In this document: piece by piece, positions 1 to 64,000 of the stretch
Layout: each line of letters begins with the position of its first letter
Numbering within the stretch: position 1 is the stretch's first letter
DNA from: an uncultured Chloroflexia bacterium
GTDB lineage: Bacteria; Chloroflexota; Chloroflexia; QHBQ01; JADMIH01
Direction of reading: 5' to 3'
Length of the DNA stretch: 64,000 nt
Assembly: GCA_963797095.1 (NCBI GenBank)
Contig: CAWCNY010000002.1
Span: forward strand, 1-64,000
Made by a program: the position numbers and the translations under genes
The notes under the pieces: generated by a model
Databases searched by the model: none
Told to the model about the DNA's origin: nothing
Seen by the model: the letters and a program-made list of their open reading frames with translations, nothing else

Positions 1-721
1 GGTAGACCAGGCCACCGGGCACCCACATCACCAGGCCGCCAAGTTGCTGGTCGTTGGCGGGTGTGAGGCCCCATTGGTTGCGAATCAACCCCATCACTAC
101 CGGGTCGCCGTGTGGCTGGAGATAAATGGGGTAGAGGCCGGGCGGCACGAAAGTAAAGTAGATGCCAAGCAGGGTCCCCGCGAGAGCGGCCCCGAACAGG
201 TAGATGCTGGCGACCAACGGTGAGAACCTCTTATCTTCCAGGGGCGAAAGGATCGGCCACCAGAAGATTGTGGCGGTCACCAGGAACGAGAGGTGCTGCA
301 ATATATGCAACTGCTGGTTCGCGAGGGCCGCGTTGTAGAGGATTGGCGCGTGCCATAGATACAGCGTGCCCGTTGCCAGCAGCCACGCCACGAGCGGCTT
401 TCGCACACCGCGCTCGACACGCGCTATGATCGGCACCTCCAGGGCTTGCCGGAATATAGTGGCAGGAGTTCCCAGCAGCAGAAGCGGCGGCACGACCAGG
501 ATGAGGAGCATATGCTGAAGCATGTGCGCGCTGAAGAGATAGGTATCGCCCAATACATCCAGCGGAGATACAAGCGCAAAGAGCAACACCACTAACCCCA
601 GCACGAAAGATACCAGGGGCACGGTCAGCCGGAAGCGCGTAGCCCACAGGTAGAGCACCAGCAGGCACACACAGCCTACCACTAGCGAAGGTTCCCAATC
701 CCACAATTGCATAATTCCCAT
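1..721 (-). CDS. ctaG: Cytochrome c oxidase assembly factor, Caa3_CtaG family (runs off window start)
   Basis: Not in the ORF track; manual translation from ATG at 721 gives MGIMQLWDWEPSLVVG...ALVSPLDVLGDTYLFSAHMLQHMLLILVVPPLLLLG, the CtaG SxHMxQH motif; follows the cox operon. Confidence 0.85.
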   Translation of the reverse strand, partial: MGIMQLWDWEPSLVVGCVCLLVLYLWATRFRLTVPLVSFVLGLVVLLFALVSPLDVLGDTYLFSAHMLQHMLLILVVPPLLLLGTPATIFRQALEVPIIARVERGVRKPLVAWLLATGTLYLWHAPILYNAALANQQLHILQHLSFLVTATIFWWPILSPLEDKRFSPLVASIYLFGAALAGTLLGIYFTFVPPGLYPIYLQPHGDPVVMGLIRNQWGLTPANDQQLGGLVMWVPGGLVY

Positions 722-811
722 CTTACGAGTTCCTGGTTACGAGTTCCTGGTTGCCGGCAGGCGGAACCATCGTCTTTCATCCACCGTCCTTCGTCGTTTG
801 TCCTTCACCCG

Positions 812-2821
812 TCACACCCCATGGCCCCACCAGATCGCGGCCAGGCGGTCCAGCACCATTGCCAGGTAAAGCAAAGCAAGATAGACATTCGAGAACTTGA
901 ACAGGCCCCAGGCGCGGGCGGTGGTCGCCTTCCGGGCCAGTTGAAGGGCTCTTACCACGAAGAGCGTGCCCAGGCCCACTGCGGCGGCAAGGTAGAGCCA
1001 CGACAGCGATTGTGTCGCCACCGGAAGCAGAGATACCACCACCAGCAGGAGGGCATAGAGCAGTATGCTTTTGCGCGTGTATGCCTCGCCCCGCACTACG
1101 GGGAGCATCGGGATGCCTGCCGCTCTGTAGTCCTCCTGGCGCACCAGCGAGAGAGCCCAGAAGTGCGCGGGCGTCCAGAAAAAGATGATTGCGAAGAAAA
1201 GTAGGGCGGGCAGGTCTACTCGCCCCGTCACGGCGGCCCACCCCACCATGGGCGGCACTGCCCCCGCCGCGCCTCCGATCACTATGTTTTGCACGCTGCT
1301 TCGCTTCAGCCACATCGTGTAGACGAACACATAGAAAAGGTTGCCGGCGATAGCCAGCAGGGCCGCCACGAGATTGACCGTTAGCCACAGCAAGCCGAAC
1401 GATAGCGCGCTCAACCCGATGCCGAACAGGAGGGCCCGCGGCGGCGCGATTTGCCCGGTCACTACCGCTCTACGCTTGGTGCGCTTCATACGAGCATCGA
1501 TGTCGCGCTCCCACCATTGGTTAATAGCATGCGCCCCCCCTGCGGCCAGGGTACCTCCGAGCATCGTCAGCACTATGAGAAGGAGCAAAGGACGATCGGT
1601 AGGGCGCTGCACGGCGGCCATCAGCATCGCCGCCACCGTTGGCACCAGGAGGAGAGGTATAACGCGGGGCTTGATCAATCCAAAGTACGCCTGTATGCGC
1701 GGGTCAACCCAGGCGAAGGGATGGATAGCCTGGCGCGGGCGAAGCGTTGGTTCGGGGATTTGTGGTACGGAAATGAAATCTTGATCGCTTGCCTGCCCTT
1801 CGTCCTTCGTCCTTCGTCCTTCGTCGCCAATCCATCGTTTATCAACGATAAAGGCTACCATCAACACCAACACCGCCCATGTAGCCGCCGCGAGGGCCAG
1901 GTGCGCGCCTTTAAGGGCTTCGGGCGCGCCGAGCCACACTGTAAACGCGCCCAGGAACACCTGCGACACGTACAGCAGGGCAAGCACATGCACCGTGCGC
2001 ATCAGGCGTCGGTCGTGGCGACGGGTGCGCCATATTGCTATCCCCAGCAATAGCAGCAGCACATCGGATAAGCCAACAGCCAGCCGGTGCGTAAAGTTGA
2101 TCCACTCCTCGTAAGTGATGGGCAGCAGGTGCGTCGGCGCGCACTGGGGCCACGACGGGCAGGCCACATCGGCCCCGGCTCCCACCACGGCGGAGCCTGT
2201 GAAGAGTGCGATATACGTCCAGAGCAATGTGCCAAGCGCAAGCCATGCTATCCTTGATTGAGGAAGATGTATAGCGCGGGTCGATTTGAGCGCCTGTGTG
2301 CCGCCAGTAGCGCCGGTCATATTATCTGTTGGTGCCGAAGGCACTCTGGAATAAAGCGCGAGCAACACCACCGAACCTAGCAGCAGCATGGAGTTGCCCA
2401 TGTGGGCGGCGACCCACGTATGGTCGAGGTGCATCAGCACGGTGATGCCGCCCAACAGGGCCTGCCCGATGTAGGTGGCAGCGGCCAACAAAGCCAGCCA
2501 CATCAACCGGCGTGGCCTGCGATACCACAGCAGGGTCACCCCGACCGTCACCGCCATCAGGAGGCCGACCAGGGTGGCAAAGAGGCGGTGGTTCCACTCC
2601 ACTAACTGGTGGTATTCAAGAGCAGGCAGTAGATGGCCGTCGCACATGGGCCATGTCGAGCCGCAGCCCGTACCGGAGTCGGTGACGCGCACGCTCCCTC
2701 CGAGCACAATCAGCGCCCACACTGATATAGCCGTCGCCAGGGTCAATCGCGCGTACCATTTGAGCGATATGCGCCAGGGGAAGTGCGCGATTTGCAGAAC
2801 GCGAGGTTTAGTAAGCAACAT
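812..2821 (-). CDS. ctaAB: Fused heme A synthase (CtaA) and protoheme IX farnesyltransferase (CtaB)
   Basis: N-half GGSVRVTDSGTGCGSTWPMC, EWNHR, NFTHR (CtaA); C-half IKPR, NQWWERDIDARMKRT, FFWTPAHFWAL (CtaB/UbiA). Confidence 0.92.
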   Translation of the reverse strand: MLLTKPRVLQIAHFPWRISLKWYARLTLATAISVWALIVLGGSVRVTDSGTGCGSTWPMCDGHLLPALEYHQLVEWNHRLFATLVGLLMAVTVGVTLLWYRRPRRLMWLALLAAATYIGQALLGGITVLMHLDHTWVAAHMGNSMLLLGSVVLLALYSRVPSAPTDNMTGATGGTQALKSTRAIHLPQSRIAWLALGTLLWTYIALFTGSAVVGAGADVACPSWPQCAPTHLLPITYEEWINFTHRLAVGLSDVLLLLLGIAIWRTRRHDRRLMRTVHVLALLYVSQVFLGAFTVWLGAPEALKGAHLALAAATWAVLVLMVAFIVDKRWIGDEGRRTKDEGQASDQDFISVPQIPEPTLRPRQAIHPFAWVDPRIQAYFGLIKPRVIPLLLVPTVAAMLMAAVQRPTDRPLLLLIVLTMLGGTLAAGGAHAINQWWERDIDARMKRTKRRAVVTGQIAPPRALLFGIGLSALSFGLLWLTVNLVAALLAIAGNLFYVFVYTMWLKRSSVQNIVIGGAAGAVPPMVGWAAVTGRVDLPALLFFAIIFFWTPAHFWALSLVRQEDYRAAGIPMLPVVRGEAYTRKSILLYALLLVVVSLLPVATQSLSWLYLAAAVGLGTLFVVRALQLARKATTARAWGLFKFSNVYLALLYLAMVLDRLAAIWWGHGV

Positions 2822-2833
2822 GGCGAACCCTCT

Positions 2834-3424
2834 CTAAGAGATAAGTGTCCAGAGATACACGATGGAGAAGATGAATACCCAGACCAGGTCAACAAAGTGC
2901 CAGTAGAGCGTGACGGCATCGAGAGCGCCCGACTTGCCGTGCCGGATATCGCCCGTAACCGCGAATCCGGTTATGATCGCCAGCATTATCAGTCCCACAA
3001 GGACGTGCAGGCCGTGAAAGCCTGTAAGTGTAAAGAATGTCGAGCCGAAGAGGTTGCGGCTAATAGTGATATTCTCGTTCAGCAGGCGCAAGTACTCGAT
3101 CCCCTGCCCCACCAGGAATATGCCACCAAGCAATACGGTCGCCGACAGCCAGCCCACCAAACCTGCGCGGCTGCCCCTACTCAAGCTCCTGTCGGCGAGC
3201 CATACCGTTCCGCTGCTCGCAAAGAGCGCGATTGAGTAGAAGCCGGTTACAAGGGGATCGAGGCTGCTGGAGGCTGTTGGGCCGGTTATTGAGCTATGGA
3301 AGGTAATGTACGAGATGATGAGCAGAGTGAAAAAGACTGCCTCACTTACGAGAAAGAGGGCCATCCCCAGCACGTTCTTATCGAGTGCATCGAGCTTGCC
3401 GATGGTAGTTGTGGTCGCTTTCAT
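2834..3424 (-). CDS. ctaE: Cytochrome c oxidase subunit III
   Basis: FLVSEAVFF, LTGFHGLHV, LYWHFVDLVW motifs. Confidence 0.92.
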   Translation of the reverse strand: MKATTTTIGKLDALDKNVLGMALFLVSEAVFFTLLIISYITFHSSITGPTASSSLDPLVTGFYSIALFASSGTVWLADRSLSRGSRAGLVGWLSATVLLGGIFLVGQGIEYLRLLNENITISRNLFGSTFFTLTGFHGLHVLVGLIMLAIITGFAVTGDIRHGKSGALDAVTLYWHFVDLVWVFIFSIVYLWTLIS

Positions 3425-5101
3425 CTACGCTTTCTCCTCCGGCGGCTTGGGCCGCTGCCAATCGGGGTTGTTCGGGTGCTCCACATCCCACAGGGGGCGG
3501 CGGCTCCTCACTGGCGGGAGTTGATCGAAGTTGTGCACAGGAGGTGGTGAGGAGGTTGCCCACTCCAGTGTCCAGGCGTCCCAGGGGTTGTCCACAGCTT
3601 CTTCGCCGTGTCGTAAACTGAGCCATATGTTCCAGAAGAAAAAGACCACCGATATAGCAAGTATGACTGCCCCTATCGTTGATATCAGGTTCAGCAAGCC
3701 CCAGCCGGGCATGTCGGGATAGGTAGCGACCCTGCGCGGCATGCCCATCAGGCCGAGGAAGTGCTGCACGAAGAATGTCAGGTTGAAACCGACGAAGGTA
3801 AGCCAGAAGTGCCAGTGCCCCCACTTCTCCGAGAGCACCCGCCCGGTCATCTTGGGGAACCAGTAGTAGATCCCGGCGAAGATGGCGAACATGGTGCCCC
3901 CGAAAAGTACGTAGTGCAGGTGGGCCACCACGAAATAGCTGTCGGTAAGCTGCCAATCGATCGGCACTACCGCGAAGATCACCCCGCTGATGCCACCTAT
4001 GGTAAACACCACCAGGAAAGCCATCGCGAAGAGCATTGGTGTGCTGAAACGGATGGCACCACCCCACATAGTAGCGATCCAGTTGAATATCTTGATGCCC
4101 GTGGGTATGGCGATCAACATTGAGGCCGCACTGAACACCGTGTCCCACGGTTTGCCCAGGCTCACCGCGAACATATGGTGCGCCCACACCGCGAAGCTCA
4201 GAAACGCTATCGCTATAGTCGAGGCTGCCACGAACGTGTACCCGAAGATCGTCTTGCGAGAGAAAACCGGGATCACTTCGGAGATGATGCCGAAGGCGGG
4301 CAGCACCATGATATACACTTCGGGGTGGCCGAACGACCAGAAATAGTGCTGCCACAGGATGGCCGAGCCTCCTCCTGCCGGATTGAAGAAACCGGCTCCA
4401 AGCAGCCTGTCGGCCAGCAGCATCACCAGCGAAGCATTGAGGGCGGGCAATGCTCCCACGATCAGGATCGAATTAATGAGCGACATCCAGACGAACAGAG
4501 GCAGGCGGCGGATCGTTAATCCAGGTGCGCGCAAGGTGATTATGGTGACAATAGTGTTGATCCCCGCTGCTACAGTACCGATACCCACCGCCAGCAGGCC
4601 CAGCGCCCAGTAGTCGAGGCCGCTGGTGCTGGCATAAGCGTGCTCGGTGAGAGGCGCATAACTGAACCAGCCCGCGTTGGGCGCACCCCCCGCGATGAAG
4701 CTGTAGTAGAGGAGCAGCCCACCGAATACCAGCAGCCAGAAGCTGAGCGCGTTGAGACGCGGGAAGGCCATATCTCGCGTGCCGATCATGAGGGGCGAAA
4801 GATAGGTCATGAAGCCGATCAGCATAGGCACCACCACCAGGAAGACCATGGTAGTGCCGTGCATGGTAAATATCTGGTTGTATGCTTCGGGCGAGATCAG
4901 GCTGTTGTTAGGCTCGGCCAGTTGAAGCCGTAACACCAACGCTTCCAGGCCTCCCACCACGAAAAAAACAAGAGATGCCCCCAGGTACATGATGCCTATC
5001 TGCTTGTGGTCAACCGAAGCGACCCACGCAAGCAAACCTTCGTTCTCTCCAAGAGCAGGTAAAGGCTTCTCGTTCTCAGGCACCAGAGCAATATCACTCA
5101 T
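3425..5101 (-). CDS. ctaD: Cytochrome c oxidase subunit I (A1 type)
   Basis: DHKQIG, TMHGTTM, FGHPEVY, VWAHHM, VVAHLHYV, GMPRR motifs. Confidence 0.97.
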   Translation of the reverse strand: MSDIALVPENEKPLPALGENEGLLAWVASVDHKQIGIMYLGASLVFFVVGGLEALVLRLQLAEPNNSLISPEAYNQIFTMHGTTMVFLVVVPMLIGFMTYLSPLMIGTRDMAFPRLNALSFWLLVFGGLLLYYSFIAGGAPNAGWFSYAPLTEHAYASTSGLDYWALGLLAVGIGTVAAGINTIVTIITLRAPGLTIRRLPLFVWMSLINSILIVGALPALNASLVMLLADRLLGAGFFNPAGGGSAILWQHYFWSFGHPEVYIMVLPAFGIISEVIPVFSRKTIFGYTFVAASTIAIAFLSFAVWAHHMFAVSLGKPWDTVFSAASMLIAIPTGIKIFNWIATMWGGAIRFSTPMLFAMAFLVVFTIGGISGVIFAVVPIDWQLTDSYFVVAHLHYVLFGGTMFAIFAGIYYWFPKMTGRVLSEKWGHWHFWLTFVGFNLTFFVQHFLGLMGMPRRVATYPDMPGWGLLNLISTIGAVILAISVVFFFWNIWLSLRHGEEAVDNPWDAWTLEWATSSPPPVHNFDQLPPVRSRRPLWDVEHPNNPDWQRPKPPEEKA

Positions 5102-5227
5102 AATGTTCCCCCACTATGAAAGGACGAAAGACGAAAGACGTTAATTGCCGGTTCCCTGTTCCTGATAATGGGTAGTCGAATATTGAAACCAGGAACTCGC
5201 CACTTGTCACTCGCCACTCGTCACTCG

Positions 5228-6154
5228 TCACTTCAAAGATTCGAGGTAAGCCACTAGCGCGTTGACTTGATCTTCTGTCAATTGCAGGTTGGGCATGTGG
5301 TTGCCCGGTTTTACCCCCTGCGGGTCTTTGAGCCAGTGGGCGAGGTTGTCGGGCGTATTATCCAGGGTGCCCGCTGCGAGAGTCTGGCGGCTCGCCAGGT
5401 GCGTCAGGTTAGGGCCAACCTGCGCGTTAGCCTGGGTGCCATTTATAGCGTGGCAGCTTATGCATGTCCGCTGTTGGAACAGGCTCGCACCCTGACCTAT
5501 TGAGCCTGTACTTGGGAAGGCTTGCGCGGGTGTGCTCTGACTCGCCAACCACGCATCGAACTCATCGCGCGGCTGGGCAATGGCCCGGATGAGCATCTGG
5601 CCGTGCGCCACGCCGCAATACTCGGCGCACTGCCCCAGGTAGACGCCCGGCTTATCGGCTTCCAACCACACATCAGTAGGTTGGCCAGGGATCATATCCT
5701 TCTTGGGACCGAGTTGCGGTATCCACAGGTCGTGGATCACATCCGCCAACTCCAGGTGAACCAGCATCCTCTCACCGGCGGGCAGGTGAATCTCATTGGC
5801 GCTGGTGATCACGCTCGTGCCGGGGTAGCCGATCTCCCACCACCACTGGTGCGCAATAATCGTGATGTTGGGCTGTGTGCCACTCCCGACCGCAGGCTCG
5901 GCGTCTTCCATACCCTTTACTGTCAGGATGAACAGCACCAGCAAGATAAGCGCCGGGCCTACGGTCCAGCCAATCTCCAGCGGGGTACGCCCAAAGTCCT
6001 GCCGGGGCTCCTCGCCTTCTGACCGACGCCGAAACCGAACCGCAATATAGATCACCAGGCCCGTTACTATCACAAAGATGAGAGCGCCAAAGGCAAGCGC
6101 AATCAGAAACAAGTTTGAGATGGAGAGCGCCTGCGGCGAGTTGGGGTTTAGCAT
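5228..6154 (-). CDS. ctaC: Cytochrome c oxidase subunit II with C-terminal cytochrome c (caa3 type)
   Basis: HQWWW, DVIH, CuA motif CAEYCGVAHGQM, heme motif CISCH, KPGNHMP. Confidence 0.95.
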   Translation of the reverse strand: MLNPNSPQALSISNLFLIALAFGALIFVIVTGLVIYIAVRFRRRSEGEEPRQDFGRTPLEIGWTVGPALILLVLFILTVKGMEDAEPAVGSGTQPNITIIAHQWWWEIGYPGTSVITSANEIHLPAGERMLVHLELADVIHDLWIPQLGPKKDMIPGQPTDVWLEADKPGVYLGQCAEYCGVAHGQMLIRAIAQPRDEFDAWLASQSTPAQAFPSTGSIGQGASLFQQRTCISCHAINGTQANAQVGPNLTHLASRQTLAAGTLDNTPDNLAHWLKDPQGVKPGNHMPNLQLTEDQVNALVAYLESLK

Positions 6155-6157
6155 GTA

Positions 6158-7183
6158 TTAATTACCACCTCTTTTCCCCACAACTAGGCCGGCACAAGCG
6201 CCTGCTACGCCAGCGGCCAGCCATACCCACCGCCCCCACGAAGTGGCCCATAGCTGAGGGCTCACATCGTGGGCCCGCTTGTCAAAGTCGCCATGCGCCC
6301 CATGATCGCCCGGTACCGGCGCCCACAGGTTGTTCGGGCGATTCGGGTCGGCAGGCTCGTCAGTCTGCTGAGACTCGTAACCTGTTTTCGCCAAGTAAAT
6401 ATCTCCCAAACCCGGCACGAATTTGTTTCCCCACAGGATGATCGATGTTGGGAGTCCCACGTTTACTTCTCTCATGGAGTTGTGTGCGGCCCAGTAGATC
6501 GCTTCGGCTGCCACCTCAGGCTGGTATATAGGTGGTACAGGTTGCGCCTTGTGGGGCAGGCGGCTCTTTACCCACCCGAATTGCGGCGTGTTGAGGGCTG
6601 GCATTTGCACCATCGTTATCTTGACGTTGCTCCCGTCGTGGATCAATTCGCAGCGCACCGACTCGGTGAAACCCTGGATTGCGTGCTTGGCCCCGCAGTA
6701 GGCCGACTGCAATGGGATGCCTCTGTATGCCAGGGCCGATCCTACCTGTATAATGATCCCCCGATCGCGTGGCAGCATCCGCTTGAGCGCCGACATCGTC
6801 CCGTACACGTAGCCCAGGTAGGTCACTTCCGTTACGCGCTTGTACTCCTGCGGGGTCATCTTCTTGAACGGCGAAAAGACCGAGGTCATGGCGTCGTTCA
6901 CCCAAATATCTATTGGGCCGAATTCCTCTTCGACCGCCCTGGCCGCCTCCTCTACCGCCTCCGGGTCGGATACATCGGCAGGCAACACCAACGGGATGCC
7001 CCCCGCTTTCTCAACATCCTGGCGCGCGCCTTCCAACCCATCGCTGCCGCGTGCCAGCAATCCTATATGCGCCCCTCGCTTCGCGAAGGCTCGCACGGTT
7101 GCGCGCCCCACGCCCGCCGATGCGCCCGTAATTACTACAACTTCCGGTCTCTTTACCTCTTCCATTTGTATCTGCCCTTCCAC
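6158..7183 (-). CDS. Short-chain dehydrogenase/reductase
   Basis: TGASAGVG Rossmann motif, catalytic YCGAK. Confidence 0.93.
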   Translation of the reverse strand: MEGQIQMEEVKRPEVVVITGASAGVGRATVRAFAKRGAHIGLLARGSDGLEGARQDVEKAGGIPLVLPADVSDPEAVEEAARAVEEEFGPIDIWVNDAMTSVFSPFKKMTPQEYKRVTEVTYLGYVYGTMSALKRMLPRDRGIIIQVGSALAYRGIPLQSAYCGAKHAIQGFTESVRCELIHDGSNVKITMVQMPALNTPQFGWVKSRLPHKAQPVPPIYQPEVAAEAIYWAAHNSMREVNVGLPTSIILWGNKFVPGLGDIYLAKTGYESQQTDEPADPNRPNNLWAPVPGDHGAHGDFDKRAHDVSPQLWATSWGRWVWLAAGVAGACAGLVVGKRGGN

Positions 7184-7242
7184 TTTCTGCCACGGTCTCT
7201 ATTTGCGAAATGTCTCTGCTGTGCTCGGTAATGTGCCTCACA

Positions 7243-7707
7243 TCACAGGTCGGGGTTGAGTAATGGCAGGCCGGTCTCCGGGTCCATCTCTCTACGGAGG
7301 TAATCCGGCGTCGCCTGCATAACCACTTCCAGAGTTGGCCGCACATGCGCCGATAGGAGATGGCCCCCATAGGCGGTGCCGTCTGACTTGCCGACTACTA
7401 CATGGGCGTGTATTTTCGGCTTGCCTTTATTCAGAGTGCCTTTATTCAGAGTGCCTTTATTCAGTGCGACGTTACCCACCAGCGATACCACCTCTACCTG
7501 CTCATCTATGGGGTTCTTCTTGTAGTCCTTCTTTTCAAGGTCGAACCAGCCAAGCGTAACCTCTTTGAACGCGCCGATGGCTGTGAAACTGGCAGCCCTG
7601 ATTTGATGGGTCTCCGCGAAAGCGGTCAATCCCTCAATTACCTCATCGCCCGTGTCAAACACGAGCATGAATACCCTTTCTTTCTCATTTATCAGCTTCG
7701 ATTTCAT
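7243..7707 (-). CDS. PPC domain / DUF296 protein
   Basis: F.AIGA, EVVSLVGNV, HAHVVVG...YGGHL...VRPTLE; in-frame NKGTL tandem repeat. Confidence 0.88.
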   Translation of the reverse strand: MKSKLINEKERVFMLVFDTGDEVIEGLTAFAETHQIRAASFTAIGAFKEVTLGWFDLEKKDYKKNPIDEQVEVVSLVGNVALNKGTLNKGTLNKGKPKIHAHVVVGKSDGTAYGGHLLSAHVRPTLEVVMQATPDYLRREMDPETGLPLLNPDL

Positions 7708-7730
7708 AATCTACCCTTCCACTAATTGTT

Positions 7731-10001
7731 CTATTGCTCAACCTTCACCTCAAGGTCGCCGTCAGTCTTGAGAACTTCCACATTGGGACCGCCTTCGGGC
7801 CTGCGAGTGAAACGCAGGTCGGCGACCCCCTTGCCAACACGCAAACCACAAACATCTATCCGGTCAATAAAGTCGAGCAGGATTGGCCGCACAATCCGCA
7901 GCCTGTTCTCGAATCCCTCCGGCGTCAGGCCGAGCAGGGTTGTCAGCATAAAAGGTACCGACCCCGCCGCCCATGCCTGCGGGTGGCAGGCCACAGGGTA
8001 GTGCACCGGCACGCCATAGCTTGCCCGGTCAAAACCCGCGAACAGCTCAGGCAGCCTGTAATTGTCGAAGTGCATGGCGGCTTCCATGATCCCCATACTT
8101 ACCTGCCGCGCCTCTTTATCGAAGCCATAGCGCCGAAAGCCGGCTGCGATAATAGAGTTATCGTGCGGCCATACAGTGCCGAGATGATATGCGATGGGGT
8201 TATAACGCATCGCCTTGACCGACAGCGTGCGAATACCCCAGCCGTTGTACATCTCGCCCGACATGAGCATATCGACTGTGCTCCTCGCCTTGTCCTCATC
8301 AACTATGCCTGTCCAGAGCGCCTGCCCGGGGTTGGACGAGCGTACCACGCATGGTTCCCCATCTTTCTGTAGAGCCAACGCAAAGAAGCCTCTTTTTGCA
8401 AGCCAGAAGTCGTTATTGAACCGGCTGCGCAACTCCTGGGCTTGTTTCTCCAGGGCGTCTGCCCGTTCTGTCTCACCTATACACCTGTAGAGGCCGGCTA
8501 TCGTCTTCTTCGCCGAATACACATAGCCCTGCACTTCTACCAGCGCGATGGGCGGGCGCGCCAAACTGCCATCTGCATTGACAATGGCATCGCCTGAGTC
8601 TTTCCAACCCTGGTTGATCAATCCCTTCTCCGATGTGCTCTCGTAGTCGGTATAGCCGTCGCCTGTCGTATCGCCGTACTTATCGATCCATTCGAGAGCG
8701 CGCTCGACGTTGCTACGCAGATCTTTGAAGAGAGTGATGTCTCCCGTCCAATCGCTGTACAGGCCCATCAGAATCAGGAAAAGAGGTGTAGCATCAATCG
8801 TGCCATAGTAAGGCGTATGAGGTATCTGACCTGTATGCGCCATCTCTCCCACGCGTAATTCGTGCAGAATTTTGCCCGGTTGCGCGTCGCGCCACTCGTC
8901 CACTTTGTCGCCCTGGTAATCCGCGAGGAGGCGCAGGGTTCGTCCGGTAATGGCCGGTTCGTACGCTAGCATTTGCATAGAGGTGATCAGGCTGTCTCTG
9001 CCGAAGATCGTGCCAAACCAGGGAAGACCCGCCGCGAAGTATTGCTCATCGTCAAGCATGCTCTGGAGCATATGCAGGTCGCGCATAGAGCGCTCTATGA
9101 CTCCGTTCAGCAACAGGCTATCGCTCCTGATCTCAGTTCGATGATCGTTATGATGCAGTTTCTCAGTCTCTTCGCGTAAGGCCGAGTGCACAAGCTTTAC
9201 ATTGGGGCTGGGGTTAGTGTCCTCTGCTTTCTCGGTATCGTCGGTCTCCAAAAGGGCCAGTGATACACTCAACTGCTTCTCAGCTCGCGAGCCGAGCGAT
9301 ATTTGGAAGCGCACCACCGTATCATCGACAACTTCAGGCTTCTCCGAGAAGGCGATCCTCACGCTCCGGAAGATTCCGTCCGCGCCATCGTATGCAAGCT
9401 CAAGCTCCCCATCGTCCCAACGCGGGGGCCTCAATTTGCCCAGTTTTTCCGGCAAAAGACCGCGCACTGCGAACACATCCTCGAATAGAGCCTTGAATCC
9501 GATCGTGATCGGGAACCTGTACTCCTCCAGGGCGTAATTGCAAATGGAGAATGCATCGGCCACCATCAGATTCCGCCCATCAAGCAGGCGTCGCAGCTTT
9601 ATACCGATGTGCTCTTTCTCGATAAGCGTGCCGTCTTCCATCCTGATATCTGGGTTGGTCAATTCGTACCCTGCGACGCGTCCCTGCTCGGCGCTGGCAA
9701 CCAGCTGCCCTGGCTTGACGCCCGCCACCTTCAACTCGTACCCGCTAAGATAGCGGCAGTCGTGGTAGTAGAGACCGTATCCATGCCCGCCCTTTAAAGG
9801 CAGCGAGCTATCCGGACTGGTCAATAAGAAAAGGTCGCTATCTTTCAGCACGATCGCGTCGGCAATGCTCGACACCACCGAGGGTGCACCCTTGGTGAGC
9901 ACGCGATCTTTGCGCTCCTTTTGCTGCTTTGCTGACAGGTGCGCGTGGTTGGCGCTTTCCGCAATTGCGCCATCGCCACTTTGTTGTTCTTTCTCAGGCA
10001 T
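7731..10001 (-). CDS. Amylo-alpha-1,6-glucosidase / glycogen debranching family
   Basis: AGLPWFGTIFGRDSL, QPGKILHE, YYGTIDATPLF, NQGWKDSGD, YHLGTVWPHDN, PQAWAA. Confidence 0.92.
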   Translation of the reverse strand: MPEKEQQSGDGAIAESANHAHLSAKQQKERKDRVLTKGAPSVVSSIADAIVLKDSDLFLLTSPDSSLPLKGGHGYGLYYHDCRYLSGYELKVAGVKPGQLVASAEQGRVAGYELTNPDIRMEDGTLIEKEHIGIKLRRLLDGRNLMVADAFSICNYALEEYRFPITIGFKALFEDVFAVRGLLPEKLGKLRPPRWDDGELELAYDGADGIFRSVRIAFSEKPEVVDDTVVRFQISLGSRAEKQLSVSLALLETDDTEKAEDTNPSPNVKLVHSALREETEKLHHNDHRTEIRSDSLLLNGVIERSMRDLHMLQSMLDDEQYFAAGLPWFGTIFGRDSLITSMQMLAYEPAITGRTLRLLADYQGDKVDEWRDAQPGKILHELRVGEMAHTGQIPHTPYYGTIDATPLFLILMGLYSDWTGDITLFKDLRSNVERALEWIDKYGDTTGDGYTDYESTSEKGLINQGWKDSGDAIVNADGSLARPPIALVEVQGYVYSAKKTIAGLYRCIGETERADALEKQAQELRSRFNNDFWLAKRGFFALALQKDGEPCVVRSSNPGQALWTGIVDEDKARSTVDMLMSGEMYNGWGIRTLSVKAMRYNPIAYHLGTVWPHDNSIIAAGFRRYGFDKEARQVSMGIMEAAMHFDNYRLPELFAGFDRASYGVPVHYPVACHPQAWAAGSVPFMLTTLLGLTPEGFENRLRIVRPILLDFIDRIDVCGLRVGKGVADLRFTRRPEGGPNVEVLKTDGDLEVKVEQ

Positions 10002-10055
10002 TTTTCCTCTCTTTTGGTTGTTAGTTGTTAATAATCGGTAACCAGAAACCAGGAA

Positions 10056-13019
10056 CTAGGAACTCTTACGCAAAGCCATCCACAACACATCGGCGAGATG
10101 GACGGCGCGCCGCCCCGTTGTCTGGCTGATCTGTTCCCGGCAACTGAACCCGTCGGTGATGATCAGGTCGTCGTCTGGGGCTTTGCGCACGGCGGGGAGT
10201 AGCACACGCTCGCCCGCCTTGATCGAAACGTCGTAGTGCTCGCCTTCTTCGAAGCCGAACGCCCCGGCCATGCCGCAGCATCCGGAATCGGGCATCTGGA
10301 AATCCACCCCCAACTTCTTCAAGATGGAAATCTCATCGTCCATCTTGAGGATAGACTTGTGATGGCAATGCCCATGCACCACCGCCTTTCGCTTGAGCTT
10401 CGGTATCTCGAAGTGCTTGGCATGCTGCTCAAGGAACTCGCTTAACAGGAATGTTTGCTGGCTAAGCCGCTTCGCTCCCATGTGGTGCGGAAAGAGGTTC
10501 ACAAGCTCATCACGAAAGACCGATACACAGCTAGGCTCCAGCCCAACTACAGGAGTGCCAGCCTCTATTTCCGATCGAAGTTCTTCCAGTACTTGCCTCA
10601 GCAAGTGCTTTGCCAGGTTCAGCATCCCCCAATCGTAGAGTGGGCGACCGCAACAGAGCGATTGTGTTGGCACAACCACCTCGAACCCCGCCGCTTCAAG
10701 CACCTCCACAGCCGATTTGGCGGTTGAAGGGAAGAAGTGGTTGTTGAAAGTGTCGGGCCACAGGATCACTCGCCCGTGCTCACCTTTCTTCAGGGAACCA
10801 CCATCGGATGCGGTCCTGCCCCGGAACCACGCCTTGAAGGTCTGTCGCGCAAAGCGTGGTACGCGCCGCTTGGGTGCTATGCCGCCCAGCGCCTTGAACG
10901 CCGAGCTTATCACCGGCATTTGCGTGACGAAGTTCGCCAGCCAGGGAAAGTGCGATGCCAGCCTGGCCCACCAATAGATCAGGCCCATGCTGTAGGCTGT
11001 GCGCGGGCGCAACTTGCCCGCGTAGTAATGCGATAGGAACTCGGCCTTGTAGGTCGCCATATCCACGTTCACAGGGCAATCGCCTTTGCAACCCTTGCAG
11101 GCCAGGCAAAGGTCAAGCGCGTCCTTGACGGCTTCACTGTGCCAGCCACCTTCGAGAGGATCGCCTTGCATCATCTCGAAGAGGAGCCGCGCTCGCCCCC
11201 TGGTCGAGTGCTTTTCCTCCCTGGTCGCCATGAAACTGGGGCACATCGTTCCCCCGCCGAGCCTTCGACACTTGCCCACTCCTACGCAGCGTAGGGCGGC
11301 GTTGGCGAAACTGCCTTCATCGTCGGGGAACTTGAAATGGGTGGCGGGCTGGGGCGGGTTATAGTCGGTGCCGAGGCGCAGGTTCTGGGTTGGTGTGTAT
11401 GGGTCTACCACCTTGCCCGGGTTCATCTGGCCGTCGGGGTCCCAGATCGCCTTGAACTCACCGAACCCCTGCACCAATTCCTCCCCGAACATCTTGGGAA
11501 GCAGGGCCGCGCGTGATTGTCCATCACCATGCTCGCCGGAAAGGGAGCCGCCATATTTGACCACCAGATCGGCGGCATCATCGATGAAGGAGCGGTATTT
11601 ATCGATGCCTTCGTGCGTCACCAGATCGAAATCTATGCGCACATGCACACACCCCTGCCCGAAGTGTCCGTACAGGTCGCACAGATAATCGTAACGGTTG
11701 AAGAGCTTGCGCAGATCTCGCAAGTATCCACCCAATCTTGCTGGATCTACCGCCGAATCCTCCCAGCCGGGCCACGTATTTGGCTCGCCTGGTACGTCCG
11801 CAGTGGCTCCCAGTCCCGATTCGCGGATCGCCCAGATCAGTTGCTCTTCGTGCGGGTTGTCGAACAGCTTCATGCTTGGCGCGTTATCTTTGCCCTGCAG
11901 GTCGTTCATAAGATCGCGCGCTTTGCCATCCGATTCCTGCTTGCTTTCACCGCCGAACTCCACCAGCAGCCAGCCGCCGCCATCTGGCAGCAGTTTGATA
12001 TTCCGTGGGTGCAGCCCTTTCCTCTTCATGTCGTCTATGAGCCTGTCGTCAAGCCCCTCCAGGCCCACAGGCTTGTGGCTCATGATCTCCATGACGTGGT
12101 CGCCCGCCGTATAGACGTCGGGATAGCCGAGCACCAGCAGCGAGCGCACAGGAGGGCTGTAAACAAGCTTGGTAGTGGCTTCCAGTATGGTGACGCATGT
12201 GCCCTCAGTGCCTACCAGGGCGCGTGCCACGTGGAAGCCGTTCTCAGGCAGCAATTGATCGAGATTGTAGCCGGACACACGGCGGGGTATCTTCGGGTAG
12301 CGCTCGCGGATCAGGTCGGCGTATTTGTCGCGTAATGCCTTCATGCGCGCGTAGATAGCTGCGCGCCTTCCGCCCTCGCGGATAAATCGGGCCAACTCCT
12401 CGTCGTTAGTCTTGCCGACGCGCAGGCGCAGCCCGTCGTAGGTCAACACCTCTAGCTCTTCGATGTTGTCCACCGTCTTCCCCGCCATCACCGAGTGGAT
12501 GCCGCAAGAGTTGTTGCCGATCATGCCGCCTAGGGTGCAATGGTTGTGCGTGGCGGGGTCTGGGCCAAAGGTCAGGTGGTGCTTCTCGGCTTCGTTCCTC
12601 AATGAATCCAGGATGATGCCGGGCTGGACCCGCGCCATCTTCTTATGTGGATCAAGCTCTACAATATTGTTCAAATACTTGGAGAAGTCGATTATGACAG
12701 CTACGTTGCAACACTGGCCTGCCAGGCTGGTGCCGCCTCCTCGAGAGAGCACCGGCGCCCCGTGTTGGCGGCACGCCTCCACAGTCTGTACAACATCCTC
12801 GATACTGCGCGGTATGACCACTCCGATGGGCACCTGCCTGTAATTTGAGCCATCGGTGGCATACAGGGCGCGACTGCCGGCATCGAACCGCACTTCCCCT
12901 GTGATCTTGCTCTGCAATTCATCTGCGAGCGCCTGCGCATCCAGGTCGGGGGGAGCGCCTCTCTTCTTGTGGGTATCTATGTTTTGTTGCATTGTCGAAG
13001 GGTAGGTCGCAATAGCCAT
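10056..13019 (-). CDS. FAD-binding and Fe-S oxidoreductase (D-2-hydroxyacid dehydrogenase-like, GlcD/GlcF fusion)
   Basis: RGGGTSLAGQ, SGEHGDG, CVGVGKC, CLACKGCKGDCP, CCG domains. Confidence 0.92.
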   Translation of the reverse strand: MAIATYPSTMQQNIDTHKKRGAPPDLDAQALADELQSKITGEVRFDAGSRALYATDGSNYRQVPIGVVIPRSIEDVVQTVEACRQHGAPVLSRGGGTSLAGQCCNVAVIIDFSKYLNNIVELDPHKKMARVQPGIILDSLRNEAEKHHLTFGPDPATHNHCTLGGMIGNNSCGIHSVMAGKTVDNIEELEVLTYDGLRLRVGKTNDEELARFIREGGRRAAIYARMKALRDKYADLIRERYPKIPRRVSGYNLDQLLPENGFHVARALVGTEGTCVTILEATTKLVYSPPVRSLLVLGYPDVYTAGDHVMEIMSHKPVGLEGLDDRLIDDMKRKGLHPRNIKLLPDGGGWLLVEFGGESKQESDGKARDLMNDLQGKDNAPSMKLFDNPHEEQLIWAIRESGLGATADVPGEPNTWPGWEDSAVDPARLGGYLRDLRKLFNRYDYLCDLYGHFGQGCVHVRIDFDLVTHEGIDKYRSFIDDAADLVVKYGGSLSGEHGDGQSRAALLPKMFGEELVQGFGEFKAIWDPDGQMNPGKVVDPYTPTQNLRLGTDYNPPQPATHFKFPDDEGSFANAALRCVGVGKCRRLGGGTMCPSFMATREEKHSTRGRARLLFEMMQGDPLEGGWHSEAVKDALDLCLACKGCKGDCPVNVDMATYKAEFLSHYYAGKLRPRTAYSMGLIYWWARLASHFPWLANFVTQMPVISSAFKALGGIAPKRRVPRFARQTFKAWFRGRTASDGGSLKKGEHGRVILWPDTFNNHFFPSTAKSAVEVLEAAGFEVVVPTQSLCCGRPLYDWGMLNLAKHLLRQVLEELRSEIEAGTPVVGLEPSCVSVFRDELVNLFPHHMGAKRLSQQTFLLSEFLEQHAKHFEIPKLKRKAVVHGHCHHKSILKMDDEISILKKLGVDFQMPDSGCCGMAGAFGFEEGEHYDVSIKAGERVLLPAVRKAPDDDLIITDGFSCREQISQTTGRRAVHLADVLWMALRKSS

Positions 13020-13107
13020 TTTGTCTCCTCCAGGGAATTGCGACGCTCAAGTAGCGCAAAATGCGCTGCTTCCAAAAGGCGTTTCGCAATTCCAGATGCG
13101 AATTATT

Positions 13108-14223
13108 TCAGGTCAGGGCGTAGCGCTCGGCATCCCGGCGCTTGAACTCTAGCCCCATGCCAGGCCGCGAAAGATTGGGGTGGAGCGCCCCATCTATGGG
13201 GATCAATGCTCCATCAAACAGCATGTGCTCTATACGCACATGATCATGGAAGTATTCGAGATGGCGCACCCCGCCAAGGGCACAGGCCGGGTGTACATGC
13301 AGCGAAGGGGCACAATGCCCCGATAGGGGTATGAAGTTGGCCTCGCAAAGCGCGCCAACCTTCATGAAGCCTGTCACCCCGGCGCATCTTGAGGCGTCGG
13401 CTTGCTGTACGTCCACAGCCCCAGCCTGCATCATGCGCCGGAAATAATCGAGGTCATAGCCGTACTCGCCTGCCGCCACATCCATGAGGGCGGGCGCGCG
13501 GTCTCGCAACAGTCGCAACCCTTCAAAGTCGTGGTGGTAAACCGGTTCCTCGAACCAGTTGACGCCAAGCTCGGCGAACGCATCGGCAAAATAGAGAGCT
13601 TGCTTGCGGCTGTACGCGCCGTTGGCGTCAACAAAGAGCTTCGCATCAGGCCCGATAGCGTCCCTGGCCGCTTTCACCCTTGCCAGGTCGTCTTCGGGGT
13701 GCGTGCCGATCTTCATCTTGACACGCGGTATGCCTTGCTGGACCCAGCCCCCGAGTTGCGACTGCAATTGCTTGATCGAATAAGAGGTGAATCCGCCACT
13801 GCCGTACACAGCCACGCCCTCTCGCGATGCCCCCAGGAGCGTTACCAGGGGCAAACCAAGCAGTCTGGCCTTCAGGTCCCACAGTGCCACATCCACGGCG
13901 GCGATAGCCATCGAGGCGATCCCTGGTAGGCCCAGGTTGCGTACCGAGTGCACCATCGCGTGCCACGCGCCCGGCACAGCCATTGCGTCCATGCCCTGCA
14001 CCACGCCGGATAGGGTATGCTCGATTAACTTGGCGGCGGCAACATCGGCGTACGTATAGCCGAGACCGTTTCCGCCCCCTGCGCTTATCTCCACCAGCAC
14101 GAGCGTGGTGCTGTCCCACTCGTATGTGCCATCGGCCTCCGGATAGTCGGTCGGTATTGTGTATGCCGATACATCTACTTGAGTGATCGGAATTTCTATT
14201 TTGTGACTTCTGATCTTCATCAT
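13108..14223 (-). CDS. Mandelate racemase / muconate lactonizing enzyme family
   Basis: DVALWDLKA, KMK, VDANG, WFEEP, AGEY. Confidence 0.9.
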   Translation of the reverse strand: MMKIRSHKIEIPITQVDVSAYTIPTDYPEADGTYEWDSTTLVLVEISAGGGNGLGYTYADVAAAKLIEHTLSGVVQGMDAMAVPGAWHAMVHSVRNLGLPGIASMAIAAVDVALWDLKARLLGLPLVTLLGASREGVAVYGSGGFTSYSIKQLQSQLGGWVQQGIPRVKMKIGTHPEDDLARVKAARDAIGPDAKLFVDANGAYSRKQALYFADAFAELGVNWFEEPVYHHDFEGLRLLRDRAPALMDVAAGEYGYDLDYFRRMMQAGAVDVQQADASRCAGVTGFMKVGALCEANFIPLSGHCAPSLHVHPACALGGVRHLEYFHDHVRIEHMLFDGALIPIDGALHPNLSRPGMGLEFKRRDAERYALT

Positions 14224-14303
14224 CCATGTCGTCTCTTTTGTTCTCTTCTAACGATTCTCAGGATCCATGTCGTCTCTTTTGTTCTCTTCTAACGATTCTC
14301 AGG
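14222..14303. repeat. Perfect 41-bp tandem duplication
   Basis: atccatgtcgtctcttttgttctcttctaacgattctcagg at 14222-14262 and 14263-14303. Confidence 0.95.
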
Positions 14304-14771
14304 CGGGCGAAACGACACCATATGCACCGCTTCCGCAAACCTGGCGACTCGTTCATCAAGCGTGCCTTTGCCTTCGAAGCCGTATAGCTTGAGGGCTATC
14401 TTTATCTCCTGCGGGTGCTCGCGCTTGAACTCCATCAGCACTTTGAGGTTCTCGTCCTGTGTGAGAAAGTGCTGCACCGGTCTGTATCGCTGTGTTCCCG
14501 TCTGCACTCGCAAGGCTGGACTTGCCTCGATATTGCGGTACCAATCGGTAGTTGTGCCCCAACCTGAGGCAACGAAGCTCTCACGCCGGGCCGGGTCGTA
14601 CACCACCACTTCCAGTACGGCCTGCCTCACTTTCCCCGATTTGCGGCCCCTGTGCGTTAACAGCATGAAGCGGTGTCCAAGCAACCACCCCAGTTTTAGC
14701 TTATAGAGATAGATCGGTAACCGCAGCAAGGTCCGCACCAGCCCATGAGGCCGTGAGAGTGTAATAGACAT
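14289..14771 (-). CDS. Deazaflavin (F420)-dependent oxidoreductase, nitroreductase family (DDN-like)
   Basis: LLTHRGRKSGKVR, ASGWG..TDWYRNI. Confidence 0.85.
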   Translation of the reverse strand: MSITLSRPHGLVRTLLRLPIYLYKLKLGWLLGHRFMLLTHRGRKSGKVRQAVLEVVVYDPARRESFVASGWGTTTDWYRNIEASPALRVQTGTQRYRPVQHFLTQDENLKVLMEFKREHPQEIKIALKLYGFEGKGTLDERVARFAEAVHMVSFRPPENR

Positions 14772-14805
14772 ACTTTGCTACTCCAACAAACGTGATACGG
14801 GATGG

Positions 14806-14876
14806 CGAGTGACGAGTGACGAGTAAGTACGCAGGATGCAATAATCACTCGTCACTCGTCACTCGTCACTCGTCAC
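14806..14876. repeat. Inverted pair of heptamer arrays (GAGTGAC)n / (GTCACTC)n
   Basis: 14806-14824 is complementary to part of 14845-14876. Confidence 0.85.
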
Positions 14877-14878
14877 CC

Positions 14879-16633
14879 CTAGACCACCTCGCGCACTTTA
14901 TCTTCCACAAGGGTCTTTATTATCTCCATGCGGTAGCGCTCGCCTTTGAGCATGGCCTGGGCGAAGTGTAGGGCCTGCCGGGTCGTGATCTTGCCTGGCA
15001 GTGGCGGCTCCTGCGGGTCAACGAGGGCCTCAATCACTACCGGGCCGGGTTCCGAAAACGCCTTTCGCAGCACAGAGCCTGCTTCCTCCGGCTCCTGGAT
15101 CGAATAACCATTCGCCCCGCACGCCTGCGCGATGGCCGCGAAATCTATCGGTTGCAGATCGACCCCGAACTCCGGGTTGGCTTCCATCACCATCTGCTCC
15201 CACTTGATCATGCCGAGCGTGTTGTTCTTGATCACCACCAGTTTCACCGGCAGCTTGTACTTGACGAGGGTGGCGATTTCGGCCATCAGCATGCTGAGAC
15301 CGCCATCCCCTGCTAAACATACGACTTGCCTGCCGGGGTTGGCTACAGCCGCCCCTATCGCGTAGGGGAGACCATTTGCCATAGTCGCCAGCGTGCCCGA
15401 TGCCGAGAACATCATATCGCCCCTCACATCCAGGTAGCGCGCCGCCCAGGTGGTGACAGTGCCGGTGTCGGTGACAAGAATAGCGTCGTTTGCCAGCAGT
15501 TTGTTCACCTGGTAGGCGACCACTTGCGGTTTCATCGGGCTGTCCGTGCGCGTCCCACGCTCTTCCAGCATGTTGCGCCACTCCTTCATGGCGTCCTGGG
15601 CTTTCTTAAGGTAGCTTCGATCCTCTTTCTTTTCCAGCAGCGGAATAAGCGCCGCCAGTACACGCTTGCAATCGCCGACCAATCCAACATCGGCGGGCGT
15701 GCGCAGACCGATGCGCGATGGGTCGATATCAATTTGCACCGTCTTCGCCTTGCCCGGCTCGGGGTAGAACTCCAGGTAAGGGAAGCTACTGCCCACGACG
15801 ATCAGAGTATCACAATCCTTCATAGCCTCCATCGAGGCGCTGGTTCCCAGCAGGCCAATGCCACCGGTAGTGTAAGGGCTATCGTCGGTCACCACCGCCT
15901 TGCCGAGCAAGGCTTTGGCGATTGGCGCGCCAACGATCTCAGCCACCCTCAGCACCTCGTCACGAGCGTCTATGCACCCGCGCCCCACCAGGATTGCCAC
16001 CTTGCTGCCCTTATTGATTATTCCGGCGGCCTGCCTGAGCAACTCTTCAGATGGCACTGTTGTGGGGACGGCGTACAGGTCCGCGCTATGTTCGGCTATA
16101 TTAGCTGTCGAGCGCGTGTCGTCGGATGGCGTCCAATCCTGGATGTCTTTCGGTATATTAATGTGGGCCACCGTGCGCTTTGAGAGCGCGGTCTTCATGG
16201 CCTCGTCCACAACAGAGGTGACATGGTCCGGCCCCATGACGCGTTCGCTGTAGGCTGCTACATCCGAGAAGAGCCGGGCGAGATCCACGTCCTGCTGGTA
16301 GTGCGTGCCCATCAGATCATGGTAAGTATTGCCTGTGATGGCGAGCACAGGCTGACCGTCCATCTTGGCGTCGTACAGTCCATTCAGCAAGTGGATGCCG
16401 CCCGGCCCCGATGTCGCCAGGCATACACCCATTCGCCCTGAATACTTGGCATAGCCGCAGGCGGCGAAGGCTGCCCCTTCCTCGTGCCTTACCTGGATGA
16501 ACTTGATCTTGTCTTGCCGGTTGCGAAGGGCCTCGAAAATACCGTTGATGCCGTCACCGGGCAGTCCGAAAATAGTGTCGACGCCCCATTCTATTAAGCG
16601 CTCAACGAGTATGTCGGCGGACGTCTTTGCCAT
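14879..16633 (-). CDS. TPP-dependent pyruvate oxidase/dehydrogenase (PoxB family)
   Basis: FGLPGDGIN, RHEE, SGPGGIH, GDGG...NN TPP motif. Confidence 0.92.
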   Translation of the reverse strand: MAKTSADILVERLIEWGVDTIFGLPGDGINGIFEALRNRQDKIKFIQVRHEEGAAFAACGYAKYSGRMGVCLATSGPGGIHLLNGLYDAKMDGQPVLAITGNTYHDLMGTHYQQDVDLARLFSDVAAYSERVMGPDHVTSVVDEAMKTALSKRTVAHINIPKDIQDWTPSDDTRSTANIAEHSADLYAVPTTVPSEELLRQAAGIINKGSKVAILVGRGCIDARDEVLRVAEIVGAPIAKALLGKAVVTDDSPYTTGGIGLLGTSASMEAMKDCDTLIVVGSSFPYLEFYPEPGKAKTVQIDIDPSRIGLRTPADVGLVGDCKRVLAALIPLLEKKEDRSYLKKAQDAMKEWRNMLEERGTRTDSPMKPQVVAYQVNKLLANDAILVTDTGTVTTWAARYLDVRGDMMFSASGTLATMANGLPYAIGAAVANPGRQVVCLAGDGGLSMLMAEIATLVKYKLPVKLVVIKNNTLGMIKWEQMVMEANPEFGVDLQPIDFAAIAQACGANGYSIQEPEEAGSVLRKAFSEPGPVVIEALVDPQEPPLPGKITTRQALHFAQAMLKGERYRMEIIKTLVEDKVREVV

Positions 16634-16720
16634 TATACTTCTCCTTTATGACCTCAGGCTCGACGGAAATGTTAATACAACTTCTATGGAGCTGGAAACA
16701 AAAGTTGTGCCTGTTATTGC

Positions 16721-17104
16721 CTAATCGTCGCTTGAATAGGCAATGGTGCTCAACAGGGCGTTCTCGGCCTGGCGCGAGTCGAGCCTGGTGTGCTGCACCA
16801 CAACCGGTACGTCCGATTCAATACTACTTGCATAATTCGTGCCGACAGGTATTGGCTCGGGGTCGTTCAGATTGTTGAATCGAAAATGCCCTGTACGTCT
16901 CGCGGGTACAGTCACCTTATATGGTCCCGCCGGTTCGCGGTCGCTGTAGAAAATGGTTACTTCAATATGAGCGTCTTGCTCCCCCGCATTCAAGATGCAG
17001 AACGCTTCATGGCTTACCATCTCCGGGGAAGGTCCATTGCTCCACCCAGGGATATAGCCCTCCGCGATGGCCCAACGTTTGCGGCCTATCGGTGGTCCAG
17101 TCAT
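16721..17104 (-). CDS. Anabaena sensory rhodopsin transducer (ASRT) family protein
   Basis: IGRKRWAIAEGYIP, SHEAFCILN, SDVPVVVQHTRLDSRQ; start moved to ATG 17104 behind a GAGGTG RBS. Confidence 0.88.
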   Translation of the reverse strand: MTGPPIGRKRWAIAEGYIPGWSNGPSPEMVSHEAFCILNAGEQDAHIEVTIFYSDREPAGPYKVTVPARRTGHFRFNNLNDPEPIPVGTNYASSIESDVPVVVQHTRLDSRQAENALLSTIAYSSDD

Positions 17105-17304
17105 ATTCAGTTCACCTCTTCTAATTAGGGGTTGTTCCTGGTACATGGCAGGTCCAGCAAAAACCGTGCCCCCGAAGAGGGGACATACCAAAATTACGCT
17201 GCGAATCCTGTAGATCTACAGCGATTACCGGGAGATAGCTTGTCGCCGTGGGGACGAACAATAACGCAGAGGCAATAGTAGCGCCTCATATTGGGAGTGA
17301 ACGA

Positions 17305-18177
17305 CTAAGCGCTTGGAATCACTCCAAGAATCGTGTCCCGGACAACAGGCCACTCTTTCGATATCGGGTCTATGACCTCGAAATGTCCCGTGCCCTTCAG
17401 TGTGACCAACTCCGCATCGTCGCCGAGCGCCCTGGCACGCTCCACGAAAAGCTTGCTGATCTCGTAGGGCACATTGGGATCGTTTGTGCCGTGTACCAGT
17501 CTCTGCTTCACTCCGATGGGCAATAAGTCTCCAGGCGATGCGGTTTCATATCGCTCAGACACCTCTTCAGGCGATCCCCCCATCAGGTCAACCACCACCC
17601 CCTGGCTCAGCTTCATCCGCCAGCAGAGCCGCAGGTCAACCACACCTGCCAGCGGCACGCACGCCTCCACTGGCAGCGGGTCGGCCATACAGAGTGGGTC
17701 TCCCTCAGGGATCTTGTGCCTGCCCGCCAGCCACGCAGCCAGGTGCCCGCCAGCCGAGTGCCCCGTCACTACCACACGCCCCAGGTCCAGGTTGTGCTCC
17801 CCCGCAATTTCGCGCAGGTAGTCGCAAGCCATACCCACATCCAGCATAGTATTGGGCCAGCCGCCCCCTTCGTCACCCAGTCGCCTGTATTCAATGCTCC
17901 AGGTAGCCACACCGCTGGATGTGAGCGCCGCGCACAGATATCCAATATGGTCCAGGTTGTACTTCGCCCGCCAGAAGCCCCCATGTATCACAATCACGAT
18001 GGGGAACGGACCCTTTGCATCTCCCTTGGGCAAACGCAAATCGCCGAACTGCAAAGGGTCCTCACCGTAGCTGATACGGAAATCGGCTTCCGGTGGCATT
18101 ACCGAAAACAACCGCTCGGCCATCGCATTCAATTGCGTGGCCTTGAATAATCTACTGAACCCCGAAAAAAAGCCCAT
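17305..18177 (-). CDS. Alpha/beta hydrolase (esterase)
   Basis: HGGFW, GHSAGG, HG..D, GH. Confidence 0.9.
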   Translation of the reverse strand: MGFFSGFSRLFKATQLNAMAERLFSVMPPEADFRISYGEDPLQFGDLRLPKGDAKGPFPIVIVIHGGFWRAKYNLDHIGYLCAALTSSGVATWSIEYRRLGDEGGGWPNTMLDVGMACDYLREIAGEHNLDLGRVVVTGHSAGGHLAAWLAGRHKIPEGDPLCMADPLPVEACVPLAGVVDLRLCWRMKLSQGVVVDLMGGSPEEVSERYETASPGDLLPIGVKQRLVHGTNDPNVPYEISKLFVERARALGDDAELVTLKGTGHFEVIDPISKEWPVVRDTILGVIPSA

Positions 18178-18273
18178 AGTCTGCTCCTGGTAGCCAGTAG
18201 TCGGTAGTTAGCGGGCGGCAGACCGCGCGTAGTTCCCGGTTCTTGGTTTCTAGTTGCTGATTTTGACTACCGA

Positions 18274-19650
18274 TTACCAATCAACGTCGTCTCGAACAAG
18301 CGGCATAGTCATACACCTCGGCCCACCCCTGGCCCTTGACAGTTCAAGGCCGCTGATCTTGATAGCGTATTTTCTCTCTGGGTGCGATCTGATCTCCTCG
18401 ATCAATGGCTGGTTTGTCACCCAATCCCTTTCGCTCCCTGCCTCTACCTGCCAGCGTACGATATCCCCCTCCTGCACAATCCTGTATCCTGCTGCCTCAA
18501 GCGCCTTGTAAGTCTGTTCATTGCGTTCGTAGCCTATAATTAGCCCTGGCCTCAGGCAAAAGGCGTTGGCCCCGTCGGTCCATTGCTCGCGCTCCTGGTA
18601 TAGCCTGCTGTTCCCTCCGCAAAAGATCGGGTTGAGCGGCCTTCCCAAGTCCTCTTCCAGGCACGCCACCAGCGATTTCCGAACAGGGGCAAGATGGGTT
18701 GTGCCATCCGGCTTGATGCTGATTCGCACGATGCCCACCTGCTCGCCGCCGCCAGGCATGATCAACGGCGGGTAGACCAGCATATCGTCTTGCGACAACA
18801 TAGTGAAGATCGTATCAAGGTGCATGGTCGAGCGCTGTTTGGGCATGATCACAGCGTAGACTGTCTTTACTTGTCCGCCTTTCGCCAGGCCCTTTGCTAA
18901 CTGGTCCACCGCCTCCGGGCTGGTCCGCTCCGAGATCCCCACAAGCACCAGATCGGGCCTTATTACCAGCACATCCCCGCCCTCGATAGTAGCCCTCTCA
19001 TCCTCAGGCAGTGGGCTTGACAGGTTATATGGCGAGAGCTTATCGAACCACATAGGTGGTCGCGACCCGTTCTCCCCACCGGCTTTTGCATGCACCCTAT
19101 ACAGATAGCGCACCAGCAGCGCCTCACGCTGCCTTGCCGGGAACGCCATGTTCCCCACCAGCAGGCCATCATTCACCACCGCGCATGGGTCGCGCATAAA
19201 CATCAGGTTCGGGATCGGCGGCAACTGATAGGGCATCTCCGACAGGTAAGAGGTCAAATCAGATCGCCTGCCTGGGTCCATTTTCCCCTCGATAAACCAG
19301 TGTGCCAGCTTGTACGGCTCGGCATCCCGCAACTCTCGCCACAGGTTGTCGCGCTGCGTATCGGTCCCGCCTTGCAGCTTGCACACGCTCTCAACCATTG
19401 CCTGCCGCGCGCCGTCGTCCTCCAGCACCTCCCGCAACATCTCCGCCGAATCGAGCACATCCTCAGGCGGCACGATCACCGAAATGATACGCTTGAAAGC
19501 TTCGTGCTCGTGCTTCGCCAGGTCCACATACAGGATGTCGTCGAATAAGAGATCGTGACGTAGCGCGGGCGTCATGCGCCTGATCTCCTGGCCCGGCGTG
19601 TGGACCACAACCCTTTTGAGCTTACCGATCTCTGAGGTAACGTTCAGCAT
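18274..19650 (-). CDS. arcA: Arginine deiminase
   Basis: VTSEIGKLK, LLFDD, NLMFMRD, IEGGD, MHLDT, EQWTDGAN, RGGPRCMTMP with catalytic Cys; start at ATG 19650. Confidence 0.9.
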   Translation of the reverse strand: MLNVTSEIGKLKRVVVHTPGQEIRRMTPALRHDLLFDDILYVDLAKHEHEAFKRIISVIVPPEDVLDSAEMLREVLEDDGARQAMVESVCKLQGGTDTQRDNLWRELRDAEPYKLAHWFIEGKMDPGRRSDLTSYLSEMPYQLPPIPNLMFMRDPCAVVNDGLLVGNMAFPARQREALLVRYLYRVHAKAGGENGSRPPMWFDKLSPYNLSSPLPEDERATIEGGDVLVIRPDLVLVGISERTSPEAVDQLAKGLAKGGQVKTVYAVIMPKQRSTMHLDTIFTMLSQDDMLVYPPLIMPGGGEQVGIVRISIKPDGTTHLAPVRKSLVACLEEDLGRPLNPIFCGGNSRLYQEREQWTDGANAFCLRPGLIIGYERNEQTYKALEAAGYRIVQEGDIVRWQVEAGSERDWVTNQPLIEEIRSHPERKYAIKISGLELSRARGGPRCMTMPLVRDDVDW

Positions 19651-21257
19651 TACTCCCTCACCAGTGGCAGCACCAGCGAATGCGGTCCACCGTGCCCCCG
19701 CGCCAATTCCGACCCCTTTACTTTCAACACCCATTTCTCCTCGTCGTCCAGGCTCAATGTCACATCCCCCGTTTGCACATCGTTGATATCGATCACCCTG
19801 TAACCTCTCTGCGCAAGTTCGGCGATGGTGCGATCCGCCGACCTGTAAATTATCACCTTACCCGGCGCGACGGTCAGCAAGTTCACCGCGCTGAACCACT
19901 GTTCCCTCTGCTGGTCGGTGGGATCTTGCCCTCCACACAGGATGGGTGTCAGGTCAATCCCGTCCTTGCGCAGGCTTTCGAAGAAATCCGCCGATCTGCT
20001 TGGCCTCACAGGGCCTTCCCCCAACTCTACCCGCACCACATCCACCGAGGCCGGGCCGTATGGCTCAAATACGGGCGGGTAGATCACGCACTCAGACAGG
20101 CTGATCACCCCCAGCACGCTATCCAGGTGGTTGAACCCGGCGGGTAGGCGTAACACATACAGAACGACCTTCCGCCCATCCTTGATCGCCTGCGCGCGCC
20201 ATATATCCGCAAGCCTCTGCACCGATTCCATGCTGGTGCGCTCTCCCACTCCCAGCACGGTCAGGTCATCGCGCAGTTGCACCACGTTACCCCCCTCCAT
20301 GTACAGCAAAGGAGAGGTGGCTATAGGCCATGCCGGGTCGTTCACCCGCGCATCGGCCCATGTCCAGCGAGGCACGTCCCTAAATCGTGGGTGATTCTCG
20401 TGCACAAAGTCGAGCAGGAGCGGCTCTCGCGTGCGCCCCGGCCCTGCCATCCGGCCCATCAGCAGCCCATTGCCCACTACAGTGCCAACGTCATGTATGA
20501 ACATCAGGTTGGGGAGGGGAGTCAAATAGAAAAGCTTGCCCTCGATGAACCGCCTCAGCGCGTCGGTGTCTTCCTCGGCTATAGGCAGGCCCTTGCCGGG
20601 TCTTCGATCATGTCCGTTGTCCTGCGGCCCCGGCCTTTGAGAGGGAGACACGCCACCCACCCTCGATTCTATGCCCTCCACCAACTCCTCGGCCAGCGAT
20701 GAGAAATCGCCCGCTTCGCACCATCTAGCCAGCCGGTTTTGCAGGTATGTAAGCTCATCTACATCTTCAACGGCAAGAGGCTTCGTAATAGTACGCTTGC
20801 CTCCCGGCCCGCTGGTCCGCAGTTGCGCCAGCAATCCCGGTAATGAGCCGGGCGCTGCTGCCTCAGGGTCGCCTTCAGGGTCTTGCATGTACTGAGGCCA
20901 CCCATGCCCTTGAAACCACCTTACCATCACCTCAAGCTGCCCGATCCTTTGTTCCACGGGCGGCATATCCTGTTCCAATAGCCGCACTTGCGAGATCAGC
21001 CTGTCTCGTTCTTCATCACTAGCTGCTGCCAGCGCCTCGGTCAGCAGCGTCTCGAACCTGTGGATCTTCACCCCCAGGTGATTTTGCAGCACATCGGCCA
21101 GCCAGTCGTGCTCCTGCTGGGCGTGCTCGTCGAAAAGGAGATCGTCAAAGAGGAAATAATCGCGGGTGGAAGGGGTCATCCGCACCAGTTCCCGTCCGGG
21201 CCGGTGCATAATCGCCTCGCGGAGGCGTCCGTATTCGGAGGTAATTCTCACGTTCAT
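19650..21257 (-). CDS. Arginine deiminase-like paralogue lacking the catalytic Cys
   Basis: TSEYGRL, FLFDD, MEGGN, NHLDS, EQWFSAVN, GHGGPHSLVLP. Confidence 0.85.
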   Translation of the reverse strand: MNVRITSEYGRLREAIMHRPGRELVRMTPSTRDYFLFDDLLFDEHAQQEHDWLADVLQNHLGVKIHRFETLLTEALAAASDEERDRLISQVRLLEQDMPPVEQRIGQLEVMVRWFQGHGWPQYMQDPEGDPEAAAPGSLPGLLAQLRTSGPGGKRTITKPLAVEDVDELTYLQNRLARWCEAGDFSSLAEELVEGIESRVGGVSPSQRPGPQDNGHDRRPGKGLPIAEEDTDALRRFIEGKLFYLTPLPNLMFIHDVGTVVGNGLLMGRMAGPGRTREPLLLDFVHENHPRFRDVPRWTWADARVNDPAWPIATSPLLYMEGGNVVQLRDDLTVLGVGERTSMESVQRLADIWRAQAIKDGRKVVLYVLRLPAGFNHLDSVLGVISLSECVIYPPVFEPYGPASVDVVRVELGEGPVRPSRSADFFESLRKDGIDLTPILCGGQDPTDQQREQWFSAVNLLTVAPGKVIIYRSADRTIAELAQRGYRVIDINDVQTGDVTLSLDDEEKWVLKVKGSELARGHGGPHSLVLPLVRE

Positions 21258-21427
21258 GGCAATCTACGACGCTGTAGTATCCTGTGGGCTGGGCCAGCCT
21301 GCTCAGAAGCATCTCGACCATTTTACCGTACTTGCCACTCCCCCGCCATACACAACCCGTCAGCGCATGTTCAGACCTGCGGTGAATCTTCTCCACCTGG
21401 ATCTGAATGCTCGCACCCCTCAATACG

Positions 21428-22315
21428 CTATGAAAGCTCAGGATTGCCCTCTCTCCCTGGCGCGGCCCGAAAATCGCCCGATCTGCTCGGGTAAGTTGCG
21501 GGGTCAAATATATCAAAGCTCCCCGGCCCGGGCAAAGTAATACTCAAGCAATGCAAAGCCAGGCGCACCCACATCCGCTCCCTCAATTGCTCGATATCCT
21601 GATACCCCGCGCACCCCAAAAAGCGCCCCCACAACTCCGGCGGATAATACCACCAGAGCAACGCTCCCAGGTCCAGCGCCGGGTCATCAAGCCCCATTGC
21701 ATCCAGGTCTACAAGGTAAATGCGCCCATCCGTCGCGAATATCCAGTTGTCCCAGCAAATATCTCCGTGCGAGGCCACCAACCCATCGCCCTCGAATTGT
21801 CCTATCTTCTGCTCAAGCCGGTCAAGCGAAGCCTCAACAAAATCGGCCACCTCAGCCGCAGCCCCGTCCCTAACCTGCTCCCAGCGAGCCTGCACCCGCC
21901 CTACTGCCCGAATCCCCGCCTCTGCATACCCCTCCGGCACCACAGGGAGCAGCACGCCCAGCACACCCGGCGCGCGATGCATCTCACCTACGATACGCGC
22001 CACATTCTCCAATCTTTCCCTGTAATCCAGGCGGTCAGGATGCTTTCCATCGATAAACTCTTGTACCACCACAACACTTCTATCCTCAAGCGCCTCAACT
22101 CCCACCACAGGCGGACAAAGTCCCACCTCCGACATAGCAAGCACCCGCCCAACATCCGCCCCCACCTTAATAAACCAACGCCTCTCTCCATCGTAAGCCA
22201 CATAAGTCTCCTGCCCGCTCCCGCGCGGCAAAGCCAGGCTCCACCCCAGCGTACCCGAAGTCCGCTCCAGGCAAGCCCCAACCTCAACCTCATGCAGGCG
22301 ACGCTCAAACCCCAT
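21428..22315 (-). CDS. Aminoglycoside phosphotransferase / choline kinase family
   Basis: HGDICWDN, LVDLD, DPALDLG; start uncertain (ORF open to 22537). Confidence 0.75.
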   Translation of the reverse strand: MGFERRLHEVEVGACLERTSGTLGWSLALPRGSGQETYVAYDGERRWFIKVGADVGRVLAMSEVGLCPPVVGVEALEDRSVVVVQEFIDGKHPDRLDYRERLENVARIVGEMHRAPGVLGVLLPVVPEGYAEAGIRAVGRVQARWEQVRDGAAAEVADFVEASLDRLEQKIGQFEGDGLVASHGDICWDNWIFATDGRIYLVDLDAMGLDDPALDLGALLWWYYPPELWGRFLGCAGYQDIEQLRERMWVRLALHCLSITLPGPGSFDIFDPATYPSRSGDFRAAPGREGNPELS

Positions 22316-22520
22316 CCCCAACAAATCCCCTACCCCCAAAAACCACCCGAAAGTACACCCCAAAACCTGTCCAGTTTTCCCCCACCAATGCCTTATAGTT
22401 CCCCACCAATGCCTAATAGTTAATGAGGGCAAGACCAGCTGTATAACCCCACAAACACCAGAATCTCGATCAACCACTGCCCAAAGGTCCACACACTCTA
22501 AGCCAATAGTCCGAACCGGC

Positions 22521-22560
22521 CACTCGTCACTCGTCACTCGTCACTCGTCACTCGTCACTC
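22521..22560. repeat. Heptamer tandem repeat (CACTCGT) x~5.7 overlapping the permease stop codon
   Basis: Read directly from the sequence. Confidence 0.9.
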
Positions 22561-25500
22561 ATACCGCAACGCCTCAGCCGGGTAGATGTTCGCCGCTTGA
22601 CGAGCCGGGGCCACCGTCGTCACAAGCGACACCAGGTAAGCCACCCCGATGATCAGGATAAGTTGCCCCCAGGGCGCTTGCCAGGTAAGTGTAGGCGAGT
22701 CGTTCTTGAGGAACTGCACAAAGTTCCACGAAGTAATGAGGCCAAGCCCGGTGCCGACCAGTATGCCCAGCAGAGCGATGAACGACGACTCCAACAGGAA
22801 GGATGTGCCAACCATGCCACGCTGATAACCGATCGCCCTCAATACCCCTATCTGCTGGCGGCGTTCCACTACGGCCCGCGTACTGATCACACCCAGCGCC
22901 GCCACTCCAACCAGCAGGCCAAGCGCCATAAAACCCTGCAACAGCCCGTTTAGTGTATCGCCTGCTGCCTGCTGCTGCCGGATCGTATCCGAAATCACCG
23001 TAGGCTCAAGCCCATTGTTGAGGAAGGCTGTGCCTAGAGCACGGCGCAACTGCCCGGCATCCTCTCCTGGCTTGATGCGGAAGAAATATGTGCTGGGAGC
23101 TACGGGCACGCTCGGCGGTGCCACCTGTGAAGCCAGCGCCCTGTTCACATACATCCCGGTGTAGAACTGAGCATCCCGGCTCAACACCCCGATCACCTTC
23201 ACCTTGACCGTGGGCGCGTTCGGCAAACCGGGCACTCTCATCTCGATCTCCGGAACCTTTGTCATCACAGGCTTGTTCGGGTCGACTCCCGTGATCACGA
23301 ACGTACCACCGGCCCCGCCGAAAGTGGCTGTGGCCTGTCCGATGATCACAGGCAGACTATCCACCACCACCAGTGTGGGGTCTTTGGCAACCGCCTCCCA
23401 GACCTCACGGTCCGAGTTGTACCCCTCGGCTCGCATACCTAGCTCAAACTCGTTGTTGTTGATAAACTCATCGTCCACCAGCCGCGCGTTATAGTACCGC
23501 CACCCTGCCGCCAGGTCGGGGTTGTTTGCCAGTTGCTGCTGGTTACGAGTGTTGCTGGTGGTAGTAATCCCGTTTGTCTGGAGCATCTCCATCGGCACAA
23601 GCGTCTGCCCCGTCACCGACGCGAACTTCCCGCTCAGGTTGGGGTTGGCAGCTATAGCGGCGTTGATGTCAGGGATGGGATTGGAGTAAGACGCTGCGGC
23701 CTGTATCTGGTAGCCGCCTGTAATGTTGGGCTTGTTGGGGTCTGCCTGCTGGTTCAGATTCGTCAGTACCGACATCAGGATCAGCACGAACATGATCAGG
23801 GCGAACATGGCAATCGCCATCCCCGTGCGGAAAATAGCCGCCGCCGGGTAAGCCACCGCCGTCTTGAGCACCGGCCTCATGCGGCCAACTCGCCCAAGGA
23901 GCATGCTCATCACTCCCAGCAGGATATCGGTGTTGTAGATGATCACCCACACAGCCCCGGCAACCATAGCGAGGCCCGCCACGAAAAAATACTCGATGCC
24001 AAGCCCGAAGGCCGGGATGCCGAACCAAGCGTGCAGGGTATCGACCGGCAAGGCCCAGTAGATCACCAGCAACAGACCTGTGATCGTATAAGCGATGCGG
24101 TCTCGGCGTGCCGGGCGCACTCTGCGGCGCGCCAGGAACCATCGTATCGAGAAGCCGAAACCAATGATGAAGAGCGTGGCTCCTGTATGGAAGAAGAAGC
24201 CACCATCGGTCCACCAACCAAGGGCCATAAGGAGGACACCCAGCGTGCACGCTACCGGCCCGCTGAAAAAGACCGCCAGCAGCAGACCAATAAACGCTCC
24301 TATACATCCCATAGGCTGACCCGCGCCCAACAAATCAAAAGGCTCGATTAACCGGTCAAGAAGCCGCTTCTCAGGCTTGGGCGCGTCCGGGATGTCGCGA
24401 ATAGCCGCCACGATGTTGAGCCGGGACACCCGCACAGCCGAGACCGCCACCGTCAGGAATGTGACGAGCATTCCCAGGCAGTAGGCCACGATGATCGAGC
24501 GAATCTCGATGTGTGGAGTGAGATTGAAACCGAACGAGCCGAACACACCGGAGATGAGGCCGACCATCGCGAAGCCAACGCCTACACCGAGGGCCGCACC
24601 AACGGCGGCAGCCGCCAGATCGTAGGCCATTCCCTCGAACACAAACATCTGAGTAAGCTGGCCGCGCTGAGTGCCGATAGCGCGGGCCATGCCCATTTCG
24701 CTCTTGCGCTCAGCGGCCAGCATTGTAAAGATAAGGAAGATAAGAAGCACCCCGGCGGCGATGGAGAAGAGCGCCGTGCCCAGGAAGATGGTGGTAAAGA
24801 GATTGCCGATCAGGTTGGCGGTGTCCAGGTTGTCCTGCTTCACCTCCGAGATGCTGTAGATGCTCGTATCCAGGATGGTTTTCAACTTATCCGACACTTC
24901 ATCGCTGTACTTTAGCCCATCCAACTCACCGCCCTTCAACGAGATGTTGATAACGCTGATCTGTCCTGGGCTGTTATACAGTTGCTGCATATCGCTCAGT
25001 GTGATGAAGCACACCGGATACTGGCTGCTAGGTGAGGCAATACCGAGGATGTCGCGCACGGTGAAGGTCATCGTCTGCCCGTTCACCACAATGTTGACCT
25101 TGTGCCCTATCTGCGCATTGAGCTTGTCGGCGGCAGACTTGTCAAGCAGGACCTGGCCCGACTGGAGATCAGCCGGGTTGAACGATCCCCCGGCCAGGGT
25201 GGTAAAGTCTCCTGTGGTCTGGCGGGCATCGGCGGTAATACCCGTGACGAAGGTTTGCCCCGATCCCTGTTGCGAATCCGTATCGATCAAGGGACCAATC
25301 TGCTGTAACTCGGCAGACCAACCATCGATCAGGTCGTCATTGCCCCATTTGGTCTTGAGCTGATCCAGGAAGCTTGCGTCAAAGGTAGGCTGAGGTCGGT
25401 TGAAGTCGGGCGGGCCGTTAAAGGCAATGATCGGGTTGACCTTCTCAATCGTGATGTCCGTGCCACCAAGCCCTGCCGTGAAGGCCTGGCGCATCGAGTA

Positions 25501-25731
25501 GGTCATCGTGTCGCCCGTACCGAAGGCTGCCGTAATCAGCAGTGTTGCAAGCATAAGCCCGAACACGATCAGCACCGTTTGCGCCCGCCGTCGTGGTATG
25601 TTCCGCAGCGCCAACCGCAAAATTAATGGGTTTCGCCACGCGAAAAATGCCAGGAACGCGAGCACGATAATGCTGATCACCAGCATGACTATCATGATCA
25701 CGTCCATCGAAAGGCCAAATACGGTTTCCAT
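22555..25731 (-). CDS. FtsX/MacB-type ABC transporter permease
   Basis: ERKSEMGMARAIG and ERRQQIGVLRAIG FtsX motifs, PAEALRYE terminus. Confidence 0.92.
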   Translation of the reverse strand: METVFGLSMDVIMIVMLVISIIVLAFLAFFAWRNPLILRLALRNIPRRRAQTVLIVFGLMLATLLITAAFGTGDTMTYSMRQAFTAGLGGTDITIEKVNPIIAFNGPPDFNRPQPTFDASFLDQLKTKWGNDDLIDGWSAELQQIGPLIDTDSQQGSGQTFVTGITADARQTTGDFTTLAGGSFNPADLQSGQVLLDKSAADKLNAQIGHKVNIVVNGQTMTFTVRDILGIASPSSQYPVCFITLSDMQQLYNSPGQISVINISLKGGELDGLKYSDEVSDKLKTILDTSIYSISEVKQDNLDTANLIGNLFTTIFLGTALFSIAAGVLLIFLIFTMLAAERKSEMGMARAIGTQRGQLTQMFVFEGMAYDLAAAAVGAALGVGVGFAMVGLISGVFGSFGFNLTPHIEIRSIIVAYCLGMLVTFLTVAVSAVRVSRLNIVAAIRDIPDAPKPEKRLLDRLIEPFDLLGAGQPMGCIGAFIGLLLAVFFSGPVACTLGVLLMALGWWTDGGFFFHTGATLFIIGFGFSIRWFLARRRVRPARRDRIAYTITGLLLVIYWALPVDTLHAWFGIPAFGLGIEYFFVAGLAMVAGAVWVIIYNTDILLGVMSMLLGRVGRMRPVLKTAVAYPAAAIFRTGMAIAMFALIMFVLILMSVLTNLNQQADPNKPNITGGYQIQAAASYSNPIPDINAAIAANPNLSGKFASVTGQTLVPMEMLQTNGITTTSNTRNQQQLANNPDLAAGWRYYNARLVDDEFINNNEFELGMRAEGYNSDREVWEAVAKDPTLVVVDSLPVIIGQATATFGGAGGTFVITGVDPNKPVMTKVPEIEMRVPGLPNAPTVKVKVIGVLSRDAQFYTGMYVNRALASQVAPPSVPVAPSTYFFRIKPGEDAGQLRRALGTAFLNNGLEPTVISDTIRQQQAAGDTLNGLLQGFMALGLLVGVAALGVISTRAVVERRQQIGVLRAIGYQRGMVGTSFLLESSFIALLGILVGTGLGLITSWNFVQFLKNDSPTLTWQAPWGQLILIIGVAYLVSLVTTVAPARQAANIYPAEALRYE

Positions 25732-25882
25732 AGACTCTCCCCTGCCGAACCTGTCGGAGCATGGCCCGGTACACGAAGAAACGAAGAGTGTCGAAGATCA
25801 CGAAGCTAAATAAGTACCCTGATCAATTCTTCGTGTTCTTCTTATCTCCTTCGTTTCTTCGTGTACAAACAAAATCGGATAA

Positions 25883-26746
25883 TTATCGAACCGCAGTAGT
25901 GGGCTCGCCGAGCGACTCTGGTGCGCCAAGCCCATAATCCTCGATGTGGCCGTCGCGCATCCTAATGATGCGGTTGGCCATCGCCCCTATCTCCGCCGCA
26001 TGTGTAACCAGCACGAAGGTCTGGCGGTTTTCGCGGTTGAGACGGACCAGCAGGTCCATTATCTCGGCGGAGGTCTCGCTGTCAAGGTCGCCCGTCGGCT
26101 CGTCCGCCCAGATGATAGAGGGGTTGTTGGCAAGCGCGCGCGCTATCGTCACGCGCTGCTGCTGCCCTCCCGATAACTCTGCCGGGCGGTGGTTCAGCCT
26201 ATCGCTTAACGACACCATCTCCAACGCATCCATGGCGCGCTTGCGCGCATCGGCAGCCGACCTACCTGACACCAGCATCGGCAATTCCACGTTCTCCACA
26301 GCGGAAAGCACGGGCAGCAGATTGTAAAATTGGAAGACAAAGCCCATCTTGCGCGCTCGCAGGTCGGTCTTCTGGCGGTCGCTCATCGATTGGAGCGGGA
26401 TGCCGTCTATCTTGATCTCGCCCGAATCGATGCTATCCAGGCCGGTCAGGCAGTTCAGAAGGGTGGTCTTGCCGCACCCGGAAGGGCCCATAATCGCGGC
26501 CATCTCGCCACGCACAATCTGGAGGTCAATGCCACGCAAGGCATGTACCTGCACGCTCCCCGTGTCATATGTCTTATGCACCCCACGTGCTCCCACAATG
26601 ATATCCAGGGGTGCCTGGGGCATATTGGGCATAGGCATAGGCAGAGTCTGAGCGCCTGGGTTCGTACCATCGATGTTCATGTGCGTTGCATTCTCCTTCC
26701 CTCGTGCGCAATTGAGAGCGGGTGTGTTCATTCCCGTATATACCAA
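25883..26746 (-). CDS. ABC transporter ATP-binding protein (LolD/MacB type); true start probably downstream of 26746
   Basis: [22 protein letters not shown]. Confidence 0.93.
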
Positions 26747-26844
26747 CGATAATCATACGGAATTTCTTGGTCCTGCGTTTCATAAAGACGTGGAACATTA
26801 TAACAGGTCATGAAATAATAAACAGGATTAGCCCCCTTCTTTGG

Positions 26845-26885
26845 AGCAAACAAAAAGGGCCTTAGCACGGCCCTTTTTGTTTGCT
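26845..26885. terminator. Intrinsic terminator, probably bidirectional
   Basis: agcaaacaaaaagggcc-ttagcac-ggccctttttgtttgct, perfect 17-bp stem. Confidence 0.85.
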
Positions 26886-26893
26886 TTCCTTTC

Positions 26894-28696
26894 TCAGGGG
26901 AGCCATCCACGCACTCGTAATAGATCCACACCCAACAACCCCAGCAATACGCGGGATTCTGGCGATACCTCTGGGTGGTATTCCAGGCGACTGCGCTCGA
27001 AATATTGCACCAGGTATGGCTTCCCGTCGGTTTTGTTCGGCTCCACGAACGGTTCCGAGATCGGATATCCGTACACTGCCAACCCGCCATGCTCTTGCCA
27101 GTATTGCGCAAGCTCAGGCGCGAGCGTATGCCCTGTCTCCTTGAAGTAGATTACCCCGGCCTGCGTGGGCGCTGGCACAGGTTGGAACGCGGCTTCACTC
27201 TCGCGTCCTTTAGTCACCTCGCGACCCAACAATCCCAGCAACACGTCATAAGGAGGGCTGTTCTGAGGATGCCACTCCATACGCGCGCGCTCGAACCACT
27301 GAGTCGTATACACTTTCCCATCGGTCAGCGAAACTTCCTCATACTGCTCGGTAATTGGATAACCGAACTGCGCCAGCCCACCGTGCTCCAGCCAGTAGTC
27401 CTTAAACCCACCCAACAGGGTATGCCCCACCAACGGGAAATACATTATGCCGGAATGATGGGGATCGGGTAGACGCTGGGTCGGCGGCGGCGTAGAAGGC
27501 GGCGGGAGCGTTGGAACAGCCGTTGCCACGGGAGGCGGTAGTTGCGTTCCGTACCCATAAGCCAGCATAATCCCCGATCCGACCGCCAGCACGTGGCTCT
27601 CATCGAACGCGCTGACAGAGACAAGCACCGGATTGCCCGGCTGATGCCCCAGGTCAGGCAGCGTCTCATTGTGCCAGGCCCCATCGTGATAGTGTATGAT
27701 CAGCGGACCCCCAATCGACCCATCGGTGATGCTTCTGTACCCGCCCACGGCCCAGCCGTTATTCGCGTCGGTGAAAGTCACGCTGTTCAATATGGCAGGC
27801 ACGATAGGATCGCCGGGCGCACCCACAATAGTCTGATCAGGCAGCACTGCCGACCACACACCATCCCTTCTATGTGCCGCAAATATCTCCGAGCCACAGG
27901 TGGCACAAGGCGACCTCCATCCAACTGCCCACCCCTCGTCCGCACTGATGGCGCGCACCGCCATGTACCCGCCAATACAGGTTGTGTCCGGACACCAGGG
28001 CGGCAAAGTCTCGCTTGACCACGTGCCATCGTGGTAATGCCATATACCCGAAAAACTGACTGCCAAGCCTCCATCTGCTGTAAAGTGCAAGCCTGTGATC
28101 GGGTCCTCTCCGTCTATACCCGGCACTTGCTCCCATTGGCCTCCGCTGTAATGGAGGATAATAGGCCGCCAGGGCCTGTTAGGATTGGCCTGCCCGGGCC
28201 ATATACCTCCAGCCGCCCAACCTTCACCGCCATCGCCCAACATCTGGATGGTGGCGATAGAGGCGTTCACAGGCGGAAAACTCACGGGACGCCATTCCTG
28301 CCCATCGTAATGCACGATCCCTTTGGGGCCTGCCGCCCAGATATTGTCGTCTGAAATCACCGCCAGCTTGCCAATCTCCATATCATGTACGATATCCTGC
28401 TTCACAACCTGCCAGCTTGAACCATCCCAATGCACCTTCGTAACACATGAAGTGTTGTCGATCCCGCTCGATACCCAGGCGGTGTTCTGGTCCGTCATAA
28501 ACACATTGCCTGCTTCGCACAGACGCAGGTTGTAAGGGTATGACCACACACCCGATCCGGTCTGCGCCACAGCAGACGGAACAACCAGCGAAGTGGCAAT
28601 ACCCGAAGTCGCCACCATAAGAACGAGAATCAAAGAGCTAATCAGACGAAAATTACTCATAGTGGGCCTCCCGCGCGCAATCCAAAGCGCCACCAA
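26894..28696 (-). CDS. Secreted beta-propeller-like protein with Chloroflexota-type C-terminal YFxxTGH...QxFER repeats
   Basis: Signal peptide, repeated GWAVG/HYDG.W blades, Pro-rich linker, two GGLAxFGYPI..FER repeats. Confidence 0.75.
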   Translation of the reverse strand: MVALWIARGRPTMSNFRLISSLILVLMVATSGIATSLVVPSAVAQTGSGVWSYPYNLRLCEAGNVFMTDQNTAWVSSGIDNTSCVTKVHWDGSSWQVVKQDIVHDMEIGKLAVISDDNIWAAGPKGIVHYDGQEWRPVSFPPVNASIATIQMLGDGGEGWAAGGIWPGQANPNRPWRPIILHYSGGQWEQVPGIDGEDPITGLHFTADGGLAVSFSGIWHYHDGTWSSETLPPWCPDTTCIGGYMAVRAISADEGWAVGWRSPCATCGSEIFAAHRRDGVWSAVLPDQTIVGAPGDPIVPAILNSVTFTDANNGWAVGGYRSITDGSIGGPLIIHYHDGAWHNETLPDLGHQPGNPVLVSVSAFDESHVLAVGSGIMLAYGYGTQLPPPVATAVPTLPPPSTPPPTQRLPDPHHSGIMYFPLVGHTLLGGFKDYWLEHGGLAQFGYPITEQYEEVSLTDGKVYTTQWFERARMEWHPQNSPPYDVLLGLLGREVTKGRESEAAFQPVPAPTQAGVIYFKETGHTLAPELAQYWQEHGGLAVYGYPISEPFVEPNKTDGKPYLVQYFERSRLEYHPEVSPESRVLLGLLGVDLLRVRGWLP

Positions 28697-28765
28697 CTGA
28701 CCGGAATCTCTTTCCGCCCCATTACTATGACGTCTGATACAATTGCAGGTTCTGTCTGGAAGCCG

Positions 28766-30013
28766 TTATTCAGCCCCCGGCTGTAGCCTCAGTCCGGCGC
28801 GTTCTCGCCTCAATAGAAGAGGCGCGGACACAGCAGCGGCCAGCAGGCAAATACCCCCGGCAACCAGCGGAGGCGTAAGCAGTCCCGCGCCATCGGCGAT
28901 CAGGCTGAACAGCAGCGGGCCCGCCGCGAACCCGATAGACCCCGCCAGGTTGAAGCCGCCCATCGCTACCCCGCGCTCGCTCTTGCCCGCGTAATCGCCC
29001 ACCAGCGCGATAGAAGGTGGATAGAGCACCGCCCCGCTAAGCCCGCCAATCGCCATCACCACATACAGCATTTCAGGTGATACCCGCCCCAACAGCAACA
29101 ACATCAACCCGTAGACGACCGTGCCCGCAAGCATAGGCCGCACCCGCCCCAACCTGTCCGACAGCACTCCACCCAGCGGCGAGAATAGCGCGAAGCCCGC
29201 CAGGAACACCGCCAGGTAAATGCCCGTTTGAGATGCCTTCAGCCCGTAAACCTGGGCCGCCAGCACCGGAAACTGCCCCACGAAGAAACCTACCGTCAGC
29301 CTATCAAGCAGCGAAAAGGCATAGGGGATATACAAACGTGGGTTGCGCCGCACAGTCGCCAGCGCATCCTGCACCGAAAAGGCATGCGTAACGGTCGGCG
29401 TATCACGTACCAACAGCACCACAGCCGCCGCCATAGCCAGCAAGAGCGATCCGCCCAAAAGAAACGGCGCATCATAGCCAACATTGGTAGCCAGCACGCC
29501 CCCCAACGGCGCACCACCGGCGTTCCCTATCAACATGCCCAGCGTGAACACACCAAGCGTCATCCCGCGCCGCGAGCTTGGGGCCATATCGAGCGCCATC
29601 GTCATCAGCATTGACACCACAGCGATAGCGAACGAGCCTTCTATAAACCTCGCAAGGTAAAGCAGCCAGATATTCGGCACGTAAGGGATGATGAAGTACA
29701 TCACACCTTGCCCCACCACCCCCATCAGCAGAAACGGCTTGCGCTTGCCGCGCCTGTCCGACAGCGCACCCCATACAAACGCGAACGGAATGTAAGCCGC
29801 GAAGTGAAACGTAGTGAACAGACCCTTGGCCGTATTCTCCAGGCCGAGGTTGGCCCCGCCCTCCGGCAGCAGCCTCCCCACGAACCCGTCCAGCTGTGCT
29901 ACCGGCAGGGTAAGGGTGAACATAGCCACCAACATCACTACCGCCAGCAAGATCAACTGCCCAACATTCAGCCTTTCAGGCTCTGTATCTCCCTCTGCAC
30001 TCATCTTTTGCAT
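28766..30013 (-). CDS. MFS transporter
   Basis: GALSDRRGKRK and GVLSDRLGR motif A, about 12 hydrophobic segments. Confidence 0.9.
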   Translation of the reverse strand: MQKMSAEGDTEPERLNVGQLILLAVVMLVAMFTLTLPVAQLDGFVGRLLPEGGANLGLENTAKGLFTTFHFAAYIPFAFVWGALSDRRGKRKPFLLMGVVGQGVMYFIIPYVPNIWLLYLARFIEGSFAIAVVSMLMTMALDMAPSSRRGMTLGVFTLGMLIGNAGGAPLGGVLATNVGYDAPFLLGGSLLLAMAAAVVLLVRDTPTVTHAFSVQDALATVRRNPRLYIPYAFSLLDRLTVGFFVGQFPVLAAQVYGLKASQTGIYLAVFLAGFALFSPLGGVLSDRLGRVRPMLAGTVVYGLMLLLLGRVSPEMLYVVMAIGGLSGAVLYPPSIALVGDYAGKSERGVAMGGFNLAGSIGFAAGPLLFSLIADGAGLLTPPLVAGGICLLAAAVSAPLLLRRERAGLRLQPGAE

Positions 30014-30137
30014 TGTCGTCCCATCCCACCTCGATATAAACGCCTCAATAACCCGGCAGCCTACCTCAATATATCAGTAAACCCGCCCACCTTCAATGAT
30101 CGGTCGTCTCCATCCTTTTCTTTTGCTATACTTCGTT

Positions 30138-31205
30138 ATGTCGCCCAACGCACACCCCGCCATGCAGGATGTACCCATCTTCTACCATCCGGCGTCTCTC
30201 CTGCACAGCACCGGCAATCACCCGGAAAACGCGGGCCGTATACGCGCAATCCTGGCGGCCCTCGAACGCACAGGACGCCCCGAAAGTACGCTCATTCAGC
30301 CCGACCCTGTTTCGCTCGACCTTCTTTCCCAGGTCCACGACCCGCGCTATATAGCCACAGTTGAACAGATGGCTCGGTCAGGCGGCGGCTACTGGGATTT
30401 TGACACCTACATCTCGCCCGGTTCCTACGATGCCGCGATCATGGGTGCGGGCGCAGCTGTGGCCACCGTCGATAGCGTCATGCTGGGCACTCGTTCAGCC
30501 TTCGCGATCATGAGACCCCCAGGCCACCACGCTCGACGCCTGTCGGCCATGGGTTTTTGCATCTTCAACAACATAGCTTTGGCCGCCCAGCACGCCATCA
30601 GCAACTACGGTCTGGAGCGCGTCCTGATCGTGGACTGGGATATCCACCACGGCAACGGAACCCAGGAATACTTCTACGACCGCGCCGATGTGCTATTCTT
30701 CAGCACCCACCGCTACCCCTTCTATCCGGGTACAGGCGCGCTCAACGAAACCGGCACGGGCAAGGGCCGGGGTTACACCATGAACGTGCCCTTGCCCGCC
30801 GCTGTAGGCGATGCAGGCTACAACCAAATATTCGAGCAAATCCTTATCCCCCTCGCCAACCGCTACCGCCCTCAGCTAACCCTCATTTCCGCGGGCTACG
30901 ATGCCCACATAGCCGATCCCCTCGGCGACACAGCCGTTAGCGTCGCAGGCTTCGCCCAAATGGCCCTCACAGTGCGACTGCTGGCCGACCGGATCGTCGA
31001 GTGTGAAGGCAGGGTGGCAGCTATCCTCGAAGGGGGATATAATGCTGAAGCACTGGCCGAATCGGTGCTGGCAACTATAGCCATGTTGGGTGTGCCCAAT
31101 CCTACCAGCATAGATGACACTCAGGAGCGACCAACCTCCACAGGTAGCCGCTCCCCAGATATAACAGACATAATCCAACAGGTCCGTCAGACCCACAATC
31201 TATAG
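30138..31205 (+). CDS. Histone deacetylase family protein
   Basis: HPE, RPPGHHA, GFCIFNN, DWDIHHGNGTQ, SAGYDAH, LEGGY. Confidence 0.93.
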   Translation: MSPNAHPAMQDVPIFYHPASLLHSTGNHPENAGRIRAILAALERTGRPESTLIQPDPVSLDLLSQVHDPRYIATVEQMARSGGGYWDFDTYISPGSYDAAIMGAGAAVATVDSVMLGTRSAFAIMRPPGHHARRLSAMGFCIFNNIALAAQHAISNYGLERVLIVDWDIHHGNGTQEYFYDRADVLFFSTHRYPFYPGTGALNETGTGKGRGYTMNVPLPAAVGDAGYNQIFEQILIPLANRYRPQLTLISAGYDAHIADPLGDTAVSVAGFAQMALTVRLLADRIVECEGRVAAILEGGYNAEALAESVLATIAMLGVPNPTSIDDTQERPTSTGSRSPDITDIIQQVRQTHNL

Positions 31206-31326
31206 CCACAGATCCAGCCAATTATTAGACAGCAGGCAATACGGAAGTATCACAGCATACCAATCACCCGTCACCCGTCACCCGTCACTCATCAAGCACC
31301 ACATATTACGACAGATCGGAGCCAAC

Positions 31327-32520
31327 ATGGACATGCTCAAAACCTCGCGCGACGAGGATAACAGGCGGCGAGACGAAGCACAGATCTACAGCATGCAGCA
31401 GCAAATTGATGAGTTGCGCCGCCAACTGAAAGAGAACCTCGCCCGCCAGCAGTGGTTCGAGGAACTCTACAAGCAAAATGAAGGCAAAGTCTCGCAGGTG
31501 CAGGTTGCCCAGGACCGCCTCACCCACGACGTCTCGCAATCAATGCACGCCCGTCAGATCGAGGATGCCCGCCTGAAAACGCAGGTCGCCGAGCTTACTC
31601 AACGCGTAGAAGCGCCTGAGAAGCAGATCCGTGACCTGCGCGCCCAGGTGCATGAGCTTTCCGAGGCCCGCAAAACTGATCGCGATGTGGATACCTCAGC
31701 CCAGCGCCAGATCGATGAATTGCAATCACATATTCGCGAGCTAAACTCCCACATAGGCCAGGTCACCGACTCACAACGCCAGTTGCGCGACCTGATCCAG
31801 GAGCTTGACTTTGCCCTCGCCGAGGTGCGCCAGGAAGCCGTGCACGTGGCCGAGCTACAGAGCCTCGAGGAGCAGAGACTCCGCAGGCAGGGGATGGAGC
31901 TACAGGGCATGTTCGAGGTCCTTCGCCAGCAGTTTGGTGACGTGTCGGCCAAGTCACAGCGCGTGGACGATGTGCGCCGCCAGCTTACCGAGCGCATCGA
32001 GGCTATCGAGGACCGCGTGGGCGTAGTAACCACCGGCGAGGAGTTGCTCCAGTCCGAGGTTGACCGGGTAGAGAAGCAGTCTAACGAGCAGTACCTTCTC
32101 CAACAGGAGCGGCTTGAAACAGTGCGCGTCCAATTGGAAGCTCAGCTTGGCGAAATGCGCTCCGTCAACGATCAGCGTATGGACCGCATCATGTCGCGCT
32201 TCAACAGCACAGACGACCGCCTGCGAGCTATCGAGCAGACCCTGGCCGAGATGCCCAGCCGCTTCGAAGCTCTCGAAAGGCGCGACGAGGTCCTGGGCAG
32301 CGAAGCCGACACGATAGAGGAATGGCTGGTTGTGCGGCAATTGCAGGCTCTCGAAGCTATGCTCGACGATGTTCGCAAACGCCGAACCGACCGCGCACCC
32401 ACCTTCAACCCTAAGGCCCTACCCGAACCCCCTCCCGGCTCAGTGTACAATCCTGCCGGTTTGATCAAAAGTGTTCGCGACGCCAAGCCGCCCACCGGCA
32501 AGGACGAGGATTTAGACTGA
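31327..32520 (+). CDS. Long coiled-coil protein of unknown function
   Basis: E/Q/R/L-rich heptad pattern over ~350 aa; co-oriented with rsmA-ispE. Confidence 0.75.
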   Translation: MDMLKTSRDEDNRRRDEAQIYSMQQQIDELRRQLKENLARQQWFEELYKQNEGKVSQVQVAQDRLTHDVSQSMHARQIEDARLKTQVAELTQRVEAPEKQIRDLRAQVHELSEARKTDRDVDTSAQRQIDELQSHIRELNSHIGQVTDSQRQLRDLIQELDFALAEVRQEAVHVAELQSLEEQRLRRQGMELQGMFEVLRQQFGDVSAKSQRVDDVRRQLTERIEAIEDRVGVVTTGEELLQSEVDRVEKQSNEQYLLQQERLETVRVQLEAQLGEMRSVNDQRMDRIMSRFNSTDDRLRAIEQTLAEMPSRFEALERRDEVLGSEADTIEEWLVVRQLQALEAMLDDVRKRRTDRAPTFNPKALPEPPPGSVYNPAGLIKSVRDAKPPTGKDEDLD

Positions 32521-32531
32521 TATAAACGTAG

Positions 32532-33383
32532 ATGGCAGACCACAACCGGAGCGGAAGCGGCCCCAACCTCGGCCCCAAGAAGCGCCTTGGACAGCACTTC
32601 CTGCGCGACCGCTCTGTACCGCCGCGAATAGCAGACGCAGCAAATCTTCAACCTGCTGACCAAGTGATTGAGATCGGTCCCGGCCTCGGCATCCTCACCG
32701 AAGAGCTTGCCCGCAAACTCGACCCGGATCGAGGCAAGCTAGTAGCGGTCGAACTGGACCAGGACCTCCTCCCCTCCCTGCGAGAGCGCTTTGCAGGCCA
32801 ACCGCACGTGAGCTTCGTCCAGGCCGACGTGCTGGAAACCTCACCCACCGATCTGAGTGAGAGCCAACCTTACAAGGTGGTCGCCAACCTACCTTACTAC
32901 ATCACATCGGCGATCTTGCGCCACTTCCTCGATGCCGAACACAAGCCGATTTCACTTACCGTCATGGTGCAACGCGAAGTCGCCGACCGCATGGTCGCCC
33001 AACCGCCCAATATGAGCCTCCTCGCCGTAGCGGTCCAGTTCTACGGCAAGCCGCGCACCGTATTTCGCGTTCCACCCGGTGCATTTCGTCCACCTCCCAA
33101 AGTCGATTCGGCAGTGGTCCATATAGAGGTCTATAATCAGGAGCAGAGGCCAATACACCCCTCCGGTGAGCGCCATTTCTTCCGGGTGGTCCAGGCAGGT
33201 TTCAGCCAGAAGCGCAAGCAATTAGCGAATACCATCTCCTCAGGCCTCTCAATACCGAAGGAAACCGCCAGGCAAATGCTCCTATCCGCCAACATCAGCC
33301 CCGACAGGCGCGCCGAAACGCTAACGCTGCAAGAATGGGCGAGACTGGAGGAGGCAGTAACGACGAACGACGAAGGAAGATAG
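32532..33383 (+). CDS. rsmA: 16S rRNA m6,2A dimethyltransferase
   Basis: KKRLGQHFL, EIGPGLG, ANLPYYI, FRPPPKVDS. Confidence 0.96.
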   Translation: MADHNRSGSGPNLGPKKRLGQHFLRDRSVPPRIADAANLQPADQVIEIGPGLGILTEELARKLDPDRGKLVAVELDQDLLPSLRERFAGQPHVSFVQADVLETSPTDLSESQPYKVVANLPYYITSAILRHFLDAEHKPISLTVMVQREVADRMVAQPPNMSLLAVAVQFYGKPRTVFRVPPGAFRPPPKVDSAVVHIEVYNQEQRPIHPSGERHFFRVVQAGFSQKRKQLANTISSGLSIPKETARQMLLSANISPDRRAETLTLQEWARLEEAVTTNDEGR

Positions 33384-33451
33384 ACGAAATACGCAGTACG
33401 AAATACGCAGTACGAAATACGCAGTACGAAATACGCAGTACGAAATACGCA
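33384..33451. repeat. 14-bp tandem repeat (ACGAAATACGCAGT) x~4.9
   Basis: Fills the rsmA-ispE spacer; related copies near 34380 and 36350. Confidence 0.92.
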
Positions 33452-33466
33452 CTATAAACTTCCCAC

Positions 33467-34378
33467 ATGACCACTCCACCCACCACAACCCATACCCGCC
33501 AGGCGTTCGCCAAGCTCAATCTCTGTTTGGAGATCATCGGGCGGCGCGAGGACAATTACCATGAGATCACTTCCGTAATACAGGCAATAGATCTGTCTGA
33601 CACTCTCACATTCGCGCCTGCCGAAGACGGAGTGCTCACCCTTGACTGCGACGACCCGGCCCTGGCATCTGAGGGCGAATCCAACCTTGCGCTTAAAGCT
33701 GCCCGCCTTCTGCAACAAGCCGCAGGCATAACCCTGGGGGCGCATATCACCCTCCAAAAGTGCATACCCCTGGCGGCCGGGCTAGGTGGCGGCAGCAGTG
33801 ACGCAGCGGCTACACTCCTCGGCCTGTCCGACCTCTGGGGTCTCCGCATGGGCAAGCGCGACCTCCTCGACATGGCTTCCACTCTTGGCTCCGATGTGCC
33901 CTTCTTCCTCGAAGGTCCAACAGCCCTCGTCGAGGGCCGAGGCGAGCGCGTCACCCGCATCCCTCCCCCTCCTCCCGGCTGGGCCGTCCTCGTTTGCCCC
34001 CAATACGATCTCAAAGACAAGACCAAGCGCCTCTACTCATCCCTCACGCGCGCCGACCTCAGCGAAGGAATAGTCACACACAGGCTACTTGCCGCCCTGG
34101 TGGCTGGGACCTTTCCCGACTCCACTCTCCTCTATAACGCCTTCGAGCGCGTTGCCTACGATATCTTCGACAACCTTGCCACCACCCGCCAGACCATGAT
34201 CCGAGCAGGCGGGCGCGACGTCCACCTCTCAGGCAGCGGCCCCACCCTCTACACCCTCTACCCGGCCTCCCAGCAAACCCACGCCAGGGACCTCCACACC
34301 GCCCTGCAAACAGCCAACCTCCCAGCCTACCTCGCACAACTAATAACGACCTCCAGCAAGCGCACAAATACAAAGTAA
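33467..34378 (+). CDS. ispE: 4-diphosphocytidyl-2-C-methyl-D-erythritol kinase
   Basis: AKLNLCL, IPLAAGLGGGSSDAA, LGSDVPFF, LSGSGPT. Confidence 0.96.
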   Translation: MTTPPTTTHTRQAFAKLNLCLEIIGRREDNYHEITSVIQAIDLSDTLTFAPAEDGVLTLDCDDPALASEGESNLALKAARLLQQAAGITLGAHITLQKCIPLAAGLGGGSSDAAATLLGLSDLWGLRMGKRDLLDMASTLGSDVPFFLEGPTALVEGRGERVTRIPPPPPGWAVLVCPQYDLKDKTKRLYSSLTRADLSEGIVTHRLLAALVAGTFPDSTLLYNAFERVAYDIFDNLATTRQTMIRAGGRDVHLSGSGPTLYTLYPASQQTHARDLHTALQTANLPAYLAQLITTSSKRTNTK

Positions 34379-34399
34379 GCAGTACGCAGTACCCGTCCC

Positions 34400-35131
34400 A
34401 TGCCCCTCATAATCAACCAGCGTAGACCATACCATCTGTATATTGAAGCCGGAAGCGGAGGGGCCATGGCCCACATCGCCGAGTTGCCGGGCTGCTTCTC
34501 CGTAGGCTCGACCGCAGCCCAGGTCGCAGCCGCCGCGCCGGGCGCCATCACCCGCTTTCTAACTTGGCTCAAGTCGCACCGCGAGCCTATCGTGCCTGAA
34601 GCGTATGTGTTGCGCCCCTCTATGCTCGACATCTCGGTGGCCGAAGTGCGCGAAGAAGGCGCGCCCCTGACAGCGGGCAGCCGCGCCGCCCTCTTCTCTT
34701 TCGATCAGGAACCCTGGGACGATTACAAGCTGGAGCGCACCCTCCGCTGGCTCGACTACAGCCGCACCGATCTCCTGTCGAAGATCGCCGGTCTGAGCGA
34801 GGACGACCTGAAAAGCAGGCGCATAGCCCCCGCCCGCACACTCTGGCGCACCCTCCAGCACGTCGCCAACGCCGAATTCGGCTACATAATCAGGATAGTA
34901 GGCTGGTTGGACGACAAAGAACCTGTCACCGACGACCAACCCGCAGACGTGCGCGAGCGCCTGTCGGCCATACGCGAGATATTCACGCGCTATGCGCGCT
35001 CGATCCGGCCCGACAGGCGCGCCGAGGTCATCTACCCAACCTGGACAAGTAGCCCCGATGAACCCTGGACCCTGACCAAATCGATCCGCCGCGCCCTGGA
35101 ACACGAGCGCGAACATCTGGCTGAACTATAG
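34400..35131 (+). CDS. HicB-like N-terminus fused to DinB-family domain
   Basis: AHIAELPGCFSVG; LQHVANAE, RRALEHEREH. Confidence 0.7.
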   Translation: MPLIINQRRPYHLYIEAGSGGAMAHIAELPGCFSVGSTAAQVAAAAPGAITRFLTWLKSHREPIVPEAYVLRPSMLDISVAEVREEGAPLTAGSRAALFSFDQEPWDDYKLERTLRWLDYSRTDLLSKIAGLSEDDLKSRRIAPARTLWRTLQHVANAEFGYIIRIVGWLDDKEPVTDDQPADVRERLSAIREIFTRYARSIRPDRRAEVIYPTWTSSPDEPWTLTKSIRRALEHEREHLAEL

Positions 35132-35185
35132 TTCCAAGTTCCAAGTTTGGAATTCCCCACTTCAATTATCAACTACCGACTACCG

Positions 35186-35233
35186 GGAACTCGGAACTCG
35201 GAACTCGGAACTCGGAACTCGGAACTCGGAACT
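35186..35233. repeat. Heptamer tandem repeat (GGAACTC) x~7 between convergent genes
   Basis: Read directly from the sequence. Confidence 0.92.
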
Positions 35234-35235
35234 TC

Positions 35236-36318
35236 CTACTTCGGCGGCAACTGCACGAACTGATTAGTAAACATCTGTGTCACGTCGCCTTTCTTGGTGA
35301 TCAGATTGGCTTCCATCAGCAAGTCCTGTGTGGAGTTCCACACCCCTTCATCCGTCCAACCTGGGTAAGGCACAGGCGCTTTGGCCGTGGGATCGTTGGG
35401 GTTCGCCTGGAACAACTTGATCGTCTCCTGCAATATCTGCATCTGGAGCGTTTCATTCGCGCCGCCTGCGTCCGGCACCTGCTTGAGAGTCTCCTTGAAC
35501 GCTTCCGATGGGTCCGCGATAGTGTCCTGGATGCCCCTCAGCGTGGCGCGCACAACCTTCCCCACCAGAGCAGGGTTTTCTGAGAAGGTCTTATTGTTGG
35601 TGGCAAGCCCGTTCGAAGCCAACTGCACGTAGTCTGCCACCTTCAGTGTGCTGACCTTCACTCCCTGGCTCGCCAACTGCACAGGCTCATTGGCCGCATA
35701 CACCATCGCCACATCAACCTGCCCCGCCGTAAGGCTTGCCACCTGCGTAAAGCCTATGCTGTCCATCTGGATATCGGTCTGACTCAGGCCCCCGGCCTTT
35801 AAGAGCGCCAGCAATCCGGTGTATGTTGAGCCATAAGGCCCAGGCACACCCACAGTATGCCCCTTCAAATCAGCGGGCGATGTGAGGGTCGGCCCTTTGC
35901 CCTCTATCGATGCAGCGGCTACAGGGTACTGCCTGTACCACGTCATAACATACTTCACGGGCACGCCTTGCAGCCATGCCGGGATGATCTCGTCCCCCGA
36001 CACCACAGCGAAATTCACCCCGTCCGTGCCCTGCCCTAGCTGCGTGATAAGGTCGGTCACGAGGCCGTTTTGCAGGGTAACGTCTAGCCCTTCGTCTTTG
36101 TAATACCCCTTGTTGAGCGCAAGATAGAAAGGCGCGAATTGCACGTCAGGTATATACCCCAACGTAATCGTAACTTTGGTCAACTCCGCACTGGGCGAGG
36201 TTGGCGTTGGCACCCCACCCACAGGCGTAGGCGTAGTAGGCGACACATTGTCGCACCCCGCTATCAGCATGGCAACCACAACGCTCAGGCCCAGCAACCT
36301 ATAAAGCTTCCCTCTCAT
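35236..36318 (-). CDS. ribY: NMT1/THI5-type ABC substrate-binding lipoprotein, probable riboflavin transporter RibY
   Basis: Lipobox LIAGC, LGYIPDVQFAPFY; under FMN riboswitch; start taken at MRGKL. Confidence 0.82.
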   Translation of the reverse strand: MRGKLYRLLGLSVVVAMLIAGCDNVSPTTPTPVGGVPTPTSPSAELTKVTITLGYIPDVQFAPFYLALNKGYYKDEGLDVTLQNGLVTDLITQLGQGTDGVNFAVVSGDEIIPAWLQGVPVKYVMTWYRQYPVAAASIEGKGPTLTSPADLKGHTVGVPGPYGSTYTGLLALLKAGGLSQTDIQMDSIGFTQVASLTAGQVDVAMVYAANEPVQLASQGVKVSTLKVADYVQLASNGLATNNKTFSENPALVGKVVRATLRGIQDTIADPSEAFKETLKQVPDAGGANETLQMQILQETIKLFQANPNDPTAKAPVPYPGWTDEGVWNSTQDLLMEANLITKKGDVTQMFTNQFVQLPPK

Positions 36319-36386
36319 CCCAACTCCTCCTATGGTGTCCAAAATAAGCAATACGCAGTACGAAGCACATAGCTTGCGTACACGCC

Positions 36387-37331
36387 CTACTCCCAATCAA
36401 TAACTATCCTCTCAAACAGGCTCACTCCGAGATACGAAACCAGAGTGAGCAAAGCCAGTGACACCAACCCAACGAAGGTGCGCGATGTATCGAACAGGCC
36501 ACGCCCCTCCATGAGCAAGAAACCCAATCCCGAATTCGACGACACAAACTCGCCCACTACCGCACCTGTAATCGACAGCGTAAGACCTAGCTTGATGCCG
36601 CCCAGCAACCCGCGCAATGACAAGGGCAGTTCAACATACCTGATCGTCTGAAAGAGGTTCGCTCCTGATATGCGCGCTACCTCCAGCATAGAGCGATCGA
36701 TACTCCGCAAGCCCACAATCGTGTTTACCAGGATCGGGAAGAAGACGATCAGGGCCACGATCACAACCTTACGCGCCAGATCGTCCGAGATCCACAGCAC
36801 AAGGAGCGGAGCAAGCGCGACCACGGGCAAGCCCTGGCTGACCGCCAGGTAAGGGCTGATGATACGCTCAAGCAGGCGCGAATGCGCTATGGGGTAGCCG
36901 AGGCCCACGCCGAGCACCAGCGCCACCAGGAAGCCCAACCCGGCCTCCAACACCGTCGTCCTGAAATGGAGCAGCAGCGTGCCATTAAGGAGCATGGTCC
37001 AGGCGAGCGAGGCCACATCGGCGGGCGTGGGCAGCAGATATGTCGGATAATTGCCGATCACCGCCACCAGCCACCACACTACGAGCAGCACCACCAGCGT
37101 GATCAACACTCCAAGCGTCTTGCGTAAGCCCTGCCTGCCAAGCCGCACAACCGGCTCAAGCAACACCCATAGCGCCGAACGAAATATGCGCTCAGTGCGA
37201 TGAGGGACTATTGAGCGCTCTTTACCCTCACTCGCGGGCGATTGCTGGCTCAGGCTTCTCTGATCTGTCGACTGTAGGTCCGCGTCATTTGCAACGCGCT
37301 TTGCGTGTACTTTCATATCCTTAACCAACAA
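36387..37331 (-). CDS. ribX: ABC permease, probable RibX
   Basis: SsuC/TauC-like (FFPILVNT, GAVVGEF); first gene after FMN riboswitch. Confidence 0.82.
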   Translation of the reverse strand: MLVKDMKVHAKRVANDADLQSTDQRSLSQQSPASEGKERSIVPHRTERIFRSALWVLLEPVVRLGRQGLRKTLGVLITLVVLLVVWWLVAVIGNYPTYLLPTPADVASLAWTMLLNGTLLLHFRTTVLEAGLGFLVALVLGVGLGYPIAHSRLLERIISPYLAVSQGLPVVALAPLLVLWISDDLARKVVIVALIVFFPILVNTIVGLRSIDRSMLEVARISGANLFQTIRYVELPLSLRGLLGGIKLGLTLSITGAVVGEFVSSNSGLGFLLMEGRGLFDTSRTFVGLVSLALLTLVSYLGVSLFERIVIDWE

Positions 37332-37487
37332 GAAACCCCGGTTGCACGAGGCTTCCAGGGGTCAGATGATGTAGCAGAGTGGAGACGTGGCGGGGCCATG
37401 CCTCAATGCCTTTGGAGAGCCTGACGCGTAGCCCATCCCTCAATGGGGAGTGAGTGCTGTGTCGTGGTCTCACGCGGCTCTGCTGGA

Positions 37488-37612
37488 CTTTCTTCCATCC
37501 GGACTATACCGTCGGCCCCGGCTTCCCACCGGATCCTACCTTGCGGCTCGCGGGCTTGGCCTTTTATGCCTTACCGCCGATCGGGAATTTCACCCTGCCC
37601 TGAAAGTCTGCT
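37488..37612 (-). ncRNA. FMN riboswitch (RFN element)
   Basis: Reverse complement reads TTCAGGGCAGGGTGAAATTCCCGATCGGCGGT...AGCCCGCGAGC...GATCCGGTG..AAGCCGGGGCCGACGGTATAGTCCGGATGGAAGAAAG, matching the RFN consensus. Confidence 0.95.
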
Positions 37613-37771
37613 ATATTCTATTAGCCTAAGTATAAAGATTCAGGGCGTAAAATTCAAGGTCCTCAGAGGCACTTGTTTTTATCTAAATGGAGTCGGATGA
37701 TTCGTCAAAGTTCCGGCAAGTCGCAATATTGGGTTGTCAAATGACTCCCCCTTATGCACGGAACTTGGCGA

Positions 37772-37817
37772 TGGCGCGCCCGGAGTGATTCAAACCCCCG
37801 ACCCTCCGATTCCGAAG
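37772..37817 (-). repeat. Degenerate tRNA-Arg 3'-half copy (att site)
   Basis: tggcgcgcccggagtgattcaaacccccgaccctccgattccgaag matches 47498-47542 with a few changes. Confidence 0.9.
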
Positions 37818-37966
37818 CTATCCACGCCTAAACGCTGGGCTTCACACGTCAATTGTGCCACATTTTAGCCGGAGTTATCGGGTGTAATTAGAGCCTCTGA
37901 TAGAACAAGGAATTCATTAATATGTGTACGAGCATCAACCGTCCGGTTATGATGTCTAGAAGAAGA

Positions 37967-40900
37967 CTAGCCTTCCGAGTTGAGAAGACGTATCTTCTCA
38001 ACTACGACTACCGGGTGCATCTTCAACGCCACCGCGTCTGCCAGCTGTAGGTCGGAAGGCGGTTGTACTCCTATTGCACGGCCCTTCCCTGTGATTTGTG
38101 CTCGCCCACTTACCAAGTAAGGGCCGTTGCCTCCTTTGGCTAGCACTTCAATATGAGCCTTGTAAGCATCGGGGAACAGCACAGTCTCTATCAGGCCGTA
38201 GCGGTCTTGCAGAGTGAGGAAGAGCATCACGCTACCGTCTTTGCACGTGTGCCTGTGACCTGCCGCCGCTATCCCCGCCACCTTTACTTCGCGTTCCGCA
38301 TACCTGTGTAGCTCCTTTGAGGGCACAGCTTCAGGCACTTCTATTAGCTCCATCTCGTTGCACGTCAGCGAGAAGCCTACCACTTCCTGTTCCAACCTCA
38401 GCTTCTCAATCGCAGTGTACTCTTCAACATGTGGCATTTCGATGCGCAAGGTGTCGTCCCCTAGAATTCTTGGACTGGCGCTGTCCTGCCTTTGCAGGAT
38501 ATCCCCCATCACACCTTGCATTCCCAGACCTACGGCTCCCTCTGAGCCGGTCGCTACAGACAGATGGGTCAGGCTATTTCGATTGGCCTGCCTTGCTGGC
38601 TTACGAGCAAACAGGAGTTGCGGGAGGAGGGCCATCATCTGTCTCCGATTCATTGAGGACAACGAGTGCGGCGAATAGACAGCTCCTATTGGCTCGCCCA
38701 TCTCACCAGGCAAGGGAGCAATTGAAGCAACAGAGGAGATAGAAGGGATAGAGGGAAGTGGAAACGGCACAGAGGAGCCTAAGTCGTCACAAGCGCCAAC
38801 CTTCACCAACGCTGTGATCTCGGTCGGGCTCATCTGTACCCTGGACATCAAATCGAGCACGGAGCGGAAATGCCCTCCACTTCGCCGCTCCGTGAGCAGG
38901 GCCGATATGGTCTTCTCCGACACCCCTTTCACGAACTGTAGGCCGAACCTTATGCTTCGAGTAGCGGGTGGCACTTCACACCAAGCGCCACTCTCGTTGA
39001 TATGAGGTAATAGCAGGCGAACGCGCAATCGCCTCGCGTCCTCCACGTACACCGATGGGCCGTAGTAGCCTCCCTGGTTGTTGAGCATGGCTGCAATATA
39101 TTCGGCTGGATAGTGAGCTTTCACATAGGCCGAACGGTAGGCTGTGAGGGCGTAGGTGTGGGCATGGGCGGCGCAGAAGCCGAACCCGCTGTAGCCTGAC
39201 ACTATCTCCCACACCTTCTCGGCCCGTAGCTGGTCGATGCCGCGCTCGATTGCGCCTGCCACGAACCGGCTGCCCAGCCTGGCGCGCTCCTCGGCTGAGC
39301 CTGCTTTGCCCAGGGCTTTGCGTAGCTGCTCGGCTTCCCCCAGCCCTAACCCGGCAAGCTGATGCACCAACTTCAAGAATTGCTCTTGATACAGGATCAC
39401 TCCGTTCGTCTCTTTGAGCAAAGGTTCCATAGATGGGTGCGGGTAGGTGACCGGCGCTTGCCCCAGGTGGCGGCGCATGAATGTTTCGAGGAAGCCTCCC
39501 TCCAATGGGCCTGGTCGGAAAAGGGACACTGCCATCGCAAGCTCGCCCAAACTGTGGGGTCTGAGCCACTTTACGAGGCCGCGCATACCTGGCGATTCCA
39601 GTTGGAAGCAGCCAAGGGTGTCGCCGTTAGCAATCATGCGGTAGGTGCGCTCATCGTCAAAGGGGATAGCTTCCAGAGCCTGCCCCACGCTATCGCTCCC
39701 TTTAGCCAGCCCTGACGCCCTGAGCGCATCCACGAGGGTGGTGAGGGCACGGCTCCCCAGCAAGTCCATCTTCACAAGGCCCAGGGCCTCTATGGCGTCC
39801 TTTTCGTACTGAGTGATGCTCATGCTCGGATCGCGAGCGGCTCGTTGGAGAGGTACGAGGTCGGCCAGGGGGATGTGAGAGGGGGTTATCACCACCCCGG
39901 CGCAGTGCATACCGGCATGGCGGGGCAGGCCCTGTATGGCGCGGGCAAGTTCGAAAGCTCGTTGTTCGTGTTCACCGCTTAGTCTGGGGGCAGAAGCTTC
40001 TTCGGAGTAGGTATCTGCTGCTTCCGTGCCGGGTTCATCTATGCCATCTATACCATCCATGCTTTCCAACCCGGTCTCTGCTTCGGCCTCCTCGTCGCGC
40101 TCCTGTTGGGAGATATGGGACAGGCGGTTTGCTATGTAGCTTATTCGCCCAGGGGTGACACCCATTGCCTTCGCCATCTCGCGCCAGGCCGAGCGCAGGC
40201 GGAAGGTGATATGAGTGCCTACTATAGCGGCGTGGTCGCGTCCGTACCGCTCGTAGACGTAGTGCAGCACCTCGTCCCGCCTGCGCCAGCACAGGTCGAG
40301 GTCTATGTCGGGTAACTCAAACTCGGCACGCTCTCGGCTCAGGAACCGCTCGAAGAGGAGGTCATGCTGGAGAGGGTCTATCTGGGTGATGCCAAGCACA
40401 TAGGCCACCAGACTATCGGCAGCAGACCCACGCGCCATGATCGGGATGTCGCGGGAATGGGCGAAATGCACGATGTCATACACGACAAGGAAGTAGGGAG
40501 AGAAGCCGAGAGACTCTATCACTTCCAGCTCGTATTTCAGGCGAGCTATCACATCCTGGGTAAGGGGACGGTAACGACGAGTGGCCCCCGCAAAACAGAG
40601 CTTCCAGAGCCTGGAAAAGGGAGTTTCACTACCTTGAAGATCTACCGACGGAAAGAGGGGTTTATGAAGAGGCAATTCGAGGTTACACTGGTCGGCTATG
40701 AACTGGGTGTTGGCTATGGCCTGCGCACCCTGTGGGTAGGCGCTGAATAGCTCTACCATCTCCTCCGCCGATTTGAAGTAGCGCTCGGTGCCCACCTCAT
40801 CTGTAAGGGAATTGCCTTCCTGGTATTGTCCATGTGCGGTCTCGAATATGTCGGGTGCATCCAGGGAGGCGCGACCCCTGGCTCCTATCCTGGCAGAGGC

Positions 40901-41689
40901 AAGAGCCAGGGCGGTATTGGCATCTTCCCGCGCCAGGTAGAGCACATCGTTGGTGGCGACGACTGGAATGCTCAGGTTATTGGCAAGCGCAATCAAGGCT
41001 GGGATAGCTGCTGTATCGTCCCGACCAAGAGCGGTAAGCTCGATAAAGAAGTTGCCCTCACCGAAGGCCGACAGGAACATACCGGCTACCTTCGCCGCTC
41101 TTTGGGACTTACCTTGCATCACCAGCGAGTTGACCAGACCGCGCCTCCCACCTGACAAAGCAATCAATCCCCTGACATGGCGTCCTGAGAGGATCATCTC
41201 TCGTGGCAGACGCACTGCTTTGAGAGGGCGGTGAGCAAGCTGTGTGCTTTGGGGAGGCGGTTTACCGGGGCGAGGTGTGAAGCCGAGCACAGGCACCCCC
41301 CATACGCCGGGTTCCCACGCCGGAATCTCGCCGCCATATTCAGTATCCTCATCGTCGTCATCGAAGCCAGCAGGAGTGAAAGCTTCGGGGTCTGAGTTGA
41401 GGCGTAGGACAGTAGAGAGGTGACATAGGTTGCGATAGCCGTCCATATTGCGAGCCAACAAGACTACGCTGGAGCCATCGTCCAGGTCAACGGACATGCC
41501 GATTATCGGTTTTATGCCAGCTTTTTGGGCGTGTATGTAGAAGGATACCGCACCATAGAGGTTATTACGGTCGGTGAGACTCAGCGCGGGCATATGTAGC
41601 TTCTTTGCTGAGCCTATCAGGTTTGGGGGCGTGGCAGTGCCTTCCAGTAGGGAGAATGCGGAATGGCAATGCAGATGGACGAACCCCAT
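37967..41689 (-). CDS. dnaE2: DNA polymerase III alpha subunit, error-prone DnaE2-like
   Basis: PHP HLHCHSAFSLLEG, RGSAADS, LLFERFLS, PDIDLD, KMDLLG, GCFQLESPGMR, FCAAHA, OB fold; LexA-like box upstream. Confidence 0.85.
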   Translation of the reverse strand: MGFVHLHCHSAFSLLEGTATPPNLIGSAKKLHMPALSLTDRNNLYGAVSFYIHAQKAGIKPIIGMSVDLDDGSSVVLLARNMDGYRNLCHLSTVLRLNSDPEAFTPAGFDDDDEDTEYGGEIPAWEPGVWGVPVLGFTPRPGKPPPQSTQLAHRPLKAVRLPREMILSGRHVRGLIALSGGRRGLVNSLVMQGKSQRAAKVAGMFLSAFGEGNFFIELTALGRDDTAAIPALIALANNLSIPVVATNDVLYLAREDANTALALASARIGARGRASLDAPDIFETAHGQYQEGNSLTDEVGTERYFKSAEEMVELFSAYPQGAQAIANTQFIADQCNLELPLHKPLFPSVDLQGSETPFSRLWKLCFAGATRRYRPLTQDVIARLKYELEVIESLGFSPYFLVVYDIVHFAHSRDIPIMARGSAADSLVAYVLGITQIDPLQHDLLFERFLSRERAEFELPDIDLDLCWRRRDEVLHYVYERYGRDHAAIVGTHITFRLRSAWREMAKAMGVTPGRISYIANRLSHISQQERDEEAEAETGLESMDGIDGIDEPGTEAADTYSEEASAPRLSGEHEQRAFELARAIQGLPRHAGMHCAGVVITPSHIPLADLVPLQRAARDPSMSITQYEKDAIEALGLVKMDLLGSRALTTLVDALRASGLAKGSDSVGQALEAIPFDDERTYRMIANGDTLGCFQLESPGMRGLVKWLRPHSLGELAMAVSLFRPGPLEGGFLETFMRRHLGQAPVTYPHPSMEPLLKETNGVILYQEQFLKLVHQLAGLGLGEAEQLRKALGKAGSAEERARLGSRFVAGAIERGIDQLRAEKVWEIVSGYSGFGFCAAHAHTYALTAYRSAYVKAHYPAEYIAAMLNNQGGYYGPSVYVEDARRLRVRLLLPHINESGAWCEVPPATRSIRFGLQFVKGVSEKTISALLTERRSGGHFRSVLDLMSRVQMSPTEITALVKVGACDDLGSSVPFPLPSIPSISSVASIAPLPGEMGEPIGAVYSPHSLSSMNRRQMMALLPQLLFARKPARQANRNSLTHLSVATGSEGAVGLGMQGVMGDILQRQDSASPRILGDDTLRIEMPHVEEYTAIEKLRLEQEVVGFSLTCNEMELIEVPEAVPSKELHRYAEREVKVAGIAAAGHRHTCKDGSVMLFLTLQDRYGLIETVLFPDAYKAHIEVLAKGGNGPYLVSGRAQITGKGRAIGVQPPSDLQLADAVALKMHPVVVVEKIRLLNSEG

Positions 41690-41774
41690 GCAGGCTTCTC
41701 CAACACACCTTGTTGAGGTAGCTCATTAGTGTTGACAGAGGGAGCGTAAATACTCTCAACTAGATACATATCAT

Positions 41775-41788
41775 AGAACATATGTGCT
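41775..41788. promoter_or_regulatory. Putative LexA (SOS) box upstream of dnaE2
   Basis: AGAACATATGTGCT, one mismatch to AGAAC-N4-GTTCT. Confidence 0.6.
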
Positions 41789-41949
41789 AGTCAATAGGTG
41801 GGGCTTTGATTCGTGGAATATTGCCTGGCTGCCTTAAATCGCAAAATCGCCAAGTCATCAACTGAATCAACGTGGTGCAATCGTGAATAGTCAGGAAAAA
41901 TCGGGGAGAATCGGAATTATCGTCTGTATTTACGCACAAAACTTGGCTT

Positions 41950-41996
41950 TGGCGCGCCCGGAGGGATTCAAGCCCCCGACCCTCTGATCCGAAGTC
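41950..41996 (-). repeat. tRNA-Arg 3'-half copy (att site)
   Basis: tggcgcgcccggagggattcaagcccccgaccctctgatccgaagtc, one mismatch to 47498-47544. Confidence 0.93.
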
Positions 41997-42146
41997 CGCC
42001 AGATGGGTCATTTCAGCTAATAGCAGTATGCAGAATTGTATAATTGCATGGAGTTTTGTGCTTCAAGCCGACTGTTTCAGCTAATGATTGTACCAGGCTG
42101 GATGGGGCTATACAGGGCTATGTAATTCCCGTTGCTACACCTGTTG

Positions 42147-42266
42147 CTACACCTGCGGACTTATCTGAGGGACTCGATTCTGTCGTACCCACTGCCTTGC
42201 TGCTTCGTGGTGCTCGTCATCTGGAATAGCATAGGCGAATAAAGCGCCGGTGTCGACAAAGATCAT
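42147..42266 (-). pseudogene. Truncated VapC/PIN toxin (39 aa)
   Basis: Manual translation MIFVDTGALFAYAIPDDEHHEAARQW...; ATGA overlap with upstream antitoxin; stops inside the arm-like repeats. Confidence 0.75.
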
Positions 42267-42565
42267 GGTTTCATTTCGTGCTTAGGGTAGAGGATATCAT
42301 CGTGATGCGCTGATATTTCTGTTCGCCCATCAGGATGCGGAATATAAGGAAGAGCTGCGATTTGATCCAGAACCGCAGCCAATTCCTCGCCCACCAGCAG
42401 GTTTCTGCCGCTTGTGCCCTTTACTCCCCTCTTGGTCGTCGCCCCTTGACCGGCAGCTGGGATTTGTTGAACAACAATCATCTCCACCCTCGCGCCTTCC
42501 GGCAACTCAATCGGGCCGAGCGGGCGGAAAACACCATTCTCGTAAACTGCTCTGATCGATACCAT
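42263..42565 (-). CDS. DUF104 / AF2212-like antitoxin
   Basis: MVSIRAVYENGVFRPLGPIELPEG. Confidence 0.8.
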   Translation of the reverse strand: MVSIRAVYENGVFRPLGPIELPEGARVEMIVVQQIPAAGQGATTKRGVKGTSGRNLLVGEELAAVLDQIAALPYIPHPDGRTEISAHHDDILYPKHEMKP

Positions 42566-42809
42566 CGGAATGCCTCCTGGTAGCGTTTCGGCGGTTGTCT
42601 GCACTCCACGCTTGTACACCATTCTGTTCCGATTATATCACAGCCCAGGCAGGAGATGACATTATGTCTCACACCTTTTACAGGTACAACCGCCTGTATT
42701 GCTCAAATCGCACCAGCCTCTCATTCTCAATGACCACTATCGGGGTCACTGTCTTGATCCCCGTCTGTGAAGTGATATGTTCAGTTCGGATGGGTTTACC
42801 TCTTGCAGG

Positions 42810-43427
42810 TTATTCAGCATCGAGCACATCATCGACCCGCATTGAGAAATCAGCCAGGAGAGCGGAAGTTGCACGCTCACCGTGATGAAACACTCCGTGT
42901 TCCGTATACTTTGCGCCATTCAGCTTCAGGATAGTGACGGTGCCATTCATAGGATCGACGATCCAATATTCGTTAATATGCGCCTCGGCGTAGTCGACGC
43001 GTTTTACTCGAATGTCTCGCGCCGGATCATCGGGACTGACGATCTCCACTACCAAATCGGCACCGAGCCAATAGACTTCCTGATTGCGGGGATCATGAAC
43101 GTCGCACAGGATGAGGAGATCCGGTTCGCGGAATTTGCCAGGACGGATCTGCAACCGCAATGGTGCATAGAAGACTGTGCCACCGCGCGGTTGCACGAAG
43201 GCCAGCAAAGCCAGGAAAAGAAACCGAGAGATCGCCTGATGTTTGCGAGTCGGCATCGGCAATACCTCAATCACTCCATCCGTGAACTCGATGAGGCGCT
43301 TTGTTTGCTGGGTCAGGCGTAGATACTGCTCCTCGCTCCACAATCCTTGCAGTGAGTCGAGATCGATCTCTGTGGGTTCGCCAGCCAGCAGCATCTGCAT
43401 CATGGGAGCCTGCAAATTGGTAGCCAT
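42810..43427 (-). CDS. Uma2 family endonuclease
   Basis: IEFTDG..EVLPMP..KHQ, REPDL, LVVEIVSP, EYWIVDP. Confidence 0.92.
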   Translation of the reverse strand: MATNLQAPMMQMLLAGEPTEIDLDSLQGLWSEEQYLRLTQQTKRLIEFTDGVIEVLPMPTRKHQAISRFLFLALLAFVQPRGGTVFYAPLRLQIRPGKFREPDLLILCDVHDPRNQEVYWLGADLVVEIVSPDDPARDIRVKRVDYAEAHINEYWIVDPMNGTVTILKLNGAKYTEHGVFHHGERATSALLADFSMRVDDVLDAE

Positions 43428-43543
43428 TAGTACTCCTCATCATACTCAAGTATCATTACGGTTGGCATTATTATGCTTTTCGGTCTGTTAGTATAATAAC
43501 GTGGACCGCTGCCCTCTCCAGGTGGGTGGTCACTACCCTCCTG

Positions 43544-44161
43544 CTACACACTCCCTGCTTCCCCTGCTGCGTCCAGGTCTTGCCAGTTTCTGCCCCTCAG
43601 TTGTTCCAGATCGTCGCCGGTCCAACCCAATGCCTCGCGCAAGAACGTGCCTGAAAGCAGCACCCTCAAGCGCTTGCGCAACTCCTCGGTGGTCTCGTCC
43701 TGGACGGTGAGGTCCTTATCCTCGCTCACCAGGTAATCGACCTTCGCGTTGATGGCCACCAAAGCTACAGGCACGTTGGTGACATCCCGCACAAGGTCGG
43801 CGCGAGCAGACACTTCGTCCGGCGTTGGGTCGGCAGCGATCTCGATCTCCGTGCGGGCGACAAACTGCTCGAACCGCTGAAGATGTTCCGGAAAGCTCTT
43901 TGCTAGGATTCTGCGAGCCTGAGCGAGCACATATGGGCTAAGCACGATCTGTATCTCTCCCCTCGATCTGGCTAACAGCACTTCGCGGGGCCAGCGCGAC
44001 CAGCCACTGCCGGCCACAAGCACCGTAGTGTCGAGCATTACCCTGATCCGCCCTGTTCCCTCTCCTTGCTCCGGTTCTCCTCGATCTTCCCGCGCTCCCA
44101 GTCCTTCCCTATCTGATGGAGGCGGGTTAGGTGAGTCAGGTGAGTTAGCGTCGACTGCCAT
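43544..44161 (-). CDS. PIN-domain toxin (PIN_3 type)
   Basis: VMLDTTVLV, DYLVSEDKDL; overlaps upstream antitoxin. Confidence 0.82.
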   Translation of the reverse strand: MAVDANSPDSPNPPPSDREGLGAREDRGEPEQGEGTGRIRVMLDTTVLVAGSGWSRWPREVLLARSRGEIQIVLSPYVLAQARRILAKSFPEHLQRFEQFVARTEIEIAADPTPDEVSARADLVRDVTNVPVALVAINAKVDYLVSEDKDLTVQDETTEELRKRLRVLLSGTFLREALGWTGDDLEQLRGRNWQDLDAAGEAGSV

Positions 44162-44483
44162 ATTGCTTGTCGAAGACCTCGCGCTTAGCCTCTTCCAGGT
44201 CCGCCATCAACTCCTCTTCGCTTATGCCTCTTTCTTCAAGTTCCTTACCAAAGGCTCGGCTGAACCTGTCGAACGCGGCGACAGCTTGCTCACGCCTCAA
44301 TTTCTCGTACTCCTGGTAAGACAATATCACGGCCACCGGGTAGCCGTCGCGCTCCACGATCAGGTGCTCGTCCGACCGAAACACCCGCCTGAGCAGCTTG
44401 CCAAACGACCTGTGACCCTCCGAAGCTTTTACTATCGCTTGTCGCATGTAACCACCTTCCTGCGCAATCCTGTTCGTATCCAT
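44145..44483 (-). CDS. Phd/YefM family antitoxin
   Basis: FGKLLRRV...LIVERDGYPVAVILSYQEYE. Confidence 0.85.
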   Translation of the reverse strand: MDTNRIAQEGGYMRQAIVKASEGHRSFGKLLRRVFRSDEHLIVERDGYPVAVILSYQEYEKLRREQAVAAFDRFSRAFGKELEERGISEEELMADLEEAKREVFDKQYGSRR

Positions 44484-44540
44484 ACGTATCGTTACATATT
44501 ATAACACTACTTGCTTCGTCCTGCTTCTCTGCCTTTTCCC

Positions 44541-44825
44541 CTAAAGCAGGTCCCGATAGGGGTCAATATCCTCCATCTGGAGGTCCTCAAGCGGGATGCC
44601 GAACGCCCGCGCCTGCTCCTGCATCAGCGCGATCACCTCGAAATACGCTAGTAGCCTTATACTGTGGAACTCCCTCCACCCCGCGTCTTCCGGACCCCCA
44701 CCCAACTCCTTCTCCGCTCTCGCGTCGAGCGCCCGCTCTTTCACCAGCCTTCCCAGGTCCGCCAGGTAGTACTTACAAGCGCTACCATTCGAGCTACGCC
44801 TCATGCCCGCTCCCCTCGCTTCCAT
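44541..44825 (-). CDS. Small hypothetical protein, immunity-protein-like
   Basis: RLLAYFEVIALMQEQARAFGIPLEDL; family assignment from memory only. Confidence 0.5.
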   Translation of the reverse strand: MEARGAGMRRSSNGSACKYYLADLGRLVKERALDARAEKELGGGPEDAGWREFHSIRLLAYFEVIALMQEQARAFGIPLEDLQMEDIDPYRDLL

Positions 44826-44898
44826 CTGCCCCTCCTCTTACCCGTAGACCCTTTCCATTTCCTCAGGAACGCTATCCGCATGTCAATCAGCCTGCGCC

Positions 44899-45303
44899 CT
44901 AGCCCGAACCGGACCCACTTCTCAAAGTCGCCCAGGCCCACCTGCCTGTATCCAAAAGCCTCCACCCGTACTCCCGCGCTTCTTCCAGTACCTTCTCTAG
45001 CGCGTCCAGCAGCGTCTCCCTCGATATGTGGCTGACCACCAGTAGCCCCAACTCCACCCAGGCGATTTCACCTTCACGCTCCAACTGCTCCTTGATGTAC
45101 TCCGGCGTTCGTGCCGCGAACCCATAGCCTCGCCCATCCTTCATAGTCACCAGGAAAGTGTAGTAGCGGTAGTCCGGGACGTACACTCCCTCTTCTATAT
45201 CCCGTAGAACCTCCGGATGCTCCTCCTCGCGGGAAAATGCGTAGTATAACCTGACCTCAGCGATTTGCTCGTTGATCAGCTTATATTTCGCCAGATCTCC
45301 CAC
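44899..45303 (-). CDS. Hypothetical, Imm8-like immunity protein (start and C-terminus uncertain)
   Basis: GF.ARTPEYI...LGLLVV.HIS pattern. Confidence 0.4.
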   Translation of the reverse strand: MGDLAKYKLINEQIAEVRLYYAFSREEEHPEVLRDIEEGVYVPDYRYYTFLVTMKDGRGYGFAARTPEYIKEQLEREGEIAWVELGLLVVSHISRETLLDALEKVLEEAREYGWRLLDTGRWAWATLRSGSGSG

Positions 45304-45574
45304 CTCAGCCTCACCATCTCTTCGGGCACGTCCAGCACCCTGGCCACGTACCCCACCTCCATCCCCTCCATCTCTCCCAGCGCCCTCAGCGGCACCAGCA
45401 AATACGCCGCCGCATAGTCGCACTGCCTATCCTGCACCCTCTCCACCAACTCGGCGAACGTGCTCTGCAACGCCCACCCTCACATCTCATCCTCTTCAAC
45501 TCCAGGTCACCCCTATGGTGGCCCATCAGCAGATGCGCCATCTCGTGCGCTATCACATACTGCCGTCGTGCCAA
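45276..45574 (-). pseudogene. Frameshifted ImmA/IrrE metallopeptidase fragment
   Basis: RRQYVIAHEMAHLL (HExxH) in one frame, QCDYAAAYLLVP...VARVLDVP in another. Confidence 0.7.
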
Positions 45575-45657
45575 TTCCTCGACCTCTCTCAGTCGTGAAA
45601 TAGAAGTGTTACAGAAACGGGACTGTATGAGCCATTCACGGGAATCTCCAGGTTTGA

Positions 45658-47073
45658 TTACGGCTCATTGCCCCACCGGTAGCCTTCCGGCGGCAGGCTT
45701 ATATTGACTGCCACTCGGTCGGCCCTGGCTTTGGCTTCACCGACGTGGGCTGTATAGCTGAGCCTACCGGCCAACATCAACGGATAAAGCCCCATCTCCG
45801 GATAATCGAGCAGGGTACGGTGGGCGCTGAAGAACTGGTTGAGAGCCTCGATTGCCAGCGTTAACGCCCTGACCTCCCGCTCGCTTGGCCTTATCGGTTC
45901 ACTATGCGCCACCAGCCTGTGGAATGAAGGCACGGCTTCTCGCGATGGGTATTTCAGCTTTCGCTCGGCCAGCCAGCTCAGATAGGTCGGATCGCTCTCT
46001 TCTTCGGGGTCGAAATAGAGCAGCAGGCTGTCCTCAATGGCTTCCAGGTATTCTTCTTTGTCCATAGATTCGTCCGCTTCTTCGCCTACTTCGTCGTCTG
46101 TAGCGATGCCTTGAGCCTCCATCATCGTAGATAGCATCTCACGCAGGGCCTCCGGTGGTACTTCATCCACCGGCGCACCCAACTGCCGCATCAACTCTAT
46201 CAACTCGCCTACTCTCTGATCCGCTTTCTCAATCGGCTTATCTATTGATGCTTCTGCATCTACCGCTGTTTCTGCCACTTCGCGCTCCATGCGCGCCTCA
46301 CCGCGCTGTAAGATGCGCTCGAAAGCCTCAAGGGAATAGTAGAAAGCCACGCCGTATACTTCACCGGCGTTGCCGAGAACAACAGCGTAGAGGGTTTCTA
46401 CATCCTGTTGGGGTCCGTGTCGACCCAGTTCAATGGCGATCGGTAGATCACTGCCCATGTATTCCCACGGGGCACGACGCCAATAGCTGGCCGCCGCCTT
46501 GTAGAGAGGTGGTAGTAGTACTTCAGCAATAATCCACTCAAAAGGCTCAGGCGGATCCTTCCCGGCGTCCCCATTGGCGCCCAGTGCTGCGGACAGGTCG
46601 CGAAATGCTTCTTCATAGTCCGGCAAGTGTTCTGCATATTCAATGGGTATGCCGAGAGGAGCAAGCAAATGGCGCGCGGCCTCGGCCAGCACTGGATCGT
46701 TGATTATTATCCTCGTGGGAAGGCCAGGTTCGGGTGAGGGGAAGGGAATTGCAACAGGGGTAGCCACCGGCCTGGCAAGAGCCTCTACAAGTAGTTGAAG
46801 CGATTCGGTGATTCCGTCATCGCTGCTTTCGGCGGGGTTGATCAGCTGAACAGCACGGACGAAGCCGCTATCCGCCTCCACCCACAACGCTATCTGCGGT
46901 TGAACGGCCTGCTTATTTTCATAGATGTATACCCCCAATGGCCGCTTTCCACCCTGGATCACTAAACCGCTACGGCGCGGCAAGGTCGCCAATTGCGCAA
47001 TGATCGCTTGCAATCCGGTTGGATTGAGAACTTTCCGCTTAGTTCTTGCCATGGCCGGCGGCCCCCCTTTCAC
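45658..47073 (-). CDS. Hypothetical protein (471 aa)
   Basis: Long ORF; LYKAAASYWRRAPW...VLGNAGEVYGVAFY; acidic middle region. Confidence 0.7.
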   Translation of the reverse strand: MKGGPPAMARTKRKVLNPTGLQAIIAQLATLPRRSGLVIQGGKRPLGVYIYENKQAVQPQIALWVEADSGFVRAVQLINPAESSDDGITESLQLLVEALARPVATPVAIPFPSPEPGLPTRIIINDPVLAEAARHLLAPLGIPIEYAEHLPDYEEAFRDLSAALGANGDAGKDPPEPFEWIIAEVLLPPLYKAAASYWRRAPWEYMGSDLPIAIELGRHGPQQDVETLYAVVLGNAGEVYGVAFYYSLEAFERILQRGEARMEREVAETAVDAEASIDKPIEKADQRVGELIELMRQLGAPVDEVPPEALREMLSTMMEAQGIATDDEVGEEADESMDKEEYLEAIEDSLLLYFDPEEESDPTYLSWLAERKLKYPSREAVPSFHRLVAHSEPIRPSEREVRALTLAIEALNQFFSAHRTLLDYPEMGLYPLMLAGRLSYTAHVGEAKARADRVAVNISLPPEGYRWGNEP

Positions 47074-47437
47074 GCTGTGCTCGGTTACCAGATTATTCTA
47101 CACTTCATCGATTGCATTGCCCAATATCACAATATCATACGAGACCTGAGCCAGATTCCTGGATTGCTCGCCGGTGGGATTACTCCGATTTAGATTATTC
47201 ATGACTTGATACGAAATGGACTATTTCGAACATCGCCGGGCTGGCGTCGCCGAGAGTTGAATTACAGCGCTGGCGATTGTACCACACTTCGATTTACTCG
47301 AACATCGACTATTTTCTCACCTGAGCTCCTGCAATCCCATTATCCACCTCGATCGTCTATCTTGGAGCCTAGCACGCATAACCCCGCACTTTTATCCGGT
47401 TGCTACACTTGTTGCTACACCTGGACCTGAATTGCTA

Positions 47438-47467
47438 CAAAAATACGCCGGAACAGCGTTCCGGCGT
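47438..47467 (-). terminator. Intrinsic terminator downstream of tRNA-Arg
   Basis: acgccggaac-agc-gttccggcgt stem followed by ATTTTT on the minus strand. Confidence 0.75.
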
Positions 47468-47497
47468 CGCTTTTCGTGCGTAAATCTGCTACCAAAA

Positions 47498-47574
47498 TGG
47501 CGCGCCCGGAGGGATTCAAACCCCCGACCCTCTGATCCGAAGTCAGATGCTCTAGTTCGCTGAGCTACGGGCGC
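47498..47574 (-). tRNA. tRNA-Arg(TCG)
   Basis: GCGCCCGTAGCTCAGCGAACTAGAGCATCTGACTTCGGATCAGAGGGTCGGGGGTTTGAATCCCTCCGGGCGCGCCA: full cloverleaf, TCTGA/TCAGA anticodon stem, encoded CCA. Confidence 0.95.
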
Positions 47575-47699
47575 AGGACTACACAGACTTTTAGCTTTTC
47601 TAGGCGTAAAACGAGGGTCAAGAAGGTGCTACTGCTCTCGAAATTAGCCGATGGTTTGACATGCTCAATCTGATTAGATGCTGTGTCAAACCACTATTT

Positions 47700-47728
47700 A
47701 GCTTACTAAACTAGCTCATTTGTGTCAA
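47700..47728 (-). promoter_or_regulatory. Element-borne sigma70 promoter for the reconstituted tRNA
   Basis: TTGACA-17bp-TAAGCT; similar to 59375-59403. Confidence 0.75.
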
Positions 47729-47731
47729 GAC

Positions 47732-48110
47732 GCCCGGAGCATCTGAATCGTCTGAGGGCAAGCTCGAAGTATCTCGCTTGGCTAGGGGTCGGGGGTTTGA
47801 ATCCCTCCGGGCAGCCTTTAGTGACCGTACAGCTATCAATCTCCCAAAATCGGTCGGCTGGACTTCGATGCGGGCCTACAGCCCGCAAGTAATAGGATGT
47901 GGCCCCCCCCGGGGTTGGGGCCCCTCAAATCTGTCTGCACCGACCCTGTGGAAAAGTCGGATGCGCTTGACATAGTGTCGTAACATGCATCCAGCACAAA
48001 GAGCCAGGACGGGCTTTGGCGGGCAAGCCCTGGCTCTGAGTGCGGGTTGCGACTTTCGTCGCTTCTCTTACATACGTGCGGCTGAGGAGCACGCAGGCAA
48101 CAGGTGTTGC
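47732..48110 (+). ncRNA. Candidate structured ncRNA or single-strand origin starting with a tRNA-like domain
   Basis: Inverted tRNA-Arg T-arm/acceptor copy at 47786-47812 plus about 9 consecutive hairpins; no convincing ORF; strand uncertain. Confidence 0.4.
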
Positions 48111-48222
48111 AACGGGGAGTATAACACAGTAGACATGAGCTAACAATGTGGAAAAGGTGGAAAACTCGAACCTGTGACATCACTTGCGTGTTCTGACGCC
48201 GCTAGCTGAACGGAGAAGAAGC

Positions 48223-48458
48223 ATGAAAATAAGGTTTGAGACGGAGTACAGAATTGGGGGCCGCAAGGTATCGCAACGCGAATGGTTGGACCATATGCTA
48301 AGCAAGCAGCCGAACGGATTGCCCGGAACTGTGAGGCAAGAATTAGGTGCCCGGAGCATGGGAAGCCGCCCAAGGTGACATATCTTGGGGGGAGGTTCCA
48401 TATCGAGGGGTGCTGTGAGAAGGTAGTTGAGTTGACGAAACGTGCGCTGAGTCGTTGA
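48223..48458 (+). pseudogene. Small frameshifted gene with CPEHG...GCC motif
   Basis: MKIRFETEYRIGGRKV... continues in another frame as RIRCPEHGKPPKVTYLGGRFHIEGCCEKVVELTKRALSR*. Confidence 0.55.
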
Positions 48459-48647
48459 TATTGCCAGTGGGCAGAACTAGGGAGAGCAGGACCGCCACCT
48501 GCTCCCTTTGGTCTGCATACAACAACTAGTGTTGGTTTGTAGTATATTATTGTAGCGATGCACATCCTTGTGGCGAAGTTGCAGTGACAAAGGATTTCCC
48601 GGTACTTTTCGGCGTTCGTGTGGCGGGCGCTGTTCTACGAGGTACAC

Positions 48648-49856
48648 ATGACTCACCAAAGTATTATCAGCTTGGATGACATTCTTGCTCTTGTGGGCAA
48701 GCTAGACGATACGCCCGGCCTAGACGCGCCCAGGGAGCGTTTTCGTAATCACCTACAGAAGATAGTGGAAGTAGGGCAGCTTCGCGACTATGTTGAAACT
48801 TGCTTGAGGGCTTCAGGGGAGCAGTACGCACGCGCTCTCCAAGACTTAGTGAACTATGCAGGCAACTTCTTTGGTTTCCATGTGACCTATGGTAGGTACC
48901 AAGGAATATCTGGCGAACATAACTTTGATGGACGCTGGGAGGCTCCCGGCGGCCTCCATATAGTCATTGAGACCAAAACCACGGAAATCTACCCAATCAA
49001 AACGAGCAAACTTCTAAACTACATCAACGAACTGGTTGCTGCTGGGCAAATCCCCAAACAAGAGGATGCCTTGGGTCTGTATGTGGTAGGCCATCCGGAC
49101 CCTGAGATACAGCAACTAGAAAACGCAATTGTGGTGCAAAAGCCGATTCCGAATTTGCGAATTGTGTCGGCCCTATCCTTGCTGTCGCTGGCTGAGATGC
49201 GACAAGCCTATGGGCTCAATGATGATGACGTGTTAAGCATCCTCCTGCCCTCAGGGCCACGAATTGACCCACTCATAATGCTTATTGACCGCCTGGTGGC
49301 TGAAAGAGAAGCGGAAGCAACGATGGCGAGTGAGCAGAAGGTAATAAGGACAACAGTCGAAAAACTGGGGCTGCCGGAACCTACTTTACAAGCCTCCAAG
49401 TTTGTCATTCCCGATACAGGCACCATCACCTTCTGGATTACCCCGGTTAGAGACGATGAAGGGGAGACTGCAGAACAGACCATTCAGAGGCTGGTGGGCG
49501 AAGAGCATATTTACGCTTTCGGAGAGAAAACGCCCGGTCGTAGGAAGATAAAGTCGGGCGACGTGATTTGTTTCTATGCTGCGGGGCGTGGTGTCATTGC
49601 AGATGCTAGAGTAACATCGCCCCCAATAAAGAGGCCACACCCGCGGGTCAAGCAACCGGACAAGTATCCGTGGGTGTTTCGCATAAAGGATACACACCTC
49701 TATTTGGAAAACCCGGTTGTCATTGACGGGGCACTAAGGAGTCAACTTGACAGGTTCCAAGGGCGCGACCCAAACGGGCCTTGGGCATGGTTTGTTCAGG
49801 CTACACACGATGTTTCACAGCACGATTTTGAACTTCTAACACGACAGAAAGGCTGA
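48648..49856 (+). CDS. PD-(D/E)xK restriction-like nuclease fused to C-terminal EVE/PUA-like domain
   Basis: FDGRW...IVIETKT nuclease core; FWITP...IKSGDVICFY...GVIADARV...YPWVF EVE pattern. Confidence 0.72.
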   Translation: MTHQSIISLDDILALVGKLDDTPGLDAPRERFRNHLQKIVEVGQLRDYVETCLRASGEQYARALQDLVNYAGNFFGFHVTYGRYQGISGEHNFDGRWEAPGGLHIVIETKTTEIYPIKTSKLLNYINELVAAGQIPKQEDALGLYVVGHPDPEIQQLENAIVVQKPIPNLRIVSALSLLSLAEMRQAYGLNDDDVLSILLPSGPRIDPLIMLIDRLVAEREAEATMASEQKVIRTTVEKLGLPEPTLQASKFVIPDTGTITFWITPVRDDEGETAEQTIQRLVGEEHIYAFGEKTPGRRKIKSGDVICFYAAGRGVIADARVTSPPIKRPHPRVKQPDKYPWVFRIKDTHLYLENPVVIDGALRSQLDRFQGRDPNGPWAWFVQATHDVSQHDFELLTRQKG

Positions 49857-49858
49857 TT

Positions 49859-52800
49859 ATGCCGGCGCCACAATCCATCCTTTCCCACATTGAGCGCTTC
49901 GACAATGACCGACAAGCCTACAAATCCGGCGTCTATAATGAGGCGCAGGTTCGGCGCGAGTTCCTGGACCCCTTCTTCAAGGAGCTAGGCTGGGATGTAG
50001 AGAATGAAGGTGGTGCGGCGGTTGCCTACAGAGACGTAATTCATGAAGACACGTTGAAAATCGGTGAGACTACGAAAGCCCCGGACTACTCATTCCGCAT
50101 AGGCGGCACTCGAAAGTTCTTTGTTGAGGCCAAAAAGCCGTCTGTCAACTTGGATACGGACCCTAGACCAGCTTACCAACTGCGGCGCTATGCCTGGTCT
50201 GCAAGCCTACCCCTAAGCATCCTCACCGATTTCGAGGAGTTCCTGGTTTATGATTGTCGAATAAAGCCGGACGCCTACGACGGTGCGCGGGTGGCCCGCG
50301 CCATGTATCTCAAATACACGGAATATGCGGATAAGTGGGACGACATTGCCGCGCTCTTCTCTCGCGAGGCCGTGCTCGCCGGGTCGCTTGACAAATATAC
50401 CGAATTGCTTAAGGCCAAGACAGGCTCGTCCACTGTTGATGCTGATTTCCTAAAGGAGATTTCAGTCTGGCGCGAGATGCTAGCACAAGACTTGGCAGCG
50501 CGGAATCCGCACCTAACTCAACGCGACCTCAATTATGCTGTGCAGATGACTATCGACCGTATTATTTTCCTGCGTATTAGCGAAGACCGGGGCATTGAGC
50601 CATATGGCAGATTGCTGGAAGCACAACAGGGAGAAAGAGTGTATGCGCGGCTGTGTCGGCTCTTCGAAGCTGCCGACGACCGCTACAATTCGGGCCTGTT
50701 CCACTTCCGCGACGAGAAGGGCCACAACGAGCCGCACGATGAGCTAACCCCGGCACTGACTATACACGACGACACACTCCGGCGTATCATCACCCGCCTT
50801 TACTACCCCGATTCGCCCTATGCCTTTTCAGTCATGCCGATTGAAATTCTGGGGCAGGTTTACGAGCAGTTCCTGGGCAAGGTTATTCGCCTGGACGAAT
50901 CTCGTAATGTTGAGGTTGAGGAGAAGCCAGAAGTACGCAAGGCGGGCGGCATCTACTATACGCCCACATACATCGTGGATTACATCGTAAAACAAACTGT
51001 CGGCAAACTCCTGGAAGGCAAGACGCCGAAGCAAGCCGTCGACTTTCGTATTGTGGACCCCGCGTGCGGCTCCGGTTCATTTCTCATCGGCGCATACCAA
51101 TACCTTCTCAACTGGCATCGCGACTGGTATGTGGCTGACGGCACACAGAAGCACAAGAAGGAGCTTTATGAGGCTTCAGGAGGCGAGTGGCGACTAACTA
51201 CGAATGAGCGCAAAAGGATACTACTAAATAACATTTATGGCGTGGATATCGACCCCCAGGCGGTAGAGGTCACAAAGCTCTCACTCCTGCTTAGAGTGCT
51301 TGAGGGAGAAACCGGACAAACCTTGGCAACGCAGCTGCGGATGTTCTACGAGCGGGCGCTGCCGGACCTGAGCAGCAATATTAAGTGCGGTAATTCCTTA
51401 ATAGGTTATGATTTCTACAGCGCGACACAGGCCAGCTTTCTGTCGCCGGAGGAACACAGCCGCATCAACGTGTTCAACTGGCACGAGGCTTTTCCCCAGG
51501 TGTTCAAGCGCGACAGCTCTGGATTTGATGCTGTGATTGGCAACCCGCCGTACATTCGTATCCAGACTATGCAGGAGTGGGCTCCCGTAGAAGTCGCACA
51601 CTACAAGCGACGATATGTTTCGGCCAGCAAAGGCAACTACGACGTGTATGTTGTGTTTGTGGAGAAGGGACTTTACCTGCTCAATAAGGGCGGACAACTT
51701 GGCTTCATCCTGCCCCACAAGTTTTTCAATGCTCAGTATGGCGAGCCGCTGCGCGCCCTGTTGGCACAGGGGCACCACTTAGCTGAAGTGGTGCATTTTG
51801 GCGACCAACAGGTGTTTTCAGGCGCGACGACCTATACCTGCTTGCTCTTCCTTGAAAAACGCGGCTCCTCTGAAGTGCAGATTGCCATGGTTGAGAATCT
51901 GGACCAGTGGCGCAGGAAGTCCCAGGCTGTGTACGGAACGGTTCCAGCAGAAGCTATTGCACCTTCTGACTGGAATTTCTATGTCGGAGAGGGTGCTGAC
52001 TTGTTTGGCAAGCTAAGACAGGTGCCAACAAAACTGGGTGCTATCGCGGAACGCATTTCGCAGGGGATTCGTACAAGCGCCAATGAGGTGTACGTGCTCA
52101 ACATCGTGGACCAAGCGACCGATGTACTAATCGTCCATTCACAGTCGTTGGGTAAGCAGGTGGAGGTCGAGCGGGCCGCGGTGACACCCTTCCTTCAAGG
52201 CCGCGAAATCAAGTCATATAGGGTACTTCCTTCCGGTAAGGTGGTGATTATCCCTTATCACCTGGCGAATGGCCGCGCAAAGCTCGTTCCCGAGGATGAA
52301 ATGAAGACTCGTTTCCCGCTCACTTTGGCCTATCTTGTTGCAAATAGGGCATACCTAGAGGAACGGGAACGGGGCAGGATGCATGGCTCGTCCTGGTATG
52401 CCTTCGTCTATCCAAAAAACATCGAATTGATGAAGTCGGCCAAGATTCTTGTGCCGGACATTGCCGATAGAGCAGCATTTGCACTAGATGAAGCCGGCGA
52501 ATACGCCTTCACAAGCGGTTATGGCATTACATTGAGACCTGATGTTAGCTTGTCGCCCAACTATGTTTTGGGCCTACTGAACAGCAAAGTCCTGGACTTC
52601 TACCTAAAGCGTGTCAGCACGACTATGCGCGGCGGCTTTTTCCGATACTTCACACAGTACGTTGAGCAATTGCCGATGCGTGCTATCAATTTCGCTGACC
52701 AGGCCGACAAAGCCCGACACGACCACATGGTATCACTTGTAGCACGGATGGTAGACTTTTACAGACAATCAGCCGTTGCCAAGACACCGCACGACAAGAC

Positions 52801-52909
52801 TGCAATCCAGCGCCAGATAGACGCCGCCGACGGGCAGATAAACTCCCTTGTGTACGAGCTTTATGGGCTGACAGATGAGGAAATCCGAATTGTTGAGTCG
52901 GATAAATAG
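49859..52909 (+). CDS. Type IIG restriction-modification fusion (Eco57I-like, N6-adenine MTase, TaqI-C TRD)
   Basis: PDY...VEAKK, GIYYTP, DPACGSGSFL, IGNPPY, LGLLNS. Confidence 0.93.
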   Translation: MPAPQSILSHIERFDNDRQAYKSGVYNEAQVRREFLDPFFKELGWDVENEGGAAVAYRDVIHEDTLKIGETTKAPDYSFRIGGTRKFFVEAKKPSVNLDTDPRPAYQLRRYAWSASLPLSILTDFEEFLVYDCRIKPDAYDGARVARAMYLKYTEYADKWDDIAALFSREAVLAGSLDKYTELLKAKTGSSTVDADFLKEISVWREMLAQDLAARNPHLTQRDLNYAVQMTIDRIIFLRISEDRGIEPYGRLLEAQQGERVYARLCRLFEAADDRYNSGLFHFRDEKGHNEPHDELTPALTIHDDTLRRIITRLYYPDSPYAFSVMPIEILGQVYEQFLGKVIRLDESRNVEVEEKPEVRKAGGIYYTPTYIVDYIVKQTVGKLLEGKTPKQAVDFRIVDPACGSGSFLIGAYQYLLNWHRDWYVADGTQKHKKELYEASGGEWRLTTNERKRILLNNIYGVDIDPQAVEVTKLSLLLRVLEGETGQTLATQLRMFYERALPDLSSNIKCGNSLIGYDFYSATQASFLSPEEHSRINVFNWHEAFPQVFKRDSSGFDAVIGNPPYIRIQTMQEWAPVEVAHYKRRYVSASKGNYDVYVVFVEKGLYLLNKGGQLGFILPHKFFNAQYGEPLRALLAQGHHLAEVVHFGDQQVFSGATTYTCLLFLEKRGSSEVQIAMVENLDQWRRKSQAVYGTVPAEAIAPSDWNFYVGEGADLFGKLRQVPTKLGAIAERISQGIRTSANEVYVLNIVDQATDVLIVHSQSLGKQVEVERAAVTPFLQGREIKSYRVLPSGKVVIIPYHLANGRAKLVPEDEMKTRFPLTLAYLVANRAYLEERERGRMHGSSWYAFVYPKNIELMKSAKILVPDIADRAAFALDEAGEYAFTSGYGITLRPDVSLSPNYVLGLLNSKVLDFYLKRVSTTMRGGFFRYFTQYVEQLPMRAINFADQADKARHDHMVSLVARMVDFYRQSAVAKTPHDKTAIQRQIDAADGQINSLVYELYGLTDEEIRIVESDK

Positions 52910-53201
52910 CCGGGGGTCAGAGACCAAGACCATCAACACCAGAACGAAAGCCCAAGAGAATCAAACGCAGCCTATATAGCTCTATGGTATGAGGTGTTGT
53001 GAGTTCACGACGTGGAACATTGCCTCAATGTCATTGTCAGCGCCCGCCTCCTTGAATAAGGCAATTGCCTCATCCGGCGTGCATAGGCCGTATTCTCGAA
53101 AGAAGGCGGTCGTAAAGTGCCAATCAGAAGGGCCAGATTTTTCGCCGTATTTCGTCTTGCGCCCCACAACATCGGCGAAAGCAACAAGGTCGCATAGCTC
53201 A

Positions 53202-53558
53202 CTAAGCCGCTTTAGCGCAGGATGAAGAACGCGGGGCGTTTTTGTAGGTATAGGCACGCTGCTTGTGTCGGCTCCAGGTCTTGTGTCGTTTCTTATGGCA
53301 TTTTGTACAAAGAGTACGAAGGTTGTCAAGCTCATTGTTGCCTCCCAAGCACAACGGGATAAGATGGTGGACCTCAAGGCGGCAGTTGCGCTTCTTGCAA
53401 TCCCTGCAAGTGAAGTGGTCGCGCAGGAGTGCCAAGCGGCGGATGGCGCGCCAATTGCGGCCTCGTGCAGCACGCCTACACTTGTCGGAGCAATATGCGT
53501 GAATATGGCTCTTCGGTGAGAAATCGGTTCCGCAACTTCGACATTTCTTGGTATTCAT
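53202..53558 (-). CDS. HNH endonuclease with N-terminal Zn ribbon
   Basis: CRSC, YCSDKC, RDHFTCRDC, EVHH...GGNNELDNLRTLCTKCH. Confidence 0.9.
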   Translation of the reverse strand: MNTKKCRSCGTDFSPKSHIHAYCSDKCRRAARGRNWRAIRRLALLRDHFTCRDCKKRNCRLEVHHLIPLCLGGNNELDNLRTLCTKCHKKRHKTWSRHKQRAYTYKNAPRSSSCAKAA

Positions 53559-53584
53559 CGTGCCGCCTCCTCATTTGTACCTGT

Positions 53585-53613
53585 ATTATACCAGTACAAA
53601 ACGTACTTGTCAA
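53585..53613 (-). promoter_or_regulatory. Consensus sigma70 promoter for the HNH gene
   Basis: TTGACA-17bp-TATAAT on minus strand. Confidence 0.85.
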
Positions 53614-53691
53614 GGGGTTTGCGCAATATTGCTCGAAATTGGTCGGTCATAGTTTGGCAGCATGACGAGCAAAGCTAAATGTAAGAGCCTC

Positions 53692-53720
53692 TTGACAATT
53701 TAGTTTCTTACCTGTATAAT
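53692..53720 (+). promoter_or_regulatory. Consensus sigma70 promoter for the RHH-like gene
   Basis: TTGACA-atttagtttcttacctg(17)-TATAAT. Confidence 0.85.
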
Positions 53721-53752
53721 ACCTGCATGATATATTTGAGGAGGCATGACAA

Positions 53753-53953
53753 GTGGTAGAAAAGAACCCCAATAAGGGCGGCAGACCTCGCAAGGACACA
53801 CATGCAAGGCAGTTCCCCCTTTACATCTACATGATGGACGAGGAGAGCCTGCAGCAGGTCAAAGAAGCAGCAGAGCGACAAGGGCTTAGCTTCAGCACCT
53901 GGGCACGGACCGTACTGGTAAGAGAGGCACGGCGCATCTTGAGCGGCGAGTAA
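53753..53953 (+). CDS. Small AT-hook + ribbon-helix-helix-like DNA-binding protein
   Basis: GGRPRK; AAERQGLSFSTWARTVL; GGAGG RBS; paralogue at 59577. Confidence 0.75.
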   Translation: MVEKNPNKGGRPRKDTHARQFPLYIYMMDEESLQQVKEAAERQGLSFSTWARTVLVREARRILSGE

Positions 53954-54120
53954 TTGCCCAAATCGCCCCGCATATTGTAGAGACCCCCCGGTAACTTTCC
54001 ATTTGCCTTTCGGCAATTGTGTGGCCCCCCGGTTCTCTACTTGCCGCTACGCGTGTGACGCGACCCCAAAGCGGCCAACATAAGCACAACACGGAGGGAA
54101 ATGGTTATTAGTGCGGAGAT

Positions 54121-54402
54121 GTGCCCCTGGCGCTTATCCAGTCGTCAAGAGGAGGTAGTTTGTTGGAAACTTTGGAAGCAACGCCTGAAGTATGTGAGTC
54201 GCTCATATTCGATGCGCGTAACCGGCTAATGCTGGCCTATCTAGCTCGTGAAGATGGTGTTTCGGGCGCTTACGAGCGCTTGGAGGTCGAGCGTTGGCGG
54301 GTCAACCTGATGGAAAGCGAGATGGGGCGCCCCTGCCTCCCTGTGCTGACTGAGTTACGCGCATCGGGACAGCAGATTTATCTATTGGACCTTGACGATT
54401 GA
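54121..54402 (+). CDS. Hypothetical protein
   Basis: ORF with GGAGG RBS before the internal TTG at 54162. Confidence 0.45.
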   Translation: MPLALIQSSRGGSLLETLEATPEVCESLIFDARNRLMLAYLAREDGVSGAYERLEVERWRVNLMESEMGRPCLPVLTELRASGQQIYLLDLDD

Positions 54403-54987
54403 GCGCAGCGCCCCGCAGACCTGTGCGATAATGGGCACCGGGTCGGGGTAGCCATACTTACGCCGGGCGATTATGCAGTTATCGGGGAGCGTGTCAAGAG
54501 CAAATACCCTGAAAGATGATTGCTCCCCCCGATTGAAGCGTAGCCGCCCCGGCTCCGTTCCTGAACGCTGAACATAGTCTGCATGCCAGGCAGCGAAAAG
54601 CCTGAGGTCTATTATCGTCCAGGCTACGAGGCCGCTCTCATCAGGCGACTTGAACCCGTAGAACATCACATCACCTTCGCCATCAAGTATCTTGCCAAGC
54701 TCTGTTCGCCTTCCGCTTGGCACACTGGCGCGCAGAGTGATTTCACCTACATATCTCAGGTAGTCGTAAGCGCGTAGCCTAACTGCGATTCTCCGGTGGG
54801 GAAGGATTGCGTCGGTGTTCTTGTGTCGGTCAATATGAAGGGGCGCGCGTTGGATAGTGTACCGCCCGACAAGCGCGCCGATTTCCGGAAGTAGCATGTC
54901 GTCGCGAGACTGCTCAACGCGGCGGTCAACGTCGGCAACTTGATACAGTAACTGTCTTTGGAGCGTGGGTAATTCGGTGTCAATCAT
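54382..54987 (-). CDS. Hypothetical phage/island protein, possible PD-(D/E)xK fold
   Basis: TD...IAVRLR...EITLR...TELGKILDGEGDVMFYGF. Confidence 0.6.
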   Translation of the reverse strand: MIDTELPTLQRQLLYQVADVDRRVEQSRDDMLLPEIGALVGRYTIQRAPLHIDRHKNTDAILPHRRIAVRLRAYDYLRYVGEITLRASVPSGRRTELGKILDGEGDVMFYGFKSPDESGLVAWTIIDLRLFAAWHADYVQRSGTEPGRLRFNRGEQSSFRVFALDTLPDNCIIARRKYGYPDPVPIIAQVCGALRSIVKVQ

Positions 54988-55103
54988 ACTTAGTTCCTCA
55001 GTTCGATATGTGGGGCATAGTTAAGCCCCTAGTTGTAGTTCTAGGGGCAGCCAGCGAGCGGAATCCATTACTTGCTTCTAGTATTCATTACTTGCTTCCG
55101 CCC

Positions 55104-56618
55104 CTATACTCTATAAGGAGAATCCATCGGGGCATATTGCCTGTAATTACCGGGAAGGAAAAGCTTTGTTCGTCTCCCTCTGCCTGCAGCGACATCAAGC
55201 TGCTTGCCACTCGCATCACGAGCGTAGGCAACTATCCGCTTGAGCAGCAGGTTCTTCATAGCTTCTTGACAACGCTTCTGGGGAAGGGCGCACCAGGCCT
55301 CTAGGAATTGCCAGCTAAGGGGGGCCGGGTCACCATAGGTGTGGAGCCACCGCGCTTGGAAGAGAAGGTTGAGCTTGTCATAGACTATGCGGGTGTCTGC
55401 CTCGTCCAGCTCGTATGGCAGGGCTGGAAGTTGGACGCGAGCCGGTTGCACATACCCTGTCTCGACCATGAGGCGCAGATGCCATGTGACGGACCCTGAT
55501 TTGCTGGGACGCACCTCCTCAGGTGAGCGTGGGCGACGCAATGCAAGGGCATACGCGACTTCCGACATGAGAAGCGCCGGGCTTGCATCTGGCCGCACAT
55601 GGAAGTCTCTATAGACATAGACGCCATTCTGGCCGGGATAGATGCTTGCGGATGGACCATTCTCCTCGTGGCCCGGCAAGACACAAAGGAACGTCTTTCC
55701 GAAGGGCACATCAGGGATACCCATAAGCCTACATGCCGCCCGGATGAAGTCCTGGTCGCGGCTAGCATCTGTGAGGTACTCACCAACTAGGCCCCCCTCA
55801 GTTCGGGCGCACTCTGCTATGCGCTGTAGCGCAGCCTTGCGCTCCTGGAGCAAGTTGGGCATGATGAGGCTCTTCTGTGACTGCCTCCTGTTGGCATCGC
55901 TGCGGCCTGTGCTTGGCACTCTTGACCTACCTTCGGCCTGCATCAGCTTCTCAGCGAGCCAGTCGGGTAGACAAAGGGGCGGGCGCTCGTGAGGCCCGAA
56001 ACTTGCAAGCCAGGTGTACCGCCTGCCGGACTGGTGAAGGGAAGGCGGCAGTACCAGATAGCCGCCAACGCCGCGCACATCTACTCCGGGAGCCACTTTG
56101 CCGTTTGAAGCGCTAATGTATCGCCCCCCAGTCGAGAAGAAGAGATGCTCACCCCAACCTTCGCGACCGCTGCGGGCCTTTACGGTCTCTGTGAAGGCCG
56201 GGCCATGCTTCGCTATCCAGTCGTTCAAGGCCTCTATGCCTTCTTCTCCGTCCAGGTCTATTGCGACAAGATTAGCCCTTGCAGGTACGCACCCGATGCC
56301 GGCGTGCGCCCATCGCGTCCACCATTTGCTTATGACTTCACGGTTTGTGGAGGCATTTTTCAGGTAGTCTTTGATAAGGGGCTTTTTGTTGACGCTGTCC
56401 ACCGGGAATACTGGTATTCCGGCTTGGGCGTATGCGAGTGCCCACTCTAGCATATCAGGTGATTCGGTCTGGGTAGGGAGATAAGGAATTGGCTTCGTCT
56501 GCGTTATATTGGGTGCCGCCCCTGTCTTCACCGGAGCATAAGGGCGAACTCTTGGGCGGGTTGGTCGTGTAGTAATTGCGAGTGTCATTTGGCCCCCTAT
56601 TGTGGGCAGGTGCTCCAA
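55104..56618 (-). CDS. Bifunctional DNA primase/polymerase (Prim-Pol) replication protein
   Basis: ALAYA..GIPVFP, KKP, LVAIDLD, GEHLFF, VDVRG.GGYLVLPPS.H.SG.RY.W. Confidence 0.88.
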   Translation of the reverse strand: MEHLPTIGGQMTLAITTRPTRPRVRPYAPVKTGAAPNITQTKPIPYLPTQTESPDMLEWALAYAQAGIPVFPVDSVNKKPLIKDYLKNASTNREVISKWWTRWAHAGIGCVPARANLVAIDLDGEEGIEALNDWIAKHGPAFTETVKARSGREGWGEHLFFSTGGRYISASNGKVAPGVDVRGVGGYLVLPPSLHQSGRRYTWLASFGPHERPPLCLPDWLAEKLMQAEGRSRVPSTGRSDANRRQSQKSLIMPNLLQERKAALQRIAECARTEGGLVGEYLTDASRDQDFIRAACRLMGIPDVPFGKTFLCVLPGHEENGPSASIYPGQNGVYVYRDFHVRPDASPALLMSEVAYALALRRPRSPEEVRPSKSGSVTWHLRLMVETGYVQPARVQLPALPYELDEADTRIVYDKLNLLFQARWLHTYGDPAPLSWQFLEAWCALPQKRCQEAMKNLLLKRIVAYARDASGKQLDVAAGRGRRTKLFLPGNYRQYAPMDSPYRV

Positions 56619-56669
56619 ACGCGCCTGCCCTTCAGTGCTTTAAATCTGCAGTACGGCGAACTTTTCGCT

Positions 56670-56879
56670 TTAGCGCTTGTGGTCGATATAGGCTTCAGCA
56701 GCTTTCGCGGCTTCGGTGGGGTCGTTGAAAACCCCTGGAATAGCGCGACGCCCCGCCCCATAGATAGGGGTTATGCTTGCGCGGTATCGATACAGACGAC
56801 CTGCGGCCCTGCGAACTTCGATGGTGTAGTCCTTATACTGATATGCGTCTACCAGATTTACCCTTGTTCCAGCTTTCAC
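56670..56879 (-). CDS. Small hypothetical protein
   Basis: GTGA overlap with upstream ORF, GGAGGT RBS. Confidence 0.6.
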   Translation of the reverse strand: MKAGTRVNLVDAYQYKDYTIEVRRAAGRLYRYRASITPIYGAGRRAIPGVFNDPTEAAKAAEAYIDHKR

Positions 56880-57079
56880 TTTGTATCACCTCCCTGGCTC
56901 TGAGTTGTTGCCCATTCTTGGGCTAAGGCGTATAAGAGGCGGCTAATGCAGCCGCGCTCTGTGATTCTTCCCGGTCCGCGTTTGTGGAGAAGTCCTCGTG
57001 CTCTGGCCATAGAGCGAAGGAGTTCTTCCGTCCGGGGTGTAACGGTAAGTAACAACTGCTTTTCCTTAGTCTGCTTCAC
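56876..57079 (-). CDS. Small basic hypothetical protein (possible RHH regulator or excisionase)
   Basis: AGGAGG RBS; first gene of the replication operon. Confidence 0.55.
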   Translation of the reverse strand: MKQTKEKQLLLTVTPRTEELLRSMARARGLLHKRGPGRITERGCISRLLYALAQEWATTQSQGGDTK

Positions 57080-57096
57080 TGCGTCCTCCTAATTCT

Positions 57097-57193
57097 GTAA
57101 CTGGATACCTATATTTATCCCCTCTACTTAATCAAGCAGGTTCGTATTCGTAACTGGATACCTATGTTTCCCCCTTCTACTTAATCAAGCAGG
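57097..57193. repeat. Two 44-bp imperfect direct repeats, period 53
   Basis: gtaactggatacctat...tctacttaatcaagcagg at 57097-57140 and 57150-57193. Confidence 0.9.
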
Positions 57194-57233
57194 CAGGTTT
57201 CTTATTCTGAAAGTTATCGGGTAGACTGTACAT

Positions 57234-57665
57234 ATGCTTTCTGCCCGACTTATCTTCGCGCACCCGGAACTATGTCAACCGCTAACCGGGCTATCGCCGG
57301 CTGACTTCCGTGCAACCGCCAAGGGAATCGGAGAGTACTACATAGACGAACGTGAAGCGCGGCTCAGTAGCCGCCCTCGCATCCGGGAAATTGGAGGCGG
57401 CTCGAAGCCGCTCTTGCCAGCAGACGTCATATTGCTGGGCATGATATGGCTACGCTGCCGCCCCACACAAAAGGCATTAGCGGCGCTATTTGGCAGAAGC
57501 GTGCCAACAGTTGGTCGTTACAAGCAGCTAGTAGAGCCAATACTGCTAGAAACGCCTTATGCCTTCCTTGCCACCCCAGACCCCGGACGGAAGCGCAGGC
57601 GCGATTTGGGTGAGTTGCGGGCGGACATTCCGGAGCTAGATAAGTTGTGGCGTCAGTGCCGCTAG
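57234..57665 (+). CDS. IS5/ISL2-like transposase HTH domain (HTH_Tnp_4) without DDE domain
   Basis: LTGLS..DF, R.REIGGG.KP, MIWLR..PTQ.ALAALFG.S..TV.R. Confidence 0.7.
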   Translation: MLSARLIFAHPELCQPLTGLSPADFRATAKGIGEYYIDEREARLSSRPRIREIGGGSKPLLPADVILLGMIWLRCRPTQKALAALFGRSVPTVGRYKQLVEPILLETPYAFLATPDPGRKRRRDLGELRADIPELDKLWRQCR

Positions 57666-57932
57666 TTCCTGCAACTTCATGCAAGATTTCCTGCAAGAAT
57701 TGCCTTTCGAATGAAGTCGGTTGAGGCCTGTTTTGAGCACGCTACCCATTCCCGTTGCGCTTGTCGCGCTGTATTTGTACGGGCTACGCGCCGCCCTGAT
57801 ACACGCACAGGCGATAGTGGGTAAGGCAATTGTTGGCGCTGCCTTACGCTCTCGCTTGCCCACAAATGAAAAGGGCCGCCCCTATAGGGCGGTTCTCGAT
57901 GGTTAACGTGCTTGCAGGGTCGGGGAGCCAAG

Positions 57933-59168
57933 CTAAGGAATCAGGCCGGCCTTCTTCAACCTCTTTCTGACACCCATATCAGACATCTGATACTTACGAG
58001 CTACTGCACGATAGTTGCTCTGCGCTACCTCCCTGGCAAGTACCTCAGCAGGAGGCAACTCCTTGGGAACTGCGTTCTTGCTTCGGGTGCCGCTGCCGTC
58101 TTCCAGGTGCAACTCGTGGCGCAGGTGGTCAAGGGGCCCGTATTTGGCATGTTCAGCCAGCAGGTCCTCTTTGCTGATGTTCAGGTAGTATCTGCGGGTC
58201 GTGTCGAACTGCTCATGTCCCAGCGCTTCTTGCAGCGTAGCGCCCCTCATGCCGTTCCGGTGAGCCTGGGTTGCAAATGTGTGCCTGCAAACGTGGGGAT
58301 GGACAGGCACCCGCGTGATGCCCGACAACTTACTCAGTCGCGTGAATACCAAGCGCAACCCTGCATAAGTCAGGGGAGCACCCTGATGGCTGACCCACAA
58401 TTCCTGAAAGGGCGTGCTCATCTTCAATCGGAAGCGGTGGAGGTATGCCCATAGCTCTCGCCTAGCGAAGTTGCCCACCACTACCTGCCTCTCCCTGTTG
58501 CGCTTCCCACGCACTGTAAATAGCCCCTCGCCTGGGTTGATGTCGCCCACTTTGAGGCTTAGAAGTTCTCCGGCCCGGATACCGCTATCCAGCAAGACAG
58601 CAAGTATGCAGCGGTTGCGCTGCACGGTGAAGGGTAGGCCGAAGTTCTCACAGGCAGCGAATAACTGGGCAATCTCTTCGTCGGTAAACACAGTCACCTG
58701 CCAGCGATTAGGCAGGGACGGCATATCCACCAGGCTGAATGGGTTGCGTGGGAGGTCCGCTTCCTTCGTCGCCCAACGAAAAAAGGCGCGCAGGCTTCGG
58801 GCGAAGCCATGCACGCTGGCAGGGGTTAATGGTTTGCGGCTGCTGGGGCGGCACACACCCCACCGGCCACTGTCGCCTGGGTCCTCCTGCAAATAGACCA
58901 GGAAGGCCCGTATGTACAAGGGGGAAATACTAGAGAGGTTAGTTGGATACCCCTCTTCCTTTAGAAACCATCGGAAGCGCTCCAGATTCCACTGATAGAA
59001 TTGGATTGTTCGGGGGCTGTGTCGCTGCGAGCGATGCTTCAGCAGGAACCCTTGAACATAGAAGTTGAAGTCGTCCGCCGATTCTTGAGTAGACTGTTGG
59101 GGGTACAAGCCGCTGCCGGGCGCTTTGAGGTTTGAGTAGCGATTCCGAATTAGATGCTCGTTTGACAT
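57933..59168 (-). CDS. Tyrosine recombinase/integrase with C-terminal HTH extension
   Basis: SAM-like core-binding domain; catalytic DSGIR, GK, HVCRH, LGH, TTRRY. Confidence 0.93.
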   Translation of the reverse strand: MSNEHLIRNRYSNLKAPGSGLYPQQSTQESADDFNFYVQGFLLKHRSQRHSPRTIQFYQWNLERFRWFLKEEGYPTNLSSISPLYIRAFLVYLQEDPGDSGRWGVCRPSSRKPLTPASVHGFARSLRAFFRWATKEADLPRNPFSLVDMPSLPNRWQVTVFTDEEIAQLFAACENFGLPFTVQRNRCILAVLLDSGIRAGELLSLKVGDINPGEGLFTVRGKRNRERQVVVGNFARRELWAYLHRFRLKMSTPFQELWVSHQGAPLTYAGLRLVFTRLSKLSGITRVPVHPHVCRHTFATQAHRNGMRGATLQEALGHEQFDTTRRYYLNISKEDLLAEHAKYGPLDHLRHELHLEDGSGTRSKNAVPKELPPAEVLAREVAQSNYRAVARKYQMSDMGVRKRLKKAGLIP

Positions 59169-59285
59169 GGGTGTTGTCTCCTATTATAGGAGAGCAATAA
59201 CCCCTCAGCTACTCAATTCACGCCTGAAATCGCTGTCTGGCTAGGTTCTAGGCCCGCAACGAGGTGTAATAAGGTCAAACTCGCA

Positions 59286-59326
59286 ATCCGAAGTCAGATG
59301 CTCTAGTTCGCTGAGCTACGGGCGCA
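59286..59326 (-). repeat. tRNA-Arg 5'-half copy (att site)
   Basis: atccgaagtcagatgctctagttcgctgagctacgggcgca identical to 47535-47575. Confidence 0.95.
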
Positions 59327-59374
59327 AATATCATGAACCGCTGGCTCGTCCAGATAAAGCAAACTATCGTAGTT

Positions 59375-59403
59375 AGCTTACTTCAACAGCTTATTAGTGT
59401 CAA
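59375..59403 (-). promoter_or_regulatory. sigma70 promoter upstream of the tRNA 5' fragment and integrase
   Basis: TTGACA-ctaataagctgttgaag(17)-TAAGCT. Confidence 0.75.
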
Positions 59404-59576
59404 GAAAGCTTGAAATAATGGGTGCACAGAAGCGATGCGCTGGCCTTGTACAACATTCAGATCAAGAAATCCAAGAATACATCAATAGACCATCGACCTT
59501 GCCAACAACACCGTAACCAGCGTATAATTAGTAGTGGTATGATAATATACCGAATCATTGTCTGGAGAGAGCGCCT

Positions 59577-59795
59577 ATGACCAATGGGATGGATGCAGAA
59601 ATGCCTGCACGTAGACGGCCCGGCCGCCCACCCAAAGAAGTCCGCATGAAAGAATTCCCGGTGCATTTTTATATGCAATCGCGGGATAGCTTGGACAGAT
59701 TGAAAAGAGCAGCCGAGACCGAAGGTATGTCTCTTAGCACCTGGGCGCGTACCGTATTACTCAGAGAAGCGCGACATATTCTGCACGATGAATAG
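59577..59795 (+). CDS. AT-hook + RHH-like protein, paralogue of 53753-53953
   Basis: PGRPPK; AAETEGMSLSTWARTVLLREAR; TTGCCA-18-TATAAT upstream (59499-59528). Confidence 0.75.
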   Translation: MTNGMDAEMPARRRPGRPPKEVRMKEFPVHFYMQSRDSLDRLKRAAETEGMSLSTWARTVLLREARHILHDE

Positions 59796-59860
59796 AAGCA
59801 TGAGAGCGTGCACAAGCAGGGTCATGTAAGAGTGTTAGAGCAAATGAAAGGAGACAGAAA

Positions 59861-60130
59861 TTGGCTAGTGTGACGAATCCTGATCACCGTATGATTAGTA
59901 AGACCCCCCTGAACCAGGTGGAGACAAGGCGAGGCAATATTATGCAATCGCCCTACATGTTCAGGAATCTGCCTGGAGAATTGCGTCGTTTGCAGGCATT
60001 CGTACAAGATGTGCGCGTTATGTTGGGCGAGGATGTGCCCGCCCTTATTACGGAAGTGAAGCACCTGCGCCAGGAGAACAAGCGGCTGGAAGCAAGGTTA
60101 GAAGCACTAGAGAACCATAATCAGCAATAA
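59861..60130 (+). CDS. Small coiled-coil hypothetical protein
   Basis: LRQENKRLEARLEALE; start may be ATG 59942. Confidence 0.5.
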   Translation: MASVTNPDHRMISKTPLNQVETRRGNIMQSPYMFRNLPGELRRLQAFVQDVRVMLGEDVPALITEVKHLRQENKRLEARLEALENHNQQ

Positions 60131-60178
60131 TCTTAGCAATCTCTCTCCTAACCCCTGATAACCTATATTTTCTGAATC

Positions 60179-63100
60179 TTAGATGGCACCCACGGCCAGC
60201 AGAGTCACGATGGTCGCGGCAAAGAGGAAAACCGCCAGCCACAGCGGGGCATTCCTCCTGTATAAGGTCCATCCATCCGCCGGTGGCTCGGAAACCGATG
60301 TGAACGCCAGCACCAGCATAGTAGCGAACAGGCCGAGTCGCATGCTGGGCCAACCCATAAGCCAATAGATAACCCCAAAGACCACGGCCAGCGCCAGGTT
60401 AGCCAGCGTGCCCGCAAACATGATGCGCGCCGCCGGGCTGAGGTTGAACCAACCGCTCCCACGCACAGAAACCACGCTTGAGGAGCCAACAGGAACCGCT
60501 TCGAGCGCCGGTGCATCGCCCGTATCGGCTGCCGCTTCGGTCTGCACCTCATATAGAAGGTCGCTCTCTTCGGCGGTGCGTGCTTTCCTGATATTGCCGC
60601 CGCCCTCAGTTGCTTGCATGCCGCCGTCTGCTGTGGTCAGGCGCGTGACGTTCTGCCAGCCGTACATGAAGCCGAATGGTATGCTCACGATACCGAGCAA
60701 TATACCCATAGGCCAGATATGGTGGAGGGTGGATGCACCTGCCTTCCCTGCCACCCAGCGCTGGGCAGCCTCATTCACGCCGAAGGCCAGCAGAGCCATC
60801 ACGAAGGCTACTGGAAGGAACACCAGTGCTACCTCCCACGAACCATGCCCGGCGGCCCAGGCCAACCCTAACATCCCTATCACAGCGGGTATCAGGATCG
60901 AAGTCAGCAAGGCGTTTCTTGTCGCACTGCCCGGCGACACAAGGCGTGGGAAGACAGTCTTGAGCCTGACATCCAGGAGCACGGCCAGGCGGCCTATTAC
61001 CCCCCTTGTCGGGATCAACCCCATGCGATTGGTCATACGGTCGTTGCCGACCAGGGTGTGGAGGAGAAGTAACAACAGGATCGGAAGCGCTCCTGCCTTC
61101 ACCCAGAAATCGAGCGCAGGCGCGTCGGAGGCGGGCAGAATGTCGCGCTCGTCGTAACGCAGGTTGTAGCCCCAGCGCAGGCTGTCCGGGCCGATAGCCT
61201 TGATAGCAGAGGCCTGGGCATCTTCGGCCGTAAAAAAGTTGCCGATACCTGCTTTGTAAGCAGCCGCGGCCAGGTTGTGATCTCCCAGCACGTAAGCCGG
61301 GCTGGCTTTGCCCGCAAGCTCAAGATAAGCCTGGGCTGCCGGATTACCCATCTGCGAATAGAGCACACCCAGGTTGTTCCAGGCCGGGGCCAGCGCCGGG
61401 GAGAGAAGATAAGCTTGCTTGTAGCGGAAAACAGCTTGCGAAAGGTCGCCGCCGGGGGCGCGCCGTAATGCATCGCCTGTTCGGAGAGCTATAATAGCCG
61501 GAACCGGCGTGCCATTGCCCATCCAAAGTGGGCGTCCCACACCGCTGAAGTTCTCGGCATCTTGCAGGTTGAGGATTATGCCTGCCACGCGGTATGCATT
61601 GGCGGCTTCCTTCTCCTGGCCGCCCGCTTCAAGGAGGAGAGCGCCCTGGTATAGCAGTTCTCCGGCGTCCACGTCGTTCGACACGGTGGGCGAGATGGTT
61701 ACCGGGTCATATCCTCCCGCCTTCAAGACATTGATGCCGTCAGTGGTGGTCTTACCGGATGCGAGCGCCGATGCGCGTGCCTGGCCCGCCAGGGCGGCCG
61801 CACGACCGGGTTGCCCGGCACCCAGGCCGTCCAGCAGAGCCCATGCCTTGCCGTAAGTATCGGCGGCTTTCGAATAAAGGGCAGCGGAAGCGTCGCCCGT
61901 AACGGCCTGGGCAGCCGCCTCGTATGCGTAACCGCCATACAGGTAGAGCAGTCCGCCCACTGCGGCGGGTTGGCTGTCAGCACCGGCAGTGATATTGGTC
62001 ACGAGGCTATCGATCAGGTCGGACTTATTCTGCTTGCTCCATGCCATAGCGCGCACAAGATGGGCGTCCATGGTTTCCTGGGCAGCATCGCGGGCCGCTA
62101 GAGAGGCAGTGGTGGTGAGAACGGTGTTTGCCACGCTCACCATATCACCAGCAGAGAGGTCTTTTGCCAGGATACGAAGGGCGGTCTCGGATTGGGCCAG
62201 CGCGCCATCTGTATCGCCACGGGCGAGGAGAGATTGCGAGTAGGAAATGAGAAGAGGCGCGTCGTCCTGGCCGTTGATCGAGAGGGCCGTCTGGTACTCA
62301 CTCTGAGCTTCCGATTCGCGGCCCAGGAAACTCAATAGGCGCCCGCGGTCGTGGTGGATGCGCCCTTGAAAATCTTTGGCAAGCCCGCCGGAGGAAGCCA
62401 GGGCAGCCATATCGCTCAGCATGCGCTCGTAGGCGTGCTGCTCAAGGCCCAGGCGGAGCCATTTGCGATAAAGGTTGTAGGTGGCCTTGCCGGAGAAGAG
62501 AGCGTCGTAGTAGGTCTTGTAGGCGGTGGCCGGGTCGCGCCGTGCCCACTGTGCGTCGCCTAGAGCTTCCTGTGCCAGGTCTCGCGCTTCGTAAAAGGAG
62601 TTCGCCACGTTCTCAGCCGCATCGGGTGCCAGCTGCGCCGTAACGACCTGGTTGAGAAGCGTTATCGCCTCATCAGGCTCGCCCATCCTGAGGGCAGAGA
62701 GCCCCATCCAGAACCGGATAAGCGCGAAATCCTTGGTTTCATCCTTGTCAACCACGGTGCGCATAGCTTCGTAAGCCGACAGGTAGTTGCCCGTAAGGAA
62801 GTTGGCGAGACCCCAGTTATAGGTGTACTGCCATACATCCGGGTTGTCGTTCGCGGCCTGCTGGAAGCCTAAGACCGCCTCACGCTCGCGATTGTATCGG
62901 ATCTCAAGCGTGCTTGATGTGAGCGATACAAGCATGCTCAGCATAGCAAGGCCATTTTGGGCCTTATCGGTGTCATCCATATCCTGATACGTTATCGCCA
63001 GCGAATTTAGCTTGGTACGGTCGGGGTTGGCCTCAAGACCCGAGTTTTTCACTCGGATTTCCAGGCTACCCGTGCTTGAGGCAAATACCTGGCCGACGAT

Positions 63101-63538
63101 AGCACGGCGTGCTTCCTGGCTGGAAGGCTCGAAGTTGAGCACATCGCTCACATCGGGCCATGCCAATTCGAGGTTCTCCTGGTTGCGCTCAATCACCGTC
63201 TTATAAGGAAAGATCATGCTCTCCAGGTCTTTGCTCGTAACCCCTGTGATAACCGAGTTGGTGCCATCCACTCGCGGGGTGAGCAAAGGGGTCGGGTTGG
63301 AAGCCTGGGTAGATAATGGAGCAAAGAGAGTCAGCAGTATCAGGAGCACAAGACCCCCCGACGCCACCATGCGATGCGACTCGATGAAGGATTTCGCTAG
63401 CCTCGAACCGCGGGCCGTCTGAGAGGTCCTGCTTTGGGCAGTGATATTGGCCCCTTGTTTCTTGCCGTCCGCAGGCTGCTTGCCTGCGGATGTTGTTCGT
63501 CCGGCGGTGGGGCGTCGTTGAGTATTAGGTCTGGACAT
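60179..63538 (-). CDS. Large TPR-containing membrane protein
   Basis: N-terminal TM/signal, TPR-like repeats (YNWGLA, AWNNLGVLY), multi-TM C-terminus. Confidence 0.8.
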   Translation of the reverse strand: MSRPNTQRRPTAGRTTSAGKQPADGKKQGANITAQSRTSQTARGSRLAKSFIESHRMVASGGLVLLILLTLFAPLSTQASNPTPLLTPRVDGTNSVITGVTSKDLESMIFPYKTVIERNQENLELAWPDVSDVLNFEPSSQEARRAIVGQVFASSTGSLEIRVKNSGLEANPDRTKLNSLAITYQDMDDTDKAQNGLAMLSMLVSLTSSTLEIRYNREREAVLGFQQAANDNPDVWQYTYNWGLANFLTGNYLSAYEAMRTVVDKDETKDFALIRFWMGLSALRMGEPDEAITLLNQVVTAQLAPDAAENVANSFYEARDLAQEALGDAQWARRDPATAYKTYYDALFSGKATYNLYRKWLRLGLEQHAYERMLSDMAALASSGGLAKDFQGRIHHDRGRLLSFLGRESEAQSEYQTALSINGQDDAPLLISYSQSLLARGDTDGALAQSETALRILAKDLSAGDMVSVANTVLTTTASLAARDAAQETMDAHLVRAMAWSKQNKSDLIDSLVTNITAGADSQPAAVGGLLYLYGGYAYEAAAQAVTGDASAALYSKAADTYGKAWALLDGLGAGQPGRAAALAGQARASALASGKTTTDGINVLKAGGYDPVTISPTVSNDVDAGELLYQGALLLEAGGQEKEAANAYRVAGIILNLQDAENFSGVGRPLWMGNGTPVPAIIALRTGDALRRAPGGDLSQAVFRYKQAYLLSPALAPAWNNLGVLYSQMGNPAAQAYLELAGKASPAYVLGDHNLAAAAYKAGIGNFFTAEDAQASAIKAIGPDSLRWGYNLRYDERDILPASDAPALDFWVKAGALPILLLLLLHTLVGNDRMTNRMGLIPTRGVIGRLAVLLDVRLKTVFPRLVSPGSATRNALLTSILIPAVIGMLGLAWAAGHGSWEVALVFLPVAFVMALLAFGVNEAAQRWVAGKAGASTLHHIWPMGILLGIVSIPFGFMYGWQNVTRLTTADGGMQATEGGGNIRKARTAEESDLLYEVQTEAAADTGDAPALEAVPVGSSSVVSVRGSGWFNLSPAARIMFAGTLANLALAVVFGVIYWLMGWPSMRLGLFATMLVLAFTSVSEPPADGWTLYRRNAPLWLAVFLFAATIVTLLAVGAI

Positions 63539-64000
63539 TATGGAGTCTCCACCGGAATGTATTTAGAGCCGTCCCAGCGCCAGGTCTGTACACCTGCCAC
63601 ATTATCAGCAATGACCTCCCACTTGCCGTCCTCGTCAAGGTCGGCCATATTCACATCCAGGTCGGCATCGAAGACCGCGTCCTGCTCAGGGCCGCCACCT
63701 GCGGGAACCATGCGAAGTGGCTCACCTGCGTGGGTATCTTTGTTCCACTTGAATAGTTGGAGATGGGCCGCTCCATCGAGGGTGGTAGTGCGAAGCGCTA
63801 GAACACGGTCAGAGGTGCCAAGAAGCGTGTTGCCGTTCCACCCTCCGGGTTGGTTGGCCGATGGAATCAGGCGCGCTACACCTGAGATTGGCACCGATTG
63901 CCAGGCAAGGTTCCACTCCCGATAAACAGGGTCCCAGGAGCCAACACCCAGGGCGCTGGTGACTTCTTCCGTTAATGGGTGAGTCACTCCCAGGCGCGAC
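63538..64000 (-). CDS. Hypothetical protein, C-terminal part (frame open to window end)
   Basis: DLDEDGKWEV FG-GAP-like motif, WRWDGSKY; stop overlaps start of TPR gene. Confidence 0.65.
   Translation of the reverse strand, partial: SRLGVTHPLTEEVTSALGVGSWDPVYREWNLAWQSVPISGVARLIPSANQPGGWNGNTLLGTSDRVLALRTTTLDGAAHLQLFKWNKDTHAGEPLRMVPAGGGPEQDAVFDADLDVNMADLDEDGKWEVIADNVAGVQTWRWDGSKYIPVETP

Follow-up and report, generated by a model that had tools for sequence, protein, structure and literature searches.

Zhao and Williams (J Bacteriol 2002, 184:859) reportedly described a bacterial element whose integration exchanges the 5' part of its target tRNA gene and not the 3' part, and the tRNA gene is said to be cut off thereby from its original promoter. 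In archaea, the integrases of the pTN3/TKV4 type of Thermococcales use an attB formed by the tRNA 5' half, with a 41-bp shared core in pTN3; the rebuilt tRNA gene is parted from the promoter it had before, its expression is attributed to the integrase promoter, and the displaced tRNA promoter may read into an integrase fragment (PMC8371274, PMC5495485). Integrases of this pTN3/SSV kind are "suicidal", with the attP inside int and the gene split on integration. In the classical tyrosine integrases that recombine in the anticodon loop (Williams 2002 classes, P4-like order of tRNA followed by int), the tRNA homology of attP extends from the crossover towards the 3' end, and the tRNA gene retains its host promoter.

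Here, we analyzed a window of 64,000 nucleotides from the genome (G000) of an uncultured Chloroflexia bacterium, in which an 11.7-kb island, designated island R (47576-59285), lies between the attR and attL cores of a tRNA-Arg(TCG) gene. Island R restores the 5' part of the tRNA, as does the element of Zhao and Williams. It differs from that element in its Chloroflexota host, in the clade of its integrase, and in a locus that carries an older relic upstream and a classical island downstream at the same tRNA gene. Unlike the pTN3/TKV4 type, the int gene of this bacterial island is whole, being one ORF of 411 aa with the core 117 bp upstream of the ATG. A tyrosine recombinase, crossover in the anticodon stem-loop, and an int gene downstream of the core and co-oriented with the tRNA, are likenesses to the classical type, from which island R departs in the side of the tRNA homology and probably in the fate of the host promoter. 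The first-pass annotation was correct in calling 5'-restoring elements unusual; the arrangement is nonetheless in the literature, both for bacteria and for the archaeal pTN3 type, and the reversed layout is rare and already described. No description of a 5'-restoring element in Chloroflexi was found in the literature, judged by title or abstract.

Organization of island R and its tRNA gene

The intact tRNA-Arg(TCG) gene (47498-47574, minus strand; Rfam tRNA 63.9 bits) is the single tRNA gene of the window found by ARAGORN, and is identical at 77/77 positions to the tRNA of the relatives G004, G014 and G017. A 41-nt direct repeat, 41/41 identical in a repeat search of the window, comprises the base before the tRNA and gene positions 1-40, and ends one base beyond the anticodon loop. 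One copy is the attR core within and just before the intact gene (47535-47575, minus; tRNA position -1 to 40); the other is the attL core (59286-59326, minus), the displaced 5' part of the tRNA, which was matched by the tRNA at an E value of 4e-18 (blastn-short against the window). The intact gene lies at the integrase-distal end of the island and the half copy beside the integrase. ARAGORN, the repeat search and blastn-short thus agree with the initial reading of a perfect 41-bp repeat of the tRNA 5' half, and the integrase reported 117 bp from the half tRNA was likewise recovered.

The GC content of island R is 53.9% vs 57.9% for the genome. The island as such was not found in the 40 relatives searched; its methylase gene alone gave DNA matches of 64-77% in 4 of the 40, at other loci. 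At the tRNA end, a leader of about 119 nt (47576-47694, minus), probably an attP arm, separates the tRNA from promoter-like site A, and contains a 10-bp inverted repeat (47652-47661/47684-47693) and one AGCATCTAA motif (47674-47682). Behind site A stands an inverted and degenerate tRNA-Arg-like piece (47731-47815, plus), which corresponds to gene positions 2-7, 23-32 and 45-71; it contains an insertion and lacks the D arm. Within it, 27 nt (47786-47812) repeat the 3' part of the tRNA in inverted orientation without a mismatch, a match found by the repeat search and overlooked in the earlier annotation. The piece was called by neither ARAGORN nor Rfam and displays no excess folding stability (z-score 0.24).

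The cargo (48618-52909, plus) encodes a 412-aa protein of no known family and a 1016-aa type IIG/IIL restriction-modification enzyme, which is Eco57I/MmeI-like with a TaqI_C specificity domain (Pfam). It is followed by a 118-aa HNH endonuclease (53202-53558, minus; Pfam PF01844, 9.9e-09) and by a 66-aa gene with faint ribbon-helix-helix similarity (53753-53953, plus), which is preceded by TTGACA-17-TATAAT. A Prim-Pol replication protein of 504 aa (55104-56618, minus) was identified by Pfam (PF09250, 1.3e-36) and as a PHROG DNA primase. The tyrosine integrase (57933-59168, minus; Pfam PF00589, 5.9e-29) has R198, K222/K225, H292, R295, H318 and Y328 in columns that are invariant or at least 90% conserved in a 28-sequence alignment; we take these residues to be the catalytic R-K-H-R-H/W-Y set of a tyrosine recombinase. 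Within the 117-nt spacer between the half tRNA and int (59169-59285, minus), a 15-nt palindrome (59178-59192) is predicted to fold over the AGGAG ribosome-binding site of int, and a further AGCATCTAA motif (59150-59158) lies in the first int codons.

Flanking DNA and empty sites in relatives

Beyond the half tRNA lies a host gene for a TPR protein (60179-63538, minus; Pfam), the ancestral upstream neighbour of the tRNA. Of 24 genus relatives, 12 carry a whole tRNA and the TPR homolog on one contig; two of the 12 are unpublished genomes (G021 and G022). The TPR-tRNA gap is about 70-140 bp in 11 of the 12; the remaining one, G018, has a 505-aa gene between them, which shows that native genes can occupy this spacer. 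These relatives show that the side from 59327 onwards leads to the ancestral neighbour of the tRNA. In G017, the TPR gene is followed after 71 bp by the tRNA and then by downstream DNA that aligns with the G000 sequence below 41950 at 75/96 positions without gaps. The five empty-site relatives read closely (G004, G017, G020, G022 and G023) possess TGnTATAAT 9-17 nt from the tRNA +1, with the TPR stop at a distance of 70-110 bp. DNA identity to even the closest relatives is only about 76%, and these are therefore not strain-level empty sites. Since the TPR gene adjoins a whole tRNA in relatives and G017 has the native 3' flank, the comparison indicates that island R entered the anticodon loop and contributed the 5' portion of the gene.

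The other half of the gene has a history of its own. A displaced native 3' part (41950-41996, minus; positions 31-77 with one mismatch) is followed by the native downstream flank, and between it and the intact tRNA lies island C (41997-47497), a classical 3'-restoring island without integrase. Its genes encode PIN and DUF7309/DUF6930 proteins, TGTAGCAA repeats are present at both of its ends, and the tRNA terminator lies inside it (47467-47445). Of the 77 nt of the tRNA, the first 40 (5') trace to island R and the last 37 (3') to island C, so that the gene appears as a full mosaic; with the 3' half taken from a separate, integrase-less island, no part of the working tRNA would be native. The 5' repeat stops at position 40 and the 3' fragments begin at position 31, and both therefore overlap the anticodon loop; the crossover would lie within positions 31-40.

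Between the half tRNA and the TPR gene lies an 852-bp segment (59327-60178) that holds promoter-like site B. Its GC content is 46.9% vs 57.9% for the genome, and it was not found in the 40 relatives. It carries a 72-aa gene (59577-59795, plus) behind TTGCCA-18-TATAAT (59499-59528), and one further small ORF. The 72-aa gene is a paralog of the 66-aa island gene, with 53% identity over 59 aa (E 6e-23); searches of the small ORFs against Pfam and PHROGs gave only sub-threshold RHH/NikA-like hints. The segment probably represents what is left of an older element related to island R. Members of the small-gene family were also seen in defence islands of G012 and G005, with no tRNA in the 19.5 kb read, and the family is thus not a strict marker of the element family of island R. 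No homology beyond the 36-nt site was found between the segment and the island end at 47576-49000, and a native-type promoter was not seen by eye in its sequence. No displaced native 5' half of the tRNA was found beyond the segment, so the relic reading must assume a deletion.

Integrase relatives and orientation of the layout

The closest integrase relative with context, in G028, is 54% identical and comes from an element with the same reversed layout and a homologous Prim-Pol. A 57-nt perfect repeat in G028 corresponds to tRNA-Phe -6..51, with int beside the fragment and the intact tRNA at the distal end, and TTGACA-17-TAAAAT is found roughly 85 nt upstream of the restored tRNA-Phe. A counterpart of the inverted tRNA-like piece was not found in this element. 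An empty site for G028 was sought among its genus relatives, in which tRNA-Phe belongs to a Leu-Val-Phe cluster; only Leu-Val of this cluster is present in G028, and there is thus no simple empty site there. In the G004 remnant, sigma-70-like boxes lie roughly 156 nt upstream of the restored tRNA, and int follows the intact tRNA. The G037 integrase is 53% identical and has a 3' repeat in the classical layout.

Altogether, two of the four members of the integrase clade with readable context are reversed, one is classical and one is mixed, so the orientation in the clade rests on four loci, with about 30 clade members at 42-60% identity in the protein database. In the more distant relatives G444, G676, L067 and L068, an intact tRNA lies about 100-200 nt upstream of int; L067 and L068 are IMG/VR loci whose integrases are 33-36% identical.

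Searches of genome contigs with the single integrase protein returned only relatives at up to 30% identity, those of metagenome contigs with the integrase alignment up to 32%, and those of viral contigs up to 36%; the exact attL junction pattern had no match in the viral contigs. No integrase match was obtained at E 1e-50 in 400 other genomes of the phylum, and in collections of phages and plasmids the matches were all XerC/D-like, at up to 31% identity.

Promoter-like sites and formation of the locus

Sites A (47695-47730, minus; TTGACA at 47728-47723, 17-nt spacer, TAAGCT at 47705-47700) and B (59370-59405, minus; TTGACA-17-TAAGCT) stand upstream of the intact and the half tRNA, respectively. 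They are identical at 29/36 positions (E 0.004 within the window), with the same hexamers and hexamer flanks and six of the seven differences in the spacer, which confirms the similar copies noted in the first-pass annotation. Sites A and B are the only occurrences of CTTGACAC-N15-17-TAAGCT in the 6.0-Mb genome, which contains TTGACA-N16-18-TAAGCT three times. Site A, which is island-borne, is the sole sigma-70-like element upstream of the restored tRNA, and its -10 ends 125 nt from the tRNA +1. The consensus promoter scan called neither site, because the -10 matches at only 3/6 positions. TATAAT-like -10 elements were found within 55 nt of 32 of the 71 tRNAs of the host genome (within 22 nt of 24), and none within 124 nt of tRNA-Arg(TCG) at island R.

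These observations are probably best explained by a reversed element, island R, by a promoter-like site B situated in a relic, and by a 3' half derived from island C. Island R would belong to a small Chloroflexota family of integrative elements built on a tyrosine integrase and a Prim-Pol, with an attP that contains the first 40 nt (5') of tRNA-Arg(UCG). When such an attP recombines in the anticodon loop, the old 5' part would stay beside int, and the resident 3' part would be joined to the 5' part supplied by the element, along with about 120 nt of element DNA and the promoter-like TTGACA-17-TAAGCT. Transcription of the restored tRNA would then most likely depend on element DNA, and the long leader would be removed by RNase P. 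Site B would most likely belong to the 852-bp segment as the remnant of an older element of this type, in which case the native promoter and the native 5' half were probably lost in that earlier round. Both sites are most likely element-derived, because the segment around B is low in GC, was not found in relatives and carries a paralog of an island gene. We infer promoter activity, the order of events and any regulation of int from these arrangements.

Capture of host flanks is an established route of att-site evolution. Site B was taken in the first-pass annotation for the native tRNA promoter of the host, displaced by the island; on this reading, the island could have acquired site A from a similar host, perhaps through an imprecise excision that took the promoter and the 5' half. 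Site B does lie on the host side of the repeat, the two sites share 81% identity over 36 nt and the same hexamers, and the TPR-tRNA spacer varies among relatives up to the whole gene of G018. However, the GC content of 46.9% in the segment around B, the lack of a match to it in the 40 relatives and its island-gene paralog speak against this reading. Moreover, the five empty-site relatives have TGnTATAAT close to +1, not TTGACA-17-TAAGCT 49 nt away, and the tRNA promoters of G000 are mostly of the TATAAT type near +1. We regard a host origin of site B as unlikely. The promoter swap on excision proposed along with it would alter little, since the hexamers of A and B are identical, and the proposed coupling of integrase expression to the integration state is at most a possibility.

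It is similarly improbable that the two 36-nt sites are not promoters and instead serve in the att arms as binding sites for proteins such as the integrase, an excisionase or a repressor. The tRNA would then be read through from island genes or be poorly expressed, and a second tRNA-Arg(TCG), in a tRNA array at C2:1282745-1282822, would cover decoding. Two minus-strand ORFs (47836-48183 and 48140-48565) indeed face the tRNA, the -10 matches at only 3/6 positions and is not called, the distance of 125 nt to +1 is atypical, and AGCATCTRA occurs five times in the window, all in att regions, a number reached in 0/100 shuffles for a motif picked after seeing the data. Yet both copies keep a perfect -35 in the CTTGACAC form of the host and an exact 17-nt spacing despite the divergence of the spacer, and sigma-70-like boxes also precede the restored tRNAs in G028 and the G004 remnant. 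The tRNA at island R is fully identical to that of three relatives, and the array copy is only about 78% identical to it. An assembly artefact, such as a chimeric join at the tRNA repeat, is hardly credible: the only DNA run found contains 7% of the sampled words, but the contig is 1.37 Mb in an assembly of eight contigs, the genome has one copy each of the island and the 852-bp segment, collapse in such an assembly would take a repeat longer than 41 nt, and the same layout occurs independently in G028.

A more far-reaching reading may be considered, although we hold it only tentatively and as less likely than not. This Chloroflexota clade might switch between 3'- and 5'-restoring attP sites. 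Hits from both sides might have left the promoter, the 5' half and the 3' half of tRNA-Arg(UCG) all as mobile-element DNA. A tRNA-type promoter, a half tRNA and a hairpin at the ribosome-binding site could make the output of int differ between the circular form and the integrated one. The integrase of island R could also mobilise island C in trans, since the two islands share the loop at which they insert.

Programs and annotators that look for islands mostly rely on a tRNA fragment from the 3' end and on an intact tRNA with the integrase next to it; reversed elements are therefore easily missed or given wrong borders. After a reversed insertion, the promoter of the host tRNA is probably provided by element DNA, and a later element of the same kind would displace the promoter of the earlier element and not that of the host. 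With a classical island on the other side, a tRNA probably needed for decoding, of which the tRNA array holds a diverged second copy, would be a full mosaic, yet its sequence is identical to that of relatives. A small integrase clade with both orientations among close relatives is convenient for asking what fixes the orientation of recombination at tRNA sites.

The tRNA-Arg gene and its ancestral neighbours

A single tRNA gene, tRNA-Arg(TCG), was found in the window on the minus strand at 47498-47574 (Rfam, 63.9 bits). A repeat search of the window confirmed the perfect 41-nt direct repeat that the first-pass annotation had described as the 5' part of this tRNA (47535-47575 and 59286-59326). 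The repeat comprises the base preceding the tRNA and gene positions 1-40 (-1 to 40), and ends one base beyond the 7-nt anticodon loop (positions 33-39; anticodon 35-37). The integrative element between the two copies, island R (47576-59285), has a GC content of 53.9% versus 57.9% for the genome. It encodes a tyrosine integrase of 411 aa (57933-59168, minus strand), a Prim-Pol of 504 aa and an HNH nuclease. A 412-aa protein without a known family is encoded ahead of a 1016-aa Eco57I/MmeI-type restriction-modification enzyme, and there are several small ORFs. The integrase adjoins the half tRNA copy, its ATG being 117 bp away, and the intact tRNA lies at the other end, as had been noted.

Among the cargo at 48618-52909, the restriction-modification enzyme is of type IIG/IIL; the gene for the 412-aa protein ends 2 bp before it, and the two may form a two-gene defence module. 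Two 44-nt tandem repeats (57097-57193; 91% identical, 53 nt apart) sit between divergent small genes (56876-57079, minus; 57234-57665, plus, with HTH) and are iteron-like or operator-like.

The outer flanks were searched in 40 relatives, 24 of them from the same genus and none at strain level. Island R itself was not found in any of the 40, and only its methylase gene has DNA matches, of 64-77% and at other loci, in four of them. In the window, the host TPR gene (60179-63538) lies past the half copy. Of the 24 genus relatives, 12 carry a whole tRNA and a TPR homolog on one contig; G021 and G022, which are among these, are unpublished genomes, and the adjacency claim rests on the remaining ten. 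Eleven of the 12 have a gap of about 70-140 bp between tRNA and TPR, and the twelfth, G018, has a 505-aa gene there. The cleanest empty site, in G017, reads TPR stop, 71 bp, tRNA, and then a 96-nt downstream flank, which aligns without gaps to the window directly below 41950 (75/96); with the DNA below the window's intact tRNA it gives no alignment. The ancestral adjacency is TPR, tRNA and native 3' flank. The comparison with island-free relatives proposed in the first-pass annotation thus identifies the TPR side as the ancestral neighbour of the tRNA. From the empty sites and the failure to find the island in these relatives, it follows that island R entered the tRNA gene and supplied its 5' part, which is the reversed orientation. 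Comparison of relatives therefore supports island R as a 5'-restoring island with a promoter-like site; the earlier proposal of an island bringing the 5' half and its own promoter stands to this extent, but probably not in its reading of the displaced copy as carrying the host's promoter.

Promoter-like sites and the segment upstream of the half tRNA

Site A (47695-47730, in island R) and site B (59370-59405, upstream of the half copy) both read TTGACA-17-TAAGCT and point at the tRNA, and share 29 of 36 bases, in agreement with the similarity first reported. The extended form CTTGACAC-N15-17-TAAGCT occurs genome-wide only at these two sites. Their hexamers and hexamer flanks are identical, six of the seven differences falling in the spacer and one right after the -10, and the -35 is in the CTTGACAC form that is usual for the host. 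Neither site was called by a consensus promoter scan because TAAGCT fits TATAAT at only 3/6 positions. Five empty-site relatives were examined in detail (G004, G017, G020, G022, and G023), and in each TGnTATAAT lies 9-17 nt from the tRNA +1. In the genome of the window (G000), a TATAAT-like -10 lies no more than 55 nt from 32 of 71 tRNA genes, and no more than 22 nt from 24 of these. No such -10 was found within 124 nt of tRNA-Arg(TCG) in G000, and the sole sigma-70-like element upstream is site A, with 125 nt from the end of its -10 to +1. At the two other readable 5'-restoring junctions, too, a sigma-70-like site lies well upstream of the restored tRNA: TTGACA-17-TAAAAT at roughly 85 nt in G028 and TTGACC-17-TATAAT at 156 nt in the G004 remnant. 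These junctions, the -35 form and the hexamer identity favour promoter function, which is plausible for sites A and B. Elsewhere in G000, beyond the window (C2:1272514-1283690), 25 tRNA genes are arrayed in 11 kb with no recognisable promoters between them; among them is another tRNA-Arg(TCG), which shares only about 78% identity with the gene at 47498-47574.

The long leader, which begins with a 10-bp inverted repeat, is presumably an attP arm that pushes the promoter outward. The motif AGCATCTRA, the 5' flank of the anticodon loop, has five copies in the window, all within att regions, one of them in the first int codons and one inverted directly past site A; five copies were reached in 0/100 shuffles, for a motif chosen after inspection. 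An inverted degenerate tRNA copy (47731-47815, plus strand; positions 2-7, 23-32, and 45-71) lies directly behind site A and matches the T arm and acceptor strand perfectly over 27 nt. It gave no tRNA call, shows no excess fold stability and has no counterpart in G028.

The tRNA would be transcribed from site A, with RNase P trimming a leader of about 119 nt, while transcription from site B would run through the half tRNA toward int. A 7-bp hairpin (59178-59192) folds over the AGGAG ribosome-binding site of int and may limit its translation; a comparable hairpin is seen by eye in G028. Since A and B carry the same hexamers, excision would swap like for like, and the coupling of int expression to the integration state is a purely geometric idea.

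The distance from the TPR stop to the half tRNA is 852 bp (59327-60178), in contrast to about 70-140 bp in relatives. This segment has a GC content of 46.9%, no match among the 40 relatives, and neither a native-type promoter nor a further tRNA fragment. It carries a 72-aa gene (59577-59795) behind TTGCCA-18-TATAAT, of which exactly one other copy exists in the genome, a paralog in island R (53753-53953; 53% identity over 59 aa, E 6e-23) likewise behind a consensus promoter. Low GC, the lack of matches and of a native promoter, and the paralog mark the segment as foreign; together with the 81%-identical site B, these marks point, as the most likely origin, to the distal end of an earlier element of this type. 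The upstream promoter copy is thus probably not the host's, and its first interpretation as the host promoter is probably wrong, relatives having TGnTATAAT instead. A first reversed element would have replaced both the promoter and the 5' half of the native gene; most of this element, plus native pieces, would then have been deleted, and island R would later have displaced the 5' half and promoter of the first element. Three points weaken this history: the small-gene family also occurs away from tRNAs in defence-type islands of G012 and G005, the deletion step is an assumption, and the relatives compared are all more distant than strain level.

Island C and the mosaic tRNA

A tRNA search found a 3' fragment at 41950-41996 (positions 31-77, one mismatch), with the native flank beyond it, and an older, more diverged 3' fragment 4.1 kb further on (37772-37806). 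A 1240-aa ORF (37967-41689) lies between the two fragments, and this region may form an older island layer with the second fragment. Given the 3' fragments downstream of the tRNA, the 5.5-kb island C (41997-47497) is a classical, 3'-restoring island with 41950-41996 and the tRNA as its repeat ends. It has no integrase; beside small ORFs it carries PIN (PIN_3) and DUF7309/DUF6930 genes. The five TGTAGCAA motifs of the window are all located at its two ends (42132-42151 and 47400-47439), which resemble arm-type sites, and its tRNA-proximal end is common to G001.

Some 136 nt lying between the tRNA and the DUF7309 gene (47174-47310) recur at G000:C1:28109-28244 (79%), at 70-74% in G017, G014, G013 (80 nt of it) and at three positions in G002, and in parts of about 40 nt at 83-85% in G020 and G006, with no Rfam match.

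Island C supplies the 3' half of the tRNA and the terminator. As the 3' fragments start at position 31 and the 5' repeat stops at 40, both kinds of event appear to have crossed over in the anticodon loop. The working tRNA is a mosaic of a 5' part from island R and a 3' part from island C, and is identical at 77/77 positions to the tRNA of G004, G014 and G017.

Integrase relatives and known systems

About 30 relatives of the integrase were found in the protein database at 42-60% identity, mostly metagenomic, the named ones being Chloroflexota. Layouts were counted over the four clade members with readable context. Besides the reversed G000 element at tRNA-Arg, the G028 element (4.8 kb; integrase identity 54%) is reversed at tRNA-Phe, with a 57-nt perfect repeat (positions -6 to 51), int adjoining the tRNA fragment and a homologous Prim-Pol; it has the same layout as island R. 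The G037 integrase (53%) belongs to a classical layout at tRNA-Gly, with int adjoining the intact tRNA; the 57-nt 3' repeat, which covers positions 21-75 plus 2, lies on another contig. A 5'-tRNA repeat with a promoter-like site, as the first-pass annotation suggested seeking around integrase homologues, is thus present in G028 (TTGACA-17-TAAAAT); the G037 repeat is a 3' one. G004 (42%) is mixed at tRNA-Met: int with BREX cargo adjoins the intact tRNA, a 5' fragment (positions 1-32) lies 1.1 kb further upstream, and the 13.9 kb of sequence examined showed no 3' fragment. In more distant relatives (G444, G676, and two loci from IMG/VR, the latter at 33-36% identity), int follows an intact tRNA. 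As a lead from four members, the reversed design appears inside a clade with classical outgroups, and would not be fixed there (2/4).

The tRNA-Phe of G028's genus relatives lies in a Leu-Val-Phe cluster; the cluster of G028 is Leu-Val without Phe, so that G028 is unusable as empty-site proof. The Prim-Pol/integrase element (L031, G028:C30:52000-71000) rebuilds the sole tRNA-Phe that was found in G028, and this tRNA adjoins a CRISPR array with over 60 repeats. The tRNA-Met at the G004 locus (L032, G004:C2:72000-91500) is flanked on both sides, by the 5' fragment and a 1.1-kb remnant with an apparent transposase fragment (by eye) upstream, and by the clade integrase with BrxA, BrxB and a PglX-like methylase (BREX) downstream.

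A literature passage on such a layout refers to Zhao and Williams 2002 and four archaeal studies. According to a passage in PMC8371274, pTN3-like archaeal integrases use the tRNA 5' half, the tRNA is expressed from the integrase promoter, and the 5'-half layout is seldom met in bacteria. A figure legend (S2, PMC5495485) gives pTN3 a 41-bp core and a tRNA-Leu separated from its promoter. As far as these passages describe them, the present element works in the same way as the systems of Zhao and Williams 2002 and the archaeal pTN3-like systems; however, its int gene is whole and outside the core, and island R is therefore not of the pTN3 type. The kind of element is known but rare, and a literature search screened by title and abstract gave no description of its occurrence in Chloroflexota. 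The main added value is the unusually instructive history of the tRNA-Arg locus.

Follow-up and report, generated by a model that had tools for sequence, protein, structure and literature searches.

Among the closest described counterparts of the locus analysed here are the pTN3-like elements of Thermococcales, whose attB site is the 5' half of a tRNA gene. According to a review, the tRNA restored by these elements is expressed from an element promoter, specifically that of the integrase (PMC8371274). The same review describes the use of tRNA 5' halves as typical of archaeal pTN3-like integrases and as 'seldomly encountered in bacteria', and states that bacterial recombinant tRNA genes keep their original promoter 'with very few exceptions' (PMC8371274). 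A second report documents that the pTN3 integrase also makes inversions between att sites (PMC5495485). A bacterial element that replaces the 5' half of its target tRNA should be viewed as a less common setting, and it is in such an element that we have re-examined a 379-nt intergenic tract with an unusual beginning.

The tract occupies positions 47732-48110 of the window, by which we mean the whole 64,000-nucleotide stretch of Chloroflexia DNA that was analysed, and it lies inside an integrative element of 11.75 kb (element C; body at 47576-59285, as delimited by its repeats and gene content). We believe, with a probability of roughly 0.5, that the tract forms a non-coding arm of this prim-pol element, on the side away from the integrase, with recombination and regulatory roles, and that it is a composite operating at the DNA level and not one RNA. 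Under this reading, the element would have inserted into tRNA-Arg(TCG) where the anticodon loop is encoded, exchanging the 5' half of the gene and its promoter for element sequence. The first part of the tract (47731-47812) would be a non-functional relic that dates from a previous recombination state of element C. A palindrome at 47862-47886 would be an accessory protein-binding site that forms an inverted pair with a site in the integrase-proximal arm, as do arm-type sites in the attP regions of tyrosine recombinases, and the remaining notable segment (47963-48112) would be a promoter-proximal hairpin block of the element's regulatory region, acting through a structured minus-strand RNA, as a transcription barrier or as an origin.

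The ends of element C are marked by an exact direct repeat of 41 nt (100% identity) that covers tRNA positions -1 to 39 and is located at 47535-47575 on the minus strand and again at 59286-59326. This repeat comprises the att core and the tRNA 5' half, and it ends in the anticodon loop. The intact tRNA-Arg(TCG) gene (47498-47574, minus strand), which is called by ARAGORN and matched by Rfam model RF00005 with 63.9 bits, resides at the integrase-distal end, and the 41 nt at its 5' side (47535-47575) are supplied by the element. The copy at 59286-59326 is the sole displaced 5' fragment found for the 71 tRNAs of the genome. Because the intact gene is integrase-distal and the repeat corresponds to its 5' part, the tRNA 5' half and the region upstream of it are element DNA.

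At the opposite end is a gene for a Xer-like tyrosine integrase (57933-59168, minus strand; Pfam Phage_integrase, 5.9e-29). Its NCBIfam matches are XerC/XerA-like and fall below the cut-offs, its C-terminal 72 amino acids match no Pfam family, and a search for a recognised arm-binding domain in the protein found none. From the integrase ATG to the displaced 5' fragment there are 117 nt, which constitute the integrase-proximal arm (59169-59285, minus strand). Between the two ends, element C carries small ORFs (48223-48458) and genes for a 412-amino-acid protein that belongs to no known family, for a type IIG restriction-modification enzyme (49859-52909), for an HNH nuclease (53202-53558) and for the prim-pol (55104-56618), together with small RHH-like genes, including those at 53753-53953 and 56876-57079, whose family matches are all below cut-offs. 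The tract thus lies inside an element that has direct repeats of its target and a tyrosine recombinase, and for which relatives retain empty sites, as is characteristic of an attP arm of this recombinase family.

Those empty sites reveal what the insertion appears to have displaced. In same-genus relatives, tRNA-Arg is located 70-110 nt from a homologue of the TPR gene that is found here at 60179-63538, and a TGNTATA(A/C)T promoter is present 10-25 nt upstream of the relatives' tRNA-Arg (14 loci compared, with an unchanged outcome when the loci L012 and L016, from unpublished genomes, are omitted). A native promoter of this TGNTATAAT type was not found upstream of tRNA-Arg(TCG) in the present genome. 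The 850 nt between the displaced 5' fragment and the TPR gene are not native and include an RHH-like ORF with 53% identity to an ORF in element C, and for these reasons we consider the stretch to be what is left of an older element of this type (remnant D). The likeness between element C and remnant D ends exactly at the edge of the rearranged tRNA copy described below. It includes a promoter-like block, TTGACA-17-TAAGCT, at 47695-47730 on the minus strand, whose counterpart upstream of the displaced 5' half (59370-59405) shares 81% identity with it.

The block at 47695-47730 stops 1 nt short of the rearranged tRNA copy, and so the tract does adjoin a promoter-like block for the tRNA, as an earlier sequence-only account of the tract (hereafter the preliminary description) had claimed. 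Because a consensus promoter scan did not flag this block, we regard it as a putative promoter for the rebuilt tRNA. The 5' tRNA repeat, the integrase-distal intact gene and a promoter-like block common to element C and remnant D are together the hallmarks of an element that replaces the 5' half of its target.

Related elements indicate that this arrangement is not confined to a single genome. A genome of the same order but another genus (G029) carries a 4.8-kb element whose integrase is 53-54% identical to that of element C and whose prim-pol is 37% identical. Its ends are marked by a perfect repeat of 57 nt from the 5' part of tRNA-Phe, the complete tRNA-Phe gene is integrase-distal, and TTGACA-type promoter-like sites are located upstream of the tRNA. 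Two further integrases of the clade, one 53% identical on a contig that is cut (G038) and one 42% identical (G004), are encoded directly downstream of an intact tRNA, and in G004 a 36-nt 5' repeat of tRNA-Met lies 1.2 kb upstream of that tRNA. The element family, as represented in two genera of one order, swaps in the tRNA 5' half, and it must therefore carry a tRNA promoter.

Sibling elements were also sought beyond these examples. Among 301 genomes of the class, the integrase search yielded eight genomes at E <= 1e-40, including the one under study, and among 401 genomes of the phylum only the latter was recovered at E <= 1e-50. Nothing closer than one relative with 30% identity was found in metagenome contigs, and a search of viral contigs for the integrase and prim-pol returned none. 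The 412-amino-acid protein has one 49% relative in genome contigs, where it is encoded in a different context.

The tract begins with a rearranged and inverted copy of tRNA-Arg(TCG), here called the pseudo-tRNA (47731-47812, plus strand), which was delineated by repeat matches to its source. It consists, in order, of CGCCCG, a D-arm deletion of about 15 nt, GAGCATCTGA, an altered anticodon loop in which ATCG replaces CTTCGGA, TCTGAGGG, an insert of about 30 nt with a CAAGC/GCTTG stem, and an exact T-arm/acceptor block of 27 nt. The last of these pieces, GGGTCGGGGGTTTGAATCCCTCCGGGC (47786-47812, plus strand), is a 27/27 inverted copy of the T arm and 3' acceptor strand of tRNA-Arg(TCG), and a 26-mer taken from it has four sites in the window when up to three mismatches are allowed, whereas none of 100 shuffles gives any. 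CGCCCG and the 10-mer GAGCATCTGA match tRNA-Arg(TCG) in the same order and orientation. Given that GTTTGAATCCC and GAGCATCTGA are present in tRNA-Arg(TCG) only, among the seven tRNA-Arg genes of the genome, this gene is the source of the pseudo-tRNA. The preliminary description had derived the start of the tract from tRNA-Arg pieces that have lost most of the D arm and had their anticodon arm replaced, and this derivation is borne out by our matches.

How such a piece arises is a separate matter. Simple integration does not produce a piece like the pseudo-tRNA, and the inversion of the tRNA copy counts against our reading of the tract as a recombination and regulatory arm. The preservation of a perfect 27-nt T-arm block inside an otherwise rearranged copy is odd for neutral decay, and it could reflect selection or gene conversion. 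We also considered whether a second att core (a 'double att core scar') could account for the insert of about 30 nt, but 1336 of 2000 shuffles score as well against the tRNA, and this idea was rejected. Among the four element ends of this kind that were compared, the inverted tRNA piece is present in element C and absent from remnant D, the G029 element and the G004 remnant. The pseudo-tRNA is a feature of element C and not of the family.

The preliminary description had proposed that the pseudo-tRNA might function as a tRNA mimic or anticodon-nuclease decoy, and a related prospect is that a plus-strand tRNA-like RNA serves as a processing signal. We give this group of functions very little credence. 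It is true that the T-arm/acceptor block has been kept intact amid rearranged sequence, and that a weak terminator-like hairpin exists on the plus strand at 48049-48062. However, ARAGORN calls only the real tRNA, and the Rfam tRNA model finds no plus-strand tRNA at 47731-47812 even when cmscan E-values up to 10 are admitted. The pseudo-tRNA folded alone is no better than shuffles (z +0.25). Its anticodon loop has been destroyed and most of its D arm is gone, while its acceptor stem is reduced to 5 bp and has no proper 3' end. Furthermore, no plus-strand promoter was found upstream, and the three other ends that were compared, including that of G029, lack such a piece.

On the minus strand, the pseudo-tRNA has a different consequence. 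An RNA running from the pseudo-tRNA into the tRNA is computed to form a duplex of about 31 bp with the tRNA 3' half (z -8.44). Because a transcript through the pseudo-tRNA would sequester the tRNA 3' half in this manner, transcription of tRNA-Arg(TCG) most likely starts downstream of the pseudo-tRNA, which fits the location of the block at 47695-47730.

The second part of the tract is a palindrome, GCGGGC-CTACA-GCCCGC with flanking sequence (47862-47886), a candidate accessory protein-binding site. Read in inverted orientation, 59244-59265 agrees with 47862-47883 at 18 of 22 positions, a score that none of 300 dinucleotide shuffles of the distal region reaches, and this partner sequence, 21 nt from the core, belongs to the integrase-proximal arm. 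The corresponding arms of the G029 element share an exact inverted match of 14/14, which again is reached by none of 300 shuffles. In both elements the distal copy of the arm pair lies inside a palindrome, and both display candidate accessory motifs on either side of the core, as attP arms do. Judged by its sequence and placement, the inverted pair probably represents the layout expected of accessory binding sites on two attP arms. This arm-site architecture is known from two elements only.

The preliminary description had presented the entire tract of about 380 nt as hairpin-dense, and had inferred from this either an undescribed structured RNA or a single-strand origin for the prim-pol replicon. 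Every sequence string and all nine stems that it listed can be confirmed by direct reading. Its assignment of the tract as non-coding is likewise upheld, since the ORFs have no Pfam match and the lowest E-value in a tblastx comparison of the tract with remnant D, the G029 element and the other parts of element C was only 0.037. The density of hairpins is partly sustained: the tract contains 14 perfect stems of at least 5 bp, compared with 8.4 +/- 2.8 in dinucleotide shuffles (23 of 500 reach 14), and these stems include 79 paired bases, compared with 45 +/- 15 (8 of 500 reach 79), although this modest excess over shuffles comes with a folding signal that is concentrated in 47963-48112.

The proposal of a single structured RNA fares less well. 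On the plus strand, which is the strand originally suggested, the fold of all 379 nt has a z-score of -1.32 and 8 of 100 shuffles are as good; on the minus strand the value is -2.28, which is only marginally better than shuffles (1 of 100 as good). The 150-nt tiles 47813-47962 and 47888-48037 give z-scores between +0.60 and -1.16, whereas the block at 47963-48112 reaches -4.59 on the minus strand and -2.43 on the plus strand. Infernal searches with Rfam 15 at gathering score find nothing in the tract, and in the window only an FMN riboswitch and the real tRNA pass. A relaxed scan of 47732-48110 yields a single weak match, to ssnA, at 18.4 bits against a cut-off of 37.3. With such whole-tract z-scores, two of three tiles unstructured and no Rfam match, we rejected the tract as one structured RNA.

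Comparative searches show that most of the tract is confined to this organism. Within its own genome, only the 27-nt T-arm piece recurs, and the same piece is the sole match among 60 relatives, where it is found in 24 of 61 genomes when the source genome is counted. No match was obtained in a plasmid collection, and a phage collection provided nothing but one 29-nt T-arm match. Apart from the T-arm piece, therefore, the tract is unique to this genome as judged against these 60 relatives and the plasmid and phage collections. A one-off sequence without relatives is necessarily of limited general importance.

The portion of the tract that folds well is a self-complementary block of three to four adjacent hairpins (47963-48112), as identified by its folding z-scores relative to shuffles. 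Its stems include a pairing of 9-11 bp between AGAGCCAGG and CCTGGCTCT, and the hairpin GCGAC-GAAA-GTCGC. The segment 47990-48112 on the minus strand, which includes this GAAA tetraloop hairpin, has a z-score of -5.46 and a minimum free energy structure that accounts for 44% of the ensemble. A slightly longer minus-strand segment (47945-48112; z -5.01) ends in a hairpin followed by UUUU. For comparison, 150-nt background windows have a mean z-score of -0.31 with a standard deviation of 1.06, and only two of 212 are below -3, both at position 14713; these 212 windows represent both strands of 106 positions in the first 31.6 kb (1-31.6 kb), and the tract z-scores come from separate folds. The energies of the block are nearly equal on its two strands (-56.5 versus -57.4 kcal/mol, with three G-U pairs in each), as expected of DNA palindromes. 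With three G-U pairs per strand and equal energies, these pairs express no preference for either strand.

A promoter-like site identified by consensus and motif scanning is aimed at this block. The site, TTGTTA-17-TATACT with a TG extension (TGTTATACT; 48118-48146, minus strand), is predicted to initiate transcripts near 48110, the right-hand limit of the tract, and these would enter the block. There are 471 occurrences of the strict motif TGNTATAMT in the genome (0.039 per kb per strand), and TGNTANNNT is found within 80 nt upstream of 18 of the 71 tRNA genes, against a background of 0.046 per 80 nt.

These observations suggest another explanation, in which the right-hand block is the gene of a small, structured RNA (about 120-165 nt) that is read from the minus strand and starts near 48110, with the rest of the tract being spacer or relic. 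Such an RNA might act as a countertranscript or in regulation, or it might be the first part of a long leader. We consider this a real but rather unlikely prospect. In its favour, the strict extended -10 motif is at the right distance from the block, has the genome frequency given above and is of the type that also precedes tRNA genes, and the minus-strand folds of the block are matched by few background windows. The block is as extreme as the best background site and has a good promoter, and an expressed RNA would fit these data at least as well as a DNA site would. However, folding energies and G-U counts that are the same on both strands do not point to an RNA, and our scan found no canonical terminator on the minus strand. 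A covariance model built from 47990-48112 (minus strand) found no homologue in 60 relatives (best E-value 0.31), and Rfam has no match. Moreover, read-through from this promoter would lock the tRNA 3' half in the duplex of about 31 bp noted above (z -8.4).

The block might alternatively be a replication origin or a single-strand initiation site for the prim-pol of the element. Hairpins do serve such purposes elsewhere: the prim-pol plasmid pRN1 has a long stem-loop as its origin, and the ssi sites of RSF1010 are hairpins. Element C carries a prim-pol gene, its largest local inverted repeat lies within 47963-48112, and the block is part of the largest intergenic region of the circular form. When folded as single-stranded DNA with DNA parameters, the block is significant on both strands (z -3.03 and -3.38). 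Nevertheless, the block is about 7 kb from the prim-pol operon, and a separate region bearing two repeats of 44 nt (57097-57193) is positioned directly upstream of that operon. The window enclosing the block (48000-48499) is not AT-rich, with a GC fraction of 0.548, and the family searches of element C yielded neither a rolling-circle Rep nor a relaxase. The G029 element has no similar sequence, and its strongest palindrome comes right after the prim-pol gene. For these reasons, we judge an origin at this site to be very improbable.

The history of the locus offers a further way to view the tract. In addition to element C and remnant D, two ordinary 3'-type islands occupy the opposite flank of the tRNA, as is evident from tRNA 3' fragments at 41950-41996 and 37772-37817, such that at least four insertions are stacked at this gene. 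Only tRNA-Arg(TCG), of the 71 tRNAs in the genome, has displaced fragments within 120 kb. The repeats of the 3'-type islands overlap the 5' repeat of the element by GACTTCGGAT, which identifies the anticodon loop as the common crossover region. Thus, an element that exchanges the 5' half and ordinary islands of the 3' type use one anticodon-loop crossover from opposite sides of the same tRNA.

A genome-wide pattern search provides an additional hint of exchange between these insertions. The 17-nt motif GTTGCAACACCTGTTGC (48097-48113, minus strand) has, at no more than one mismatch, only two other copies in the 6-Mb genome, one at each end of the neighbouring island (42131 and 47399). A search of 300 other genomes of the class returned two occurrences of the pattern and none of a reversed control pattern. 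One of these occurrences is inside a coding region, and the other is directly after tRNA-Arg in genome G001, in sequence that is 83% like 47386-47517. In the tract, the motif is 285 nt downstream of the pseudo-tRNA. Because the order and strand relation of pseudo-tRNA and motif are those of the real tRNA and the left-end motif of the island, we infer that the pseudo-tRNA and the tract may descend from a captured tRNA and 3'-type island end. If the pseudo-tRNA and the 17-nt motif are indeed relics of exchange, the locus records how an integrase lineage can switch the tRNA half that it restores.

Given this history, it is appropriate to ask whether the tract might be functionally inert, consisting of DNA left over from recombination among stacked elements, with palindromes that are coincidental or inherited as relics. 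The stacking itself, the uniqueness of the tract beyond its T-arm piece and its unremarkable whole-tract fold all agree with this explanation. We nevertheless consider it unlikely. The inverted match from arm to arm is non-random and its layout recurs in the G029 element, the right-hand block is in the extreme tail of the background, and what appears from its sequence to be an intact, strong promoter motif is aimed at the block.

We have also contemplated a more elaborate scheme, which we regard as quite unlikely, in which a long minus-strand RNA is produced from TGTTATACT near 48110. Its first 120-165 nt would form a very stable domain of three to four hairpins, and if the RNA extends further, its 3' part would contain the perfect 27-nt antisense to the T arm and acceptor strand of tRNA-Arg as well as the 18/22 match to the integrase 5' UTR. 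If true, this RNA could link expression of the integrase to whether the rebuilt tRNA gene is in the integrated or the excised state, or it could titrate or destroy read-through pre-tRNA.

Returning to known systems, the candidate minus-strand RNA invites comparison with ColE1 RNA I, a plasmid countertranscript with several stem-loops. By analogy, the candidate would likewise be a short RNA, of about 120 nt with three stem-loops, made from a promoter pointing away from the downstream operon. However, the replication gene of element C is a prim-pol encoded elsewhere in the element, and neither a canonical terminator nor a homologue was found for the candidate RNA. Displaced tRNA fragments of the ordinary sort are also represented at this locus, as direct pieces of the 3' part (41950-41996 and 37772-37817) and of the 5' part (59286-59326). 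The pseudo-tRNA differs from these because it is inverted, is located inside the element and draws on both tRNA halves with a deletion and an insert.

The tract also resembles the attP arms of elements that target tRNA genes through tyrosine recombinases. Element C is bounded by a tRNA direct repeat and has its integrase at one end, and it shares with classical islands and prophages the presence of short motifs on both sides of the core. A crossover in the anticodon loop is common to element C and to the 3'-type islands on the other side. Unlike classical attP arms, the arm studied here carries an inverted, rearranged copy of a whole tRNA. Among 5'-half users, element C resembles the pTN3-like elements in that its repeat corresponds to the tRNA 5' half and its sequence includes what seems to be an element-supplied, promoter-like block. 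Those elements are archaeal whereas element C is bacterial, and where they rely on the integrase promoter, element C has a separate promoter-like block at its integrase-distal end. By the same analogy, an att-site inversion of the pTN3 kind is a possible route to the inverted tRNA copy that distinguishes this element.

The integrative elements in the group to which element C belongs (the 11.75-kb element with an integrase and a prim-pol) restore the 5' part of the target tRNA, not the 3' part. Element C itself is bounded by a pair of tRNA-Arg 5' repeats (window 47535-47575 and 59286-59326), the related element in G029, the genome of another genus of the same order, by a tRNA-Phe pair (locus L032, 11801-11857 and 16609-16665), and the tRNA-Met remnant in genome G004 by a third such pair (locus L033, 15346-15381 and 16521-16556). 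These 5'-restoring elements carry promoter-like sites of their own, and in the integrated state the displaced 5' half and the promoter-like block upstream of it are both situated upstream of the integrase gene.

The stretch at 59327-60178, which we call remnant D, is what is left of an older element of element C's type. It separates the displaced 5' half from the TPR gene and includes an RHH-like ORF (59577-59795) with a promoter-like site, TTGCCA-18-TATAAT; the native tRNA promoter known from relatives is missing from this region.

Within element C, the prim-pol operon and a 143-aa HTH-like gene diverge from an intervening region that holds two 44-nt direct repeats, 91% identical (57097-57193), and is likely an operator or iteron region. 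Two small ORFs of 51 and 58 aa overlap in different frames at 48223-48458 behind a GGAG ribosome-binding site; neither has a family match, and the pair may represent a single frameshifted gene.

Displaced 3' fragments of tRNA-Arg are found at 37772-37817 and 41950-41996, and the sole large gene between them encodes a 1240-aa DnaE-type DNA polymerase III alpha subunit (37967-41689), placed as if it lay within an old island. The flank at 41854-41996 has its counterpart directly 3' of the tRNA in a relative's genome (84.6% identity over 143 nt). A 5.5-kb island of the 3' type without an integrase follows at 41997-47497; its cargo comprises a PIN/Phd-YefM pair, a Uma2-family nuclease, an AF2212-like protein and a DUF6930/DUF7309 protein, and tandem motifs GTTGCTACAC(C/T)T occur at both of its ends (42127-42155 and 47395-47423). 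Beyond the window, in the same genome, about 25 tRNA genes are densely arrayed on one strand (C2:1272514-1283690); among them are second copies of both tRNA-Arg(TCG) and tRNA-Arg(GCG), each divergent in sequence.

Within the first half of the stretch, a single 150-nt segment, 14713-14862, folds strongly as 47963-48112 does (z of -5.1 on the minus strand and -3.1 on the plus strand); it is located in an intergenic gap flanked by minus-strand genes. In G029, a CRISPR-like array (L032 10903-11466) adjoins the tRNA-Phe that bears the related element; its 8 repeats measure about 37 nt each and have a spacing of 72-75 nt. An FMN riboswitch (RF00050, 111.6 bits) lies on the minus strand at 37483-37611, upstream of the minus-strand genes that come next.
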